Below, piece by piece: positions 1 to 62,932 of a DNA stretch of 62,932 bases; position 1 is the first letter of the stretch; every line of letters starts with the position of its first letter. The stretch is from assembly GCA_964503465.1 (NCBI GenBank), contig CAZCYZ010000003.1, forward strand, positions 1 to 62,932, written 5' to 3'. Source of the DNA: an uncultured Gammaproteobacteria bacterium. Lineage in GTDB: Bacteria > Patescibacteriota > Microgenomatia > UBA12405. The position numbers and the translations under genes are program-made. The notes beneath the pieces are model-generated. The model had not been told where the DNA came from, did no database searches, and was given only the letters and a program-made list of their open reading frames with translations.

Positions 1-363
1 ATCGTCCAGCCCCCCGCCGCCGACAACCCCGTGACCCCCGAGGAAGAAGTTCGTTGCGAACACGTGAACGCTGGAGTGTTTCAACTCCAACCTGGATACT
101 CCATCAACGGCGGTCACGTGTGGGTAGCTGGGGTCGAATATCTCTTCGTTGACAACCGCGTCGTTGTTGTGACGAACAACAGCGACCAGGCAGTTGAGGT
201 CAACTCCAGCGATGGTGTTGGCCTTTGCAACGATGTAGATTACGACCGCCAGGTGGCTATGCGCTTTACGGAAGGCTGTGACCTGGATGGTTGCGCAGAG
301 GTTCTCTGGGTCAACATCGACCAGAATGGCAACATCACCTCTCAGGTGATTAAAAAGCCTTAA
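1..363 (+). CDS. hypothetical protein, C-terminal fragment (frame open to the left window edge)
   Basis: Frame 1 is open from nt 1 (IVQPPAADNPVTPEEE...) to TAA at 361-363. GC-rich and compositionally unlike every other gene here. No motif recognised. Confidence 0.45.
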   Translation: MVQPPAADNPVTPEEEVRCEHVNAGVFQLQPGYSINGGHVWVAGVEYLFVDNRVVVVTNNSDQAVEVNSSDGVGLCNDVDYDRQVAMRFTEGCDLDGCAEVLWVNIDQNGNITSQVIKKP

Positions 364-412
364 ACCTCAGCCGACAACTGAATAGCCTCGCCGGCCCGCG
401 GCCCCTAACCTT

Positions 413-441
413 GCAGGTCCTCCCCTCGGGGGGGGGCCTGC
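413..441 (+). terminator. GC-rich stem-loop after the truncated left-end ORF (candidate terminator, no U-tract)
   Basis: GCAGG (413-417) pairs with CCTGC (437-441), enclosing CCCC/GGGG pairs. A perfect 16-nt palindrome ACCCGCAGCTGCGGGT lies at ~486-501. Confidence 0.25.
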
Positions 442-536
442 ACCGGGAGGGCACAAGGAAAGAAAGAAGAAAGAGACGAGGACACCCGCAGCTGCGGGTC
501 TGATGAGCTCCCCGATCAATTATCGAGGGCGAATCC

Positions 537-2054
537 TCACCTTGACCTAACTAGATACACTTTACCGTATTTGGGCATTTGATACTCCCCCATCCATTCA
601 AACCTATCCTCATTTCCCCACACATAGTCTCGTACTTGTTTATAAGCCTCCAAATTAATCCCATAAAATGGTGCCGGATCAAAATCCTGGCCCGGCATTA
701 ATATCACCTGAAAGTTCCTTAGTAAATCCATTATTTGTCCTTCATTTTCAAACCTAGTTACCGACCCTACTGACCCGGTTTCATATGCCTGGCTACCCCA
801 CAATTCTTTATACATCCCCAAATTGTTATCATTTAGTTCTTCCCGATTCATTAGCACCAACAAATTCAACTTTCTATTTTCAGCGATCGAGTATTTCTCC
901 AAATCAGCCACAATTTCTTTTTGTGGCCACACTTGATTCCTTACCTCTCTCACCGGGTAATCGGAAAAATTAATCCAGTTTATATCTCCAAACAAAAAAG
1001 TTGGGGTACTTACAACAACTGGTTTCCGAAACGGCCAATTATAAGAATTTTCAACATAATTAAACCCCATCCACAACAGCAGTAAAGCAGTCATTAAATG
1101 TTTTACCCTCCTTGTCAAGGGAGGGTGCCCGAAGGGCGGGTGGGTTTGTTCTTCTAATCCCCACCCAAACCACACTGCCACCACCGACAACAATGGCATT
1201 GTAAACCGGAAATCTTTGTTCTTAATAACTGTAAAAATCGCATAAGTTACCACCAGCCACCAAATTAATTTCTTATTTTCCTTCTTGCCAAAGACAAGAA
1301 AAATTATGGCTGTAACCGGACCAATTTGTTGCAAGAAAAACAACCTGAAGTAGTGTATCCATGTCCGCCAGTCCCCCAAATTCATCGGGTCAGTTAATTT
1401 CTCCCCTTGTCCAGCCAGTCCGGTTAGATATTGGTAAATGTTTTGCCAATTTAGTCCCCACCACCAAGCCACCGTCACCCCGTAAACCAATCCATAAAGC
1501 AATATTTTTTTTGGCTGTCGCCAATAGCTAGCAATTATTGGCAAAAAATAAATAAAGCCATTAAGTTTGGTCAGGCTTGCCAAAATAAGCATTACCAGCA
1601 CTCCCAGATCTTTTTTTTGCAACCAAAAATACAGCCCCCACACCACCCAAGCCATTAGCGCCAAATCTAAAAGCATGTTACGTGATATGTCATAAATTAC
1701 CGGGAACAACGAAAATAATATTGCTGGCAACAACTTTCCCCCAGCCAACTTGTAAACCCCAACCGTCGCCACTACCAAAAACAATGTATTAAGCAGACCT
1801 ATTTGATTTACCCCAAGCCCCGACACCAAACTCCAAACTCCACCCAAGAAATAAACAAGAGGCGGATAACCCCCAAACGATCTGATCAAATCGACCATAT
1901 TGCCCCAAAACCTTCCCCTCAACCATTGATTAGTCAAAATAACTGACCTCAAATGTGCCGCCTGATCCCAAGCTGGCGGATATTTGTCAAGTGTCAGCCA
2001 AATTATATTTCCCACCACCAATATCAGTATCCAAATCCAAAGCTTTCTCATCAA
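537..2054 (-). CDS. GT-C fold glycosyltransferase-like integral membrane protein (ArnT/PMT-like)
   Basis: 505 aa with many hydrophobic spans. N-terminal loop YPPAWDQAAHL resembles the first-loop acidic motif of lipid-phosphate-sugar dependent GT-C enzymes. Soluble C-terminal domain. Confidence 0.6.
   Translation of the reverse strand: MMRKLWIWILILVVGNIIWLTLDKYPPAWDQAAHLRSVILTNQWLRGRFWGNMVDLIRSFGGYPPLVYFLGGVWSLVSGLGVNQIGLLNTLFLVVATVGVYKLAGGKLLPAILFSLFPVIYDISRNMLLDLALMAWVVWGLYFWLQKKDLGVLVMLILASLTKLNGFIYFLPIIASYWRQPKKILLYGLVYGVTVAWWWGLNWQNIYQYLTGLAGQGEKLTDPMNLGDWRTWIHYFRLFFLQQIGPVTAIIFLVFGKKENKKLIWWLVVTYAIFTVIKNKDFRFTMPLLSVVAVWFGWGLEEQTHPPFGHPPLTRRVKHLMTALLLLWMGFNYVENSYNWPFRKPVVVSTPTFLFGDINWINFSDYPVREVRNQVWPQKEIVADLEKYSIAENRKLNLLVLMNREELNDNNLGMYKELWGSQAYETGSVGSVTRFENEGQIMDLLRNFQVILMPGQDFDPAPFYGINLEAYKQVRDYVWGNEDRFEWMGEYQMPKYGKVYLVRSR
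1105..1145. repeat. family-A palindromic repeat copy inside the GT-C gene
   Basis: ACCCTCC-TTGTCAAG-GGAGGGT hairpin followed by GCCC-GAA-GGGC. The reverse complement shares ACCCTCCCTTGACA with the copy at ~29510. Translated in frame as ...THPPFGHPPLTRRV... Confidence 0.6.
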
Positions 2055-2074
2055 ATTTAGTATAAACTAATTTA

Positions 2075-4693
2075 GTGAAAAAGGTCCTGTCCTCACCATT
2101 TATTTATCCGCTACTTCTCGTTCTACTCTGCCTTTTTATTGCTGCCAAAAATTACACTCCTGGCACTTTTTTGACCGGCTGGGATACTCTCCACCCCGAG
2201 TTTAATTTCCCCCTCAATTTTCAAAGGCTAATTTTTGGAGTTTGGCGCTCCGATCAGGGCTTAGGCGCCGTCTCTGGTCACACCGCCATGGCTGACCTTC
2301 CCCGTGTTTTTATCCTCTGGTTTTTTCATTTCATCCTCCCCCTTTCTTTCCTTCGCTACAGCTATGTCTTCCTTTGTCTTATTATCGGTCCCCTGGGTTT
2401 CTATTTTCTCCTCCAATTTCTGCTTAACCACAAGTCCCAGCAAAGCAAGCAAATTTCCTTCCTTGGTGCCCTTGTTTATCTCTTTAATTTTGGCACTCTT
2501 CAACAATTTTTCCTTCCTTTTGAAATGTTTCCCACCCAGTGGGCCTACCTCCCCTGGATTATTCTTTACTCCCTCAAATACCTCCACCAACCATCCAAAA
2601 AATATCTTCTAGTTTTTTCCCTGCTTACTCTCTTATCTACTCCCCAGGCCTACGCCGCCCATCTTTGGTATCCCTTTTTTGGCATTTATTTGCTATTTCT
2701 CCTCCTCTCCCGTTCCTCCAAAATTATCCCTCTAGTTATTCTTACCTTAATTTTAAATTCCTTTTGGCTCCTTCCAAACCTTTATTACGTTTTTACTCAC
2801 ACCGACAATCCCAAATATAATCTCAGTAACCGTCTCCATTCCCAGGAATTTCTTCTCAAAAATCGCCAAACAGGCACATTGGCTGATACCTCACTTATCA
2901 AGGGTTTCTATTTTAATTGGGATCAGTACAACTTTAATCAAAAACGCTCCACCCCCCTCATGCCCGCCTGGCTTGACCACTTAAACAACTATGATGTTCG
3001 TCTTATCGGAAACCTTCTTTTCTTTTTTTCCCTCATCGGTCTAGTTGTCACCCTCTTAACCAAAAATCACCAATTCATTCCACTAACACCATTTTTTATC
3101 ATTCCTTTAGTTCTTTTGGCCAATCGCACTCCCGGTTTTAATCTTATTTTCGATTTCCTCCTAAAAATTCCTCTTGTCCAAGAAATATTTCGCTTTATTT
3201 TTACCAAGTTCTCAATTCTTTTTACCTTTGGTTATTCTCTCTTCATTTCCTTTTCTATCTTCTTTATTACTACCACCTTCCCCAAACTCCTCCGACCAAT
3301 CCTTATCGTCCTACCATTATCACTTCTAGTTTATTGTTACCCCTATTTTATGGGGCAACTTATCTCTCCCATTGTCAGAAAGGCTATCCCCCAAAGTTAT
3401 CTTGACCTAAATTCCCACCTTCAGTCCCAACCTCAAGGCACTGTTCTAACTCTACCACTCCATGAAAAAAGTGGCTGGGTTTTTACCGATTGGCAATACC
3501 AAGGTTCTGGCCTTATTTGGTTTGGCGCCCCCCAAGGGTTTCTTGATCGTGATTCCGATCGCTGGCAATCAAAAAACGAACAAGCATTCAACGAGTTCTA
3601 TTATGCTCTCTATTCAAACAATTTCGATCAATTCACCAAATCCCTGACCAAATACCGTATTGCTTACATTCTTTGGGATCAATCAATTATTCCTTCCTCT
3701 CCAAAAAACCGTGACCAAATTACCTTCAAGTTCGAAACCGAAAACCTCCTCCGCAACCTTCAAGCCCAAAACTATCTCTCCCCTCCAATTCAATTCGGAC
3801 ACCTTTTTCTTTATCCTGTCACCAATTCCCCATCGCTTGTCGAAGTTAAACAAATCACCAACTTTGTTGGCCCGGCATACCGCTGGCACTACATCGATTT
3901 TGAAAATTCCACCGACTATCTTACCACCAATTCATCCCGCGACACTATTCTTCCCCTCCGCGGAATTTTAAACGACTATCGCCAGCTTAGACCAGAATTT
4001 CTAAACCTCAACTCCTCTCCTCAAACAATTTACAATCAACCACAAAAAATTTCTGCTCTCAATACTACTCACAGCACTGCCATTGGTCTTGATTCTCTCC
4101 CACACAACCTGCCATACATCATTGGAATCAAGTCTCAATACCTTTCCGGTATTCCTCTTCGCCTTTGTTTCAAAAACAGCCTCACCAATCTCTGCACCGT
4201 CGAAGACGAAATCACCAAAAATCCATCCTCCCACTGGGATTATTTTCTTGCCCCACCTCAAGACAACTTCAATGGTTATACCGCCGAACTCAATGTTGTT
4301 TCCTATGGCCACCAAAAATCTGCATCGGTTCTCGAGGAAGTAACCCTATCCCCACTCAACTATCAACCACCCGACTATCACCCTTCTAATTCCCCCTCAT
4401 TTCCTGTCTCATATAAAGCTATTTTCCCAAATTATTCACTCATCAAAGCTACCCTCAACTCTGCCCCCCAAGACTCTACCCTTATCTTAAATCAATCCTT
4501 CGACCCCGACTGGTTAGCTCTTGGCGCCGGCAATCATCTTCTTGTTAACAACTGGGCCAACGCCTGGTCCATCCCGCCGACGATTAACAATCAACCATCA
4601 ACGATCTATCTCATTTTCTGGCCTCAACTATTAGAACTCCTCGGTCTCGGTTTAATTCCAATTGCTCTTCTACTTATCTGGCACCGGAAATAA
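2075..4693 (+). CDS. large polytopic membrane protein with extracytoplasmic C-terminal domain (putative YfhO/GT-C-like glycosyltransferase)
   Basis: 872 aa. About 450 N-terminal residues are dominated by hydrophobic helices, followed by a long soluble region and a terminal TM helix. Divergent from the neighbouring GT-C gene. Confidence 0.5.
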   Translation: MKKVLSSPFIYPLLLVLLCLFIAAKNYTPGTFLTGWDTLHPEFNFPLNFQRLIFGVWRSDQGLGAVSGHTAMADLPRVFILWFFHFILPLSFLRYSYVFLCLIIGPLGFYFLLQFLLNHKSQQSKQISFLGALVYLFNFGTLQQFFLPFEMFPTQWAYLPWIILYSLKYLHQPSKKYLLVFSLLTLLSTPQAYAAHLWYPFFGIYLLFLLLSRSSKIIPLVILTLILNSFWLLPNLYYVFTHTDNPKYNLSNRLHSQEFLLKNRQTGTLADTSLIKGFYFNWDQYNFNQKRSTPLMPAWLDHLNNYDVRLIGNLLFFFSLIGLVVTLLTKNHQFIPLTPFFIIPLVLLANRTPGFNLIFDFLLKIPLVQEIFRFIFTKFSILFTFGYSLFISFSIFFITTTFPKLLRPILIVLPLSLLVYCYPYFMGQLISPIVRKAIPQSYLDLNSHLQSQPQGTVLTLPLHEKSGWVFTDWQYQGSGLIWFGAPQGFLDRDSDRWQSKNEQAFNEFYYALYSNNFDQFTKSLTKYRIAYILWDQSIIPSSPKNRDQITFKFETENLLRNLQAQNYLSPPIQFGHLFLYPVTNSPSLVEVKQITNFVGPAYRWHYIDFENSTDYLTTNSSRDTILPLRGILNDYRQLRPEFLNLNSSPQTIYNQPQKISALNTTHSTAIGLDSLPHNLPYIIGIKSQYLSGIPLRLCFKNSLTNLCTVEDEITKNPSSHWDYFLAPPQDNFNGYTAELNVVSYGHQKSASVLEEVTLSPLNYQPPDYHPSNSPSFPVSYKAIFPNYSLIKATLNSAPQDSTLILNQSFDPDWLALGAGNHLLVNNWANAWSIPPTINNQPSTIYLIFWPQLLELLGLGLIPIALLLIWHRK

Positions 4694-5884
4694 TCGACAC
4701 AATTCCCCTATTTCTTCCCCAACACCCTCTCCCCTCATTACTTTCAATATCACTTTCCCAATTTTTTCCATCTCCTCCTCTTTCATTCCCCTCACCGTCA
4801 ACGCTTGGGTTCCCATTCTTACCCCCGATGGTCTAAATGGACTCCCCTTTTCCCCCGGAATAGTGTTCTTATTCACCACTATCCCTACCTCCTCTAATCT
4901 TTCTGCCACCTCCCTCCCTTTCTCAAAACCTACATCTACCAACACCAAATGTTTATCCGTTCCCCCACTAATTATTTTTAGTCCGCCGCTCCCCAACACC
5001 CCTGCTAATTTCTTGGCATTAGCCACTGTTTGCTTTGCATAATTTTTAAACTCATCTGTCCTAGTTTTTTCCAAAGCCACGGCAATCCCTGCTATTGTAT
5101 GTAGATGTGGTCCACCCTGTAAACCAGGAAACACTGATGCGTTAATTTTGTCCATGAAGCCGACGCGTCCGAAAATCAGACCCCCCCGCGGACCCCGTAA
5201 AGTTTTATGTGTCGTCATTGTTACCACATCGGCAAATGGGAACGGTGATCGGCACGCTCCACCGGCAATCAATCCTGATTCATGTGACACATCAGCCAGG
5301 TAATAAGCTCCAACTTTTTTGGCAATCCCTCCCATCCGCTCATAATCAATCTCTCGCGGATACGCCGTCCCGCCAGAAATAATCATCTTTGGCTTAAACT
5401 CTTTGGCTTTTTTTTCAATTTCATCGTAATCAAATACTTCGGTTTCTGGATTCACTTTGTAAAACTCTACTTCGTATATTTTGCTCACCAGGGTTACCTT
5501 TTTATCAGCTGTGTGCCACCCATGAGACAGATGTCCTCCATCCGGCAAACTCATTGCCAAAATTCTATCCCCAATTTCCAGCAACCCGTTGTACACTGCC
5601 AAATTGGCTTCACAGCCCGAATGTGGCTGGACATTCACGTTCCAATCATCATCCAATCCAAAAGCTCGAAGCGCTCTCTCTTGACACAGCCTCTCCGCCT
5701 CGTCCACCACCTTATTCCCCTGGTAATATCTCTTCCCCGGGTACCCTTCGGCATATTTTTGCATTAGCACCGACCCCACCGCTTCCATTACCTCTGGGTA
5801 AGTATAATTTTCCGATGGAATCATCATCAGCGTACTCGCCTGCCTCTCTCTTTCTCGCTTAATTAAATTTCCAATTTCGTCCAT
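4670..5884 (-). CDS. glyA: serine hydroxymethyltransferase
   Basis: 404 aa. IPSENY, YPGKRYYQG and the PLP-lysine motif TTHKTLRGPRGG are present. Confidence 0.95.
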   Translation of the reverse strand: MDEIGNLIKRERERQASTLMMIPSENYTYPEVMEAVGSVLMQKYAEGYPGKRYYQGNKVVDEAERLCQERALRAFGLDDDWNVNVQPHSGCEANLAVYNGLLEIGDRILAMSLPDGGHLSHGWHTADKKVTLVSKIYEVEFYKVNPETEVFDYDEIEKKAKEFKPKMIISGGTAYPREIDYERMGGIAKKVGAYYLADVSHESGLIAGGACRSPFPFADVVTMTTHKTLRGPRGGLIFGRVGFMDKINASVFPGLQGGPHLHTIAGIAVALEKTRTDEFKNYAKQTVANAKKLAGVLGSGGLKIISGGTDKHLVLVDVGFEKGREVAERLEEVGIVVNKNTIPGEKGSPFRPSGVRMGTQALTVRGMKEEEMEKIGKVILKVMRGEGVGEEIGELCRLFPVPDK

Positions 5885-5892
5885 AGCCTATT

Positions 5893-6081
5893 TTAACCCC
5901 ACCTCAATCGATAATATTCATCCAATATTTTTTCGGCCCAAACAAAATTATTTTTATCCTCACCTATTCTCTCACCATATTTTCCTGCCTTCTCCAAAAA
6001 TAATTTACCAATCTCCACGTTCCCTTTACCTATCATCAATGCCGCCCGATACAAATTTCCCAAACCATCATCTACATCCAT
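5893..6081 (-). CDS. hypothetical small protein
   Basis: 62-aa ORF, same strand as its neighbour and overlapping it by 10 nt. Composition typical of minus-strand genes. Confidence 0.4.
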   Translation of the reverse strand: MDVDDGLGNLYRAALMIGKGNVEIGKLFLEKAGKYGERIGEDKNNFVWAEKILDEYYRLRWG

Positions 6082-6410
6082 AGAAATTCAAAATAATCCT
6101 TAACTATTTTTTCAAACTTCACTCTTACCTCTGAATCCAAAATCTCCATACTCGAATTACTTGGCTCAGACCTGATATTCCATACGGCACTAAATTCAAT
6201 CTCTTTATTTATAAAGTTTATCCACCCACCCCAAACATTTTTTTCTACACTCCCTTTTTCTTTCAACATCGGCACTGCATCAGCATGCAACTCCGGCCCA
6301 ACTACTATCCATCCATTCTCCACATCCACCGTCACCTTCACATAACTTCCATACTTATTCCTGATCACCTTAATCCCATCACTCGTCAATTTTTCTGTCA
6401 GTAACTCCAT
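6072..6410 (-). CDS. hypothetical protein
   Basis: 112-aa ORF downstream of thyX on the same strand. No motif recognised. Confidence 0.5.
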   Translation of the reverse strand: MELLTEKLTSDGIKVIRNKYGSYVKVTVDVENGWIVVGPELHADAVPMLKEKGSVEKNVWGGWINFINKEIEFSAVWNIRSEPSNSSMEILDSEVRVKFEKIVKDYFEFLWM

Positions 6411-6428
6411 CCCCTTATTATAGTCTAC

Positions 6429-7124
6429 CTACACCCTACTTCTCACCTCCGCCCCCTTGATATTCTGCCACCTGCTACAGCTCATCTTTCCCTCCCAACA
6501 AATTTTTTCTGTCAGACAGCTTGGCCCCGCCGTTTCAAAAATTGTTGGCGCTGCTTTTCTTGCTAGCATCAGCATTCTATTGGCCAATTCCTGAATTTCC
6601 CACTGCGCCCGTCGACAGCAACGCAAATTAAAAAAATGCAACAACTCCCGAGCATTCATGGTTACCACTGCCTTAATTTGCAACGACTGCGGTTGTAGGT
6701 ATCTGGCATCTTCGGCCGGAATCCCCCTCTCTACCATTTCCTCATACAAATTTTGTGTCGTTGTCAATACTTTTTTGTATTTCTTCAAAATTTCTTTGTT
6801 ACTTTTTATTTTTTCCGGAATCACAAATTTCGCCCCTCGCCTTTTGACATATCTTCCCGACTGAATCGAGAATGATGCCAACCGATGTCGAATCATTTGA
6901 ATCTCCGTTACTCGGGAAATCCCTTCAATCGCAAAAGTAAAACTGGCATGCTCCAACGTCGACGTATGTCCCGAGCCAATCACCTGTCGAATCAATCTTC
7001 CTCTGGTTTCTTTATCAGTCTTCTTTTTTAATTCACTCGCTCCAATCGCCGAATAACACTGCCGTATTGCCGCCGTTACTACTTGCTCTGGATCCTTAGT
7101 ATAAGCCACCAACTTAACTTTCAC
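6429..7124 (-). CDS. thyX: FAD-dependent thymidylate synthase
   Basis: 231 aa. ThyX signature RHRxxSxxxxSxRY is present as MIRHRLASFSIQSGRYV. Confidence 0.9.
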   Translation of the reverse strand: MKVKLVAYTKDPEQVVTAAIRQCYSAIGASELKKKTDKETRGRLIRQVIGSGHTSTLEHASFTFAIEGISRVTEIQMIRHRLASFSIQSGRYVKRRGAKFVIPEKIKSNKEILKKYKKVLTTTQNLYEEMVERGIPAEDARYLQPQSLQIKAVVTMNARELLHFFNLRCCRRAQWEIQELANRMLMLARKAAPTIFETAGPSCLTEKICWEGKMSCSRWQNIKGAEVRSRV

Positions 7125-7558
7125 TTATCCATTTTACTGCCTAAAACCCACTTTTTCACCCACCATCCCAAAAACCATTTTTTTGACCAGTTCCAATCTT
7201 TTTTAACACTCATATATTTCACTCCATCCATTAACAAATGCAAACCATACGCCATCATCAGCCACCTTCCTGCCGGCCAATACTTCGTCAACCATCCAAC
7301 TAACAAAAAAACTTCAACCGTATGAAAAAAATATAACTGTCCCTCGGCTTCATTGTACAACTGACTCAATCTCGCAAACATTATTTTTGGAGTTAATGGC
7401 CGAACTGTTACTATCGCCCAACACCCATGGTCAATGACATCAATCCCCACCATCCCCACCAAAACTGCTCCCACACTCACCAAATCCATCTGATAACCAA
7501 TCACCTTAGTTCCCACCACCACACCTCCAACTGCCAGAATATGCCAATTTAAATGCAT
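7121..7558 (-). CDS. small integral membrane protein (possibly DUF457/YdjM-like metal-dependent hydrolase)
   Basis: 145 aa with several hydrophobic helices. His/Asp motifs (IDVIDHG, FFHT, LHLLMDG). 4-nt overlap with the thyX start. Confidence 0.45.
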   Translation of the reverse strand: MHLNWHILAVGGVVVGTKVIGYQMDLVSVGAVLVGMVGIDVIDHGCWAIVTVRPLTPKIMFARLSQLYNEAEGQLYFFHTVEVFLLVGWLTKYWPAGRWLMMAYGLHLLMDGVKYMSVKKDWNWSKKWFLGWWVKKWVLGSKMDK

Positions 7559-7570
7559 AGTCTTCCTAAT

Positions 7571-8635
7571 TTAACAGTATGGGCACTCATCACCCACATA
7601 ATAAGCTCCGCATTTTTTACATCTCTTTGCCCCTGGTGTTTCGCTCGTCACCACCTGCCCCCTGACATAAACCACGTTAAACGCCAAAAATCGCCCGCCC
7701 ATCGCTGCCTCATTTGACATTCCGTGATTGCCTCCAGCCATCAAACTAATACCATGAGCTCTTCTAATATATCTTTCTATTTCTGCCCCCAACAAAATCG
7801 CTTGTTCTCGATCCAAGCCCGGCCTCATCCGAGCCCCAAATTTTGCCCCCACTTCTCGAGCTATCGCTAAAGTTTCAGCCAATTTTCTCAAATCTTCACC
7901 TGCTTCTATTGCTTCCCACACATCACCTATCTCCCCAAATACCCGCGGCAAACAATCGGTCGATTTAATTGCCATTGGGTGTAGTCTCAAATCATCAACT
8001 TCCCCCACCATTCCTAAAGTTTCTGTTCCCGATATCATCATCATTTTTTGCGCTTTTTGCCAAAATTCCTCTCGACTATATTTACAGCAAATCCCCCGAC
8101 ACTCCAATACCACTCTTCCATCTTTCCCAATTTCCTTTACTTCTGCCACCACCATTCTGTCCTCTTCATATTTACTATTGCCACCACATGGACTCATCCA
8201 CAAAATATGCCGGTGACCCATTAGGGCCAACTGTCGCATTTCCATCATCCCGGCTACCTCAATCCTTCCCAGTTCGGTTTCCTCATCCACCGGCAGTTCT
8301 GGCTTCCCGTTAGCCCCAAACCTCAGCTCAAACGGGGCCACCCTTCTTTTTATCTCGGCCAATCGATTCTCCAACAATATTCTTCCCAAATCACTTTCTG
8401 CATATTTTCTAACATCAAAAAACAATCTTGGCCCCTCTTCAGTTTTTCGAGATGATACTGACGCCGGCAACAATTTCACTTCTTTCTCTTCTCGTCTCCC
8501 TACCACCCCCATCGCCACCAACACTGTTGCCAATCCAACTTGATTTTCTTGCTCTAATACTCTGTTCATATTACTTATGCTCGTAAGTTTGAAGGCTCGG
8601 GCTTTAACCGTTGCGGCACAGCTTAGGACTTTCAC
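7571..8635 (-). CDS. hypothetical protein with C-terminal zinc ribbon
   Basis: 354 aa with a GTG start. C-terminus CKKCGAYYVGDECPYC (CxxC-x8-CxxC). Otherwise unrecognised. Confidence 0.6.
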   Translation of the reverse strand: MKVLSCAATVKARAFKLTSISNMNRVLEQENQVGLATVLVAMGVVGRREEKEVKLLPASVSSRKTEEGPRLFFDVRKYAESDLGRILLENRLAEIKRRVAPFELRFGANGKPELPVDEETELGRIEVAGMMEMRQLALMGHRHILWMSPCGGNSKYEEDRMVVAEVKEIGKDGRVVLECRGICCKYSREEFWQKAQKMMMISGTETLGMVGEVDDLRLHPMAIKSTDCLPRVFGEIGDVWEAIEAGEDLRKLAETLAIAREVGAKFGARMRPGLDREQAILLGAEIERYIRRAHGISLMAGGNHGMSNEAAMGGRFLAFNVVYVRGQVVTSETPGAKRCKKCGAYYVGDECPYC

Positions 8636-8657
8636 CTAATTCTGGGGTTTATCCCCA

Positions 8658-8679
8658 CCCCGATCGATTAGCATCGGGG
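8658..8679. repeat. family-B hairpin repeat
   Basis: CCCCGAT-cgattagc-ATCGGGG, ~25 nt upstream of the GTG start of 7571..8635 and just downstream of the adenosyltransferase stop. Confidence 0.55.
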
Positions 8680-8687
8680 CAAATATC

Positions 8688-9107
8688 CTATTTTTTTTCT
8701 TCTTTTAATGCTAACAAATAAAGATAATCCGACAACCGATTAAGATAAATTATCACATCTTTATTACTTTTTGCCGACACCGCTCGTCGTTCTGCTCTCC
8801 TGGCGACCGTTCTGGCCCAATTAATTTTAACCGCCTTTTCTTTTTCAAATATCACAAACTGACTCTTCGGCTTCAACTCTTTCCACAATTTATCAATTTC
8901 TTTCTCCAGATTTTTAATCTTTTGGCCCATCGGTTCTCGAGCCATTATCTCTCCCAACTCTTCTGTCAACGATTTAATCCCCATCACCATCAGTACCGCC
9001 TGTAATTCATCTAAGTTCCCAAGCATTTCAACCACATCACTATCTTTGGCCACTCTTTTACCAAAATAATCCGTCATCCCCCTGTCACCTTTCTTAGTTG
9101 TAATCAC
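8688..9107 (-). CDS. pduO: ATP:cob(I)alamin adenosyltransferase, PduO type (short form)
   Basis: N-terminal TKKGDRGMTDYFG...VAKDSDVVEMLGNLDELQ, plus ARRAERRAV and LNRLSDYLYLLA motifs typical of PduO-type adenosyltransferases. 139 aa. Confidence 0.8.
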   Translation of the reverse strand: MITTKKGDRGMTDYFGKRVAKDSDVVEMLGNLDELQAVLMVMGIKSLTEELGEIMAREPMGQKIKNLEKEIDKLWKELKPKSQFVIFEKEKAVKINWARTVARRAERRAVSAKSNKDVIIYLNRLSDYLYLLALKEEKK

Positions 9108-9138
9108 AGTCGAATTTTTTAATTTAAAATTTATAATT

Positions 9139-9262
9139 TCTCCCCTTCTTCATCAAACCCCTCACCCCTCCGGGGAGCTCCCCTTGACAAAGGGGAGCAA
9201 TTTCTAAGCTCCTGCCCTTTTCAAGGGAAGATGTCCCGAGTCTATCGAGGGACAGAAGGGTT
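9139..9262. repeat. cluster of family-A palindromic repeats filling the pduO-nrdJ intergenic region
   Basis: Consecutive hairpins: GCTCCCCTT-GACA-AAGGGGAGC (9177-9198), CCCTT-TTCA-AGGG (~9213-9229), GTCCCGAGTCTATCGAGGGAC (~9233-9252). Confidence 0.7.
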
Positions 9263-9267
9263 TAAGT

Positions 9268-11844
9268 TTAACTGCATTTACTATATCCACAATAATTATT
9301 ACTACACTTAAAACATCCCTCCTCGGCATACAACGGACTACCACAGTCAGGACAACTGGAGAATTTACTTTCCTCTTCCGCCTGTCTAGTTCTAATCTCC
9401 GTCAAAAAATTTACCTGCTTTGCCGGCTCTTCCACTGGTACTGTTGTCGATACTGCCGGCACTTCCAGTTTTATTTTTTCCTCCTCAAACAAATTCAGCT
9501 GCTCCCCTTTAGAAATCTCCAACAACGATTTTCCCACTGCATCAAACATGCTCAACACCGCTCCTACCCCCAACCCCACCCTTTGCCCGCAAGATATCCC
9601 CACCAACTCTTCAGCAATTTCCTCCAAATTGGCTCCGTATTTAAGCGCCAAGGACGCCAGTCTTCCGGTTACTTCGGCCGATCCTGCCAAATAGCCCCCA
9701 GACTTTCCCAAAGTTACAAACACCTCCACTGGTCCATTTCCCTGCTCAAAAAATACCGAAGTGTACACCTTACCTACATCACAGGCTTTCCGCAATCTCA
9801 CCCCCCTGGCCGCTTCAGGCGTCTTCTTTTTAACTGACTTTACAATTTCATCTCTAATAATTTCTGCTTTTCCATTTCCTTTCGATACTTGCATCACTTC
9901 CTTTTCCCGACTACCACTTCGATAAATCGTAATCCCCTTTGTTCCCAAACTATACGCCAATCTATATGCCATTCGCACCTCATCCACCGTTGCTGCTTTG
10001 GGAAAATTAATCGTTTTGCTTACCGCATTATCAATGTACTTTTGAAACGCTGCCTGAATTCTAATATGCCATTCCGGAACAATCTCCAACGCCGTTCGAT
10101 AGATATTCTTTATATCATCCGGTAATTCCTCGATCCCCTCAAGCTTCCCTCCATTTTTGATTATTTTCTCCACCAACACCTGGTTGTAGAGATCGCGTCT
10201 TTTTAATTCCTCCACAAAAATTGGATTCAATACCTCCAACTTTTTCCCCTCAACTGTATTTTTTTGATAACCCAACGAAAACACCGGCTCAATTCCAGAC
10301 GATGTATCGGCAATCATGCTAATCGTTCCGGTCGGGGCAATGGTCGTTAATGCCATATTCCTTGGTCTATAGGCCGTTTTCCCATAAACACTCTCCTCCC
10401 AGGCAGGAAACACTCCCCTGTCCCTCCCCAATTCCACTGTCGCCTCTTTCGCTTTATCAGCTACAAACTTCATCACCTTTTCCGCCCACTCCACTCCCTC
10501 TTCCGAATCATACCGTACCCCAAGCTTAAACAACATATCCGCAAAACCCATTACCCCCAAGCCAATCCTTCGAGTCTTACTCACCATCTCGGCAATTTTT
10601 TCAATCGGAAATTCATTAATTTCTACAATGTTGTCCAAAAAATGCACCGCCTCTTTGACCACCCCTTCCAGCTCGTTCCAGTCTAAATCCCTTTCCCCCT
10701 TGGGGCCTTCCCCTTTGACAAAAGGGGAACTCTTTTTGTCTCCCCTCCTTTCCTCAAAGGAGGAGCTGGGGGTAGATTTTACAAACTTTGCCAAATTAAC
10801 ACTCCCCAAATTACAGGCATCATAAGGCAACAACGGCTGTTCACCACAAGGATTAGTTGCCTCAATCCTCCCCAAACTCGGCACTGGATTACTTGTCGAC
10901 TCGTTCATTCTGTCAATAAACACCAACCCCGGATCACCATACTGCCATGCCAATCGAGTAACCAAATTAAATACTTTATAAGCGTTCAGCCTCCCCGTCA
11001 CTTCTCCTGTTCTTGGATTCACCAACCCATACCCCTCCCCCTCTTTGGTCGCCGCCGCCCAATCATAAAGTTTTTCCACCAATCCCTCTATTTCCCTCAA
11101 TCTAGCGTCAACGTCACGACTAGTCTGAGCTATTCTAATTCTTTCTATTATTTCTTCTGGTATCTCGTCGTCATCACAGAATTTTTTATCCTTTTCTGCT
11201 ACCGTCATAAAATCATTAGTTACTGCCAAAGAAATATTAAAATTTGTCAAGGAAAACTCATCTAATTTCGCTACCGCAAAACGCAACACGTCTGGATGAT
11301 CTATCGCCAGCATCCCCATATTCGCCCCACGCCGTACTCCACCTTGTTTTATCTGCGACGTCACATCGTTGTAGGCCTGCATAAAACTCACCGGACCAAC
11401 CGTTGTTCCCCCCGACGAGGCAATATAATCCCCACTCGGTCGCAGCCTCGAAAAAGAAAATCCTGTTCCCCCACCACTTTTGTGAATCATCGCCATGTCC
11501 TTCATTGTTTGCAATATCGACTCCATTGAATCTTCAATTGGCAACACAAAACAAGCCGACAATTGTTGTCGTCTCTTGCCTGCATTCACCAAACAAGGGG
11601 TGTTTGGGAAAAACTGTTGTCCCGCCATCATCTCGTAGAACACCTTTGCTTGTTTTTCCACCTCTTCTTCACTTCTTTCAAAATTTTTGTCTCCGTTAGC
11701 CACGTTAATTGCCACCCGCCAAAAAATATCTTTCACTTTTTCAACCGGTTTACCATCTTCTCCCTTCATCGAATACCGACTCTCGGCAATGTATTTTGCA
11801 TTCTCCGACATTACCGGCTCCGTTAGTTGACTCTTATCGACCAT
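9268..11844 (-). CDS. nrdJ: adenosylcobalamin-dependent (class II) ribonucleotide reductase
   Basis: 858 aa. Active-site region NPCGEQPLLPYDACNLGSVNL and a C-terminal Cys-rich tail CPDCG...CFKCSNNYCGYSKCS. Overlaps nrdR by 11 nt. Confidence 0.92.
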   Translation of the reverse strand: MVDKSQLTEPVMSENAKYIAESRYSMKGEDGKPVEKVKDIFWRVAINVANGDKNFERSEEEVEKQAKVFYEMMAGQQFFPNTPCLVNAGKRRQQLSACFVLPIEDSMESILQTMKDMAMIHKSGGGTGFSFSRLRPSGDYIASSGGTTVGPVSFMQAYNDVTSQIKQGGVRRGANMGMLAIDHPDVLRFAVAKLDEFSLTNFNISLAVTNDFMTVAEKDKKFCDDDEIPEEIIERIRIAQTSRDVDARLREIEGLVEKLYDWAAATKEGEGYGLVNPRTGEVTGRLNAYKVFNLVTRLAWQYGDPGLVFIDRMNESTSNPVPSLGRIEATNPCGEQPLLPYDACNLGSVNLAKFVKSTPSSSFEERRGDKKSSPFVKGEGPKGERDLDWNELEGVVKEAVHFLDNIVEINEFPIEKIAEMVSKTRRIGLGVMGFADMLFKLGVRYDSEEGVEWAEKVMKFVADKAKEATVELGRDRGVFPAWEESVYGKTAYRPRNMALTTIAPTGTISMIADTSSGIEPVFSLGYQKNTVEGKKLEVLNPIFVEELKRRDLYNQVLVEKIIKNGGKLEGIEELPDDIKNIYRTALEIVPEWHIRIQAAFQKYIDNAVSKTINFPKAATVDEVRMAYRLAYSLGTKGITIYRSGSREKEVMQVSKGNGKAEIIRDEIVKSVKKKTPEAARGVRLRKACDVGKVYTSVFFEQGNGPVEVFVTLGKSGGYLAGSAEVTGRLASLALKYGANLEEIAEELVGISCGQRVGLGVGAVLSMFDAVGKSLLEISKGEQLNLFEEEKIKLEVPAVSTTVPVEEPAKQVNFLTEIRTRQAEEESKFSSCPDCGSPLYAEEGCFKCSNNYCGYSKCS
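10690..10770. repeat. family-A palindromic repeat copy inside the nrdJ coding sequence
   Basis: CCCC-CTT-GGGG, TTCCCCTTT-GAC-AAAAGGGGAA (10708-10729) and CTCCTT-tcctca-AAGGAG. Read in frame on the minus strand as ...KSTPSSSFEERRGDKKSSPFVKGEGPKGER... Confidence 0.65.
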
Positions 11845-12289
11845 TCTTTTTTCGAAAATCTTTAATCATTTCCTCAAATTCAGTTACACTTTTCACCTGA
11901 TTGTAGATTGTCGCAAACCGAATATATGCCACCGGATCAATATCTTTAAGTTTTTCCATCACCATTTTTCCAATTTCTTTTGATGGAATTTCGACACTCT
12001 CCCAGTTTAAGAGTTTCATTTCAATCTCATCGATCAACTTTGCCCTTTCCTCTTCCGACAATTTCCAACAGGCTTTCTCAAAGCATCTTTCAAGCTTTGC
12101 CCGGCTATAATCCTCCATTCTTCCATCTCGTTTGACTACCTTCAGCTCAATACTCCCTACCTCTTCATAGGTTGTAAATCTTTTTTGACATTTCAAACAT
12201 TCTCGTCGCCTTCGAGTCGCCTTGCCATCCCTGGCATCGCGCGATTCCAATACGTTTGATTCATCAAAATTGCAGTAAGGACAAAGCAT
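11834..12289 (-). CDS. nrdR: transcriptional repressor NrdR
   Basis: 151 aa. N-terminal zinc ribbon CPYC...CLKC followed by an ATP-cone region. First gene of an nrdR-nrdJ operon. Confidence 0.92.
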   Translation of the reverse strand: MLCPYCNFDESNVLESRDARDGKATRRRRECLKCQKRFTTYEEVGSIELKVVKRDGRMEDYSRAKLERCFEKACWKLSEEERAKLIDEIEMKLLNWESVEIPSKEIGKMVMEKLKDIDPVAYIRFATIYNQVKSVTEFEEMIKDFRKKNGR

Positions 12290-12303
12290 ATTTGTTAGTT
12301 AGC

Positions 12304-12317
12304 CACTATCCATAGTG
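12304..12317. promoter_or_regulatory. candidate NrdR box (operator) upstream of nrdR-nrdJ
   Basis: 14-nt palindrome CACTATCCATAGTG, 15 nt upstream of the nrdR ATG. It fits the palindromic NrdR-box consensus core CACTAT..ATAGTG. A much weaker second site is centred ~31 nt away (~12334-12349). Confidence 0.55.
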
Positions 12318-12443
12318 ACTGTCTTCCATCTTACATACTACCGCCAGTGTTAGTCAACTAGAAGTTAATGGTTCATACTCCCCCAAAACCCCCTCAAAAA
12401 CCCGAATTAGTTTTGAGCAACTTTTTTGTCCACCACCACACGC

Positions 12444-12695
12444 CTATTTATACACTTCTCTCCGATGCATCACCTTCAAAATCTCAATCCTGTTGCCATT
12501 AATATCAAATATTATCCGATAATCCCCAACTCTATACCTATATCTACCAAGTTCGTAATTCACCAAACATCTTGACAGCCTAATCGGATCAGATTCCAAC
12601 AATGGCAATTTCTTAGCTATTCTCTTTTTTATTACCGTGTCCAGCTTCTCAATATGCTTCTTTGCTTCCTCCGTAATCACTAACACATATTTCAC
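12444..12695 (-). CDS. type II toxin, RelE/ParE family
   Basis: 83 aa. The C-terminal YRYRVGDYRIIFDI...ILKVMHRREVY pattern is typical of RelE/ParE. Lies immediately downstream of an antitoxin-like gene. Confidence 0.8.
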   Translation of the reverse strand: MKYVLVITEEAKKHIEKLDTVIKKRIAKKLPLLESDPIRLSRCLVNYELGRYRYRVGDYRIIFDINGNRIEILKVMHRREVYK

Positions 12696-12697
12696 CC

Positions 12698-12952
12698 TTA
12701 TATATTGCCAAAAACTTCCTCCATTGTATACACCTTACCAGCCTTAGCATCCTCCCTGGCCCTCTTAATACTTTCTAAATATTCCTTGTCATGCAAAGAC
12801 AGCAAATCCTCGAGAACTTCGGCGTCAACCATGGCCATCTTAATCTTGCCGCGGTGGGTTACCCACACATAATCTTTGGATGACACTGCTCTGATCACGT
12901 CCGCCAAATTATTCCTTAGTTTGGTACTACTAACAATATTCATACACTCCAA
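12698..12952 (-). CDS. type II antitoxin, Phd/YefM family
   Basis: 84 aa. N-terminal SSTKLRNNLADVIRAV... resembles Phd/YefM. 2-nt gap to the toxin gene. Confidence 0.75.
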   Translation of the reverse strand: MECMNIVSSTKLRNNLADVIRAVSSKDYVWVTHRGKIKMAMVDAEVLEDLLSLHDKEYLESIKRAREDAKAGKVYTMEEVFGNI

Positions 12953-13063
12953 TTGTACATTTCAACTGTAACATTGTCAACCCCTGTTAATCCTCCTCAA
13001 CCCCTACACCTGAAAAGTATTCGCTGTTTTGCTAAAATACGCCAATACCAGTTAACCACAACC

Positions 13064-13267
13064 ATGAGTGAAGCAGGAATTGCATTACAAAAACAAAGAG
13101 GGGCGGAATTAGCCGCACAAGTTCAAAGTGGTGCAAAGAAGCCCACTCAACAAGAAGTTGCATGGGCCACAGAGAAACTCGCTGGCAAACACGGAGGCGT
13201 TGGAATTGGATATAGAGAATACTATAACGCAGTCGTTGCAACCGCCGAGGAAACTAAAAAGAAATAA
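13064..13267 (+). CDS. hypothetical small protein
   Basis: Internal ATG (MSEAGIALQK...) of the 12953..13267 ORF, preceded by a TAAAAT-like -10 element. 67 aa, unrecognised. Occupies the position upstream of secE. Confidence 0.35.
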   Translation: MSEAGIALQKQRGAELAAQVQSGAKKPTQQEVAWATEKLAGKHGGVGIGYREYYNAVVATAEETKKK

Positions 13268-13306
13268 TCCAGGTCTCAATTCCCGATTTAATGCTAAAAT
13301 ACCTCC

Positions 13307-13609
13307 ATGCGCAAAGTTGTTGAATTTTTGAAGGAAGTCAAGGCTGAATTCAAAAACATCACCTGGCCCAAAAAAGACGCTTTAATCGAGCTGACGATTG
13401 TGGTAATATCAATCTCAATCTTTGTCTCCCTAATTTTGGGGGGTTTTGATTATTTATTCACTCAAGGTTTTAGCATTCTGGGTAACCTCAAAAACCCAAT
13501 TCAACTCAATTCGTCAACCGACGGACAAACTATCGACATTCTTCCTCCCGAGGCTTCGGCCACTGCCATTACCGCCGCTCCGGCCACCTCGACCCCAGTT
13601 AAAAAATAA
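13307..13609 (+). CDS. secE: preprotein translocase subunit SecE (with C-terminal extension)
   Basis: N-terminal EFLKEVKAEFKNITWPKK plus a single TM helix. Conserved position directly before nusG. Confidence 0.85.
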   Translation: MRKVVEFLKEVKAEFKNITWPKKDALIELTIVVISISIFVSLILGGFDYLFTQGFSILGNLKNPIQLNSSTDGQTIDILPPEASATAITAAPATSTPVKK

Positions 13610-13611
13610 CC

Positions 13612-14208
13612 ATGCCAAAGACATCCACCCTCACTAACAAACGTGAATTTCAGTTCAAACTTTCCGACAAAGAACCGTCTTTTGACGCTGCCTGGTATGT
13701 TATCAACACCTACTCCGGTCACGAATACAAAGTCATTGATGCCCTCAAAACTCGTATCCGTACCATGAATTTGGAGGACAAAATTTTTGCCGCCATTATC
13801 CCCATCCAGTCAAAAATGACTATCCGTCGCGGCCAAAAAATCAAAACTCAAGAAAAAACTCTTCCGGGTTATGTTTTCATCCAAATGGTCTTAGACGACG
13901 ATGCTTGGGTTACTGTCCGCACCACCCCTGGTGTTACCGGCTTTGTTGGCATCGAAAGTAAGCCCTCCCCCGTCTCCCAGTCCGAAATTAACCAAATTAT
14001 CAAAACCACCGAAGAAGACAAACCAAAATACCAAGCTCCTTTCGGTATTGGTGATGTCGTCAAAATCACCAACGGTGCCTTCGCCGACTTTATCGGCACC
14101 ATTGACAACATTGATCAGGAAAAAGGCAAACTTCGGGTTTTAGTCTCCTTTTTCGAACGCGAAACCCCAGTCGAAGTCGACTTTTTACAAGTTACCAAGG
14201 AACTTTAA
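13612..14208 (+). CDS. nusG: transcription termination/antitermination factor NusG
   Basis: WYVINTYSGHEYKV NGN motif and a C-terminal KOW (GDVVKITNGAFADFIGTI). secE-nusG-rplK synteny. Confidence 0.92.
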   Translation: MPKTSTLTNKREFQFKLSDKEPSFDAAWYVINTYSGHEYKVIDALKTRIRTMNLEDKIFAAIIPIQSKMTIRRGQKIKTQEKTLPGYVFIQMVLDDDAWVTVRTTPGVTGFVGIESKPSPVSQSEINQIIKTTEEDKPKYQAPFGIGDVVKITNGAFADFIGTIDNIDQEKGKLRVLVSFFERETPVEVDFLQVTKEL

Positions 14209-14634
14209 ATGGCCAGAAAAGTCAAAACTATCATCAAATTAGCCATCCAAGCTGGTATGGCCAATCCTGCTCCTCCAGTCGGTACCGCCCTCGGTCCTCA
14301 AGGTATCAAAATCATGGATTTCTGTAACGAATTTAACGAGAAAACCAAAGACCTCAAAGGTTCTCTTATTCCCGCGGTTATTACCATCTACGACGACCGT
14401 TCCTTCAGTTTCATCATCAAAAAACCCCCAGTTTCCAACATGATCAAAAAAATTATTGGTCTTGACAAGGGCGCCGCTACTACCGGCAAAGAAAAAGTTG
14501 GCAAAATTACCATGGCCCAAGTCGAAACCGTTGCCAAGGACAAGTTGGTTGATTTAAATACCACCGATCTTGAAGCCGCCAAACGCATGGTTATTGGTAC
14601 CGCCACCTCCATGGGTGTCGAGGTAGTCGAATAA
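14209..14634 (+). CDS. rplK: 50S ribosomal protein L11
   Basis: 141 aa. IKLAIQAGMANPAPPVGTALGPQGI is characteristic of L11. Confidence 0.97.
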   Translation: MARKVKTIIKLAIQAGMANPAPPVGTALGPQGIKIMDFCNEFNEKTKDLKGSLIPAVITIYDDRSFSFIIKKPPVSNMIKKIIGLDKGAATTGKEKVGKITMAQVETVAKDKLVDLNTTDLEAAKRMVIGTATSMGVEVVE

Positions 14635-14638
14635 CCCT

Positions 14639-14872
14639 ATGAGCCAAACCAGATTCTACGAAATTCCACTTAAAATTCTACAAGAACATCCCCTATTATG
14701 GGTTCAACGCAATCAAGATAACCAACCTAACGCTACATTTTGTGGCGCCCCAGGTATACGTGCCCAACGACCATGCCGCTTAATCAATCCCTCACAAGTC
14801 ACTGCTCTCGCCAACACCGTCCAAAGCGTCGGATCCGCGGCCACCTGTCACGAATGTTGCTCATCTAGTTAA
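14639..14872 (+). CDS. small 4-Cys protein candidate (paralogue of 15625..15843)
   Basis: 77-aa ORF starting 4 nt after the rplK stop. Cys pattern TF-C-x10-C-x23-C-x-E-C mirrors the ORF after rplA. The region is unusually G-rich for the plus strand. Confidence 0.35.
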   Translation: MSQTRFYEIPLKILQEHPLLWVQRNQDNQPNATFCGAPGIRAQRPCRLINPSQVTALANTVQSVGSAATCHECCSSS

Positions 14873-14886
14873 TAATTAAATCCAAA

Positions 14887-15621
14887 ATGCCTAAAAAAAC
14901 CACAAAAATCCAAAAAGAGACCAATGTGGAAGTCATCAAAGACGAAACCAAGGTCATAGAAAAAACCGAGGAAACTCAAAACACCCCGGTCGAAGAAGTT
15001 AAAGAAGAAACTAAAACTGTCAAAGCAGCTAAGATCCGTGGCAAAAAATATCAAGCCGTCAAAAAACTTGTCGATGTCACTAAGTTTTATCCTCTTTCTA
15101 CCGCTGTTGAATTGGTCAAAAAAGTTTCTTTGTCCAAGTTCGAAGGTAAAATTGAAGCTCATCTTACCGTTTACGACATCGGCAATGTCGGCGACATCAC
15201 CTTCCCCCACCTTGAAACCGCCAGCAAAAAAATTGTTATTTTAAACGACACTATTCTCGCCAACATCAAAGATGGCCAAATTGACTTTGATGTCTTAATT
15301 GCTACCCCGGCCACCATGCCCAAACTTTTACCCTTTGCCCGCACCCTCGGACCCAAAGGCTTAATGCCCAACCCCAAAGCTGGTACCCTCACCGACAAAC
15401 CCGAAGAAGCTCTTAAACGACTATCTGTTGCCAAAACAGTTATCAAAACCGAGAAAAAAGCTCCAGTAATTCATATTATCGTCGGTAAAGTCAACCAATC
15501 CGACAAAGAATTAATTGCCAACGTCGAGGAACTAATCAAGGTGGTTAAACCTTCCAAAATCAAAAAGCTGGTTCTTTGTCCCACCATGGGTCCTTCCGTC
15601 AAGGTCGAAGTTGTCAAATAA
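14887..15621 (+). CDS. rplA: 50S ribosomal protein L1 (with ~45-aa Lys/Glu-rich N-terminal extension)
   Basis: 244 aa. The canonical L1 start (RGKKYQAVKKLVDVTKFYPL) begins near residue 50. GPKGLMPNPKAGT motif is present. Confidence 0.95.
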   Translation: MPKKTTKIQKETNVEVIKDETKVIEKTEETQNTPVEEVKEETKTVKAAKIRGKKYQAVKKLVDVTKFYPLSTAVELVKKVSLSKFEGKIEAHLTVYDIGNVGDITFPHLETASKKIVILNDTILANIKDGQIDFDVLIATPATMPKLLPFARTLGPKGLMPNPKAGTLTDKPEEALKRLSVAKTVIKTEKKAPVIHIIVGKVNQSDKELIANVEELIKVVKPSKIKKLVLCPTMGPSVKVEVVK

Positions 15622-15624
15622 ACA

Positions 15625-15843
15625 ATGCCCAAAGATCAGCTACTTCTCGAAGAAGCCGTACCAAGCGGTACCTACACCGGAAATGGTGATCGCATCACCA
15701 CTTTCCGTTGCCAACGTCCCCCATCACCCAAAGAATGTGATTTTCGTCTTGTTGCTCCATCAGACGGACGGCCGCCCTACCTTATCCACACTGACAATCT
15801 TCCAGTACACTCTTGCCAGGAATGCCACCGGCCAAGAATCTAA
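15625..15843 (+). CDS. small 4-Cys protein candidate (paralogue of 14639..14872)
   Basis: 72-aa ORF starting 3 nt after the rplA stop. Cys pattern TFR-C-x9-C-x24-C-x-E-C. Confidence 0.35.
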   Translation: MPKDQLLLEEAVPSGTYTGNGDRITTFRCQRPPSPKECDFRLVAPSDGRPPYLIHTDNLPVHSCQECHRPRI

Positions 15844-15845
15844 AT

Positions 15846-16079
15846 CTAGCCGTTTCCTCTCAATCTAAGCCTGCTCAACCAACCCCTCTTTTCCTGCGCC
15901 ACTGGCTTCTCTACCACCACAACCGGTTGTTCAACCCTAGGCCGTAATTCTCCCATCCCCCTTAGAGCCTCCTCAATACTTTGACCACCCCTCATTCTAC
16001 CCTGCAATTCTTTCAATTGTTCTCCACTTAATCCCGTATTTATCTTCAGCCAAAATTTCTCCGGACTTATCTGTGGCAT
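15846..16079 (-). CDS. hypothetical small protein
   Basis: 77-aa ORF downstream of ddl on the same strand. No motif recognised. Confidence 0.4.
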   Translation of the reverse strand: MPQISPEKFWLKINTGLSGEQLKELQGRMRGGQSIEEALRGMGELRPRVEQPVVVVEKPVAQEKRGWLSRLRLRGNG

Positions 16080-16119
16080 ATTTTCCGATTATAACATACA
16101 CATTCCCCGCACACCCCAG

Positions 16120-17091
16120 TTATTTTTCCAAAGCTAGTTTTATTATTTTATCAAGCAACTTTGAATAATCCATTCCTGCAACTTTAGCTTCTTTCGGCAG
16201 CAATGAATTCACCGTCAACCCTGGCAAGGTGTTAATTTCCAACACCAGAATCTCCTCCCCTCTAATTATCATGTCCACCCGAGCATAGCCCTTGCAACCA
16301 ACTATCCTAAAAACTTTAATCGCCAATTCCTGAACTCTGGCGGCTAATTCATTGTCTATTCTTGCCGGGCAAATCTCTTGACTCATTCCCTTGGTATACT
16401 TTGCCTCATAATCAAAAAAATTGTTTTTCGGTACTATTTCAATCACCGGCAATGCCACTGGACCATTATTCCCCAACACTCCGCATGACACCTCCACCCC
16501 TTTAATATATTCTTCAATCAACACCCGGTCACCATATCTTCTGGCCACACTTACCGCCTTTTCCAACTCATTATCTTTTTTCACCAGACTTACCCCAACA
16601 CTCGACCCCTCACCAACAGGCTTAACTACACACGGTGCTCTGTCAACTATTTTTGCCACCGGCACCCCATTGATTTCCATCAGTTGTCTAAAAACCAACT
16701 TATCCATTCCAATACTCGATGCCAATACCCCAGAACCGGTGTATCTTATCCCCAACCAATCCAGCAATCCCTGCAACCTTCCATCCTCACCGTATCTCCC
16801 ATGCAAAGCGATGAAAACCACATCCATTTCTTTGTTAGGTATTGTTAATTCGTGTCCTTTTCTGGTCATCAATTTACTTTCCTTCACCTCTCTGCCAATA
16901 AACCCCAAAGCTTTTATTTCCTCCATCGATTTTATCTCCCACTTTTTTCCATCCTGACTTATTACCACCGGCAACACTTCATATTGTTCTTTGTCCAAAT
17001 TTTCTACCACTTGCCGTCCCGTCGCCAACGACACTTCCCTTTCCTCGCTCATTCCCCCCATCACCACCATCACTCGCAGTCTTTTTGCCAT
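16120..17091 (-). CDS. ddl: D-alanine--D-alanine ligase
   Basis: ATP-grasp ligase. Start moved to the internal MAKRLRVMVVMGGMSEEREVS, the typical Ddl N-terminus. FDYEAKY omega-loop with conserved Tyr. EINTLPG motif present. Confidence 0.9.
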   Translation of the reverse strand: MAKRLRVMVVMGGMSEEREVSLATGRQVVENLDKEQYEVLPVVISQDGKKWEIKSMEEIKALGFIGREVKESKLMTRKGHELTIPNKEMDVVFIALHGRYGEDGRLQGLLDWLGIRYTGSGVLASSIGMDKLVFRQLMEINGVPVAKIVDRAPCVVKPVGEGSSVGVSLVKKDNELEKAVSVARRYGDRVLIEEYIKGVEVSCGVLGNNGPVALPVIEIVPKNNFFDYEAKYTKGMSQEICPARIDNELAARVQELAIKVFRIVGCKGYARVDMIIRGEEILVLEINTLPGLTVNSLLPKEAKVAGMDYSKLLDKIIKLALEK

Positions 17092-17115
17092 CTTGCCTAT
17101 TGTACAATACCTTAA

Positions 17116-18306
17116 GTGAAACAAATTCTGACTCTTGCCATCCTCTACTACCTCCGCTTCTTTGCCAAAGCCCAAATCTTCAAGCTCAAACTTCTCAATC
17201 CCAAGCTCAAAATTATCGGCGTCACTGGTTCTGCCGGCAAAACCTCAACTATTGCCGCTATCGATGCCGCCCTCACCCCCAATTTCAAAGTTTTTACCAC
17301 TGCCGGCTCGAATTCCGAATCGGGTATCCCTCTAAGTCTTCTAGGTATCACCATTACTGGCTATTCACCTCTCAACTGGCTCAAATACATCGTTCTCACC
17401 CCCATCAAACTTCTGACCTACCATCCTCACTTTGACATCCTGATTGTCGAAATGGGCATCGATGGCCCTCTGCCCCCAAAAAACATGGACTACCTTCTTT
17501 CCATCGTCAAACCCGACGTTGGTATCTTTTTAAACGTTACCCCAGTCCATTTAATGAATTTCACTTCTCTTGACCAAATCGCCCAGGAAAAAGCCAAGTT
17601 AGTCAATTCCGTCCCCGTTGCCATTGCTAACCTTTCTGATCCTCTAGTCAATCAGTATACCCAAAATCCCAGCACCGTTCCTATTAAACCAATCCACATT
17701 AAACTAACAAATTATCTCCTTCCCGACATTTATCAAAACTCTTTTGGCGCCGTCATTGCCATTGCCAAAATTTTTGGCCTCAACCAATCATTAGCAGTCA
17801 ATCATCTACGATCCAACTTTCATCTTCCCCCTGGACGCTCCAGCATCCTTCCTGCCATCAAACAATCTCTTATTATTGACAGTTCCTACAATTCTTCCCC
17901 CCTGGCCACTTCAGAAATGTTAAGCTTTCTGTCAAAATTCAAATCTCCCAAAATTGCCATCCTTGGGGACATGCGCGAACTTGGACCAGCCACCAAAGAT
18001 GAACACCTCAAGCTGTATCAACTAGCCTTAAAATTTGCCGATCAAATTATTTCCATCGGCCCCCAAACCACCAAGTATTTTGGCCCTAAAGCCGTCAAAT
18101 TTACCTACTGGTGGCAGGCCCTCGAATATATCAAAGCCAACCTTCCCCCCAAATCGACCATTCTTGTTAAAGGCTCCCAAAATACCATCTATCTTGAAGA
18201 ACTAGTCAAAGGTCTACTGGCCAAAAAATCCGATACCCGCCAACTTTGCCGTCAATCACCCTACTGGCAAACCATCAAAAACAACTTCCGCCGCTCTATT
18301 CCTTAA
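17116..18306 (+). CDS. murF: Mur ligase family protein, probable UDP-MurNAc-tripeptide--D-Ala-D-Ala ligase (short N-terminus)
   Basis: P-loop IIGVTGSAGKTST and Mur-ligase middle/C-terminal architecture. Divergent from ddl. Lacks most of the usual N-terminal domain. Confidence 0.6.
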   Translation: MKQILTLAILYYLRFFAKAQIFKLKLLNPKLKIIGVTGSAGKTSTIAAIDAALTPNFKVFTTAGSNSESGIPLSLLGITITGYSPLNWLKYIVLTPIKLLTYHPHFDILIVEMGIDGPLPPKNMDYLLSIVKPDVGIFLNVTPVHLMNFTSLDQIAQEKAKLVNSVPVAIANLSDPLVNQYTQNPSTVPIKPIHIKLTNYLLPDIYQNSFGAVIAIAKIFGLNQSLAVNHLRSNFHLPPGRSSILPAIKQSLIIDSSYNSSPLATSEMLSFLSKFKSPKIAILGDMRELGPATKDEHLKLYQLALKFADQIISIGPQTTKYFGPKAVKFTYWWQALEYIKANLPPKSTILVKGSQNTIYLEELVKGLLAKKSDTRQLCRQSPYWQTIKNNFRRSIP

Positions 18307-18934
18307 ACTCTTTATCCTTCCTCATCTCCCTCTCAATCAAGTCTCTTAGAAACACTGACCTAGGAATCATTCTGCTTTTTGCCACCCAATCCAAATACGC
18401 CAAAATCTTTGGACTAACAAAGAAGTTAAAACGCACATCAGACGCTTGCTTAGCTTCCTCAATTGCCTTCGGTAGTACCGTATTCAGATTGTTAAGATTG
18501 TAGCTTACCATTATCAACCGTTTATCATTACTTCCCTCAAGTAGAATCGAACTGTTTCCTTCGGTATGGAGTACCAAAACCACCTTTCCCAATTCCAAAG
18601 CAAAAGATATCTCATGCCCTACCGACACGCTTGGATAGGAAATCTCCGCCACCACTATATCAGAAGACTTCACCCACCCAAAAAGCTCCTTATAAAACTC
18701 CCTCTTTTCCTTGTCTGTCTGGGATACCGCTCTGTCAGCGGCATTATCACTCAATATGTGGTCCGCAAAAACCCTATAACCCATTTTTCTCAGAGAATCA
18801 ACAATAGCCAAATAGTTAGCCCCATAATCTTGCTTTCCCCGCAACGACGCCGTAAAATAAGCTTTCACGAACTTAATTATACCTATTACTGGTATAATTA
18901 CAAGTCTCAAAAGTATGAAAATTGAAAGCACCAT
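18296..18934 (-). CDS. DNPH1/nucleoside 2-deoxyribosyltransferase-like domain fused to a C-terminal ribbon-helix-helix-like segment
   Basis: KAYFTASLRG start and VVAEISYPSVSVGHEISFA match the DNPH1/Rcl family core (catalytic Glu context). The C-terminus FNFFVSPKILAYLDWVAKSRMIPRSVFLRDLIEREM looks CopG/RHH-like. A GTG at 18868 (VKAYFTAS) is a likelier start. Confidence 0.55.
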   Translation of the reverse strand: MVLSIFILLRLVIIPVIGIIKFVKAYFTASLRGKQDYGANYLAIVDSLRKMGYRVFADHILSDNAADRAVSQTDKEKREFYKELFGWVKSSDIVVAEISYPSVSVGHEISFALELGKVVLVLHTEGNSSILLEGSNDKRLIMVSYNLNNLNTVLPKAIEEAKQASDVRFNFFVSPKILAYLDWVAKSRMIPRSVFLRDLIEREMRKDKEFKE

Positions 18935-19883
18935 TTTATCGCTATCTATCTACCTAACCGACGTTTGCAATCTCAACTGCAAGCACTGTTTCCTTAAAGC
19001 CTCTCCACGGGGTAAGCAACACCTTAGTTGGGAACAAATCAAAACCACCCTCGACTACTACCGTCAACAAAACTGCCAAATCGTTGAATTTACTGGCGGG
19101 GAAGCCTGTCTATCCCCCTTTGTTCGTCGAGCTGTTACCTACGCTCGAAAAATTGGCTATCCATCAATTGGCATCAACACCAACGGCATCACTTCCAAGG
19201 TAATTGACTTATTTAGTCCTCAAGAACTTGACAAGATTACTTTCAGTTTGGATGGGGCTACTCCTAATATTCATGACATTATTCGTGGTCAAGGTTCCTT
19301 CAAAAAAACTATCGCCACCATTAATCAGGCTATCACCCTTGGTTTTAACGTCGAAGTTATTTTCACTGTCAATCGCTATAACCAAAACCAAACCAAAACC
19401 ATCGTCCAACTTCTCGACAAAATGAAAGTTACCAAACTTAGCTTCAATTATATCTCCCCTATTGGCAACGCCCAACAAAACCCCGACGTACTCCTTTCCC
19501 CCAAAGACTGGATCAAGGTTCGATCAAGAATTGAATCCATTAACAACCTTAAATTCCTCACCATTAGATACCCCCCAATGTTTGTTTCAAAAACCGAGTA
19601 CAACACAATGATTACCCAGGGTTATCATTGTGTTCTTGCCAACGCCTCCAAAAACGAAGTTCGTCCCGATGGCAACATTTACCACTGCTGTCTTACTGTT
19701 GAAAACCCTCAAGTTGTCGGTGGTCACGCCAAAAATAACCATATTATTCTCGACAAGAAAGAGGAGATCAATTACCTCGAGTTACACTACAATTCCCCCT
19801 GTCCCGCTCGGGTCCAATCTCCATCACCCGACCTTATTCCCATATGTGTCTACTATAAAAAAATTATTGAGCCCCAATCGTAG
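18915..19883 (+). CDS. radical SAM protein with Cys-rich C-terminal (SPASM/twitch-like) region
   Basis: CNLNCKHC (Cx3Cx2C) at residues ~18-25, then GGEA. C-terminal cysteines are YHC, YHCC, SPCP and PICV. Confidence 0.8.
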   Translation: MKIESTILSLSIYLTDVCNLNCKHCFLKASPRGKQHLSWEQIKTTLDYYRQQNCQIVEFTGGEACLSPFVRRAVTYARKIGYPSIGINTNGITSKVIDLFSPQELDKITFSLDGATPNIHDIIRGQGSFKKTIATINQAITLGFNVEVIFTVNRYNQNQTKTIVQLLDKMKVTKLSFNYISPIGNAQQNPDVLLSPKDWIKVRSRIESINNLKFLTIRYPPMFVSKTEYNTMITQGYHCVLANASKNEVRPDGNIYHCCLTVENPQVVGGHAKNNHIILDKKEEINYLELHYNSPCPARVQSPSPDLIPICVYYKKIIEPQS

Positions 19884-20877
19884 TATCAAAAAACGCCACC
19901 GTCTTTGCCACTCCCTCACTCCATCCGCCTTTTAAATTATGATCCGCTCCGGGGTAAACCACCAATTCTGCCTTCTTCCCCAAACCCTTTAGTCTATCTA
20001 CCAACGCCTGTTGCCACTCCACTTTGCACCACTCATCCGCCGTTCCCTGCAGAATTAGTATTGGTGCTCCAACCCAATCCAAATAATTCTCAAAAGCATA
20101 GCGTCTGGCGTCATAAGAGGTCAAAAACTTTTCAATTTCCCCCTTAACTGGACTCCCTTCATCAATGGTTGATAACACACTCTCTGGAAACTTCTGGGTC
20201 ATTGGTGCCCATAACACTGTCGGGTAACTTTCCCCGGTAATTTCTAGCGCCGACAGGACTATTTGACCACCGTTACTATGAGCCCAAATTCCAATGTTTT
20301 CCCTATCCACCCACGGTAAAGTTTTTATTGTTTCAATCAAATCTAAAAGGCTCACTACTTTTTCAAATCTTGCCTCCAACACATCAGTCGACTCCCCCTC
20401 ACTCCCCCCATAGCCTAAAAAATCAATACTTATGGTCGCATACCCCTCTTTGGCTAATTCATCTGCCACCCGCCATGTCCCCGATCCAGAATAATATCCC
20501 ACCGTTTCGGCATAACCCCGCACCGTCACAATTACCTTCGACAAACTTGATTTTTCTGGATGATAATTAATCATTCCCGTGATCCACTTACCATTACTCA
20601 GAAATCTAATTTGCCGGGTATCAAAATCATATTTATCTGTTCTCCTATCCTCCACCTCTTTTATCTTCCCCAGAATCTCCATCTTGTACAGGCGAACCGA
20701 TGTGTTCGCCCTTCCTTGCCTTAGGCTATCAAAATCATACTTCTCCAAATTCTTTATCTGCATCGGTTTCTGGTTCCCTTTTGGATCCAATCTCCCCGTC
20801 ACCCACCGCCACCCCATCAACGCTCCTCCAACCAATAACGCCAATATTACCATCACTGCAATTTTCTTTATCACCAA
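19864..20877 (-). CDS. membrane-anchored alpha/beta hydrolase (dienelactone hydrolase / S9-like)
   Basis: N-terminal TM helix. Nucleophile elbow GIWAHSNGG, with Asp in GTADEW and His in GADHNL. Confidence 0.75.
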   Translation of the reverse strand: MVIKKIAVMVILALLVGGALMGWRWVTGRLDPKGNQKPMQIKNLEKYDFDSLRQGRANTSVRLYKMEILGKIKEVEDRRTDKYDFDTRQIRFLSNGKWITGMINYHPEKSSLSKVIVTVRGYAETVGYYSGSGTWRVADELAKEGYATISIDFLGYGGSEGESTDVLEARFEKVVSLLDLIETIKTLPWVDRENIGIWAHSNGGQIVLSALEITGESYPTVLWAPMTQKFPESVLSTIDEGSPVKGEIEKFLTSYDARRYAFENYLDWVGAPILILQGTADEWCKVEWQQALVDRLKGLGKKAELVVYPGADHNLKGGWSEGVAKTVAFFDTTIGAQ

Positions 20878-20900
20878 CTTATTGTACTATTTAATAAAGA

Positions 20901-23441
20901 ATGGTCACTCTCTTCCTCTTTTTAATTCTCTTACTTTGTCCCACTCCCACCCAAGCCGCCTACTATAGTTATCCCTTCGCTACTCAAACCGTCGACGCTA
21001 TCTCTCGCCAGAAAATGCAAATTCCTCAAGGTATTTATGATTCTGTTTCCAATAAGACCTTCATTGTTTACCCTGCCGGAGTTACCTCTAGTGGGCTTTC
21101 CGAAGTCTCACCCTACATTATTAGTTACAGTCACACCACTCACTCTTGGTCCTCACCGGTCAAAATTATTACCTCCCCACACCCACCCGACTCTCACAAT
21201 TATCCCCAGCTACTAATTGACAGTAACGGCTATCTGCACGTCTTTCAAACATTCCACGGTCAACCTATACTTCATGCTACCTCCAGCAATCCCCGCGATA
21301 TCTCTCAATGGAACTTTAGCTACCTCACCGGAGTTAGTGCCACCTATGGTGCTGCTGTTAAAGCCAAAAACGGTGATTTCTACCTTTTTTTTAGAAACGG
21401 TCTTAGTGGTGGCAGCAGTGGGCCCTCCGGCTGGCACGAACCAGAATACTACTACAAATCCACCAACAATGGTGCCAACTGGACCCTCCATTCACTCATC
21501 GACCCACTTAAAAACTCCGACGGTTGGAACACTATCTACGTTAAATCTCTTCACTACGAATCAAACCCAGAAAGAGTTCACATTGTCTTTGCGCTTACCT
21601 ACAATCATAACGATAAATTCAAAAAACACTATTACGTTTTTTTCAACCTAAACAACAATCACATATATTCTGCTAATGGCCAAGATTATGGCACCACTAT
21701 CGATCGCAATGAATTCCAAAGTAACTGCGAATTATACAGCTACTCACAACCACTAAACTTCAACGACTACGGTAACACTCACACCGCTTTTTACCTCGAT
21801 AACAACGGCAAACCTAATGTTTTCTATAACAAATATATTCCTGGTCAATCACAACTCGCCCACAGCCAACTCTGGTGGGCCAAATGGGATGGTTCCAACT
21901 GGCAACACCAACATCTCAGTAATTTCGATGAGGTTGTTGGTCCAATGGATGTTAAATATATCAACGACTCCAATATTGACCTTTTTATAAGTAAGTGGGA
22001 TGGAGCCACAATACCAGGAATTATCTATCACTATAATGGAAGTAGTTGGACACAATCATGGCGCTCAGACCTGACGCCACCACCATACCATTTTACTTAC
22101 ATTTACGACTCACACCCTGATATTACCGCCACCTTTTATCAAAGTGATTACCAGGGATGGAACACCCCAAAACCAATCGGCACCTTTCATGTCTTTGGTA
22201 ACAATAATTTTTCGTCATCCTGCCCAGCTCCCAACTTCAAACACTATCGTTGGTCAGGCTCACCCCACTTTGTTTTCCCAACCAACTCACCTTGCGATCA
22301 ATACTCCATTGGCTCAAAAACACCATCAAGTGGAGAAATTTACTCACCTTTAACCCAAGTCCAACCTAATACTACTTACACTATTAGTTATCAAGTAAAA
22401 ACTGAATCAGTTGCTTCTACTGCCCCATTTGTGGCTACAGTTCTGGTTTCTGAATACAATTCTTCTGCCAAGGAGTCAGACTCCATCAATCAAAGTCGCA
22501 CTCACGATGGCCAAAGAACCAATGTTCCCAAGGTAACTGGCACCACTAATTGGCAAACCAAACAATATACCTTCACCACTCTTTCCAACACCAAATACAT
22601 TCGTTTCCGTCGAGTCAATGCCGCTTGGGGGGAGGCTAGTGGTGAAACCTATTTTAAAGACGTCAAACTGTCCGTTCCTACCCCTACTTCAACTCCCAAA
22701 CCCAGCAACACCCCCACCCCAACTCCTACCTCTCCAGGTTGTCCAACCTCTACCGACAAAAGTTATCGTTGGTCAGGCACACCCAACTTTACTTACCCCA
22801 AGACTACACCATGCGATCAATATTCTCTTGATTCGGATACCCCATCAAGTGGAGAAATTTATACCCCTCTAACTACAGTCTCGCCCAATACTACTTACAC
22901 TATCAGTTATCAAGTCAAGACAGAATCAATCGCTTCCATTGCACCTTTTGTTGCCACTGTCCTAGTTTCTGAATACAGTTCTTCCGCCAAAGAAACTGAC
23001 CTTGTCAATCAAAATCGCACTCACGATGGCCAAAGAACCAACATTCCCCAAGTTACCGGCACTACTAATTGGCAAACCAAACAATACACTTTTACCACTC
23101 TCTCCAACACCAAGTATGTTCGTTTCCGCCGAGTCAATTCCGCTTGGGGGGAGGCCATCGGAAAAGTCTATTTTAAAAACATTCAATTGGTTGCCTCGAT
23201 ACCCACCAACACCCCCAAACCAACTAATACTCCAACTAAAACCCCCACCAAAGTTCCTACCACTCCTCCCAAAAAATTAGGTGATGCCAATGGTGATGGT
23301 AAAGTAAACCTTCTTGATTTTGGTACTTGGAAGACTGAATACCTTACCAAAACCGGACTCAATTCTGATTTTGATAAGAATAATAAAGTCAATATTGCTG
23401 ATTTTGCGATTTGGAAAACCGAGTATTTGAAAACTAAATGA
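20901..23441 (+). CDS. secreted BNR/Asp-box beta-propeller-like protein with two tandem CBM-like modules, Pro/Thr linker and C-terminal dockerin
   Basis: Signal peptide MVTLFLFLILLLCPTPTQA. DSHNYPQLLIDSNGYLHVF and the Asp-box-like STNNGANWT. Two ~150-aa repeats. PTNTPKPTNTPTKTPTKVP linker. GDANGDGKVNLLDF...SDFDKNNKVNIADF dockerin. Confidence 0.75.
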   Translation: MVTLFLFLILLLCPTPTQAAYYSYPFATQTVDAISRQKMQIPQGIYDSVSNKTFIVYPAGVTSSGLSEVSPYIISYSHTTHSWSSPVKIITSPHPPDSHNYPQLLIDSNGYLHVFQTFHGQPILHATSSNPRDISQWNFSYLTGVSATYGAAVKAKNGDFYLFFRNGLSGGSSGPSGWHEPEYYYKSTNNGANWTLHSLIDPLKNSDGWNTIYVKSLHYESNPERVHIVFALTYNHNDKFKKHYYVFFNLNNNHIYSANGQDYGTTIDRNEFQSNCELYSYSQPLNFNDYGNTHTAFYLDNNGKPNVFYNKYIPGQSQLAHSQLWWAKWDGSNWQHQHLSNFDEVVGPMDVKYINDSNIDLFISKWDGATIPGIIYHYNGSSWTQSWRSDLTPPPYHFTYIYDSHPDITATFYQSDYQGWNTPKPIGTFHVFGNNNFSSSCPAPNFKHYRWSGSPHFVFPTNSPCDQYSIGSKTPSSGEIYSPLTQVQPNTTYTISYQVKTESVASTAPFVATVLVSEYNSSAKESDSINQSRTHDGQRTNVPKVTGTTNWQTKQYTFTTLSNTKYIRFRRVNAAWGEASGETYFKDVKLSVPTPTSTPKPSNTPTPTPTSPGCPTSTDKSYRWSGTPNFTYPKTTPCDQYSLDSDTPSSGEIYTPLTTVSPNTTYTISYQVKTESIASIAPFVATVLVSEYSSSAKETDLVNQNRTHDGQRTNIPQVTGTTNWQTKQYTFTTLSNTKYVRFRRVNSAWGEAIGKVYFKNIQLVASIPTNTPKPTNTPTKTPTKVPTTPPKKLGDANGDGKVNLLDFGTWKTEYLTKTGLNSDFDKNNKVNIADFAIWKTEYLKTK
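22221..22673 (+). repeat. CBM-like module, tandem copy 1 (coding repeat)
   Basis: CPAPNFKHYRWSGSPHF...YFKDVKLS aligns along its full length with copy 2. Confidence 0.8.
22740..23189 (+). repeat. CBM-like module, tandem copy 2 (coding repeat)
   Basis: CPTSTDKSYRWSGTPNF...YFKNIQL. Long identical stretches with copy 1 (NTTYTISYQVKTES, APFVATVLVSEY, VTGTTNWQTKQYTFTTLSNTKY). Confidence 0.8.
23202..23441 (+). repeat. 240-nt Pro/Thr-linker + dockerin cassette, copy 1
   Basis: Aligns base for base with 24991-25230, with only scattered substitutions. Confidence 0.9.
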
Positions 23442-23466
23442 TGTCACTATACTATTAAATAAGCAG

Positions 23467-25230
23467 ATGATCACTATTCTCGTCCTATTCTTTCTCGTTT
23501 TCTTTTTCTTTCACCCTCCCCTTGCCGCCGGCGACGGCTTTACTCTCGATAATGCCGGCATCTCCAAAGTCCATCAGTCATCAATTCCTCACATCGCCAA
23601 AAACGGCACCATCCAGCAATCCCACACCACCGATTCTTTTATCCCCATCGCTATGTGGGGCAATGATTTTGGTCGATACGATTCCTACAACTGGAATTAT
23701 TACCAACTAAATGACAATATTTCCCGCGACACCACTCCCAACTTGGTTGAAGCCGGTTTTAATGCTGTCTTCACTCATGTTTCCAACGATATCATGGCCC
23801 TCCTTCAGGATCGAAATCTCAAAGCCTTTTACGGTGTCTACTGGTCAGGCATCTGGCAGTACGAAAAGGGCGACACCAACTGGGACACCCTCAAAACCAC
23901 CATCAACAAACTCAAAAACCACCCCACCACTATCGGTTACTACCTCTACGATGAACCCGATAATGTCCCCGATTTCGAGTGGAGCACTCTTCAAAAAGCC
24001 TATCAAATCATCAAGGCCATCGACCCAAACCGTCCCATTTTCGCTAATTTCATTGGTGGCAACTGCGACGCCCCCAGCATCACCTCGTTTAACAATACTG
24101 CTGTCGCCGATTTTTATCCCTTTCACCACACCGGCGATAGCACCGAAGGTCTGGGTGATAATCTAAACTTTTTAAACTGCTTTGGCCAGAGTAAAGAAAC
24201 CACTCCTTTCTTTCCTATCCTTCAAGCCTACAGTGGTGGCCGCGAAACCAATCCAACCATCATCCCCACCAAACAACAAATGCGAAACCAAATCTATCTG
24301 GCTCTGACTCGAGGTGCTACCGGTTTCTGGCTGTTCACCCACCACGATCCTTGGCGTCTCGACGAAGGCACTAATAAGTGTCGCACTATAACTTGGACTC
24401 AACCCTGTGAACATTTAGGGGGTATTAGCAAAGAATTTACTCCCGAAATCTGGAATGAGGTCATCAAAATTAATACCGAAATTAATACCTACAAAAAGAT
24501 CATTCTTTCCAAAACCGCCGCTGACGTTTACGATGTTTACCTCAAATATTACGGCCGAACCGAACACCCAATTAAGACAATCCTCAAAAACGCCAATGAT
24601 GGCGATTCTCGTTACCTTTTGGCTGTCAGTACTGCCACCGACTACGTTCAAAGCCGTTTTGAATTCGCTAATAACGTTTATGCTGTTACCTCGCTTCTTG
24701 ATAATCGTACCATCACTCCGTCCGGTAAAACCTTTACTGATGGCTTTACCAATCTAGACGTTCGACTCTACCGCATCGACTTTAGCCCCTACGCCACTCC
24801 CACCTCTTGTCCCACCGAAAAAACCTACAACGACACCAACCCAACCAATATCAAAAATTACTGTCAGGCCGTGGGGTTAAATTGTCAATATTATCCATCA
24901 TCAATTTCCTGCCACTCCGGTGCTGGCAGCTGGACTAATTTTGGTTCCAGTTGTACTGCTCCTTATTGCAACGGCTGTGCTTGTGTCACCCCCACCAACA
25001 CCCCCAAACCAACTAATACGCCAACTAAAACCCCCACCAAAGTTCCTACCATTCCTCCCAAAAAATTAGGTGATGCCAATGGTGATGGTAAAGTAAACCT
25101 TCTTGATTTCGGTACTTGGAAAACTGAATACCTTACCAAGACAGGTCTCAATTCTGATTTTGATAAGAATAATAAAGTCAATATTGCTGATTTTGCTGTT
25201 TGGAAGGCGGAATATTTGAAGACTAAATGA
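23467..25230 (+). CDS. secreted putative glycoside-hydrolase-like (TIM-barrel-like) protein with Cys-rich module, Pro/Thr linker and dockerin
   Basis: Signal-like N-terminus. GYYLYDEPDN motif reminiscent of clan GH-A enzymes (weak). Cys-rich CPTEK...CNGCAC block. Same linker and dockerin as the upstream gene. Confidence 0.6.
   Translation: MITILVLFFLVFFFFHPPLAAGDGFTLDNAGISKVHQSSIPHIAKNGTIQQSHTTDSFIPIAMWGNDFGRYDSYNWNYYQLNDNISRDTTPNLVEAGFNAVFTHVSNDIMALLQDRNLKAFYGVYWSGIWQYEKGDTNWDTLKTTINKLKNHPTTIGYYLYDEPDNVPDFEWSTLQKAYQIIKAIDPNRPIFANFIGGNCDAPSITSFNNTAVADFYPFHHTGDSTEGLGDNLNFLNCFGQSKETTPFFPILQAYSGGRETNPTIIPTKQQMRNQIYLALTRGATGFWLFTHHDPWRLDEGTNKCRTITWTQPCEHLGGISKEFTPEIWNEVIKINTEINTYKKIILSKTAADVYDVYLKYYGRTEHPIKTILKNANDGDSRYLLAVSTATDYVQSRFEFANNVYAVTSLLDNRTITPSGKTFTDGFTNLDVRLYRIDFSPYATPTSCPTEKTYNDTNPTNIKNYCQAVGLNCQYYPSSISCHSGAGSWTNFGSSCTAPYCNGCACVTPTNTPKPTNTPTKTPTKVPTIPPKKLGDANGDGKVNLLDFGTWKTEYLTKTGLNSDFDKNNKVNIADFAVWKAEYLKTK
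24991..25230 (+). repeat. 240-nt Pro/Thr-linker + dockerin cassette, copy 2
   Basis: Near-identical to 23202-23441. Its last 162 nt are essentially identical to 26439-26600. Confidence 0.9.
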
Positions 25231-26600
25231 TAGGCATTATTTTACTGGTCATAATACTCTCCCTGGCACATCCGTCTCCTGGCTTTTCAACTTTTTCGAC
25301 AACTCCAATAGTTAAAAAAGTTATGGTCGTTGATCTGAATCCATCTGTATCCAGTCAAGGAGGCCAACGTATTCGAGAAATTAAACATTGGAACGATCCC
25401 AAGACACTAGAAACCACTTTTATTGAAAATATTAGACAAGCTAGCGGTGGTTATCTCAACTATCAAATCGTCCAACGAATTGACAATGAAGACTGGCTTC
25501 CCCCTTTTAAAGATGGCTATCAACATACAGGAGACACCCTGCTACAAGCAATAAATAATCCTTCTGCTCGACATCTGCCTGACAAAATGAACTACAACGT
25601 CCTTCTTAACCGCTATCAGATTTGCGACAAGGTCAATTCAGGCGAGGTGGATGAGGTCTGGTTTTGGTTACTCCCCTGGACTGGAGCTTACGAAGCCATT
25701 ATGACCGGTAATGGAGCATTTGATACCAACGGTCCCCCCCTCTCGTCTAGTTGTATTCGCAAAACTCACCTCATGGCCTTCAACTGTGAACGCAGTGTAT
25801 CCGAAATGACCGAAAGCTACATTCACCGAATCGAAGGCACTCTCACCCATGTCTTTGACGAAGACCCATGCCACAACTCATCGATGAACACCGATTGGGG
25901 AAAGTTTGGCACTTACGACAAGAGAAATCCCAACAAAGCTGGCTGTGGCTGGTCTCATTACCCTCCCAACGGTACTAGTGATTATGATTGGGACAATACA
26001 AACCATGTTACTACCAATTGTAACGACTGGCTCAATTATCCAAATATTACTGGGTCAACACAAAGTTTAAATTGCCAAGAATGGGGCTGCCACAGTACAG
26101 GATTCTATGCCTGGTGGCTTAATCGCCTTCCCAAGTCAAACGGTTCAACCAAAAACAAGTCCAACAACTGGTGGCAGTATATTGCCGACTATGACTGCGT
26201 CACTAAAAACATTTGCCCCACTTCCGCCCCCGTCCCCACCTCAACCCCCAACTGCGTTAAAAACCACTCCAATGCTGTAACTGATAAAACTCAGTGCTGT
26301 ACCGGAGATGCCGAATTAGTACCTTACGCCGGACTAATTTGTTGTGGAGGCATAAATGATGTAGTCGACAATAACACCGAATGTTGCTCGAACCTCACCA
26401 CCCAACCCAACCAAGAAAAATTTAAATGTATTTTTACTGGTGATGCCAATGGTGATGGTAAAGCAAACCTTCTTGATTTCGGTACTTGGAAAACTGAATA
26501 CCTTACCAAGACAGGTCTCAATTCTGATTTTGATAAGAATAATAAAGTCAATATTGCTGATTTTGCTGTTTGGAAGGCGGAATATTTGAAGACTAAATAA
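25227..26600 (+). CDS. secreted hypothetical protein with Cys-rich module and C-terminal dockerin
   Basis: ATGA start/stop overlap with the upstream gene. Hydrophobic N-terminus. Catalytic region unrecognised. C-terminus GDANGDGKANLLDF...NNKVNIADF. Confidence 0.6.
   Translation: MIGIILLVIILSLAHPSPGFSTFSTTPIVKKVMVVDLNPSVSSQGGQRIREIKHWNDPKTLETTFIENIRQASGGYLNYQIVQRIDNEDWLPPFKDGYQHTGDTLLQAINNPSARHLPDKMNYNVLLNRYQICDKVNSGEVDEVWFWLLPWTGAYEAIMTGNGAFDTNGPPLSSSCIRKTHLMAFNCERSVSEMTESYIHRIEGTLTHVFDEDPCHNSSMNTDWGKFGTYDKRNPNKAGCGWSHYPPNGTSDYDWDNTNHVTTNCNDWLNYPNITGSTQSLNCQEWGCHSTGFYAWWLNRLPKSNGSTKNKSNNWWQYIADYDCVTKNICPTSAPVPTSTPNCVKNHSNAVTDKTQCCTGDAELVPYAGLICCGGINDVVDNNTECCSNLTTQPNQEKFKCIFTGDANGDGKANLLDFGTWKTEYLTKTGLNSDFDKNNKVNIADFAVWKAEYLKTK
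26439..26600 (+). repeat. 162-nt dockerin cassette, copy 3
   Basis: Essentially identical to 25069-25230 by eye (one visible difference, gta vs gca). Confidence 0.9.
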
Positions 26601-26636
26601 TCACCAGTCTCGTCAACATCAGTTATCATTATTACA

Positions 26637-28403
26637 ATGTTAATCATTGGTTCTCTGATTCTCCTTCTTGTTGTTTTCCCCCACCATATTAAAGCCTACT
26701 CCCCCGACCCACAATATATTTTCGTCCGTAAGGACAATATGTGTTCAAATTGTATTCTTTGGAACGGCTACTACCCCGAAAATTACAACGATGCCGCTGT
26801 CGATCAAATACTTAACACCATTGGCACCAAAGGAACCGACCAAAGAAAACTCGGTGTCGGATCACTTTGGACTTACCACCTGACCGATCTCAATCGAATG
26901 AAACAATCCATGCAAAAAATGCTTGATCTTTCCCTGGCCCGGAACTTCCCGATATTCATTTCTCTTGATGGTTTTCAGTGGTGGGACAATCTAAAAAACC
27001 TTTGGAATTGGTGGGACCCAAGTGACCCTGCTACCTACAACCCCGAAAACAAAAACAATGTCGAATGGACCTCTTGGAATCCAAATGATGCTATCAAAAT
27101 TTCCTGGAGGAGTTGGGGTAAACAATTACGGGTCAAGCCCCATCCCAACATTGCCAGCCCGGCATTTATTCAAGCAAACAAAGACGCTCTCAAAAATCTT
27201 GTTCCCATTATTGTCAACTGGTACAACAACCTGCCTGATAACAAAAAATACCTTCTCGGTGGTGTCAGTTTTAGTCAGGAGGTCGATATCGGCGTTAACT
27301 ATACCTATTACAAAGACGGCAACAGTTATCTTGGCAAGCCAGAATCCAGTGATCCAGATGAAACGAATTTTCTCAAAGACTCAGTTCAACTGGGCTATGC
27401 CGCTGTCAAAACTGCCGGCCTCAAATCCTCTGGCGCTCTTACTGAAGATGACCTTGATACGGTCGTTAGAAACTATATCGAAGAACTAAATTCTTATGCC
27501 GTTAGTCTAGGCATACCTCGACACAAAATCTTCAATCAGGTTGGCGGCAAAGGTTTTGCTCCTTTTGAACACCCCTCAAACCTCGTCTTTAGCACTGCCA
27601 AAGCCTCAATTACTCCCCACGGCAATCCTGGCTGGAGTTTCTATGCCGGAGTGGCTGAAAACGCTGCCACCTACCCTGCCCTCACCGAAGCTCTCAATCT
27701 TTCTGGTAACTCACTTTGGGGCTCGCCTGAATATTTACCCTACAAACGCGACCGCCAAGGCTGGATTGATTCTCTTCGAAATTCTCTTAATTTTAGAAAT
27801 AATAAATTTATTAATATCACTAGCTGGGAAGGAATCCTTGGTGGCAAAGATGTTTATGCTCCAGCCGTCGGTGCCATTCGCCAAGTCCTCAACGAAACAC
27901 CAGTTTGTGTTTTGGGCACTCCTCAAATTAACCGACCCATTGCTGTTTCCGGTAGCCAGTTTACCCTAAACTGGACCCAATCTGCCGACACTCTTGCCAC
28001 TTACATTAATTGTGCCAATTCGCCAAAACTTACTAATCAGGGAACATTTAACCCAGCCAACATTGTCGTCAACCAGATGACCACTGAAACTAGCTTTCAA
28101 AAAAGTGGCTTTAATAATGGCACCTATTATTGCCAGGTAATCACCGATGGCTGTGACCCGGCCAAAAGAACTCTTTCTGAAATTGTTTCCTTTACTATCG
28201 GTTCCTCTCCCTCCCCTACCCCAAAACCCATCATTCCCGGTGACACTAATTCCGACGGTAAAGTAAATATTAGTGATTTTGGTGTTTGGAAAACTCAATA
28301 TCTTACTAAGACCGGACTAACTGCTGATTTCAATTCCAATGGCAAAATAGATATTGGTGATTTTGGCATTTGGAAGGCGGAATATTTGAAGACTAAAATT
28401 TAA
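26637..28403 (+). CDS. secreted hypothetical protein (Trp-rich glycan-enzyme-like domain, Ig/FN3-like module) with diverged C-terminal dockerin
   Basis: Hydrophobic N-terminus. DGFQWWDNLKNLWNWWDP region. C-terminus GDTNSDGKVNISDF...ADFNSNGKIDIGDF (two Dx[ND]x[DN]G loops). Confidence 0.6.
   Translation: MLIIGSLILLLVVFPHHIKAYSPDPQYIFVRKDNMCSNCILWNGYYPENYNDAAVDQILNTIGTKGTDQRKLGVGSLWTYHLTDLNRMKQSMQKMLDLSLARNFPIFISLDGFQWWDNLKNLWNWWDPSDPATYNPENKNNVEWTSWNPNDAIKISWRSWGKQLRVKPHPNIASPAFIQANKDALKNLVPIIVNWYNNLPDNKKYLLGGVSFSQEVDIGVNYTYYKDGNSYLGKPESSDPDETNFLKDSVQLGYAAVKTAGLKSSGALTEDDLDTVVRNYIEELNSYAVSLGIPRHKIFNQVGGKGFAPFEHPSNLVFSTAKASITPHGNPGWSFYAGVAENAATYPALTEALNLSGNSLWGSPEYLPYKRDRQGWIDSLRNSLNFRNNKFINITSWEGILGGKDVYAPAVGAIRQVLNETPVCVLGTPQINRPIAVSGSQFTLNWTQSADTLATYINCANSPKLTNQGTFNPANIVVNQMTTETSFQKSGFNNGTYYCQVITDGCDPAKRTLSEIVSFTIGSSPSPTPKPIIPGDTNSDGKVNISDFGVWKTQYLTKTGLTADFNSNGKIDIGDFGIWKAEYLKTKI
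28239..28403 (+). repeat. dockerin cassette, diverged copy 4
   Basis: Same module order as copies 1-3 but clearly diverged at the DNA level, except the last ~35 nt (ggaaggcggaatatttgaagactaaa). Confidence 0.7.
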
Positions 28404-28684
28404 TATCTGCGCCGCTTGGCCTGTACTGCTCGATCCACTCTTTGGCCTTGTTTGGTCCCCCAATAATCTGGACCCAAAGCCTCCAAATCACTTAGGTTAA
28501 ATCTACACTTCAGGTGTCGACTGGTTACTCTAACTAACCTCCCTGCATTTAGCTCTCCATCACTATCAACAAAAGCTCTCGGTTTAACACCATAAACTGC
28601 TCTCAATGTCGCTACCAACGACTTATTTCCAGCTCCAATCTCACTAATTCTTCGAAGTATCGACACCACATCACTCTCGGTCAT
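28400..28684 (-). CDS. hypothetical protein
   Basis: 94-aa ORF convergent with the fourth dockerin gene (4-nt overlap). No motif recognised. Confidence 0.45.
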   Translation of the reverse strand: MTESDVVSILRRISEIGAGNKSLVATLRAVYGVKPRAFVDSDGELNAGRLVRVTSRHLKCRFNLSDLEALGPDYWGTKQGQRVDRAVQAKRRRY

Positions 28685-28879
28685 AGTACCTCCTTCGTTA
28701 CCTCAATTTCCCATCTCAAAACAGCCGTTTTGAAACCAGAAACTCCGGTAACTCAAAATTTTAACCACCCATTCTACACCAGCTACTTTACATTGACCAC
28801 CCCCCTAGGCTATAATCCCCCCTGTACTACCAAAGACAGTAGGTACAAAAATAAATCCTACCGAGGCGATACATTTATT

Positions 28880-28903
28880 CCTCGCGTAGTCGCGAGGTTT
28901 TTT
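28880..28903 (+). terminator. intrinsic terminator-like hairpin inside the rplJ leader
   Basis: CCTCGCG-tagt-CGCGAGG followed by TTTTTT. No plus-strand gene lies upstream for it to terminate. Confidence 0.5.
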
Positions 28904-28956
28904 AGTTTTTTTAGGTAAAATTTGAAGTAAAATGCTAAATTTTACCTAAAAACACA

Positions 28957-28978
28957 ATCCCGATCGAAGCATCGGGAT
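28957..28978 (+). repeat. family-B hairpin repeat in the rplJ 5' UTR
   Basis: ACACA-ATCCCGAT-cgaagc-ATCGGGAT-AG ends 7 nt before the rplJ ATG. Homologous to the minus-strand copy upstream of leuS. Confidence 0.7.
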
Positions 28979-28985
28979 AGACCAT

Positions 28986-29522
28986 ATGAAAAACAAACAA
29001 ATCAAAATCGAAACCGTCGACAAAATTGCTGCTGATCTGCAGGCCGTCAAATCCGCCGCTCTGGTTCAGTACCAAGGCCTCAATGCCGCTGACACTGTCC
29101 TGATGCGTTCGAAAGTCAAATTAGCCGGTGGCCGTCTTGAAGTCACCAAAAACTCTCTTATCTCCCGGGCTCTGGAAAAAATTGGTATCAAACTCCCCGA
29201 GGAACTAACCGGCCCAACTGCCATCACCTACTGCGACACCGACGAAATTGCTCCTCTCAAGGAAATCGAAACTATTAACAAGTCCAAGGAAAAAACCAGC
29301 TTCAAATATGGCATCTACAACGGTCAGTTACTATCAGTTGACGAGTTAAAAAAGTTTCTTTCCCTCCCCTCCAAGTCAGCCCTTATTGTCCAGCTTCTTG
29401 GTGATCTTCAAAATCCTCTTCGTCGCCTTTCCTACGCCCTTCGCTACAATCAAACTCGCTTGGTTCTCGCCCTCAAAGCCGTGGCTGAAAAACAAAACAA
29501 ACCCTCCCCAACCCTCCCTTGA
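28986..29522 (+). CDS. rplJ: 50S ribosomal protein L10
   Basis: 178 aa, L10-like throughout and followed by rplL. The last codons and the TGA stop lie within a family-A repeat. Confidence 0.92.
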   Translation: MKNKQIKIETVDKIAADLQAVKSAALVQYQGLNAADTVLMRSKVKLAGGRLEVTKNSLISRALEKIGIKLPEELTGPTAITYCDTDEIAPLKEIETINKSKEKTSFKYGIYNGQLLSVDELKKFLSLPSKSALIVQLLGDLQNPLRRLSYALRYNQTRLVLALKAVAEKQNKPSPTLP

Positions 29523-29580
29523 CAGGGCGGGAGTTGTCTTACTTTCTCCCCTATCAAGGGGAGAACACAAGAGGGGTTTA
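29501..29580. repeat. family-A palindromic repeat copy at the rplJ 3' end and rplJ-rplL spacer
   Basis: CTCCC-TTGACAGGGC-GGGAG (~29514-29532) and TCTCCCCT-ATCA-AGGGGAGA (~29545-29564). Confidence 0.65.
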
Positions 29581-29620
29581 AAATAAAAATTAAAAATTAT
29601 TAATTAAAAATTAAATTCAT

Positions 29621-30013
29621 ATGTCCGATAAACTAACCAAAATAATCGACCAAATTTCTGAATTGTCAGTCATCGAACTCGCTGACCTGGTCAAATCGAT
29701 CGAAGAAAAGTTCGACGTTAAGGCTGTCGCTATGGCCGCTCCTGCCGCTGGTGCTCCTGCTGCTGGTGCTCCTGCCACTGGTGCCGCTCCGGCTGAGGAA
29801 AAAACCGAATTTGATGTCACTATCACTTCTGCTGGTGCCAACAAAATCGCCGTCATCAAAGTTGTTCGCGAGTTCAAGCCAGAACTAGGCCTCAAAGAAG
29901 CCAAAGATATGGTTGATGCTCCCCCAGCTTCCCTTGGCACTATGAAGAAAGATGCTGCCAACGATGCCAAAACCAAGCTTGAAGCCGCTGGAGCGCAGGT
30001 TGAGTTAAAGTAA
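29621..30013 (+). CDS. rplL: 50S ribosomal protein L7/L12
   Basis: 130 aa. Ala/Pro hinge [20 protein letters not shown] and C-terminal domain [25 protein letters not shown]. Confidence 0.97.
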
Positions 30014-30033
30014 TCTTATTACTTCGCAATTCA

Positions 30034-30066
30034 AACCCTCCTACGTTTATCGTTGGAGGGTTTTTG
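30034..30066 (+). terminator. intrinsic terminator after rplL (also overlaps the 3' end of the convergent gene)
   Basis: AACCCTCC-13 nt loop-GGAGGGTT followed by TTTTTG. Confidence 0.7.
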
Positions 30067-31090
30067 TTTCCAACGCCTTCACCACTTCCCCCACCTTGCC
30101 ACTCTCTTTTTTGGGGCACACCAACACTCCATCCTCACTCTCAATCACACACAAATCCGACAATCCGATTATCGCTACTGGTTTCTTTGATCGCACATAA
30201 TTATTACCCCCTTCTATCTCCACCACCCTCCCATTTCTTGCCACTGCCTTTTCTTTCTCATATTCCCCCAAGCTTTCCCAAGTTCCAAAATCCCAAATTT
30301 TAAAAGGAAACTCAACAATTATCGACCTCTTTTGAGCGTGAACTTGCGAAGTTACCTCCTCAATCATTCCCTTTGGCATTTTGCCATACTCTGTCACTAC
30401 ATCTGCTCCATTTGCAATCTCCATCAACGGCCCATACCAATCCGGCCGAAATTCTTGATACATTTTTAGCAAGTTATTTGGTGTCATACAACTATGATTC
30501 CAGTGCAACAACAAATTTTTTGACCCCACCATTGCCTCCACCCTCTCCCTCTCCGACCTATCTACATACCCCTCTACTTTATATACCTTCACTCCTGCCT
30601 TCTCTTCGATCAACTCCCCCTTAATCACATAATCAACTCCACTAACCACATTTATCGGCATCATCCCCCCAGTCATATAACCCTCATTTTTTCGCGCCAA
30701 CCCATCCATCATCTCCATCGCCACAAAAAATGTTTCCTCATCCTCTCTTATCAAATCTGCCTGAATCAACATAAACGGCTCATCTCCAAAACCCCTTTTC
30801 AACAGCATTGCCGCGGCAAAACCAGTCGCCGGCCCCTGATTTCTCATCTCCGGCTCAATAAAGATATTTTCTTCAACAATCTCCTCCACCAACTCTCGAG
30901 CCATTTTCGCCTGCTCAGGATTAGTTTGTAAAAATATTTTCTCCGGTCCAAACCTCTTTCTCAACATCTCCCAATTCAATTCAAATAATGATTTGCTCTT
31001 AATTAACGGCAAAAAGTGCTTTGGATGGGTCGGACTGCTTTCCGGCCACATCTTCGTCCCTACTCCTCCACAAATTATTACTGGTATCAT
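30047..31090 (-). CDS. sugar-phosphate nucleotidyltransferase (mannose-1-phosphate guanylyltransferase-like)
   Basis: N-terminal IICGGVGTKMWPES...PKHFLPL, the GGxGTRLWPLS-type motif of NDP-sugar pyrophosphorylases. 347 aa. Confidence 0.75.
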   Translation of the reverse strand: MIPVIICGGVGTKMWPESSPTHPKHFLPLIKSKSLFELNWEMLRKRFGPEKIFLQTNPEQAKMARELVEEIVEENIFIEPEMRNQGPATGFAAAMLLKRGFGDEPFMLIQADLIREDEETFFVAMEMMDGLARKNEGYMTGGMMPINVVSGVDYVIKGELIEEKAGVKVYKVEGYVDRSERERVEAMVGSKNLLLHWNHSCMTPNNLLKMYQEFRPDWYGPLMEIANGADVVTEYGKMPKGMIEEVTSQVHAQKRSIIVEFPFKIWDFGTWESLGEYEKEKAVARNGRVVEIEGGNNYVRSKKPVAIIGLSDLCVIESEDGVLVCPKKESGKVGEVVKALETKTLQR

Positions 31091-31758
31091 CCCTCAACTC
31101 TATCAGGATTAAAAATAGGCCTCAAATTGTTGCATCTATCAATCCTTCGGTTCATCTCTGCTCTTTCCGGTGGCGACAATCTCGCTAGATATCCCCTCTC
31201 ATCAAACCTATCTCCACCATTAGCCGCTACAATCCTATCCAAATAATCCTCCAAATTCATCCACTCTTCAGCCAACACCGCCACCGGTTCCGGCTGATAC
31301 CCCCCAGCTTCCCTAAACCTCTCCAACATCACCTCTTCATACTCACCCACATACTGATAATATTCCTCTTGGTTCATCTTCGACACATCCCCAAAATACT
31401 TCCTGGAAAGTCTTCTTAACCAATCATAGCCAATAGCCGCCCCCACTATTAACCTTCCCAATCGTTTAACCCCTCTATTCTCGGGGTCAGAATTTTCTGC
31501 CCTAGCGAATTGATCGTCCGTCAATTTTTTAACCTCTTTATATCCCTGTAATGCCATTCTATCACTCTCATCCATCGCCGACCTCATCCTTCTATGTGCT
31601 TCCGTTGCAATACCTTCCCCTAAATGTTGAGGTAAACTTCCACTCCAAGCCCATGCTCTTCTTGCTTCTTCCGCTTGATAATACAATTTCAATGCTTCAG
31701 CATTCACCGATCTTTCTTTTAATCCACTTCTTAAACCTACTTTCGCCTCACCCACCAT
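31087..31758 (-). CDS. hypothetical protein
   Basis: 223-aa ORF with a 4-nt overlap with the downstream nucleotidyltransferase gene. Unrecognised. Confidence 0.55.
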   Translation of the reverse strand: MVGEAKVGLRSGLKERSVNAEALKLYYQAEEARRAWAWSGSLPQHLGEGIATEAHRRMRSAMDESDRMALQGYKEVKKLTDDQFARAENSDPENRGVKRLGRLIVGAAIGYDWLRRLSRKYFGDVSKMNQEEYYQYVGEYEEVMLERFREAGGYQPEPVAVLAEEWMNLEDYLDRIVAANGGDRFDERGYLARLSPPERAEMNRRIDRCNNLRPIFNPDRVEG

Positions 31759-31838
31759 CTTGTTATTTAAAATTTAAATTAAATTAGAACTATTCAATTA
31801 TTAACACATTCTCCTCCGTTTTTCACTCTCCACCACCA

Positions 31839-33215
31839 TCACGACACATTTTTCCACCACCAATCCACCGTTATTAAACTTAAATACTTCAAATTTAAAT
31901 AAATCACTACCAACAACACTATTCCCATCACCCACCTTCGCCACCTACCCCCCAACAGCCCCAACATCAACCACCCCATTACCCCCCAACGCCACATTCC
32001 CACATATCCCTGAAAAGTACCCAATCCCACCACCCTTGACACCCCCTCCCCCACCAACAATAGTCCCATCAACCACACCATCATTCCGTTTCGGCCAGTT
32101 TCAAAGTACACCCCAAAACACCTCGCCACCAACATCAACAATAATGGCCAAAAAGGGAAAGCATACCAACCATATTGCTGACTGCCAAAAAATATATATA
32201 TCGCCAAGTATATCCACAGCCCCCAAATCACTATCTTATCCCCCAATTGGTTATTTCTTCTTGTTAACCAAACAAAATTTACTAACCACCCTGCCAATAT
32301 CCACACTTCAGGAAACGACTTATATTGAGTCAATCGCTGATTCCTAATTAACTCCATCAACACATTCGGCCCAATACCATAAAAGCGGCCATAATTTGAT
32401 TTCAGCAAGTTAACAAACACCTCCCAGTCATAAATCATCCCGTAAATTACAAACCAACCAGCAATCGGCAAACTAAAAGCCAACAAAAATCCGACTTCGG
32501 CCAAAAATTTTTTGTTAACCTTTTTGTACTTATCCCAAATCACCATCACCGACACCAACAAACACACCACCCCCGACAACTTAAACAACATTGCCACTCC
32601 GCTTACTATTCCCGCTCCCGCCAGCCACCAATCACTATTGTTTTTTCGATAATGACTTAGCATTATCATCACCGCCAACAAACACGGGATTACCCCATTC
32701 TCCGCCTGTATCATCCGGCTACTTAACACCACCAACGGTACTGTCGCATAAATCAATCCCGTCATCAATCCGGTTACAAATCCAAAATTAATCCAGGCAA
32801 AAACCATTGCCAAAACTACCGATATTGCCCCCATTACCACCACCGGCCGCCGAATCAACACCGTTCTGGCCTCCTCAAAATTTCTTGCCCCCGCCAAATA
32901 AGCATATCCGCCAGTTAAAAGTCCCATCAATGGTGGATGATCCATCCACGGGTAATTAATCTCCAGGGCATCACCTCCCACCACCTGATACCACCTATCA
33001 ACATTAACATATCTCTTCACTTCTTCCTTATATCCCTCCATTCCCGATATCCCCACCGGCATCCCCAATTCGATCAGCGACATTCCCATCCAAGAATAAC
33101 CATATTCATCCACCGACTGCCCCGGTGTTGGTATTTGGGCATAATCGCTCCTCCGCAACCATAAAGCCACCAAAAAGACTGCCAATATCGACAACAACTT
33201 AATTATTTTCTTCAT
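31839..33215 (-). CDS. GT-C fold glycosyltransferase-like integral membrane protein (ArnT/PMT_2-like)
   Basis: Polytopic. DEYGYSWMGMSL first-loop motif. Start placed at the internal MKKIIKLLSILAVFLV signal-anchor (the ORF extends to 33260). Confidence 0.65.
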   Translation of the reverse strand: MKKIIKLLSILAVFLVALWLRRSDYAQIPTPGQSVDEYGYSWMGMSLIELGMPVGISGMEGYKEEVKRYVNVDRWYQVVGGDALEINYPWMDHPPLMGLLTGGYAYLAGARNFEEARTVLIRRPVVVMGAISVVLAMVFAWINFGFVTGLMTGLIYATVPLVVLSSRMIQAENGVIPCLLAVMIMLSHYRKNNSDWWLAGAGIVSGVAMLFKLSGVVCLLVSVMVIWDKYKKVNKKFLAEVGFLLAFSLPIAGWFVIYGMIYDWEVFVNLLKSNYGRFYGIGPNVLMELIRNQRLTQYKSFPEVWILAGWLVNFVWLTRRNNQLGDKIVIWGLWIYLAIYIFFGSQQYGWYAFPFWPLLLMLVARCFGVYFETGRNGMMVWLMGLLLVGEGVSRVVGLGTFQGYVGMWRWGVMGWLMLGLLGGRWRRWVMGIVLLVVIYLNLKYLSLITVDWWWKNVS

Positions 33216-33645
33216 CGCAGTCGATCCTGTCGGTTTTTTTAACTGACATCTTCCAGTCACTAATCATCGTTTTATCATTTAATCGACACCCCCATGTCAT
33301 TTCCCCGTCCACCCCCACAATTCTGGCATATTCCTTCATCACCCCTCTCAAACTTTTATCCTCAATCGCCCGAAGGGACAAAGTACTCTGGCTCTTCCTG
33401 CCATCAGCACACCAAAAACTGATTTTCACCCAATTACCATCCGGCTCCTTTGGCTCCCCAAACACTGCATATTTACACCAGTCCGTCGTCCTATCCCTAT
33501 CTGTCGCTGTTGCCATTATCATTCTTTCCAACTTTTCCTTGGAAAAATTCTTTTGCCTTTCCCGTACCCCCACCACCGATCCTATCGTCAATACTCCGTA
33601 AATCACTCCCCACCCAATTAATATTTTATTTCTCACCGCCAACAA
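33199..33645 (-). CDS. hypothetical membrane-anchored protein
   Basis: 148 aa with one N-terminal hydrophobic helix. Unrecognised. Confidence 0.5.
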   Translation of the reverse strand: MLAVRNKILIGWGVIYGVLTIGSVVGVRERQKNFSKEKLERMIMATATDRDRTTDWCKYAVFGEPKEPDGNWVKISFWCADGRKSQSTLSLRAIEDKSLRGVMKEYARIVGVDGEMTWGCRLNDKTMISDWKMSVKKTDRIDCDEENN

Positions 33646-34621
33646 AACTGCTTATATTCCCTATTGTTGTCTTAATAATTCTCTCAATCGCTTCTCTGGT
33701 ATTAAAAGCATTATGTGGCGTAAACACCACATCATCCCTATCCCGTAGCAGATGAAACGACAGTACCTCCTGCAAATCATCTTTAGTTGGTCGTTTACTG
33801 GTTACCATCGAAATATTTTCTACCTTGTCCTCCTCCTCGGTCACATCTAATCCCGCTCCAGCCAATATGCCATGATTTAGGGCCCAGACAATCGCCTCGG
33901 CCTTAACTATCGGCCCCCGGGAAGTATTGATCAGATAACTTCCCCTCTTCATTAACTTAATATTTTCGCTATTAATCAAATGATGAGTTGCTGGCAAATA
34001 AGGCACATGCAAAGTTACAAAGTCTGATTCCCTCAACAGGGTTTCCAAATCCACATACTTAAATCGAAGCCATTTAGCCAATTTTTCGTCCCGGTTTCGC
34101 TCCACCGCTATCACCCTCATCCCCAGTGCCCGTCCCAAACGAACCACATTGCCCCCAATCTTTCCTACTCCCACCACTCCCAAAGTCTTCCCCTCCAAAT
34201 CCACCCCTGTCAATCCCTCTGGGCTAAACTCCCCATTCTCGACTGACTGGTGTGCCGGCACAATCTTTTTGGCTATAGCCAACATCAACGCCACCGTATA
34301 TTCTGCCACTGTGTTCGATCCATACTCCGGTACGTTAGCTACCTTTATTCCTCTCTTTTTGCACTGCTCAATATCAATGTGGTCAATCCCTGTCGACCTC
34401 GCTGCCACCATTTTCAAGTTTGGCAACTTATCCAATACTTCTTTAGTTAGTTTTGAATAGATAAACACTGACAATGCCTCATATTGCGCCGCTATCTCCA
34501 ACTTATCCTGAACTTCTTCCTCAAAAATCCCCACCCCAGTCGTATCCAAATTAATTATTTCTCTCTCAATTGCCTCCCTCTCCCAACTCTTAACTCCAAA
34601 AAAAGCAATTTTTAGACCCAT
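33626..34621 (-). CDS. D-isomer-specific 2-hydroxyacid dehydrogenase (D-lactate dehydrogenase-like)
   Basis: NAD-binding GVVGVGKIGGNVVRLGRALGMRV, plus NTSRG and TPH motifs of the D-2-HADH family. Confidence 0.85.
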   Translation of the reverse strand: MGLKIAFFGVKSWEREAIEREIINLDTTGVGIFEEEVQDKLEIAAQYEALSVFIYSKLTKEVLDKLPNLKMVAARSTGIDHIDIEQCKKRGIKVANVPEYGSNTVAEYTVALMLAIAKKIVPAHQSVENGEFSPEGLTGVDLEGKTLGVVGVGKIGGNVVRLGRALGMRVIAVERNRDEKLAKWLRFKYVDLETLLRESDFVTLHVPYLPATHHLINSENIKLMKRGSYLINTSRGPIVKAEAIVWALNHGILAGAGLDVTEEEDKVENISMVTSKRPTKDDLQEVLSFHLLRDRDDVVFTPHNAFNTREAIERIIKTTIGNISSFVGGEK

Positions 34622-34659
34622 TAACTCATTTTACACTATTCTAGTGCTACCATCTAAGT

Positions 34660-35973
34660 ATGTCACTCGAACAATTTACCCACCTCGAGGCCTCAATCAT
34701 TACCGATATTGAATTTGGCCGCCAGGATAGTACTCACCGAGCTATCCTCAGCAGTAATGAAACTATTCCTCCAGAAACGTTTGTTGGTCAACCCAAACCA
34801 AACGGACCTTTGATTGGTGTTGGCTTGGGGATGTCATTGGCGCTTTTACAACATTACGAATCACCACCCCCAAGCATTGTTCTTTTTGACATCAACACTC
34901 ATGTTGTCACTGCTGGCCGTATCTTTATCGAACTCCTCAAAACAAGCCAAGATTATGGTCAACTTCTTAGTAATCTTAATGATCGGCCCCTTCTCCAAGC
35001 ACTCTATCAACAAGTAATTAACCAAGACCAATGTCTCCAGACAGATACTAATCCCGAGGACGTTTGCCAATTTATTCACCAACAATTCAGCGGCTTTGTT
35101 GACGACTCAATCTCGCTTCCCGACAACCGAATTCCCATTGGTTGCCAGGTCCGCCAGCGTTTCCAGGACCTCAAAGCTTTGGCCGAAACTAACCAATTTC
35201 AAATATTTCTCGGTGATGTTAGTCACCCTGAGTGGGTCACCGCTCTCGGTCAATACCTCAGTGAACAAACAGGCATTCCCACAATTTACCTTAGCAACAC
35301 CCCCGACTTGATTTGCCAAAATATCCAAACCGCTAATAAATTTAATCAACTTCTAACCCAAATTACCTCCAATCTCCCCCAACCTGTCCTTTGGGTATAT
35401 ACCCTCAACTCTGCCGGTTATCAACTTATGGCCTCAGCCACCACTCCTCAATTCCTAACTGAACAATTTATTGCTCATGCACCCGCAGTCGGCCCATGTC
35501 GCGGATCAGTTCATCCATATGTACATCTTAATACCCAAAATCCAATAACTCTTCACTCCCATCGTGGTATCGAAATCGCCACCCAGCCAACCCACCAAGG
35601 CATAATTCAACAACCATTAGTAATACTTGACGAATTAGAATCATCACAACCACCATTTCTCATATCAAGCCATCAAAATAGCGACAACCAAACTATATTG
35701 TACGTCACTTTCGCCACTCCCGACTCCCTCCCCATTACCATCGATACCCCCCAAAACCGGCAACTCCTTCTGTCTTTTTTATCCGACCCCGAAGATCCCA
35801 ACATCATCGCCCAAATCGAAACCGACGCTGATTCAAGTATTCGTCTTAAAATTTCTATCAAACCAGATTCCGCCACCAACTCCGTTACTTTTAATCTGCC
35901 CAACCACCAACATCTTACTATTAACACTCAGTGCAACAGAAGAAACACCAGTTATCACCTCTCCACCGAATGA
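34660..35973 (+). CDS. hypothetical protein
   Basis: 437-aa ORF with no competing ORF on the other strand. A weak Rossmann-like IGVGLGMS...IVLFDIN segment only. Confidence 0.55.
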   Translation: MSLEQFTHLEASIITDIEFGRQDSTHRAILSSNETIPPETFVGQPKPNGPLIGVGLGMSLALLQHYESPPPSIVLFDINTHVVTAGRIFIELLKTSQDYGQLLSNLNDRPLLQALYQQVINQDQCLQTDTNPEDVCQFIHQQFSGFVDDSISLPDNRIPIGCQVRQRFQDLKALAETNQFQIFLGDVSHPEWVTALGQYLSEQTGIPTIYLSNTPDLICQNIQTANKFNQLLTQITSNLPQPVLWVYTLNSAGYQLMASATTPQFLTEQFIAHAPAVGPCRGSVHPYVHLNTQNPITLHSHRGIEIATQPTHQGIIQQPLVILDELESSQPPFLISSHQNSDNQTILYVTFATPDSLPITIDTPQNRQLLLSFLSDPEDPNIIAQIETDADSSIRLKISIKPDSATNSVTFNLPNHQHLTINTQCNRRNTSYHLSTE

Positions 35974-36446
35974 ATTATTTTTCCCCAAGGGTCAACTGTC
36001 GTTGTTACAAACCCAGTCTCCGCCCCACCAGCCTGATTCGAGAGTGTTCTCTCACCTAAGTCCACTTCCTTCCCCTGGCTATCCACCAACCTAACCCCAT
36101 CCATCCCCAAATGAAAACCCTGCCCTTGCACTATTTCGACCAATCCCGGAAGTCCTGCATCCTCCAAACTATCCCTTAATCGGGAATAGATTCGCATCAT
36201 TGCCCTCATCGCTTTGTCACGATCACCGTCCTGATTACCACAATATTGGAACAAATCATCCTTCGATACAACTGATCCTGTCCCTCTCGATAACACTACC
36301 AACGCTACCAACGCCTTCTTTTTTTCAGTTGACAACTTCCCAACCAACCCCCCCCCAACTTTTACTCCCAATATCGCCGCGTCACGAATCAGCTCCTTTG
36401 GTCCTATCGCTTGCAGTCCTTCCCCAACTGGTCTCTCTCCACCCAT
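35955..36446 (-). CDS. stand-alone OmpR/PhoB-type winged-helix DNA-binding protein (no receiver domain)
   Basis: KKKALVALVVLSRGTGSVVSKDDLFQYCG...AMRAMMRIYSRLRDSL...IVQGQGFHL fits the Trans_reg_C pattern. Confidence 0.6.
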   Translation of the reverse strand: MGGERPVGEGLQAIGPKELIRDAAILGVKVGGGLVGKLSTEKKKALVALVVLSRGTGSVVSKDDLFQYCGNQDGDRDKAMRAMMRIYSRLRDSLEDAGLPGLVEIVQGQGFHLGMDGVRLVDSQGKEVDLGERTLSNQAGGAETGFVTTTVDPWGKIIHSVER

Positions 36447-36470
36447 ATTTAAATTATTTTCAACAAATAT

Positions 36471-36683
36471 CTAACCAATAACCAAATTGCCTACCTGAGT
36501 CAAGATCTGTTCTTGGTTCTCCTTAATAAAGTTCTGTTCTTCCGACAACAACTCCCCCCACTCCTCTACCTCTTCATCCGTCATCTTGTCCACTATCTCT
36601 CTAAACCTGTTCTTTGTCTTTTCTGACAAAATATATGAATTGTCAATAAGTACTCTTAATGCTTGTCTCTTGTCCATTGTCAA
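36471..36683 (-). CDS. hypothetical small protein
   Basis: 70 aa with a 4-nt overlap with the upstream gene in the same block. Confidence 0.45.
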   Translation of the reverse strand: MTMDKRQALRVLIDNSYILSEKTKNRFREIVDKMTDEEVEEWGELLSEEQNFIKENQEQILTQVGNLVIG

Positions 36684-37261
36684 CCTTTAAAAACTTCTAA
36701 TGCTTGTTCAGTTTGTGCCTTCGCATATTCGCTCTTCTTAAAGAAAACATCCTTGATTGTCTTAAATGTCTCACCTGCTATTCTAGTTTGATTCGCCAGT
36801 GATTGTTTCCGATCTACCATCAGTTGAATAATTTCCGGTGCTATCCCAACATAAGGTGCCCCCAAACCATCCAGACCGGCCATTGTCGCCAAAAACCATT
36901 TTGGAACTTCAGGATACAAATCACCAATCACCCCTGTTATCTTCCCGGCCTTTTTAATTTCTGGGGCCTTTTCTGCTAGCTTCTTTGCCACTCCACTCCA
37001 TTTCCCCAGGTCGTTTGCCCACTCCGCTACCGGAACCAGTTCACACAGGACCAATCCTGTCAGTACCAAATCTCTCAAGGCTCTTTCCTTTTCCTTAGTC
37101 ATACTTTCCCGAATTTCAGGATTAGTTTTTACCCTCTCAACCACCAATTTTGACTTCTCCAGCAGTTGCGCCAACAAGGATACCCTCACCGCCTTCTCAC
37201 CTTCAACTTTCGGTAATTCGTAGCCACCAGTTTGACCATCTACCATAACCAATACTACCAC
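36680..37261 (-). CDS. hypothetical protein
   Basis: 193 aa, tightly coupled to its neighbours. Unrecognised. Confidence 0.5.
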   Translation of the reverse strand: MVVLVMVDGQTGGYELPKVEGEKAVRVSLLAQLLEKSKLVVERVKTNPEIRESMTKEKERALRDLVLTGLVLCELVPVAEWANDLGKWSGVAKKLAEKAPEIKKAGKITGVIGDLYPEVPKWFLATMAGLDGLGAPYVGIAPEIIQLMVDRKQSLANQTRIAGETFKTIKDVFFKKSEYAKAQTEQALEVFKG

Positions 37262-37827
37262 TATTTTTTCTCTTCCACAACCGATTTACCCCCCACACCA
37301 GCAAACGCCGCTTTTATGCCAGCCTCCCATTTTTCCAACGCCTCATCCCCCGCCGCCAATCTTTCTTTCCTAATCCTTTCGTTCTCTGCATTAAATCTCT
37401 CAAAGGCAACCTTATTCGCCCCATCTTGGATCTGCTGAGGTGTAGGTTCCACAATGTTTACCTCACCATTCGTTATCTTTCCAACAGGAAATAAACCTTC
37501 TGGCTTCCCCCCACCAGCCACAAACTCACCAATATCCATAACACCAGCTTCAACTAACCCCCGATACTCCTCTGGAGTCAAACCATATGATTCCGCCCTC
37601 GCTTTGATCCATTCAGGATTAACTGTATCTGCACCAGTCGCCGGATCACTTATCGAAGTTGGTACTTCTCCCAATCTTGCCTTTCTGGCCTCAGCCTCCT
37701 CAACTGTCCCACCAACCGCCTCAACCTTACCACTATCTGGATTTCTTATAACTACCGCTGGCTTCTCCACATTAAAAATGGAATTAATTACAACCGATTT
37801 TTCAGCCATAGCTCCTGGTTCTGGCAT
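37261..37827 (-). CDS. hypothetical protein
   Basis: Start placed at the internal MPEPGAMAEK (the ORF extends to 37896). Unrecognised. Confidence 0.5.
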   Translation of the reverse strand: MPEPGAMAEKSVVINSIFNVEKPAVVIRNPDSGKVEAVGGTVEEAEARKARLGEVPTSISDPATGADTVNPEWIKARAESYGLTPEEYRGLVEAGVMDIGEFVAGGGKPEGLFPVGKITNGEVNIVEPTPQQIQDGANKVAFERFNAENERIRKERLAAGDEALEKWEAGIKAAFAGVGGKSVVEEKK

Positions 37828-38042
37828 ATGTTTATATTTGAATACTAAACTATAACAACAAAATTCTATCACATAAACATCATCAAAACTTATCACACTC
37901 CCAACAACGTAAACTTCCCGGTATCTATTCTATCAAGCGCACACTCTCCATTAAGTCGCCACAACAACTCATTACCACCATCATATCCTGCCCGCCAACT
38001 CTGTCATTTCTTTACCCAACTTTAAAAATTTACCAAAAAAGG

Positions 38043-38369
38043 CTATTTACGACCAAAAATACTCGACCCTTTAATTGCACTTTCAATCTCGGTTATTTCC
38101 TCCATACTAAATTCGTCCTTCAAACTCTCGCGAAACTCCATCATTTTTTGTTCGGTCACCCTTCTAACCCGTTCTTCATACTCTTCAGACTCAGTTTTAC
38201 TCAAAGATTTATTAAAATCATCAATAAACTTTTTCATCTGACCAATAACCCCATCCTTCTTCTTTTCAAAAGCAAAGACCACCATAACCGATAATATTGA
38301 CAATACCAAACCAGAATCTACTATTGCCACCAACTCTTTTTTCTTCCCATCACCGTCCTCAAAAATCAT
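38043..38369 (-). CDS. small single-pass membrane protein
   Basis: 108 aa with one TM helix (LVAIVDSGLVLSILSVMVVFAF) and a charged helical tail. Confidence 0.5.
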   Translation of the reverse strand: MIFEDGDGKKKELVAIVDSGLVLSILSVMVVFAFEKKKDGVIGQMKKFIDDFNKSLSKTESEEYEERVRRVTEQKMMEFRESLKDEFSMEEITEIESAIKGSSIFGRK

Positions 38370-38399
38370 TTTATATTATATTAAAACAAAAATAACAGT

Positions 38400-38660
38400 C
38401 TAATTAACAACCGCCTCGACCATATTTTTAAGTCCCAAAGCAGTAATACTCATCCCCACCACCCCCAAAGCAAGTCCACCCACCTGGATACCCGGAGCCA
38501 ATGTTACTGGAATGGCTGCCACAGTACTAGCCAAACCAAGCGTCACCTCCACTCCACCCAAAAACACTCTCATTGCCCTATCCCTCACAATCTCACGACG
38601 AATTTCTCTTCTCCTTCCTTCATCATATTCACCCTTACCCATATTAGCAAATTCTACCAC
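38400..38660 (-). CDS. small two-pass membrane protein
   Basis: 86 aa. Arg-rich N-terminus followed by two Gly/Ala/Val-rich hydrophobic helices. 8 nt after the ATPase gene. Confidence 0.5.
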   Translation of the reverse strand: MVEFANMGKGEYDEGRRREIRREIVRDRAMRVFLGGVEVTLGLASTVAAIPVTLAPGIQVGGLALGVVGMSITALGLKNMVEAVVN

Positions 38661-38668
38661 ACCTCAAT

Positions 38669-41098
38669 TTAAGCTATCAACCCCGCTCTTTCAATTATCT
38701 CCGCCTCCACCTCTGCCCTCGGTCTGGCATATTTTCTTCGACTATCCGCCACAATCTTTTCCGCTGTCTCCGCGCTGCTAGGCACCGCAGTTACCTCCTT
38801 CCAGTCCAAACCTGTTGAAAAAGGTTCAGCTGGTTTACCCTGAATCAACATTTTCAAATACATATTCCCTGTCCCGTTATTAACCAAGTCAAATTCATCA
38901 AAGACCGGCGCAAACTGATGAACCAAATACGAAGCGTCATCCACCCCCACTCGAAATGCTCCAATCGAACCGACATTCCCAAAAACTGCATCCCGAATAT
39001 CCTTATTGATTTGAGAAATGTACTGGTTGGCCACAATCAAGTTCAGTCGATACTTTCTGGCTTCCGATAATATCTCTGTAAAATCAGGCGTTGCAAAATT
39101 CTGAAATTCATCAACATACAAATAATAATCTTGCCTTTGATTTTCGGGTATCTCTTCTCGGCTCATTGCCGCCACAAAGAATCTTGGAACCAACAATGTC
39201 CCCAAAAACGCTGCGTTCTCTTCCCCTAATTTACCTTTGGATAAGTTAATAATCAGTATTTTCTTTTGATCCATCACTTCCCGAAAATCAAAGGCCGACT
39301 TAGACTGACCAACAATATTCCTCATTGTTACATCACTTACAAACCGATCAAATTTGGAAACATAATATCCCAACGTTTCCGATTTGTGAAAATCGGTCGT
39401 CCTTGCCATCTCTTCGGTCCAATATGTTTTAACTAACGGATCTTTTATTTTGTCAAGTTTACTGGCAGCAAAGCTTGGGCTAGTCAAAAGCCTTAAAGCT
39501 TCAATCAGCGTGTTCCCTTTTTCCTCCATCGCCGTCAACATCACATTTCGCACTGTTCTTTCCAACATCGGCCCCATGATTCCAGTGTGATTGGGGTCAT
39601 AAAGTTTGTACAACAAGGCAATAAAGGAATTAATAATAATGTTTTTTGACTCTGCCGTTTCCACATCCATAATATTCATTCCCATTGGAAACTCAGTGTC
39701 CCCCGGATTCCAATAAATCACATCTTCAACTCTCTTATTTGGAATCTTAGTCAGAATATCTTCGGCCACATCTCCATGCGGATCAATAAAACATACTCCT
39801 TCACCGTTATTAATATCCTGTAGCACCATATGCTTTAAATATTCCGATTTACCCGTACCCGTCTGGCCAACCACATAAAAATGTCTTCTTCTATCTTCCT
39901 TCCCCACCAACACTCTCCGTTTCTCTCCCCTAAACTGGTTATAACCCAAAAACAACCCTCCTTCAATCATTTTGCTCGGTGCCGGCGCCATCTTAAACTT
40001 CTGCCAAGCTACTTTAGGTACATCCACTTCCTCCCCGGGAAAGTGGAACAACGATGCCATCTCCTCGGTATTGGCAATAAATTGTTGTTTAAAAAATGAC
40101 CAGTCAATAAACGGCTGCATCCTTAGCTTAAAATACTTAGTCAAACTTCTATTGGCCAACCAAAACCTACAAGCCTGAAATGAAGTCAATGCTGGACTAT
40201 CAAATTGCGTATACGATCGGCAAACCGAATCAAAATTAGCCTTGGCCACCAACTGATCATCCGATATTGAAATTACTCTTATCCCAGCCAAATAACCTTT
40301 CTTGCTCATTTTTTTCTCTATCCCCGAATATACATCCCTATCAATTGCCAGTTGCGGAGTCCCTCCCACCCAAACAGTATTGCCACTACTATTTGTTGAT
40401 TGGCTCCCATTACCATTCTGTCTATTACTCAAATAGTTTAAGTAATTAAAGGCTCTTTTCCTCCAGCCACCACTCACCGGAGTTATATAGGTTTGAACCA
40501 CTATTACTTCCGACCCCCTTAAATTAACCATTTTATTCAACAGTGGGTTCAAAGAGTCGTTAACCATCGTCTCGTAAGTTCTAATCGGCCCATATTCTGG
40601 CCCTATTGCCCTTACATAACCATACACTGCTTTTTCCAACTCGAGTTTGTCAACATAGTCCCCCACCTCGACAATCTCCACCTCGGTATAACTAGCAAAA
40701 ATCGTGTTCTTAACAAATTCAACCAACCGCCTCGAACAAAAGACATAGAAGTTTATTTCTGTGGCCGTGGCCACAATTTCAAAAGACAAGGTATCTCGGA
40801 AAATCAAATGTTTGGTCCAATCAGAAGGGACAATCCCCCTCAATTCGGCAAACATTTGCTCCGCCACATTCGTCTTCGACTTCATTTGAGCCACTCTCTT
40901 GTTCGGTTCATCCGATTCGGAATAGTATCTTGGCATTGAAACCTTCAATAACACTCCACGACGGTGTTGCTCCATTACCCTCAACCTACCTACAAACTTA
41001 TTAATCACCACCCCCAACCATATCAAAACCCCCAATCCCAATAAACTAGCCATTACCCAACCCATCGCCACCATCACCGTAGAGATCGACTCAGTCAT
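38669..41098 (-). CDS. type IV secretion coupling protein-like ATPase (VirD4/TrwB/TraD family) with N-terminal TM anchor and ~370-aa unknown domain
   Basis: Walker A HFYVVGQTGTGKSEYL followed by FIDPHGD. Walker B region YYLYVDEFQNFAT...ARKYRLNLIVANQYISQ. This closely parallels the TrwB/TraD nucleotide-binding domain. Confidence 0.75.
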   Translation of the reverse strand: MTESISTVMVAMGWVMASLLGLGVLIWLGVVINKFVGRLRVMEQHRRGVLLKVSMPRYYSESDEPNKRVAQMKSKTNVAEQMFAELRGIVPSDWTKHLIFRDTLSFEIVATATEINFYVFCSRRLVEFVKNTIFASYTEVEIVEVGDYVDKLELEKAVYGYVRAIGPEYGPIRTYETMVNDSLNPLLNKMVNLRGSEVIVVQTYITPVSGGWRKRAFNYLNYLSNRQNGNGSQSTNSSGNTVWVGGTPQLAIDRDVYSGIEKKMSKKGYLAGIRVISISDDQLVAKANFDSVCRSYTQFDSPALTSFQACRFWLANRSLTKYFKLRMQPFIDWSFFKQQFIANTEEMASLFHFPGEEVDVPKVAWQKFKMAPAPSKMIEGGLFLGYNQFRGEKRRVLVGKEDRRRHFYVVGQTGTGKSEYLKHMVLQDINNGEGVCFIDPHGDVAEDILTKIPNKRVEDVIYWNPGDTEFPMGMNIMDVETAESKNIIINSFIALLYKLYDPNHTGIMGPMLERTVRNVMLTAMEEKGNTLIEALRLLTSPSFAASKLDKIKDPLVKTYWTEEMARTTDFHKSETLGYYVSKFDRFVSDVTMRNIVGQSKSAFDFREVMDQKKILIINLSKGKLGEENAAFLGTLLVPRFFVAAMSREEIPENQRQDYYLYVDEFQNFATPDFTEILSEARKYRLNLIVANQYISQINKDIRDAVFGNVGSIGAFRVGVDDASYLVHQFAPVFDEFDLVNNGTGNMYLKMLIQGKPAEPFSTGLDWKEVTAVPSSAETAEKIVADSRRKYARPRAEVEAEIIERAGLIA

Positions 41099-41161
41099 TA
41101 CTCATTCTAAACTATTTCTACCTTCGCCACCATTCCCACCGCATGTCAATTTACCGACCGA

Positions 41162-41665
41162 CTATGCGAATTCAGCTTTTCTAATCACTTTTCCAACCAT
41201 ATCTAACACTGGCCCCCTCATGTCTTGAATTCTTTGCGCTGGTAACTCCAGTGGTTCACCAGACCTAGCGCCAACCAACCCTTCTTTGTATTTCTCGGCA
41301 TACACTGTCACTCTTGCCAGCCCCCCCGATTCAACAATTATCACTACTTCCTGGTTCCCATCTCGATCAGACACCCCCACCGCCATCCAATCTGGATTCT
41401 TTGCCACTTTGTAACCACCGAATCCCTTCTTCCCTGCAACTTTGGTCACATATTTTTCTCCTGTCGCATCATCGGTTTGTCTTCTAATCACTACCGGAAC
41501 TCGTTTCCCACCAACCATTTCAAAATCCCTTTCTGCCTGAAAATGATTAGTTCTCTCCACCAAGGCTCCCGCCGCCGCCCAAACCGCATCAGCCGCCGCC
41601 TGGTCTGCCAGCCCTTTTCTATCAACCTTTGGAAAAACCTCACCTGCACCCGGTATTCTGTTCAT
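41162..41665 (-). CDS. hypothetical protein
   Basis: 167 aa, immediately upstream of the coupling-protein-like gene on the same strand. Confidence 0.5.
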   Translation of the reverse strand: MNRIPGAGEVFPKVDRKGLADQAAADAVWAAAGALVERTNHFQAERDFEMVGGKRVPVVIRRQTDDATGEKYVTKVAGKKGFGGYKVAKNPDWMAVGVSDRDGNQEVVIIVESGGLARVTVYAEKYKEGLVGARSGEPLELPAQRIQDMRGPVLDMVGKVIRKAEFA

Positions 41666-41979
41666 AAATTATTTTGTAAATAATATAATTAATTAATAAT
41701 CTACCCTTTATTACTCCATCAGATTCTATATCCCAATCTAACATATCACCATCATCAAATCTACTTTTAAAGCAGTTTGATACCATTAACTGTCAACATA
41801 CCACAGAATATTGAATTAGTTTCTCTCCCCATTACCACCGAACACCACCACGCCACCACCAATTTCCTTAGTGATGAACACACCACCGACCAAGATCCAG
41901 ACTACACCGACAAACTACTCCAACGTTCGACTACTTTTCTCTACCAGTCTGGAATTTTAATTCCAAACAACCTCTCGCT

Positions 41980-42240
41980 CTAGCCCATCCTCTTCCACTC
42001 TTTTTCGCCCTGTCTCAGCGCGTCATCCAAACTTACCATCTCCCGAACACCTTCAACACCAAAAGTCTTCACTAACCCATCAACATCTTGCACCCCTTGG
42101 GCCACCAAACTCTGACGCTCAACCTCAGTCAAAGAACCCACCTGACCCGCAGCCTCAACTCCCACCTGACCGCCTCGTCCCATCAACCCGTCTAAAGCTG
42201 CTTCAGTCTTAATTTTAACCCCTTCTACACCTTCAGCCAT
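41980..42240 (-). CDS. hypothetical small protein
   Basis: 86-aa Gly/Val/Glu-rich ORF. Confidence 0.4.
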   Translation of the reverse strand: MAEGVEGVKIKTEAALDGLMGRGGQVGVEAAGQVGSLTEVERQSLVAQGVQDVDGLVKTFGVEGVREMVSLDDALRQGEKEWKRMG

Positions 42241-42290
42241 AAAAAATTTTAATTAATAACCTAGATATTATAAATCACATCCAATAACAA

Positions 42291-43268
42291 CTAATAACCT
42301 CGCGGCATCAAACCAGAACTAACCATTGCTTGTAATAGTTGTTCCCGCTCCTGATCCGATATTCCATAATCCCTACACCAATTTATCAATTCAGATGACT
42401 TACCCTCACCATATTTCAATACTCTATGTAAAAAAACTACCAAGTCTGGCGGCGCTTTGCCAATACTACCTCGACAAATCTTTCTTATACTTCCGAATTC
42501 TTGGTTTTCTGGATTTAAACTATCGTATTCATCACCCGTCATGATCTCTATATCGTCCAACGGAATATCATCCGATATTGCTTTATTATTAAGCCTTCCT
42601 CTAATCATCAAAACAACCTCCTTTGCAGCCCCGCTATCAGACATATCTGGATATTGTCTTCGATATTGATCCACCTGTTCCATAAATTTATCGAAATCAT
42701 CCAAACACCCAACCAAATCAGGGCTCAAACTTGTCTCCACTAATCGCCTAAACGAAGGTGAATCACGCTTTATTCTCACTAATGCTGGTTCATGTCTCCA
42801 CATCTGTTCCAACCACCTTTGTCTAATCGCCAAAGCCCTATCATAATCATCTCTGTATTGTTGGAGTTGTTGGCTACCCTCCATGAGTCGTATTGTTTCC
42901 GTCAGGGTCGGGAACAAATAAATTCTCATAATCTCCGGACCCATATTGGCGTGCCAAGTAGCAGTAGTTTGATTAGTAGTCAGATAAAATACTCGTCCCT
43001 TGCCCTGGGTATATCTCTCTGCTCCATCTCTAATGCCCCACAAAAATGCTTGGTCTTCTACAAATGATTGATCTTCAGATAAATATGGTTTATTCCTCGT
43101 CCTTAAACCATCTTTGCCAATCAGTCTGGCCACATCAACAGAAGTTCCATGATAAAACGTCATACCATGCAACCCCTCCTCCCATAAGTTCCTTATAACT
43201 TCACCTCCATTCGCAGTTGCCACCCGCTTGCTCCCAGGCTCTTCTCTCCTGTCACTCAACATAACCAA
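42291..43268 (-). CDS. hypothetical protein
   Basis: 325 aa. The only weak motif is FYHGTS...GKDGL, reminiscent of ADP-ribosyltransferase/Tpt1-fold proteins. Not enough for an assignment. Confidence 0.5.
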   Translation of the reverse strand: MVMLSDRREEPGSKRVATANGGEVIRNLWEEGLHGMTFYHGTSVDVARLIGKDGLRTRNKPYLSEDQSFVEDQAFLWGIRDGAERYTQGKGRVFYLTTNQTTATWHANMGPEIMRIYLFPTLTETIRLMEGSQQLQQYRDDYDRALAIRQRWLEQMWRHEPALVRIKRDSPSFRRLVETSLSPDLVGCLDDFDKFMEQVDQYRRQYPDMSDSGAAKEVVLMIRGRLNNKAISDDIPLDDIEIMTGDEYDSLNPENQEFGSIRKICRGSIGKAPPDLVVFLHRVLKYGEGKSSELINWCRDYGISDQEREQLLQAMVSSGLMPRGY

Positions 43269-43387
43269 ATTTTACACCATCAATCGTTATGGTTCTCTGA
43301 TCCACTTTTGCTATCTTGACCTACTACTATCCCTTCTGTATAACTGTTTATAGTTAAACATTCTTTTGATCCAAGAGGAGCCACCTA

Positions 43388-43654
43388 ATGATCGACCAAA
43401 CTATGTCACAAGACAACCCTGTGTCTCAACAACCCACCCCCACCACCCCCAAAAAAATTAATGGAGTCAGTATTGACAACCTTCCCGACCTCTTAACCGT
43501 CGGTGAAGTTGCCGACTTACTTCGTGTTAGCAAACTTACTATCAAACGCTGGGGTAAACGTGGCAAACTTCCGGCTATTCGTATCAATGCCCGCGGCGAC
43601 CGACGTTATCGCAAAGAAGCAGTTCTCTGGCTACTTGGCATTCAATCCGACTAA
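43388..43654 (+). CDS. excisionase/MerR-superfamily helix-turn-helix DNA-binding protein
   Basis: LLTVGEVADLLRVSKLTIKRWGKRGKLPAIRI is a typical HTH_17/Xis-type motif. Divergent from the minus-strand block. Confidence 0.7.
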   Translation: MIDQTMSQDNPVSQQPTPTTPKKINGVSIDNLPDLLTVGEVADLLRVSKLTIKRWGKRGKLPAIRINARGDRRYRKEAVLWLLGIQSD

Positions 43655-43723
43655 ATCGGAATCCTACCTTACCTTCTAAGGGGTCAAGTTCACTCTTGGC
43701 TCCTTTTTTGGTTTGATAAGCTA

Positions 43724-44386
43724 TCAACCTCGCAACTTTCTAAACCTTACATCCAATTCGGGCACCTCTTCCTCGACAAATTTCTGCCACTCTTTAGCAG
43801 TTAAATAGTCCTCGGGTCTATTAACCCTGGCCACATAACTCGCATAAGCCGCCCATTTTTCCTTGCCATGTTTCCTATTAAAGTCATCTACCCCTTCCAG
43901 CTCCTCTGGCCATTTAAAATCTCTTCCCATATCCTTCGACATTAACCTTGAATATTCTCTCACTGCTTCCGAAGGAAAATTATAAATCTCACCCAACATT
44001 TGATGTTTCTTCCTGTCAAGATGGCCTACCCTACCCGAAAAACAATATGCCATTTTATCCAATGTTTCTATGTTTCGAGCAAACAAAAAATATGGCCGCT
44101 TTGATTTTAATATTATCCACTCACGCTTGCCCTTTTGTTTCACCCTTACATCTAATCTTCTCTGAATTACTCTAAACAATAAACCGGTTTTTTTTAGAAA
44201 GTTTTTTATTCTCTTGTGTAACCTCCGCTTTACCTTTGCTGTTCCCTTTTCAAAGTCATATTCTCTGGCATCTGGAACTATTTCCGATCCTCCCTTTAGT
44301 CCACCCATCACCAAAACCAAATCAACCTTTTCCCAGATGTTAATCGGCAAGTTCAGTAACAACCTTTTTAGCTCTCTATCAATCAC
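43724..44386 (-). CDS. hypothetical protein
   Basis: 220 aa with a 4-nt overlap with the ruvB stop. Confidence 0.5.
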   Translation of the reverse strand: MIDRELKRLLLNLPINIWEKVDLVLVMGGLKGGSEIVPDAREYDFEKGTAKVKRRLHKRIKNFLKKTGLLFRVIQRRLDVRVKQKGKREWIILKSKRPYFLFARNIETLDKMAYCFSGRVGHLDRKKHQMLGEIYNFPSEAVREYSRLMSKDMGRDFKWPEELEGVDDFNRKHGKEKWAAYASYVARVNRPEDYLTAKEWQKFVEEEVPELDVRFRKLRG

Positions 44387-45363
44387 CCTACTACCCTCCC
44401 CCTCGGCGTCCTCTTGACTAACCCTCGCTTCATCAAATACGGCTCGATTACGTCCTCGACTGTCCCCACGTCCTCTGTCAGTGCCGCCGCAATATTTTCC
44501 ACTCCTACCGGTCCGCCACCATATTGTTTTTTGACTACCTCCAAGTACTTTCTATCAGCATCAGACAATCCCATCTCATCTACTCCTAACTTATCCAATG
44601 CCATCCTTGCTTCACCCACATTAATCACCCCGTCGTTGTTTATTTGAGCATAATCTCTCACTCGTCGCAACAATCGATTGGCAATCCGCGGTGTTCCTCT
44701 CGCCCTTTTGGCAATTTCCCTCGCCGCCTCTGTTTCAATTTTCGTTTGTAACACTTTGGCCGTCCGATCAATTATTTCCACCAAGTCAACATCTTCATAA
44801 AAATCAATTTGTTGAATATAACCAAAACGATCCCTCATTGGCCCGGATATTAATCCAATTCGAGTCGTTGCCCCCACCACTGTAAACTTCTGCAAATTCA
44901 ATCTCACCGATCGCGCCGATGGACCCTTTCCCAAAACAATATCCAAAGCATAATCCTCCATCGCCGCATACAAAGTCTCCTCTACTGTTTTGTTTAGCCG
45001 ATGTATTTCATCAATAAACAAAATATCCCCCTTCTTCAAACCGGTTAGAATGGCCGCAATATCCCCTGCCCGCGTCAATGCCGGCCCTGAAGTAATTCGA
45101 ACGTTTGAGCCCATCTCCCGCGCCAACAATAACGCCAAAGTAGTCTTGCCCAGTCCTGGCGGACCATAAAACAAAATATGATCAAGTTGCTCATTCCTCT
45201 GCCGTGCCGCCTCAATAAAAACCTGCAGTTGATCTTTTAATTTTTTCTGGCCAATAAACTCCACCAGCCTTTGCGGTCGCAATTTTAACTCTTCTTGTTT
45301 TTCTTCCTTTTTTAGTTTTGGATCCAAATTATTACTTCCACTCATCCCCCTCATTCTACCCAA
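44383..45363 (-). CDS. ruvB: Holliday junction branch migration ATPase RuvB
   Basis: GPPGLGKTTLA Walker A, FIDEIHRL Walker B, and the RuvB C-terminal winged helix. Confidence 0.96.
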   Translation of the reverse strand: MGRMRGMSGSNNLDPKLKKEEKQEELKLRPQRLVEFIGQKKLKDQLQVFIEAARQRNEQLDHILFYGPPGLGKTTLALLLAREMGSNVRITSGPALTRAGDIAAILTGLKKGDILFIDEIHRLNKTVEETLYAAMEDYALDIVLGKGPSARSVRLNLQKFTVVGATTRIGLISGPMRDRFGYIQQIDFYEDVDLVEIIDRTAKVLQTKIETEAAREIAKRARGTPRIANRLLRRVRDYAQINNDGVINVGEARMALDKLGVDEMGLSDADRKYLEVVKKQYGGGPVGVENIAAALTEDVGTVEDVIEPYLMKRGLVKRTPRGRVVG

Positions 45364-45427
45364 AATAAACCCAAAAGACTAATTCCAATCATGCTGATGT
45401 GCTATAATTAACTAATATACCTCCATT

Positions 45428-46081
45428 ATGGCAATCGGAACTGCAACACAAGAATGGGCTTCAGTTAATCGCCTACTCCACACTCCCCCAAAGGACCCAG
45501 CATCAGCTGATGTTTCCAAAGCACAGATTGAATTTACCCAGCTTCAAAAATATCACCAAAGACAAATTGCTGAATTGACCTTCTTAACTCACATATTGAA
45601 ATATACCTCGAGAACAACCGGCAACGACATTTTTTCTACACTAGCCGAAGGTCTTGGTATTGATCGGATAACAAAAATAATCAAATTCTTTCAATCCCCA
45701 GATCATCCCAATTCACTTTCTTATCAGCCTGATAACACCACTACATTCACCGGTTTCTCAACTCCACTCGTATCCAACGGTATCGTTTTTGGTACTCCAC
45801 AATATGAAGGAGAAAACAATCAATTAGTCATCCCCGTCGCATTACCCATACCGGAATTAGATTCAAGCGGTCCACAAAACATTCGTATTTACTTATTCGC
45901 GAATCATCCAAATGCCGCTGAATGGTTTGGGCCAGCATCTACCCTTGGCGAACCCGACTTAACCGCACAAGGGCGCAGCAATTTACTTAGTAGCAACGAG
46001 TGTCACGTTACCGGTGTCACTATTTTTCTACCATCACCACAGGTCACTTCACCCACCAGTGGTCCCAGTAATCTGTTATAG
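45428..46081 (+). CDS. hypothetical protein
   Basis: 217-aa ORF whose stop abuts the next plus-strand gene. Unrecognised. Confidence 0.5.
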   Translation: MAIGTATQEWASVNRLLHTPPKDPASADVSKAQIEFTQLQKYHQRQIAELTFLTHILKYTSRTTGNDIFSTLAEGLGIDRITKIIKFFQSPDHPNSLSYQPDNTTTFTGFSTPLVSNGIVFGTPQYEGENNQLVIPVALPIPELDSSGPQNIRIYLFANHPNAAEWFGPASTLGEPDLTAQGRSNLLSSNECHVTGVTIFLPSPQVTSPTSGPSNLL

Positions 46082-47082
46082 TGCGCCAACCCACCCCTGT
46101 TGTCATCCTTTTTTCGATACCCATCAAGGATTTGCTAAAATATTCCATGTCGGTCTCCGACCAAAAATTGTTTCAGGACTTCACCGCCAAACTCGACTTT
46201 TGCCTCCAAACCAAAACCAACATCCTAATCATCAGTCTTCCTGGCCTAGGAGCCAGCTATTTTCTTCAAAACTACCATTCTCTTCACCCTCAAAACGTCA
46301 CTTACCTTAACCAACCCAATCTCCTTCTTAAGAATTTTAACCTTCTCGATCTTCAACCCTATTCTAATTTCATCAACGACATCAACCGCTATTTTCTTAC
46401 CGCTACCACCACTCAAAAATTCGCCCTAGCTATCAACAGTCCTTCAACCACCCCTAGCCAGCATTTTTACACCACTTTTTACCTTCCCGCTCGCAATCTT
46501 CAAGATACCACTAATTTAGTCACAGAGATTAATCCAGCTATCTCCACCGCCAGTCAAATTCACCACCTCTCTGGTGGCATCCCTCTACTAATCAAATACT
46601 TTGTTGCCAATCCCGACATGGTCTCTCAAACTCCAGGGGTTATCGCCCAACAGCCCGAAGTCGTTAACCTCCTTTCCCCGCTTGCCAAGGAAATTGCCAC
46701 CACCGACACCCAAACCCTTGAAAAACTCCAAATCAAAAACAGTAATGGCTGGGTTAGTCCCGTTCTCGCCCTTCTAGTCAACACCAGCAACCAACAAGTC
46801 AATATCACCATCAATTTTGATCTCACCTTTACCGAAAACGGCCGCACTTCCCCCACCCCCCTCAATCGCCTCGAAAAAGACATTCTCAATTTCATGCTTC
46901 AACACCAAAACACCATTACTCGCGAACAGATAGCCGACATCAAATGGGGTCCTGGCAAGTACGACCAGTTTTCCGACCTGGCCATCGGCAAAACCATGCG
47001 TCGCCTAGCCAAAAAACTTCAATCTCATCACCTCAAAACCACGCCAAAAATCGGCTATTCTCTTATCCCTGGCGGCGAATAG
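46081..47082 (+). CDS. degenerate STAND/AAA-like domain fused to a C-terminal OmpR-type winged helix
   Basis: ILIISLPGLGASYF sits in the Walker-A position but lacks the Lys. LSGGIPLLIKYF resembles the STAND GxP motif. The C-terminus LEKDILNFMLQHQNTITREQIADIKWG...IGKTMRRLAKKL...IGYSLIP fits Trans_reg_C. ATG at 46147 is an alternative start. Confidence 0.5.
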   Translation: MRQPTPVVILFSIPIKDLLKYSMSVSDQKLFQDFTAKLDFCLQTKTNILIISLPGLGASYFLQNYHSLHPQNVTYLNQPNLLLKNFNLLDLQPYSNFINDINRYFLTATTTQKFALAINSPSTTPSQHFYTTFYLPARNLQDTTNLVTEINPAISTASQIHHLSGGIPLLIKYFVANPDMVSQTPGVIAQQPEVVNLLSPLAKEIATTDTQTLEKLQIKNSNGWVSPVLALLVNTSNQQVNITINFDLTFTENGRTSPTPLNRLEKDILNFMLQHQNTITREQIADIKWGPGKYDQFSDLAIGKTMRRLAKKLQSHHLKTTPKIGYSLIPGGE

Positions 47083-47425
47083 TCGGCACCACTTCTCCAT
47101 CCAGTGCTGCCCTCAATCTCTCCACATTTTCGTCCATATGCACATATTTCTTTGCCCCTCTTCTAAAGCATCTTATGGCTTCTGTGGTACCAGGTGTTCG
47201 TGTTATCACCACCATGAATTTATCAATATTTTCCTCTACGTTCCAACCTTCAAGATCACTCACACCATTAATCACTACCCCTTCCGGTAAATGACTATCC
47301 CTAGCGGCCCGAAATATATTGAGGGCACTTCTTTTTGGTTTTCTAAGAGACTCACCTATCTTAAATCTTTCAGTCATTAGATTTTCAACTTCTAATGACC
47401 CTATTTTGCCGCTACCTACAACCAA
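47063..47425 (-). CDS. hypothetical protein
   Basis: 120-aa ORF downstream of ruvA on the same strand. Confidence 0.45.
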   Translation of the reverse strand: MVVGSGKIGSLEVENLMTERFKIGESLRKPKRSALNIFRAARDSHLPEGVVINGVSDLEGWNVEENIDKFMVVITRTPGTTEAIRCFRRGAKKYVHMDENVERLRAALDGEVVPTIRRQG

Positions 47426-47479
47426 ATACCCGCCAAATCATCACCAAGAAATGACCAAAATATAGACAATTTTGTCCAC

Positions 47480-48043
47480 CTATCTCATATTCCCCAAACA
47501 CCACCCCAACCTCTCTTCCGTCGTCTTCAGCTCCTTTGGCACCAGTTTTATCACTCGTTCGATCTCCTTCTTCTCAAATCCCAATTGCCTTAGGCTCAAA
47601 ACCACATCATCTTCAAGTAGTGGTAGTTCGTCTTTCAGGTTCAATTCCCCCAAACCACCGATTTTTGATTTCAGGTCAACAATAATCCGTTGGGCGGTTT
47701 TAAGCCCAATTCCTTTTATTTTCTTAAAAAACTCCACGTCTGCCTCCCCAATTGCCCTAACTACTTCTTCAGCCCTGGTCAACCCCAGCACCTGCGCCGC
47801 TGTCTTCGGCCCCACCCCCGACACTGTAATTAACAGCTTAAACAAGTCCAGCTCCTCCCAACTTTCAAAGCCATACAAGCTCATATCATTTTCCGACACG
47901 GCCATATAAGTAAAAACTTTTACCTCGTCACCTTCCCCAAAACTTTTTCGTCCACACCACACCCAATACCCTACCCCACCAACATCAATTTCAACATTAT
48001 TCCCCCAAACTTTAGTTACCTTCCCCCGCAAACTTGAAATCAT
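47480..48043 (-). CDS. ruvA: Holliday junction DNA helicase subunit RuvA
   Basis: MISSLRGKV...VEIDVGGVGYWV N-terminus and two HhH motifs (VSGVGPKTA, IKGIGLKTAQRI). Confidence 0.93.
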   Translation of the reverse strand: MISSLRGKVTKVWGNNVEIDVGGVGYWVWCGRKSFGEGDEVKVFTYMAVSENDMSLYGFESWEELDLFKLLITVSGVGPKTAAQVLGLTRAEEVVRAIGEADVEFFKKIKGIGLKTAQRIIVDLKSKIGGLGELNLKDELPLLEDDVVLSLRQLGFEKKEIERVIKLVPKELKTTEERLGWCLGNMR

Positions 48044-48049
48044 TATTGA

Positions 48050-48526
48050 TTATAACCTCTTTGCCAATACCGCCACCTTGTAAACCCAATTCTTCGGTGG
48101 CCACTCCAAAATTATTCCCACCTTTTTACAGGTTCTGGTCACATCTACTCCCATCGCCTCGGGCCACAACAAGGCTTCTTCACCCTCCTCAACATTCTCC
48201 CTCACTAGTTTCTTTAATTCCGCCCGCAAGTGCCCCTGCCAATACAGTGGATTTCTCAGTCCCCTGTCCGACAATTTTGGAAACTTATTTTTTCTTTGTT
48301 TTAAATATTCCTCAAAATCCATCCCCACTGCTACCACTCTTACTTTTTTCTGATACATCTTCTCAAACAATCCCACTATTGGTGGACACTGTGGTTTCCT
48401 CCCAAAATTAGGACAACCCTTTGGATGCCCCACATACGGCCGTCCACACCACGCCCGACTCCTCCCCAAATCAATCACCACCACTACCGGTTCACTCACA
48501 GTTCTTTTTTCTCTCTCCTCATCCAT
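48050..48526 (-). CDS. hypothetical protein (Cys/Pro motif HPKGCPNFGRKPQCPP)
   Basis: 158 aa, sitting between ruvC and ruvA in the same transcription direction. Confidence 0.5.
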   Translation of the reverse strand: MDEEREKRTVSEPVVVVIDLGRSRAWCGRPYVGHPKGCPNFGRKPQCPPIVGLFEKMYQKKVRVVAVGMDFEEYLKQRKNKFPKLSDRGLRNPLYWQGHLRAELKKLVRENVEEGEEALLWPEAMGVDVTRTCKKVGIILEWPPKNWVYKVAVLAKRL

Positions 48527-48561
48527 CTTCTCACTCTATTCTTTCTTCCTCTCTAAAAAAA

Positions 48562-49248
48562 TCAAGCAGAAACTTCAACATTATCTTCAATCCTTGTGTC
48601 AGGAAACAACTCACCACCATTGAAATGGCCCACCAGAACCGGATAATAGCGGGTTCTGACAATAGATTCAACACTATCCTCGGGACCATAACCAAACTCA
48701 ACAGCCTCACCCCTAGTCATCACCCCCCCCAAATCACCAATTACTATTTTCCCCTCCATCGTCTCTTCATCATAAACAAAAAAGAAAGAATCATAAGTAA
48801 TAAATATCCCCAAACCATCGGCTACCCGAGCAATCCCAAGCAACTGCTGCCCTACCTCCTCCATGTTACCTATTCTCGGCCGACTCTTCCATTCCGTTTC
48901 TCCCCCAGACACGTTGCACGAATATAAACTCAATCTACCGTTTTCAGTTAGATCTGTCGCCGCCAAGGAATCTGGTCTACTGGCAATTTGTCTCACATCT
49001 GCTGGTACCGGAAAACCATTATCTTTTAACAGGCCATAAGCCGCCATATGTCTCTCAACCCGATCGGGTTCACGAAATTTCTTTATTACATACCAACCCA
49101 AATCGCCGTCACCCTCAAATAAACGTGCTCTTGTCGTTATCAACGACTCCGAAGAACTAACACCCAAACTAATTTCATCGACTATTTTTAAATCGGTATC
49201 ATTTATACCGGTTGCCACCTGTCGTGTCCCCGGTTCTCCATCCATCAT
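48562..49248 (-). CDS. hypothetical protein (weak protein-kinase-like/phosphotransferase features)
   Basis: 228 aa. VIKKF and IVIGDLGG are weakly reminiscent of kinase-fold Lys and DxG motifs. 4-nt overlap with ruvC. Confidence 0.45.
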   Translation of the reverse strand: MMDGEPGTRQVATGINDTDLKIVDEISLGVSSSESLITTRARLFEGDGDLGWYVIKKFREPDRVERHMAAYGLLKDNGFPVPADVRQIASRPDSLAATDLTENGRLSLYSCNVSGGETEWKSRPRIGNMEEVGQQLLGIARVADGLGIFITYDSFFFVYDEETMEGKIVIGDLGGVMTRGEAVEFGYGPEDSVESIVRTRYYPVLVGHFNGGELFPDTRIEDNVEVSA

Positions 49249-49715
49249 ATCTTCATTCTAAACCCATCCGTTAACGCTGCCGCGGCAGCATCGGATGCAT
49301 GCGATGGCGACATCGGCGCGTCCAAGCCAAGTTCATTTCGCACCATCATCTCTACCTGTTCCTTCTCCGCCCTCCCATATCCCACCAATGCCATTTTAAT
49401 TTGTAGTGGGGTATATCCGACTACTTCCAAACCACATCTCACCCCGCACAATTTAATCACCCCCAAGGCTTGGGCCACCGCAATTGCGCTCCTGGCATTC
49501 TTAGCAAAGAATATTTCTTCTACTGCTAGTCGCTTGATCGGATATTTATTAATTATTTTTTCCAACTGTTCATAAATCTGCCCCAATCTTTTTGCCATCC
49601 CATCCATTTTTTTTGTCTTAATCACTCCACAATCCACCAATTTAACGATCGACGATCGACTATCTATTATCGCCCATCCCGTATTTTCCAACCCCGGATC
49701 AATTCCCAAAATCAT
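49245..49715 (-). CDS. ruvC: crossover junction endodeoxyribonuclease RuvC
   Basis: MILGIDPGLENTGWAII N-terminus and the conserved acidic residues. 156 aa. Confidence 0.93.
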   Translation of the reverse strand: MILGIDPGLENTGWAIIDSRSSIVKLVDCGVIKTKKMDGMAKRLGQIYEQLEKIINKYPIKRLAVEEIFFAKNARSAIAVAQALGVIKLCGVRCGLEVVGYTPLQIKMALVGYGRAEKEQVEMMVRNELGLDAPMSPSHASDAAAAALTDGFRMKI

Positions 49716-50497
49716 AATTCTATTTTAACCGTTTCCTTCTCCACCCCCTCACCCTTAATTTTTACCAACGTATATTCCACCTTTCTACTTCTGGCCCGAT
49801 TCATTGCTCCTACCAAATTTGTCTGTAATCCTCCAATCTCATAACTACCAGCATAGTGCAGGTGTCCACTAAAAATTTCATTTACCCCATTATCTGTCAA
49901 CAACTTCAACAATTCTTTTGCCTCCCCTGCCACTGCGGGGCTATCCTCCCCCATTACATGAGTCGACACCAGATGGTTAAGAGGCATGTGGGCCACTACC
50001 ACACACCGCAACCTCAAACACTCACCCACTTCGTCGGTTAGCCACGCCCACTGTTCCTGGCCCAACCCCTTCCAGTCACCATTGTCAATCAAAATGAACT
50101 TTATTCCCTTCTTGTAAAAACTTTGATATTTGGCCCCAAATACATTCTCCCACACCCCTGCATTCACCTTCTGATTCCACCAATCATGATTGCCTGGCAC
50201 CACGTAATAGTCCATATTGCTGGCCTCAAGCACATTCTTGACTTCGATCAATTCTTTCTTACCCCCAACATTGGTCAAATCCCCCGCTATTACTACCATC
50301 TCTGCCTCGGTTTTCATCATTCCCGCCAATACCTCCAAATCATTGTGAACATCCGCCCCAATAGCTACAGTCAATATCACCTCATTCTTTCTGGCCACTT
50401 CTTCCCTGATCTTTTGATCTCTATATCTCCAAATTCCCCACACCACCGCCACTGCCAACACTACTAGTACCCAAATTCTCAATCTCTTGACACTCAT
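49712..50497 (-). CDS. membrane-anchored metallophosphoesterase (calcineurin-like)
   Basis: N-terminal TM helix. Motifs GADVHND, IAGDLTN, VPGNHD and GHLH. Confidence 0.8.
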   Translation of the reverse strand: MSVKRLRIWVLVVLAVAVVWGIWRYRDQKIREEVARKNEVILTVAIGADVHNDLEVLAGMMKTEAEMVVIAGDLTNVGGKKELIEVKNVLEASNMDYYVVPGNHDWWNQKVNAGVWENVFGAKYQSFYKKGIKFILIDNGDWKGLGQEQWAWLTDEVGECLRLRCVVVAHMPLNHLVSTHVMGEDSPAVAGEAKELLKLLTDNGVNEIFSGHLHYAGSYEIGGLQTNLVGAMNRARSRKVEYTLVKIKGEGVEKETVKIEL

Positions 50498-50848
50498 TTT
50501 CTTCTTCTATATTCTCACAAGGGTCTCAAAATCAAAAAAGAACTTGTCCTTTGTTCATCGGCCACCATCGAACGAGATTGGTTGGCCCAACATGGTTTAA
50601 CCGAATTCGAAGACGGCGTTTTTGTCCCCATTTCCGATTGTCAACGCTGTTCTATCAACTGTCCCGAAAGTCCCAAATATGTTCCCAATATACCCAAAGA
50701 TCCACCCAAACGTTACCGTACTCTATCTTTTTGATTATTATAAGCCTCTTCCCTCTTTCCCACTTATCCACATCAACAACCGATAGTATTAAAATATATA
50801 AACAATATTAGTTACAATTTTAGTTATAGCCTGTAGTGTCGTAACAAC

Positions 50849-50942
50849 ATCGCACACGTGAAGTAGCATTTTTTGGTTTCGTTCAACGCGGTAACGCACT
50901 TGACAGAAACAAAAAAATGTTACGAGCTAAAGTGCGATAAAA
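50849..50942 (+). promoter_or_regulatory. nested-hairpin element, copy A, upstream of murB
   Basis: Outer stem ATCGCAC (50849-55) / GTGCGAT (50932-38). Inner 18-nt imperfect stem 50863-80 / 50906-23. Conserved box GTTACGAGCTAAAGTGCGATAAAA (50919-42). Ends ~8 nt before the murB ATG. Confidence 0.5.
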
Positions 50943-50949
50943 TACCTTA

Positions 50950-52026
50950 ATGGGATATCATCAAGTGTTTCTGGACCTGAAGTCTAAATTTCCCGACATC
51001 CAAATATTTGAAAACCATCCCCTCGCCCCTCACACCACTCTCAAAATCGGTGGCCCGGCCGACATCTTCGCCCAACCCAAGAACTCCTATCAATTTAAAT
51101 CACTCCTTAACTTTGTATATCACTCCCACCTTCCAATTACCATTCTTGGTAACGGCTCCAACGTTCTTATTTCCGACTCCGGAATTCGAGGTTTGATTAT
51201 TCAAAACACCACTCAACCCAAAATTAAACTTCTAGCCGATAACCTCCCCCCACTCCAACCCAACGCCGAAAAGCCCACTCTCGCCATCTCCACCCAACGA
51301 ATGGAAAACGAACCCGACAAATATCTTGACTTTTCCCGTCTCGACTACGACGAATCCGCCTATCCCCGAGTTTCCATCCAAATGTCAGCTGGCACTCCCC
51401 TGGCTACTGCTATTAACCAAACTATTGCTTCTGGTTGGACCGGACTTCAATGGTTTGCCTACATTCCAGGCACTATTGGTGGCGCTATCTGGTACAACAT
51501 CCACGGTGGCAAATATCACCTCTCCCAATATCTTCACAAAATCACCGTTTTCAATCTTCAAAATGGCTGCAAAGAAACCTACAATAGTTCCCTGCTTGAC
51601 TGGGGCTACGATACCTCCCCCTTTCAAAAGCAACCTCACCTCATCATTCTTAGTGCCACTCTTCGCCTTTTTAAAGGTGACCCACAACTTGCCAAAACCA
51701 CCGCCGATGCCTGGATTGCTCAAAAGTCAAAAGTTCAACCAATGAATTCAGCTGGCAGTGTTTTCCAAAATCCGACCCTTGAAGAATCCACCAAAATTTG
51801 GGGTGAACAAAAATCCACCGGTTGGATTATCGACCACGAACTAAATCTCAAAAACTTTCGCATCGGTGACGCTGTTATCGGCCCTCAGCACGCCAATATC
51901 TTCACCAACCAAGGTTCTGCTACCGCCGCCGACTTTTTGGCTCTTATCAATCATGTCCAATCCGAAACCAAAAAGCGTTTTGGCCTTGTCCTCCGCCCCG
52001 AAATCAAGCTCCTGGGTGAGTTTTAG
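50950..52026 (+). CDS. murB: UDP-N-acetylenolpyruvoylglucosamine reductase
   Basis: PLAPHTTLKIGGPADIF and ILGNGSNVLISD FAD-binding motifs, and C-terminal GSVFQNP. 358 aa. Confidence 0.92.
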   Translation: MGYHQVFLDLKSKFPDIQIFENHPLAPHTTLKIGGPADIFAQPKNSYQFKSLLNFVYHSHLPITILGNGSNVLISDSGIRGLIIQNTTQPKIKLLADNLPPLQPNAEKPTLAISTQRMENEPDKYLDFSRLDYDESAYPRVSIQMSAGTPLATAINQTIASGWTGLQWFAYIPGTIGGAIWYNIHGGKYHLSQYLHKITVFNLQNGCKETYNSSLLDWGYDTSPFQKQPHLIILSATLRLFKGDPQLAKTTADAWIAQKSKVQPMNSAGSVFQNPTLEESTKIWGEQKSTGWIIDHELNLKNFRIGDAVIGPQHANIFTNQGSATAADFLALINHVQSETKKRFGLVLRPEIKLLGEF

Positions 52027-52240
52027 ACCAACGTCTAATAATACTTTCAGTAATTAATCGACCGATACCCGGCATCTGCTCACATGCCTCCACCAACCTC
52101 GCATCTGCGTCTTCTCCACGCCTGAACTGTGGACCAATCATGTGTTGATACCTAATTCGAGCCAGCTTTTCATCGCCACCTACCACCTCCAACTGTTTCC
52201 GCCTAACATCTTCAGATAATTGCTCCCAAGTTTTTGCCAT
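52004..52240 (-). CDS. hypothetical small protein
   Basis: 78-aa ORF convergent with murB. Confidence 0.4.
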   Translation of the reverse strand: MAKTWEQLSEDVRRKQLEVVGGDEKLARIRYQHMIGPQFRRGEDADARLVEACEQMPGIGRLITESIIRRWSKTHPGA

Positions 52241-52261
52241 AATTTTTACCTTAATAATTAA

Positions 52262-52486
52262 CTAATCCTTATTTATTTTTTGCTTCTCTACTTCTTTCAA
52301 CGCACGACCGACTACTTCCAACATCTTCGGACCATTCCCCGAATCATAAACGGCTTTTTCTTTAGCCATTCTTAAAGCGCAATCTCCAACCAAACCAGCA
52401 AGTTTGGGGTTGTCAGATTTAGAACAATATTCAAAAATCCAGGCCAAAGCCTCGGCTCTTGATTCTTTTTTTTCTTCACCTGCCAT
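52262..52486 (-). CDS. hypothetical small protein
   Basis: 74-aa ORF, same strand as and upstream of 52004..52240. Confidence 0.4.
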   Translation of the reverse strand: MAGEEKKESRAEALAWIFEYCSKSDNPKLAGLVGDCALRMAKEKAVYDSGNGPKMLEVVGRALKEVEKQKINKD

Positions 52487-52554
52487 ATATAATTCTAATA
52501 ATTAATTAATCGAATTATATACCACTGTTACACACCTGTCAATATAATAACCAC

Positions 52555-52660
52555 ATGGCACGGCGAAGCAACCAAATTTTTCGCGCGCAATCATCCGAGT
52601 GGCGTTCGTACGAGGGCGTGAGCACGAAAAATTTCGGTTACGAGCCACAGTGCCATATTG
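52555..52660 (+). promoter_or_regulatory. nested-hairpin element, copy B, upstream of the TrmB-like regulator
   Basis: Outer stem ATGGCAC (52555-61) / GTGCCAT (52650-56). Inner stem AACCAAATTTTTCG (52570-83) / CGAAAAATTTCGGTT (52625-39). Conserved box GTTACGAGCCACAGTGCCATATTG (52637-60). Confidence 0.5.
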
Positions 52661-52676
52661 CTGTAGAATTACTTAC

Positions 52677-53546
52677 ATGGCCAGCAAAATTGAGGTTATC
52701 AAGAAGCTTACTTCCCTCTTTGGTTTTTCTCAAAACCACACCGACATTCTTCTTACCCTAGCCAAGCACGATGCCACCGCCCAGGAGATCTTGACCCAAA
52801 CCAGTGTCAGCAATGGCCGTATCTACCGCCTTCTTGGTGAGCTGGAGCAATTGGGCCTCATTGATAAAAAACCAGGCAAACAAGCCGTTTACTCACTTGG
52901 AGACCTTCATCTTCACATTACCAAATTCCTCAATCATTCCCACCAGCAATTCAATCTCAAGCAGCAACAGCTTCTTGACTCCCTCCAGGAGCTCACTAAC
53001 CCCCTCCAAATTCAAATTCTCTCTGGCAATCACGAAGATTTTGACAACCAAATTATTAATTTCTTGGACACCGCCAAGTCAGTTCAAATCCTCCACAAGC
53101 ACGTTTCCCTCCCCTGGTTTTTCTATCTCCACCACGAACAAACCTTCTTTGATATTCGCTCCGAAATCAAAAAATCCCGATCTATTGGCTCTTCTGCTAA
53201 CAAAACTAACCTCCTACTCAAACGTGCCGCCTACCTCCGTGCCTACCAGTCAAAACCCGTTACCCACCTGATGCAACGCGCCACTGCCCTTGATTTCTTC
53301 AAAAAACACCCCACTTTCAAAAAGGATATCATTGCCAAGCTTAAAGCTTATCCCAAAACCAAAATTCTCCTCCTCCCAGAGCTTCATAATCCATTTTCCA
53401 CCTACATTTCCAACCAAGAAGTCCTCCAAGTCATGTTCTTCCCCTCCCGCACCGACCGCATTTTAAAACTCACCGGCCAAGAAATCATCGAAGTCTACCA
53501 AGACTATTTCGCCCGTTACTCCGATTCAGCCACTCTACTTTGTTAG
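52677..53546 (+). CDS. TrmB/MarR-like winged-helix transcriptional regulator
   Basis: Start at the internal MASKIEVIKKLTSLFGFSQNHTDILLTLAKH...GRIYRLLGELEQLGLI, a TrmB-type N-terminal HTH (the ORF extends to 52599). 289 aa. Confidence 0.65.
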   Translation: MASKIEVIKKLTSLFGFSQNHTDILLTLAKHDATAQEILTQTSVSNGRIYRLLGELEQLGLIDKKPGKQAVYSLGDLHLHITKFLNHSHQQFNLKQQQLLDSLQELTNPLQIQILSGNHEDFDNQIINFLDTAKSVQILHKHVSLPWFFYLHHEQTFFDIRSEIKKSRSIGSSANKTNLLLKRAAYLRAYQSKPVTHLMQRATALDFFKKHPTFKKDIIAKLKAYPKTKILLLPELHNPFSTYISNQEVLQVMFFPSRTDRILKLTGQEIIEVYQDYFARYSDSATLLC

Positions 53547-54347
53547 TACCCGCCAAACAAACTCCGGCAGCACCAATTGTCGTCGCCAACGTTTTGGTTC
53601 TTTTGCCAGGCTAAAAAGCCATTCCAACCCCATCCGCCTCACCCACTCTGGTGCCCGTGGTAGATCCCCACTGTAATAATCAAAAGAACGTCCCACCCCC
53701 ATCGCCACTCTTACTCCTGCCTCACCCAATGAAGCCAAATTGGCCTTAATCCACCTCTCCTGCCTCTCCATTCCGTAAGCCACCAGCAATATTCTCACCT
53801 TGTTTTTCTTTAAGATTCCCATTATCTTCACCGTCTGGCCATCACATTCACTTCCCATTGCTACCCCGCTAAACCCCTTATATCTTTTTTCAAAATACTT
53901 CTTGGTCCTCTTGGCCCTATCCCCCCACCCACCCAAAAAACCCACCCGATACCCCAACCCACACATTCCATCCATCAGCTCAACTCCCGGGACCAAATCC
54001 TCGCGATACCTCCCTCGCAACACTCCTACCCCCACCCAAAACCCGGACCACAACCGTTGCCAAAAATTACCCCCTCTCACCCTCTTGGCCCATACTAGGC
54101 CCACTCCATCTATTACGTTTATATTTGCCTCTTTCAAAATCTTCATATATGTCCCATCTTTCAAAGCTTTCATTATATGTTCCGGATTGACCGTCACTAC
54201 CATTTTTGTCTCCTTTTCCTCCCCATTTTCAAGCCACTCTAATATTATATTTAGCACTCCACTGGTATCTCTGCCAAAAACAGGCAAACTAAATATTTTG
54301 CCATTACTTTCACATAAACTTGATAGTCTTCTCTTCAGTGTCCTCAT
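53535..54347 (-). CDS. tagA: WecB/TagA/CpsF family (GT26) glycosyltransferase
   Basis: VVTVNPEHIMKA, NINVIDGVGLVWA and ILLVAYGMERQERW motifs typical of GT26. Confidence 0.8.
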   Translation of the reverse strand: MRTLKRRLSSLCESNGKIFSLPVFGRDTSGVLNIILEWLENGEEKETKMVVTVNPEHIMKALKDGTYMKILKEANINVIDGVGLVWAKRVRGGNFWQRLWSGFWVGVGVLRGRYREDLVPGVELMDGMCGLGYRVGFLGGWGDRAKRTKKYFEKRYKGFSGVAMGSECDGQTVKIMGILKKNKVRILLVAYGMERQERWIKANLASLGEAGVRVAMGVGRSFDYYSGDLPRAPEWVRRMGLEWLFSLAKEPKRWRRQLVLPEFVWRVLTK

Positions 54348-54679
54348 TTTTTACCTGCTCAAATTGTATCATTTGCCGGGTTCGTTACCCCTTTCATTAT
54401 CCTCTAATAATCTATGTAATGACGTACTAGTCTTAGTATATCAATAATCCTATACATATAATTTATGGTAATGATATCTCCTCTTTTGCCCCACTCACAA
54501 ACATTCTTTATTGAACAAAATAATTAATCAATAAATAATGTGGTACATTACGCCTAAAATATGCCTTTAGTCTCCCAATTATCTGATTTTCATTAACACG
54601 CTTATGTAACGTTATCATTTAGTTATAAAATCTCCTATATTGCAACTAAATACTGATATTATAAGATTTCTAATTTTTA

Positions 54680-55684
54680 TCACTTTACCGCCCGCTGATA
54701 AACCTCCAAATTCTCAATCGCCGTCCCCGCTCCCCTAATTACACATTGTTGTGGCTCCAATGCCAAGTGCACTGCCACCCCGATCTCTCGAGTCATCAAA
54801 GTGCTAAGATTTCGCAACACCCCTCCTCCTCCCGACAGAATAATCCCCCGGTCAACAATATCGGCCACCAACTCTGGTGGAGTTACTTCCAAAGTGTCTC
54901 GAATCATCATCAAAATCAAATCTAAAGTTGGCCGAATAGCTTCATAAACATCATCCGATGTTACCTCCACAATCTTAGGTAAACCTGACACCGAATCTCG
55001 ACCACTTATTTCCATTGTTTCCGCTCTTTTGAGCTTTACCGCACTTCCAAGTTTAATCTTTAACTCCTCCGCCGCCAAAGCCCCGATAATCAAATTATTC
55101 TTTTTTCTCAAATATTCAGCCACCGCCTTATCAAGCTTTCCTCCTCCAACTCTGACACCCTTAGCCACCACTACCCCCCCTAGACTTATTACTGCCGCCT
55201 CGGCCACTCCTCCACCAATATCCACAATCATGTTACCCATCGCTTCTGCCACCGGTACCTTGGCTCCAATTGCCGCCGCCAACGGCTTGTCTATAAGATA
55301 GGCTTTTCTCGCTCCGGCCGCCAACACTGCATCTATCACCGCCCTTTGTTCCACTTGGCTTACTCCGGCTGGCACCGACATCATCACCTCCGGCCCCCAA
55401 AGCCAAACCGGCCCCATCACTAACTTCAAAAAATGTCTTAATATTGCCTCTGTTACCGAATAATCCGATATTACCCCATCCTCCATCGGCAACACTACTT
55501 CCAAGTACTCCGGAGTCTTCCCCAGCATTTCCCTCGCCTCGCTTCCCACTGCCAGCACTTTTCTATCCTCCATTGTCACTGCCACCATTGTTGGCTCATT
55601 TAGTACCACCCCCTTATCAGCCTCCCAAATCAAGGTATTGGTTGTCCCCAGATCGATTGCTAACTTTTTAAATAATTTTCTCAC
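54680..55684 (-). CDS. mreB: rod shape-determining protein MreB
   Basis: LAIDLGTTNTLIW phosphate-1 motif, DIGGGVAE and ILSGGGG. 334 aa. Confidence 0.95.
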   Translation of the reverse strand: MRKLFKKLAIDLGTTNTLIWEADKGVVLNEPTMVAVTMEDRKVLAVGSEAREMLGKTPEYLEVVLPMEDGVISDYSVTEAILRHFLKLVMGPVWLWGPEVMMSVPAGVSQVEQRAVIDAVLAAGARKAYLIDKPLAAAIGAKVPVAEAMGNMIVDIGGGVAEAAVISLGGVVVAKGVRVGGGKLDKAVAEYLRKKNNLIIGALAAEELKIKLGSAVKLKRAETMEISGRDSVSGLPKIVEVTSDDVYEAIRPTLDLILMMIRDTLEVTPPELVADIVDRGIILSGGGGVLRNLSTLMTREIGVAVHLALEPQQCVIRGAGTAIENLEVYQRAVK

Positions 55685-55727
55685 TTCACCATTCTACCAA
55701 TTCCCCCAATCAGCTATAATACCCCTA

Positions 55728-56936
55728 ATGCCAAAAGCCAAGAACCAACGTAGCTTATTGACAATGCTTTCCGTCTTCCTCTTTGTTATCATTTCCACCA
55801 TCATTGTTTCCGCCATTGCTCGAGGCTACCAAATCAGTTTCCGTTCCGGCAATTTCCCTACTCTCAAAGCTACTGGCCTTCTTTCTGCCAGTTCTCGACC
55901 TAAAGGGGCTAGTGTTTTTCTTAACGACCGCTTAGTCACCGCCACCGACGATACTCTCAACCTTCCCCCAGGTGATTACAACCTCAAAATCACCAAAGAC
56001 GGCTTCCTCCCCTGGATCAAAAACATTCATATCCAAAAGGAGGTTGTTTTTCAAGCTGAAGCCCAACTCTTCCGTTCCGCTCCCGATCTCAAACCAATCA
56101 CCGTCTCCGGCGCTATTCACCCAACCATTAGTCCAGACTACTCAAAAATAGTTTTTTCCGTCGCTTCCGCTTCCGCCACCAAAGATAACGGTCTTTACTT
56201 GGTCGAATTAAGTTCATCCCCCCTACCCCTAACTCGCAATTCGCCTCGTCAAATTGCCACCAATCTCCCCAATATTGATTGGTCCAAGGCCACCTTTACC
56301 TTCTCTCCCAATTCACAACAAATTCTGGCCACCTTTCCATCAGGCAATCACTATCTACTTAATCTTAACCAAACTATCACCTACCAGCAACTTTACGACG
56401 TCACCCCCAGCCTTCCCATCATTGCCAAAGAATGGCAAGAGCTCGAACAGTCCATCATTGCTACCAAGCTCGATCGGATTCCTCCCAGCCTTACTAGCCT
56501 CATTTCTACCGGTTCTGCCAAAAACATCGCCTATTCATCCACCGAAGACAAACTTTTATACCTAGCCAAAGGTGATGGCACCCTCCCCCAACATTTAATT
56601 ACCCCCCCTCCAAGCCAAAACAACCAGCCCCAGGCTCGTTCTATCCAAAAAGACAACTTCTATGTTTACGATCTCAAGGATGACACCAATTATCTTCTTG
56701 GACCTCTATCGGCCATTCAAAATCCCGCCTGGCTTCCAAATTCCAACAATCTCATTTTCGTTCAAGGTGATTCCATCAAAACCATTGAATACGACAGCAC
56801 CAATCAACAAACTATTTTCGCTGGTAAATTCGACACATCCGTTGTTTACCCTTGGTCAGACGGCAGTCGTATTATCACCCTTACCTCACCCTACACCGGA
56901 GCCACTCAAAATCTCTACACCGTTACTATTCGCTAG
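55728..56936 (+). CDS. membrane-anchored PEGA-domain protein with TolB-like beta-propeller region
   Basis: Start at the internal MPKAKNQRSLLTMLSVFLFVIIS signal-anchor (the ORF extends to 55638 and would overlap mreB). PEGA motif GASVFLNDRLV...PPGDYNLKITKDGF. Confidence 0.65.
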   Translation: MPKAKNQRSLLTMLSVFLFVIISTIIVSAIARGYQISFRSGNFPTLKATGLLSASSRPKGASVFLNDRLVTATDDTLNLPPGDYNLKITKDGFLPWIKNIHIQKEVVFQAEAQLFRSAPDLKPITVSGAIHPTISPDYSKIVFSVASASATKDNGLYLVELSSSPLPLTRNSPRQIATNLPNIDWSKATFTFSPNSQQILATFPSGNHYLLNLNQTITYQQLYDVTPSLPIIAKEWQELEQSIIATKLDRIPPSLTSLISTGSAKNIAYSSTEDKLLYLAKGDGTLPQHLITPPPSQNNQPQARSIQKDNFYVYDLKDDTNYLLGPLSAIQNPAWLPNSNNLIFVQGDSIKTIEYDSTNQQTIFAGKFDTSVVYPWSDGSRIITLTSPYTGATQNLYTVTIR

Positions 56937-56937
56937 G

Positions 56938-57267
56938 TTATTCGCAAACCTTAGCCTCAAGTTTAGCCACCTCAAAGCTCAACCCATCAAGCTCTTCCCG
57001 AGTCATCACTGCCGCATCCAACCCCTCAGTCATCTCCGAAATTTCTTCATCCGCCATTTCTCTCGTCCAGCAACCCTCACTTTCAATCTCATCATACGGA
57101 GCCTCAAGAGCTTTTTCCTCTATCTCTACTTGTTCGCCTAATACTTGAGTTTCTCCTACCACCGCCGAGTTTTGACCAACCTCGATAAAACGTAGAGGTA
57201 TTAAAACCATAATCGCAATCACAAACGAAACCAACAAGGTTCTCGTATTTCTATCATTATCTGTCAT
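56938..57267 (-). CDS. hypothetical membrane-anchored acidic protein
   Basis: 109 aa with one TM helix (LLVSFVIAIMVLIPL) and a Glu-rich tail. Confidence 0.45.
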   Translation of the reverse strand: MTDNDRNTRTLLVSFVIAIMVLIPLRFIEVGQNSAVVGETQVLGEQVEIEEKALEAPYDEIESEGCWTREMADEEISEMTEGLDAAVMTREELDGLSFEVAKLEAKVCE

Positions 57268-57704
57268 ATTTTCAGTCTAAAGCAATTTTATTTTTAGTCA
57301 AGTGGATCATCTTTTTTTATCCTATATCATGGGCATTACTATCATTTTGTATCTATAGATATCTCTATATATCAAAAAACTTTTTTTCTTTTTTCTCCGA
57401 CCATTATTTTTTCATTTTTCCAATTAGGCCGGCCCAAACTTTAGGTAAATTTCCCTAGCAATTATCACCATTATTTGCTAATTAACCCTAATAATTATTC
57501 TTGTTTAACTATCAATCTATCACTTTAAGTTTCTTTCCACCTCAATCTGTCACCATTTTTCCCTACCCTATAGTTTGCTGATTCCATAGTTTTTCTGCCT
57601 ATACTATATAATAAAGCTGTCTTTCCTCAGGGATTGGCGCAATTGGCTAGCGTCCCGCCACTGCGGGATGAGGCTAAATTGTCATAATCCTCTCATTAAC
57701 AATC

Positions 57705-57777
57705 CGGGGACTGGCTCAACTGGTAGAGCGCTACTTTCGGGTAGTAGAGGTTGGGGGTTCGAGTCCCCCGTCCCCGA
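57705..57777 (+). tRNA. tRNA-Pro (anticodon CGG)
   Basis: Hand-folded cloverleaf: acceptor CGGGGAC/GTCCCCG, D arm GCTC-AACTGGTA-GAGC, anticodon arm CTACT-TTCGGGT-AGTAG, T arm GGGGG-TTCGAGT-CCCCC, discriminator A. No encoded CCA. Confidence 0.9.
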
Positions 57778-57832
57778 CATTACATTAATCTCTAGTTTAA
57801 AAATTCTAAATTAGAAATTAAAAATTAGTTAG

Positions 57833-57904
57833 GTCCTCATAGTTCAACGGATAGAACGGGTGCCTCCTAAGCGCCAGATCCAGGTCCAATTCCTGGTGGG
57901 GACA
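57833..57904 (+). tRNA. tRNA-Arg (anticodon CCT)
   Basis: Acceptor GTCCTCA/TGGGGAC (one G-U pair), D arm GTTC-AACGGATA-GAAC, anticodon arm GGTGC-CTCCTAA-GCGCC, T arm CCAGG-TCCAATT-CCTGG. The T-loop is atypical (C at position 55). Confidence 0.75.
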
Positions 57905-58343
57905 CATTCTCAACAGAATTATGTCCTTATAACTCTTTTTCTCCGCATATTTTGATCTTAATATTTTATTTTTAACCGCATTTCATTGCACTATCTCCGC
58001 ATTAAATTCATCAGCCTTAGTCCCCTTTATTTACCGCACTTCTTATCTTTTATCGTAAAAACAAATAAGAACACACTATAATAATTTATATTTAATTCCC
58101 CGTAAAAACTCCACTTATAGGTCTATTATTTCCATTTCGACCCTATCCCTTACGTTAAATTCCTCTTAACTCCAATTCATTTACTACTTTATATATCAAT
58201 CGATTACAGCCAGTTTTGACTCCAGAATCACCTCAACAATCACTTTTCCACTCTTATCATTACCCGACAGTTTTAACACTTCAACCGCAACCTTCCCTTC
58301 TAATTAACCTCAATCAAACCTTAGCACCAAAACCTAACAATTG

Positions 58344-60773
58344 CTATTTAACCACGAAATTAACCATCTTGCCTGGCACATAAATCTCCTTGATCACTTC
58401 TTTACCCTCTAGCCACTTCTTTACCTTCTCTAAGCTCTTCGCTAGTTTTAGCACCTCATTCTTAACCGATAACTGTTCACTGATAACTGACAACTGATCT
58501 CTAACTTTCCCATTCACCGCCACTGGTATTACCACTTCCTCTTCCACTAGATATTTCGGATCCGCTACCGGCCAACTGGCCGCATGAACACTTCCCACCC
58601 CTCCTAACTTACTCCACAATTCCTCCGCCATGTAAGGTGCCACCGGCGCCAACAACTTAACAAACGTTTTAAGTTCATCCACCCCTACTTGTTCTAATTC
58701 GTTTACCGCTTTCATTAACTTAGCTATCACCGTATTAAACCCAAAATTTTCTAAATCCTTAGTTACCCCATCCACTAGCCTCTGAGTTATCAATATAGAT
58801 CTACTACTGCTATCAAATTTAGACTCTAATTGCTTGTTTACTAGCTTTTCAAGCCTATCCAAGAATCTTTTTACCCCCATCAATGTTCTCTCATCCCATA
58901 CCATAGTTGCTTCAAATGGGCCCATAAACATCAAATATATCCTCACCGCATCTACCCCAAATTTTAATACTACTTCGTCCGGAGTAATCACATTCCCCCG
59001 ACTTTTACTCATTCTCTGGCCGTCCGGACCCAATATTACCCCATGTGACAACCTTCGATGATACGGCTCAGGAGTCGGCACCACCCCTAAGTCAAACAAA
59101 AACTGATGTATAAACCTCGAATAAAGCAAGTGGAGAGTATTATGTTCATCTCCCCCTACATAAACGTCTACTGGTAACCACTTTTTTAATAGATCAAAAT
59201 CAGCCAATTTACTACTATTCTTCGGATCAATATATCTTAAATAATACCAATCTGATCCAGCCCAGTTGGGCATCGTGTCGGTCTCCCTTTTTGCTTCCCC
59301 GCCACACGCCGGACACTTAGTTTTCACCCAATCAGTCATTTTTGCCAATGGACTTTCTCCGGTATCAGTTGGTTCGTATGCCTCCACTTCCGGTAATACT
59401 ACTGGTAAGTTCTCCTCCTTCTCCGGCACCCAACCACATTTAGGGCAATCAACCATTGGTATCGGCTCCCCCCAATAATGCTGTCGGCTAAATATCCAAT
59501 CTCGAAGATGATATCTAATCGATCTCTTCCCCCAACCCTGGCTCTCAATATAATCCATAATTTTCCTGGTGGCCTCATGAATATCCAATCCGTCTAAGAA
59601 CCCCGAATTAATCATCGTTCCATCTTCCTCTTGAACTTGTTTCTTGTCCGTAATCTCGCCCCTGTCTCCATCTTTTCCCACTACTACTCTAACAATCTCC
59701 AAACCAAACTGTTTAGCAAACTCAAAATCCCTCACATCATGTCCTGGAACTCCTACCACCGCCCCTGTCCCAACGGTTTTTAAAACAAAATCAGTAATCC
59801 ATATTGGCATCTTTTTACCAGTCAGTTGGTTTATCGCATACAAACCGGTAAACACCCCAGTCTTGTCTCTTCCTAACACTTCCTGCTGTCGCTCCAACTC
59901 CGATTTGTTTCCTGCCCTCGTCGCATACTCTTTAATCTTCTCTACACTCTTACTCGTCTTAATCTTCCCGCTGATTAACTTCAACACCAATTCATGCTCA
60001 GGTGCTATTACTACAAAAGTCGCTCCAAAATTTGTATCTGGTCTAGTTGTTGCTACCGTTACCTTATCATCAATCCCATCGATCTGATAGGTGATATCAA
60101 TCCACTCTTTACGATCAATCCAATTAACTTGTGCCGCTTTGACCTTGTCAATAAAGTCAGTCTCCTTAAGCCCCTCCACCAAACGATCAGCATAGTCGGT
60201 AATCTTTACCACCCACTGCGAAATATTTCGCTTCGACACTTCGGCATGGCATCGTTCACACTTTCCATCCACCACTTCTTCATTAGCCAGTCCAATCTTG
60301 CAACTTGGACACCAGTTAATCGGCATTTCTTGCTTGTACGCCAAACCTTTCTTGAACAATTGAACAAATATCCACTGGGTCCACTTATAATAGTTCGGGT
60401 CAGTTGTGTTAACCTCCCTTTCCCAATCAAAGCTAAAAGCCAATTCCTTCATTTGTTTTCGAAAACAATCTGTGTTTTCTTTCGTCACCATTTGGGGTTT
60501 CTTTTTCATCTTAATGGCATAGTTTTCCGTTGGTAACCCAAAGGCATCCCACCCCATCGGGAACAATACTTCGTAACCTTGCATTCGTTTAAACCTGGCA
60601 TATACGTCTCCTCCGGTAAAGGAAAAGGCATGTCCTATATGCAATCCACTCCCGCTTGGGTATGGAAACTCCACTAAAATATATTTTTTTTCTTTCTCTG
60701 AACCATTATCCGCCCGATACAAACTCTCCGGCCATTTTCCCTGCCACTTTTTTTCAATCTCTTTAAAATCCAT
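58344..60773 (-). CDS. leuS: leucine--tRNA ligase
   Basis: 809 aa. HIGH motif (LHIGHAF), KMSKS motif (RMSKSRGN), and a CP1 editing-domain region. Confidence 0.97.
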   Translation of the reverse strand: MDFKEIEKKWQGKWPESLYRADNGSEKEKKYILVEFPYPSGSGLHIGHAFSFTGGDVYARFKRMQGYEVLFPMGWDAFGLPTENYAIKMKKKPQMVTKENTDCFRKQMKELAFSFDWEREVNTTDPNYYKWTQWIFVQLFKKGLAYKQEMPINWCPSCKIGLANEEVVDGKCERCHAEVSKRNISQWVVKITDYADRLVEGLKETDFIDKVKAAQVNWIDRKEWIDITYQIDGIDDKVTVATTRPDTNFGATFVVIAPEHELVLKLISGKIKTSKSVEKIKEYATRAGNKSELERQQEVLGRDKTGVFTGLYAINQLTGKKMPIWITDFVLKTVGTGAVVGVPGHDVRDFEFAKQFGLEIVRVVVGKDGDRGEITDKKQVQEEDGTMINSGFLDGLDIHEATRKIMDYIESQGWGKRSIRYHLRDWIFSRQHYWGEPIPMVDCPKCGWVPEKEENLPVVLPEVEAYEPTDTGESPLAKMTDWVKTKCPACGGEAKRETDTMPNWAGSDWYYLRYIDPKNSSKLADFDLLKKWLPVDVYVGGDEHNTLHLLYSRFIHQFLFDLGVVPTPEPYHRRLSHGVILGPDGQRMSKSRGNVITPDEVVLKFGVDAVRIYLMFMGPFEATMVWDERTLMGVKRFLDRLEKLVNKQLESKFDSSSRSILITQRLVDGVTKDLENFGFNTVIAKLMKAVNELEQVGVDELKTFVKLLAPVAPYMAEELWSKLGGVGSVHAASWPVADPKYLVEEEVVIPVAVNGKVRDQLSVISEQLSVKNEVLKLAKSLEKVKKWLEGKEVIKEIYVPGKMVNFVVK

Positions 60774-60792
60774 TTATTTTGTATTTTAAACT

Positions 60793-60820
60793 ATCCCGAC
60801 GTCGCTTCGCTTATCGGGAT
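60793..60820 (-). repeat. family-B hairpin repeat in the leuS 5' UTR
   Basis: The minus strand reads ACACA-ATCCCGAT-aagcgaagcgacg-TCGGGAT-AG, ~20 nt before the leuS ATG. Same flanks as the rplJ copy. Confidence 0.7.
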
Positions 60821-60874
60821 TGTGTCTTTAGGCAAATTTTATCACCTTCGGTTCAAAATTAGACCTAAAGAAAC

Positions 60875-60901
60875 TAAAAAAACCTCCCATTTTTGGGAGG
60901 T
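60875..60901 (-). terminator. intrinsic terminator after 60980..61324
   Basis: Minus strand: ACCTCCCA-aaaa-TGGGAGGT followed by a run of ~7 T. Confidence 0.7.
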
Positions 60902-60979
60902 AATTTGTATCCTTGACTACCTCCCTACTAGGCCAAAAGAAGGAGAGTCAAAGATACTTTCATCATTGGCACCATTTTA

Positions 60980-61324
60980 TCATATAGAACTCACAGGACT
61001 CAAAGCACCGTGTTCCATCCACAGTCTGCCTTCTTCTTTTGCGGCCAATTCTCTTTGCTCTAAAGTATCATCAGCCTCAATATTGTCCGTTTCTCGTTGT
61101 TGCATACTCAAAACCGCTTGAGTCGACCTCGAGAAACCAAATCTAGGCAAGGCCCTCTCATTTCTTCTCGAGCCGTCAATTCTTCTATGGCCAATACCCC
61201 GAGTCGCCGGTAACCCGGCTTGATTATTTTTCGGTCTCCCTCTATCAACAAATTTTGGTGCTCCAACAATTACCTCACCATCCACTTTAACAATCCCTCC
61301 CTTCACCCACTCTATCTGCTTCAT
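60980..61324 (-). CDS. hypothetical protein
   Basis: 114-aa ORF directly downstream of the Y1 transposase gene and followed by a terminator. Unrecognised. Confidence 0.45.
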   Translation of the reverse strand: MKQIEWVKGGIVKVDGEVIVGAPKFVDRGRPKNNQAGLPATRGIGHRRIDGSRRNERALPRFGFSRSTQAVLSMQQRETDNIEADDTLEQRELAAKEEGRLWMEHGALSPVSSI

Positions 61325-61331
61325 ACATTAA

Positions 61332-61790
61332 TTATATTCCAACGGTCAAATTAATTTTCCTGGGATTATCCAAAATGTATCTCCTCACTCTCTCCAGATC
61401 CTCTCCGTCTCTAATAATTTGGTCATAATAATTCCTCTGCCATAAACGCCGATGGAATTTGGGCCAATTATTTTCCTTAACGCCACGAATATAGGCACTG
61501 GCCGTCATTGTTTTGAACCACTGAATAATATCTCCCAATCCATGAATATATGTTGTACGGGCAGACCGATGCCTGCCCGCCGTGGTGGGTGTCTGCCCAT
61601 TGTTATCGATTTTTACAATCCCATGTACATGATCCGGCATTATCACATATTCATCCAATTCTATCCTATTAAAATGATTTTTAATTTCATTCCACCAATA
61701 ATCAATCAATTTATCCTGAACATCTATCGTCACAAAATAATAACCAGGACTGGCGTAATCCCAATTCCGGCATCGATTATTTCTTCGCAT
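61332..61790 (-). CDS. IS200/IS605-type Y1 (HUH) transposase-like protein, REP-associated tyrosine transposase (RAYT)-like
   Basis: 152 aa. GYYFVTI N-terminal strand, HUH motif MPDHVHGIV, and catalytic-Tyr region LWQRNYYDQIIRD...YILDNP. No TnpB or flanking IS ends seen. Confidence 0.8.
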   Translation of the reverse strand: MRRNNRCRNWDYASPGYYFVTIDVQDKLIDYWWNEIKNHFNRIELDEYVIMPDHVHGIVKIDNNGQTPTTAGRHRSARTTYIHGLGDIIQWFKTMTASAYIRGVKENNWPKFHRRLWQRNYYDQIIRDGEDLERVRRYILDNPRKINLTVGI

Positions 61791-61794
61791 GTTA

Positions 61795-62932
61795 TTATTC
61801 GTACCTCAACGCATTCAGGGCCGACACTTGTCGTGCCCGCTTGCTTGGATACCACCCAGTCACTATCCCCACCCCAAACGACACCGCCAGAATAAACACC
61901 ACAAAAAACCATGGTATATAGCTCATATCAATCGTTCCCTGACCTTTGACCACCGATACCGAAGACAGAATTATTGTTAATATTTTCCCCGCTACAAACC
62001 CCAACACTATCCCTCCCACTCCTCCACCCAAACCCATAATCATTGATTCTGCCAAAAATAATTCTCTTACTTCATCACTCAACATTCCCATTGCCTTCAT
62101 TACTCCTACCTCCCGTGTCCGCTCCAGAAGTGATACCGTCATCGTATTAAACATACCCAAACTCGCCACCGCCAAAGCAATCGTCCCCAAAAAGCCCAAC
62201 AGCATTCGTAGATTAGCAAAAATCTTTTCAATTTGAGCCACTGTATCAGCCGTACTACTAGTTCGCAATCCCAAAGTTTCAATCTGCTTTCGCACTTCCG
62301 GCAATACTGCCTCATTTTCGGTTAACACCTTGATTTGTGAATAGCTATTAATTCCCAAACCCTTGGCATCGGCCAAATTAAAATAATAATAACTTCCCCC
62401 ATCATCATCAATCACCCCTTTTACCTGATATTCACTCTCCTTCGACTGCATCCTCCCCGTCATTTTGGGAATCATTCCATCGCCAATTACATAAGCCACT
62501 GCAAACATTTTCTTAATTGCCTCATCCTTGGTTAGTCCCAACAACTTCAACATCCCGCTGCTAATATATGCCTCCCCCATTGGCAAACCATCGGCATAAG
62601 CTACTTCTTTTATCTTTTCGTTCTCGGCTTCTACTTTTTTCAGTTCCACCCACTCCACCCCAGCCGAGTCTGTCGCCACCACGATTTCCGATATCAATTT
62701 TGCCGACGACGTTGATTCCCCCAACACATTTGCGTCCAGTTTATCCAGCTCACCTTGCCACATCGTCAAATTCTCCTCCATCATACATCCCTCCACCCAC
62801 TTTTGCTTCCCTCCCCAAGTCAAATCCGGCACCGCCACTCCATCCTCCCCGATCACCCACACCGGCACGTTAGCCCGTATCCATCGAGAGTATTTTTTGT
62901 CAAGGTAAATATCCTGCCCCTGCCCGCCCCCC
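61795..62932 (-). CDS. ABC transporter permease, FtsX/MacB-like (N-terminus beyond the right window edge)
   Basis: C-terminal FtsX-type TM bundle (LGFLGTIALAVASLGMFNT...ERTREVGVMKAMGM...). The frame stays open upstream of the listed GTG at 62868 to the window end (...GGQGQDIYLDKKYSRWIRAN). Confidence 0.8.
   Translation of the reverse strand, partial: GGGQGQDIYLDKKYSRWIRANVPVWVIGEDGVAVPDLTWGGKQKWVEGCMMEENLTMWQGELDKLDANVLGESTSSAKLISEIVVATDSAGVEWVELKKVEAENEKIKEVAYADGLPMGEAYISSGMLKLLGLTKDEAIKKMFAVAYVIGDGMIPKMTGRMQSKESEYQVKGVIDDDGGSYYYFNLADAKGLGINSYSQIKVLTENEAVLPEVRKQIETLGLRTSSTADTVAQIEKIFANLRMLLGFLGTIALAVASLGMFNTMTVSLLERTREVGVMKAMGMLSDEVRELFLAESMIMGLGGGVGGIVLGFVAGKILTIILSSVSVVKGQGTIDMSYIPWFFVVFILAVSFGVGIVTGWYPSKRARQVSALNALRYE

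Follow-up and report, generated by a model that had tools for sequence, protein, structure and literature searches.

Four dockerin-ended, predicted exported proteins, three with carbohydrate-active-like domains, encoded in one cluster of a probable Microgenomates genome

[quoted passage not shown] Among the described systems closest to the locus presented here, 'Ca. Shapirobacterales' BG1-G2, a Microgenomates metagenome-assembled genome (MAG), has been reported to express cohesin and dockerin domains, interpreted as a cellulosome-like capacity (PMC9123182), and the Saccharibacterium Southlakia epibionticum carries an essential envelope protein with a dockerin, SEML1_0315, for which targeting of host glycans has been speculated (PMC10633639). 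A relative with the same strand-skewed genome as the one studied here has been reported without secreted glycoside hydrolases altogether (PMC7143001); the member of the group analysed in this work invests about 7.5 kb in predicted exported, putatively tethered and glycan-directed enzymes.

The locus lies in a stretch of 62,932 nucleotides, referred to below as the window. As proposed by an earlier sequence-only reading, four consecutive genes are located on the plus strand, their sizes and strand matching the list of open reading frames (Table 1), with intergenic gaps of 25, -4 and 36 nt, the negative value corresponding to the ATGA-coupled pair noticed in that reading, in which the start of gene 3 overlaps the stop of gene 2 by 4 nt. 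The cluster is operon-like and co-directional, as had been suggested, and its co-transcription is predicted from this layout. No Shine-Dalgarno motif was seen at the four genes, and promoter-like and terminator-like sites at the cluster were not more frequent than in shuffled sequence. The N-termini of all four proteins, as read from the sequence, are hydrophobic and signal-like, in agreement with the earlier description, though a basic n-region is missing. Among homologues of genes 3 and 4, conventional signal peptides occupy the equivalent place and are followed by the same conserved motifs. All four proteins are predicted to be exported via Sec-type N-termini.

Table 1. Window coordinates of the genes and modules of the dockerin cluster
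Feature	Position	Strand	Description
Gene 1	20901..23441	+	846 aa: signal-like N-terminus, BNR_4/PL25-like beta-propeller, two CBM_4_9, PT linker, dockerin
Gene 1 BNR_4 propeller core	21162..21920	+	residues 88-340, Pfam stretch
Gene 1 CBM_4_9-like pair	22221..23039	+	copies 22221-22520 and 22740-23039; PT-rich spacer between
Gene 1 dockerin	23277..23438	+	residues 793-846; Dockerin_1 24.8 bits
Gene 2	23467..25230	+	587 aa: signal-like N-terminus, clan GH-A-like domain, Cys-rich spacer, PT linker, dockerin
Gene 2 putative catalytic domain	23638..24792	+	residues 58-442, GYYLYDEPD motif, E163
Gene 2 dockerin	25066..25227	+	residues 534-587; Dockerin_1 25.1 bits
Gene 3	25227..26600	+	457 aa: signal-like N-terminus, alpha/beta domain, Cys-rich spacer, dockerin
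Gene 3 dockerin	26436..26597	+	residues 404-457; Dockerin_1 19.7 bits, sub-threshold
Gene 4	26637..28403	+	588 aa: signal-like N-terminus, GH-like (beta/alpha)8 barrel, Ig-like beta-sandwich, dockerin
Gene 4 Ig-like beta-sandwich	27924..28199	+	approx. residues 430-521, all-beta in AF2 model
Gene 4 dockerin, divergent copy	28236..28397	+	residues 534-587; Dockerin_1 24.6 bits

Each of the four proteins ends in a match to Pfam Dockerin_1 (PF00404), whose gathering score of 22.9 bits is exceeded by genes 1, 2 and 4, while the match of gene 3 falls below it (Table 1). The gene 3 module differs from that of gene 2 at 2 of 54 residues (97.5% identity at the DNA level), and because of this near-identity it was counted as a dockerin despite its sub-threshold score. 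In the alignment, both 12-residue Ca-loops of all four proteins (eight loops) carry D or N at positions 1, 3, 5, 9 and 12. The loops read DANGDGKVNLLD and DFDKNNKVNIAD in genes 1 and 2, DANGDGKANLLD in the first repeat of gene 3, and DTNSDGKVNISD and DFNSNGKIDIGD in gene 4. Paired helices were placed in the dockerin tails by the AF2 models of gene 3 (residues 415-429 and 443-456) and gene 4 (residues 545-557 and 573-587), and the two tandem segments of a dockerin, each a Ca-loop followed by a helix, are present. The inter-repeat linker is short and a Trp is invariant in both helices; the profile matches and loop alignment support these modules as genuine dockerins of a compact, Trp-containing, type-I-like kind. 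The two-repeat dockerin that the sequence-only reading had seen at the end of each protein was borne out by both checks named for it, the Dockerin_1 search and the alignment of Ca-coordinating positions, and the PT-rich linker described ahead of the module in the first two genes is found in both as PTNTPKPTNTPTKTPTKVPT.

The dockerin DNA is homogenised among genes 1-3. Its identity among these three genes amounts to 90-97.5% (92.6% between genes 1 and 2), and the copy of gene 4 is about 75% identical to the other three; across all four modules, identity ranges from 67 to 96% in protein and from 73.5 to 97.5% in DNA. Outside the dockerins genes 1-3 are unrelated and the enzyme domains share no similarity, and the sequence identity of the dockerins points to one specificity shared by four unrelated N-terminal domains. 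Mean dockerin identity within tandem arrays of such genes is 70-100%, compared with 39-65% between arrays, as expected from a partner that is locus- or organism-specific.

The search for this partner covered the window, about half of a 118-kb contig, and there the claim of the sequence-only reading that no cohesin is encoded was upheld by two approaches. Pfam Cohesin was absent from 34 window proteins (the four dockerin proteins and 30 others, i.e. all non-housekeeping ORFs), and a verified CipA cohesin, used as a single-sequence probe, retrieved nothing from six-frame ORFs of the window and 48 further loci. The flanks of related dockerin arrays were likewise free of cohesins, as were 512 kb of ORFs read in six frames. 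The window thus contains no cohesin scaffoldin or anchor, and the dockerin partner lies outside it or is unrecognised. Many organisms reportedly have dockerins without recognisable cohesins.

We consider it rather probable that this CPR cluster encodes four exported modular enzymes attached through their dockerins to one common surface partner. After Sec export, the dockerins would bind this partner in a Ca-dependent manner, and the partner would most likely be a scaffold or cell-surface protein with a cohesin-type module, its gene lying outside the window. Mixed glycan-cleaving enzymes might in this way be kept at the surface of a small cell dependent on external polymers, be they of host, necromass or environmental origin, and gene conversion may keep the plug sequence uniform, thereby preserving one binding specificity across unrelated enzymes. 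A cellulosome-like display is a plausible reading of the locus. Of the glycan-degrading enzyme set earlier envisaged, three members, genes 1, 2 and 4, are carbohydrate-active-like. A broader proposition, which we deem unlikely, is that a lineage-specific compact Trp-type dockerin, kept uniform in each genome via gene conversion, serves CPR/Microgenomates as a universal C-terminal tether to a receptor other than a classical cohesin, and that this receptor belongs either to the host cell or to the envelope or pilus of the bacterium itself. If so, an ultra-small episymbiont would hold a changing enzyme set where it meets the other cell; among these enzymes would be at least two GH-like families that neither CAZy nor Pfam assigns (genes 2 and 4) and an uncharacterised, putative hydrolase fold (gene 3).

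Gene 1 had been described as a BNR propeller-like protein with two CBM-like modules, and Pfam agrees: BNR_4 (PF15892) scored 75.7 bits against a threshold of 27.3, and CBM stretches were recognised at residues 470-568 (CBM_4_9) and 643-763 (CBM_4_9_1), the duplication being a direct repeat (D2) of 300 nt with 77% identity. The protein matches the PL25 ulvan lyase 5uam with an E-value of 5.5e-15, good alignment being confined to residues 47-169. It has His at the DSHNYP position, changed from H to N between the deposited PL25 sequences 5uam and 5uas, and the second motif His (TFHG/GGHG) is kept as well; judged on these two His positions and on a profile score above threshold, gene 1 belongs with BNR_4/PL25. 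By its profile matches, gene 1 encodes a propeller of BNR_4 type, akin to PL25 ulvan lyase, with two CBM4/9-type modules behind it. Its likeness to PL25 ulvan lyase (5uam) and to the BNR_4/GH145 family (BT3686, 5muk) resides in the N-terminal half of the propeller and in the His positions, whereas gene 1 has a dockerin and two CBM_4_9 modules in addition.

Relatives of gene 2 are scarce by word index, which returned two only, while a profile search collected 1806 proteins at E<=1e-3, of which 29 reached E<=1e-30. Gene 2 itself matches no Pfam GH family; its remote relatives (n=77) match Glyco_hydro_42 in 13 cases, Glyco_hydro_2_C in 5 and DUF4434 in 5. Comparison with PDB yielded weak matches to GH2, GH5 and GH158 across residues 125-221. 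The YLYDEPD motif highlighted in the sequence-only reading is present, and its D-E-P Glu is invariant or nearly invariant in family alignments. Gln253, within PILQAY, is invariant. The best explanation is that gene 2 represents a rare family and encodes a putative, divergent TIM-barrel enzyme of clan GH-A type. The barrels of gene 2 and gene 4 are not detectably related, as hhalign of the two families matched the dockerin only.

The N-terminal domain of gene 3 has 47 homologues at E<=1e-3; it matches no Pfam family, nor any PDB entry by sequence or profile search. The AF2 model is confident over residues 30-320 (pLDDT >90) and poor over residues 328-403 (pLDDT <50). The Cys-rich domain ascribed to this protein exists as a stretch, but it is only a low-confidence spacer of about 75 aa placed after a well-folded alpha/beta domain of 300 aa. 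Gene 3 keeps the invariant residues of its family and departs from near-invariant ones at 7 of 63 positions, ranking 4th of 45 members. Foldseek returned only weak metzincin-like neighbours (ADAM and snake-venom proteins; E about 1e-3, TM 0.2-0.4). Assignment as a metalloprotease was rejected on these weak matches and the absence of HExxH, only H200, E203 and H244 being conserved, and it survives as a low-confidence hint from the model. Gene 3 encodes a conserved, presumably extracellular alpha/beta domain, possibly a metal-dependent hydrolase and not demonstrably carbohydrate-active.

For gene 4, 401 homologues were found, several of them with dockerins and named after Gottesmanbacteria, Woesebacteria and Patescibacteria. 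The N-terminal domain belongs to no Pfam or NCBIfam family, and neither a sequence search nor the family profile finds a PDB chain. The AF2 model (pLDDT 93.3, pTM 0.86) was matched by Foldseek with probability 1.00 to BuGH158, GH66, GH42 and GH1. The best structural neighbour, the endo-beta-1,3-glucanase BuGH158 (6pal; Foldseek E 8.7e-7, probability 1.00), is a clan GH-A barrel carrying an Ig-like domain at its C-terminus and shares the layout of barrel plus beta-sandwich, yet its identity to gene 4 is 9% and TM just 0.28-0.40; the likeness is one of fold, and sequence profiles do not place gene 4 in GH158 or another CAZy TIM-barrel family. The Ig-like segment gave local Foldseek matches to fibronectin/Ig-like domains over about 104 columns. 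Thus, the Ig-like module of the sequence-only reading stands, and its Trp-rich unknown domain gives way to a GH-like barrel: as modelled, gene 4 joins a (beta/alpha)8 barrel of glycoside-hydrolase-like fold to an Ig-like module, and its family is an unclassified one of its own. Invariant N141, E143, E215 and E365 are retained. Gene 4 carries Gln (H301Q) where 110 of 111 family members have His and departs from near-invariant residues at 8 of 61 positions, ranking 3rd of 111; because of H301Q and the seven other departures, its activity may be altered.

In metagenomes, dockerin-ended genes repeatedly stand in tandem, 3-6 to an array; these arrays were retrieved with the generic pattern GD[AT]N[GS]DGK, which returned only dockerins of 33-54% identity. 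The closest array comprises five genes and belongs to a relative. Array L041 (5 genes) includes one orthologue of gene 3, its other genes being DUF4185 or GH53-/GH71-like; further arrays are L008 (6 genes), L009 (5) and L023 (5). A dockerin pattern matched three loci among GTDB representatives, the closest in a Patescibacteria MAG and two labelled uncultured Gammaproteobacteria. Nine housekeeping proteins were compared with clusters at 90% identity, and no named close relative emerged: eight clusters were found, seven of them singletons and one comprising only fragments of 52-53 aa. The window displays an extreme G/C strand disparity, with GC skew at 4-fold sites of -0.71 to -0.83, and matches in this respect a published trait of the Microgenomates order UBA1400. 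Given the names of the gene homologues and this strand disparity, the genome very probably belongs to Patescibacteria/CPR, most likely to Microgenomates, in line with the small, likely episymbiotic genome suggested earlier.

Several other explanations of the cluster were weighed. The dockerins might act independently of cohesins and, as Ca-stabilised modules, mediate adhesion to other targets such as a glycan, components of a pilus or S-layer, or the host surface, or they might just dimerise; we hold this to be possible, if doubtful. No cohesin occurs in the window or beside any related array, the short linker and the Trp invariant in both helices are unlike clostridial type I dockerins, and the authors describing the dockerin protein of Saccharibacteria speculated that host-cell glycans are targeted (PMC10633639). 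However, strong homogenisation within a locus typically accompanies a specific protein-protein partner, cohesin domains have been reported in a Microgenomates MAG (PMC9123182), and the absence of cohesins concerns the window, a small part of the genome. The module could also be a C-terminal sorting tag read by an export or attachment machine, e.g., a DUF87/VirD4-like ATPase, comparable to the C-terminal domain of T9SS or to other sorting signals of this kind. In many unrelated secreted proteins the module nearly always forms the very C-terminal end, which fits this idea, as does the L041 array, which directly follows a DUF8128/DUF87 ATPase 43% identical to that at 38669-41098 of the window. 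This adjacency is a single case, though, the ATPase of the window is 10 kb off and on the opposite strand, two L009 proteins have the module near the N-terminus, all proteins already possess Sec-type N-termini, and the known dockerin fold fully accounts for the conservation of Ca-loops, which makes a sorting function very improbable.

That some of the proteins are decaying or non-catalytic copies, pseudo-enzymes eroded by strand pressure depleting G and kept, if at all, for binding, is suggested by the departures of genes 4 and 3 from near-invariant residues, many of which drop a codon G (R to L, D to N, W to Y, G to A, G to N), H301Q included, and by the skew at 4-fold sites. Against this, all four ORFs are intact (457-846 aa), the four invariant residues of gene 4 and those of gene 3 are retained, AF2 confidence is high for genes 3 and 4 and the dockerins are maintained, so that we consider decay quite improbable. 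Hardly credible is a recently acquired mobile island with a foreign enzyme cassette. The cluster does sit in the approx. 13 kb that separate rplK-rplA from rplJ-rplL, and a phage-type integrase follows the related L041 array; but the GC content is that of the rest of the window, the 4-fold-site skew that of other plus-strand genes, and within the window the cluster is bordered by neither an integrase nor a tRNA nor a repeat boundary. On this compositional match recent horizontal transfer was dismissed, and since the cluster shares the extreme 4-fold-site skew of its replicon, it appears to be resident and not newly imported.

The four genes resemble the clostridial cellulosome (Clostridium thermocellum, CipA) in that diverse secreted enzymes end in a duplicated F-hand dockerin placed after a Pro/Thr linker, and also in the D/N Ca ligands, the near-uniformity of dockerins within one organism and the presence of CBMs. 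They differ from it in that searches of the window yielded neither a scaffoldin or cohesin nor an SLH or sortase anchor, no classic cellulase family is represented and the host is a CPR bacterium. The dockerin is shorter than the clostridial type I module, covering 52 model positions with 46 residues and having about 28 residues between loop starts, and its helices carry F/G/W-K-x-E-Y-L instead of the clostridial recognition residues. In C. thermocellum about 34 residues separate the loop starts. With BG1-G2, a member of the same CPR supergroup, the locus shares the occurrence of dockerin proteins alongside glycoside hydrolases and polysaccharide lyases; cohesins were found in BG1-G2 and none in the present window, and the BG1-G2 report consists of domain annotations in omics tables, with no locus architecture, tandem array or homogenised dockerins. 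SEML1_0315 is, similarly to the proteins described here, a dockerin protein of a Patescibacterium envelope with no described cohesin, but it is a single protein bearing other attached domains and not part of a four-gene array. As arrays recur elsewhere and dockerins or cohesins have been described in Saccharibacteria (PMC10633639) and Microgenomates (PMC9123182), the novelty of the locus is lower than earlier implied. Its value lies in three uncharacterised putative catalytic domains for biochemistry (genes 2, 3 and 4) and in a concrete dockerin sequence now available for partner fishing. The cluster is real and of a fairly ordinary system type, and it extends dockerin-tagged enzymes outside classical cellulosomes.

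The four neighbouring genes that each end in a dockerin, a two-repeat Ca-binding C-terminal module, were recovered as co-oriented ORFs with the same coordinates, sizes and strand as in the sequence-only reading, whose description of the cluster proved to be correct. Genes 1 and 2 are separated by 25 nt and genes 3 and 4 by 36 nt, while genes 2 and 3 overlap by 4 nt through the ATGA noticed earlier. All four proteins carry a hydrophobic signal-like N-terminus with no Lys/Arg before the hydrophobic core (no basic n-region), unlike their homologues; the homologues of gene 3 and of gene 4 begin with typical signal peptides in the equivalent position, and the motif that comes next is conserved between them and the window proteins (KKV.V.D.N for gene 3, DPQYIF for gene 4). 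In the public annotation, gene 4 is 554 aa long and starts at Met35, which leaves out both the hydrophobic stretch and the PQYIF motif conserved in the family (window 26637-26738); the 588-aa ORF is therefore preferred. A Shine-Dalgarno-like GGAGG was absent from the 40 nt upstream of all four starts (20861-20900, 23427-23466, 25187-25226 and 26597-26636).

Features of the dockerin gene cluster and its surroundings in the window
Feature	Position	Strand	Product
rplK-rplA	14209-15621		ribosomal proteins
alpha/beta hydrolase	19864-20877	-	membrane-anchored hydrolase
gene 1	20901-23441	+	846 aa
gene 2	23467-25230	+	587 aa
gene 3	25227-26600	+	457 aa
gene 4	26637-28403	+	588 aa
L10 leader and rplJ-rplL	28812-30013		ribosomal proteins
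HerA-like ATPase	38669-41098	-	809 aa
Y1 transposase	61332-61790	-	IS200-like domain protein

Dockerin_1 of Pfam was matched at the C-termini of genes 1 to 4 with 24.8, 25.1, 19.7 and 24.6 bits, respectively; three of these exceed the gathering score of 22.9, and the gene 3 copy, which falls below it, matches that of gene 2 except at 2 of its 54 residues. The module is compact (46 of its residues cover 52 positions of the Pfam model), forms the end of the protein and contains two 12-residue loops, e.g., DANGDGKVNLLD and DFDKNNKVNIAD. D/N occupies positions 1, 3, 5, 9 and 12 in all eight aligned loops, every loop is followed by the helix pattern F-(G/A)-x-W-K-x-(E/Q)-Y-L, and the AF2 models, made for genes 3 and 4, contain both helices. 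The dockerin assignment thus stands for all four proteins, as does the linker, PT-rich, in genes 1 and 2. Over the final 162 nt, identity is 92.6% between genes 1 and 2, 90.1% between genes 1 and 3 and 97.5% between genes 2 and 3, against ~75% for comparisons with gene 4, and the similarity of genes 1 and 2 spans 241 nt, linker included. The enzyme domains are mutually unrelated, the dockerin being the sole hhalign match between the families of genes 2 and 4. Dockerin DNA this similar on unrelated enzymes points to modules that have been homogenised, either through gene conversion or through a recent exchange of modules, which would be expected were one partner to accept all four.

The domains preceding the dockerins were partly as proposed. 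Gene 1 combines a BNR_4 propeller (75.7 bits) with two CBM_4_9-type modules, whose duplication is preserved in the DNA as a 300-nt repeat of 77% identity. The N-terminal blades align with 5uam, an ulvan lyase of family PL25 (E 5.5e-15), and the BT3686 family (GH145-type) gave weaker matches. Gene 1 has His at the site changed from H to N between two deposited PL25 sequences, and also at the GGHG motif. Characterised PL25 and GH145 relatives act on rhamnose-uronic-acid linkages. For gene 2, a word-indexed search of 5.8 billion proteins returned only two relatives, one likewise ending in a W-K-x-E-Y-L dockerin; an exhaustive profile search raised this to 1806 proteins at E<=1e-3, of which 29 reached E<=1e-30. 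Among 77 profile matches scanned, Pfam recognised Glyco_hydro_42 in 13, Glyco_hydro_2_C in 5 and DUF4434 in 5, and the YLYDEPD motif keeps its Glu almost without exception across the set. By this transitive evidence the gene 2 domain is predicted to be a divergent clan-GH-A-type barrel, in agreement with the GH-like reading.

Residues 1 to ~325 of gene 3 place it in a family of hypothetical proteins, 330-360 aa long, with 47 members at E<=1e-3; Anaerolineales MAGs are among the named sources, and the family also contains one fusion to cell-wall-binding repeats and one to LRRs. The domain has no sequence match in Pfam or PDB, is modelled by AF2 with pLDDT >90 over residues 30-320 and has weak, metzincin-like Foldseek neighbours; three conserved residues, H200, E203 and H244, may mark a metal site. 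What had been called a Cys-rich domain is a Cys-rich stretch (residues 328-403) predicted to be a disordered spacer (pLDDT <40) behind this folded ~300-residue domain. Cys-rich spacers of ~70-75 aa precede the linker or dockerin in genes 2 (24802-25020) and 3 (26208-26435), conserved Cys positions are common to the gene 2 spacer and the proteins P0002 and P0003, and these spacers may be disulfide-rich mini-modules. Gene 4 has 401 homologues, the named ones being from Gottesmanbacteria, Woesebacteria and Patescibacteria, and the closest full-length ones are often dockerin-bearing. The Ig-like module noted earlier is also seen in the AF2 model, and the Trp-rich part taken as unknown models as a (beta/alpha)8 barrel followed by the Ig-like sandwich and dockerin (pLDDT 93.3), with Foldseek probability 1.00 to BuGH158, GH66, GH42 and GH1 enzymes at ~9% identity.

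Tandem dockerin-ended arrays recur at other loci, with five genes at L041, six at L008, five each at L009 and L023 and three at L016; exceptionally, two of the five L009 proteins carry the module near the N-terminus. Mean dockerin identity is higher within arrays (70-100%) than between them (39-65%). L041 is the closest analogue of the window cluster: its dockerins are 50-60% identical to ours, its last array gene is a gene 3 orthologue (47% over 311 aa), and the remaining members match DUF4185 (76.7 bits) or are weakly GH53- and GH71-like. In a Patescibacteria MAG (L003, 5669-9939), a GH43/GH32-like propeller carries the same Trp-type dockerin subtype; this gene lies between apparent dnaA and dnaN, and the locus has strong skew (-0.37). 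At locus L007 (5423-6496 and 8001-9071), two genes with identical dockerins each precede a 357-aa ORF that starts with MADKSSATMHRQTPPPVKH; the two ORFs are near-identical, which makes this a repeated two-gene unit.

The window + strand contains 30.4% C (19127) and 13.4% G (8458), a skew of ~-0.39. Genes of the + strand have a skew of -0.78 at their 4-fold sites and those of the - strand -0.62; it is thus independent of gene orientation and reflects mutational or replication asymmetry, not a coding effect. 'Ca. Chazhemtobacterium' Ch65 (29.8% C, 15.0% G) shows the G/C strand disparity of the Microgenomates order UBA1400, which Collierbacteria and Beckwithbacteria share (PMC7143001). The skew of the window matches this known trait, which aids placement and, together with homologue names, indicates that a Microgenomates/CPR genome is very probably the source. 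It also extends to the dockerin genes (-0.71 to -0.83), which marks them as residents, not as recent imports. The usually adjacent rplK-rplA and rplJ-rplL lie ~13 kb apart, separated by ddl, a murF-like ligase, deoxyribosyltransferase-like, radical SAM and alpha/beta hydrolase genes and the dockerin cluster; no mobile-element boundary was seen there. The hydrolase (Hydrolase_4, Peptidase_S9, DLH and weak acetyl-xylan-esterase matches) is divergent from gene 1 with start codons 23 nt apart, so that promoters must fall within coding sequence, and the L008 array has a homologue of it (25% identity) at a distance of ~3 kb. A Y1_Tnp match (32.2 bits) lies near the window end.

The best-supported model is that the four proteins would leave the cell by Sec export, that their common tail would dock Ca-dependently to one partner, probably a cohesin-type module borne by a surface protein whose gene lies elsewhere, and that a mixed glycan-directed enzyme set would thereby be held at the cell surface. 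The surface-displayed glycan-degrading assembly proposed earlier is accordingly plausible; its domains and Ca-loops are observed, and we infer export, docking, display and substrates. The main rival is that the tail acts independently of cohesin. As claimed, the window contains no detectable cohesin: Pfam Cohesin was absent from 34 proteins (the four dockerin proteins and 30 others of the window, covering all ORFs not recognised as housekeeping), and a CipA cohesin probe, which scored 296 bits against PDB 1aoh, had no match among ORFs translated in six frames from the window and 48 loci (best E-value 0.037). The negative is valid for the window only, about half of the 118-kb contig; cohesin was also absent among the neighbours examined at related dockerin loci. 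Expression of both cohesin and dockerin domains by a Microgenomates MAG has been reported (PMC9123182), and a cultivated Saccharibacterium has an essential envelope protein that carries a dockerin (PMC10633639).

Two minor rivals concern the tail and the enzymes. The tail might be a sorting tag linked to the DUF87 ATPase: the window encodes a T4SS coupling-protein/HerA-like ATPase (DUF87, TrwB and T4SS-DNA_transf matches) that aligns over 812 aa, at 43% identity, with the DUF8128/DUF87 protein encoded directly before the L041 array (L041 100-2427), which an integrase gene follows. This sharing could be a functional link or just common ancestry of the genomes. The genes might also be eroding into pseudo-enzymes. 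Departures from near-invariant family residues number 8 of 61 in gene 4 (3rd of 111 sequences) and 7 of 63 in gene 3 (4th of 45), and at position 301 the window gene 4 alone among 111 sequences has Gln instead of His; the invariant N141, E143, E215 and E365 are retained. Many departures are G-losing codon changes (R119L, D121N and W366Y in gene 4; G184A, G236N and G310N in gene 3), and strand bias seems to push protein sequence at conserved sites in both genes (25227-28403).

The by-products of most use are three uncharacterised domains, predicted to be catalytic and extracellular, together with a defined dockerin sequence that can serve as bait in the search for the partner. Dockerin-tagged secreted CAZyme-like proteins outside classical cellulosomes are already known as a kind, to which this cluster adds a case.
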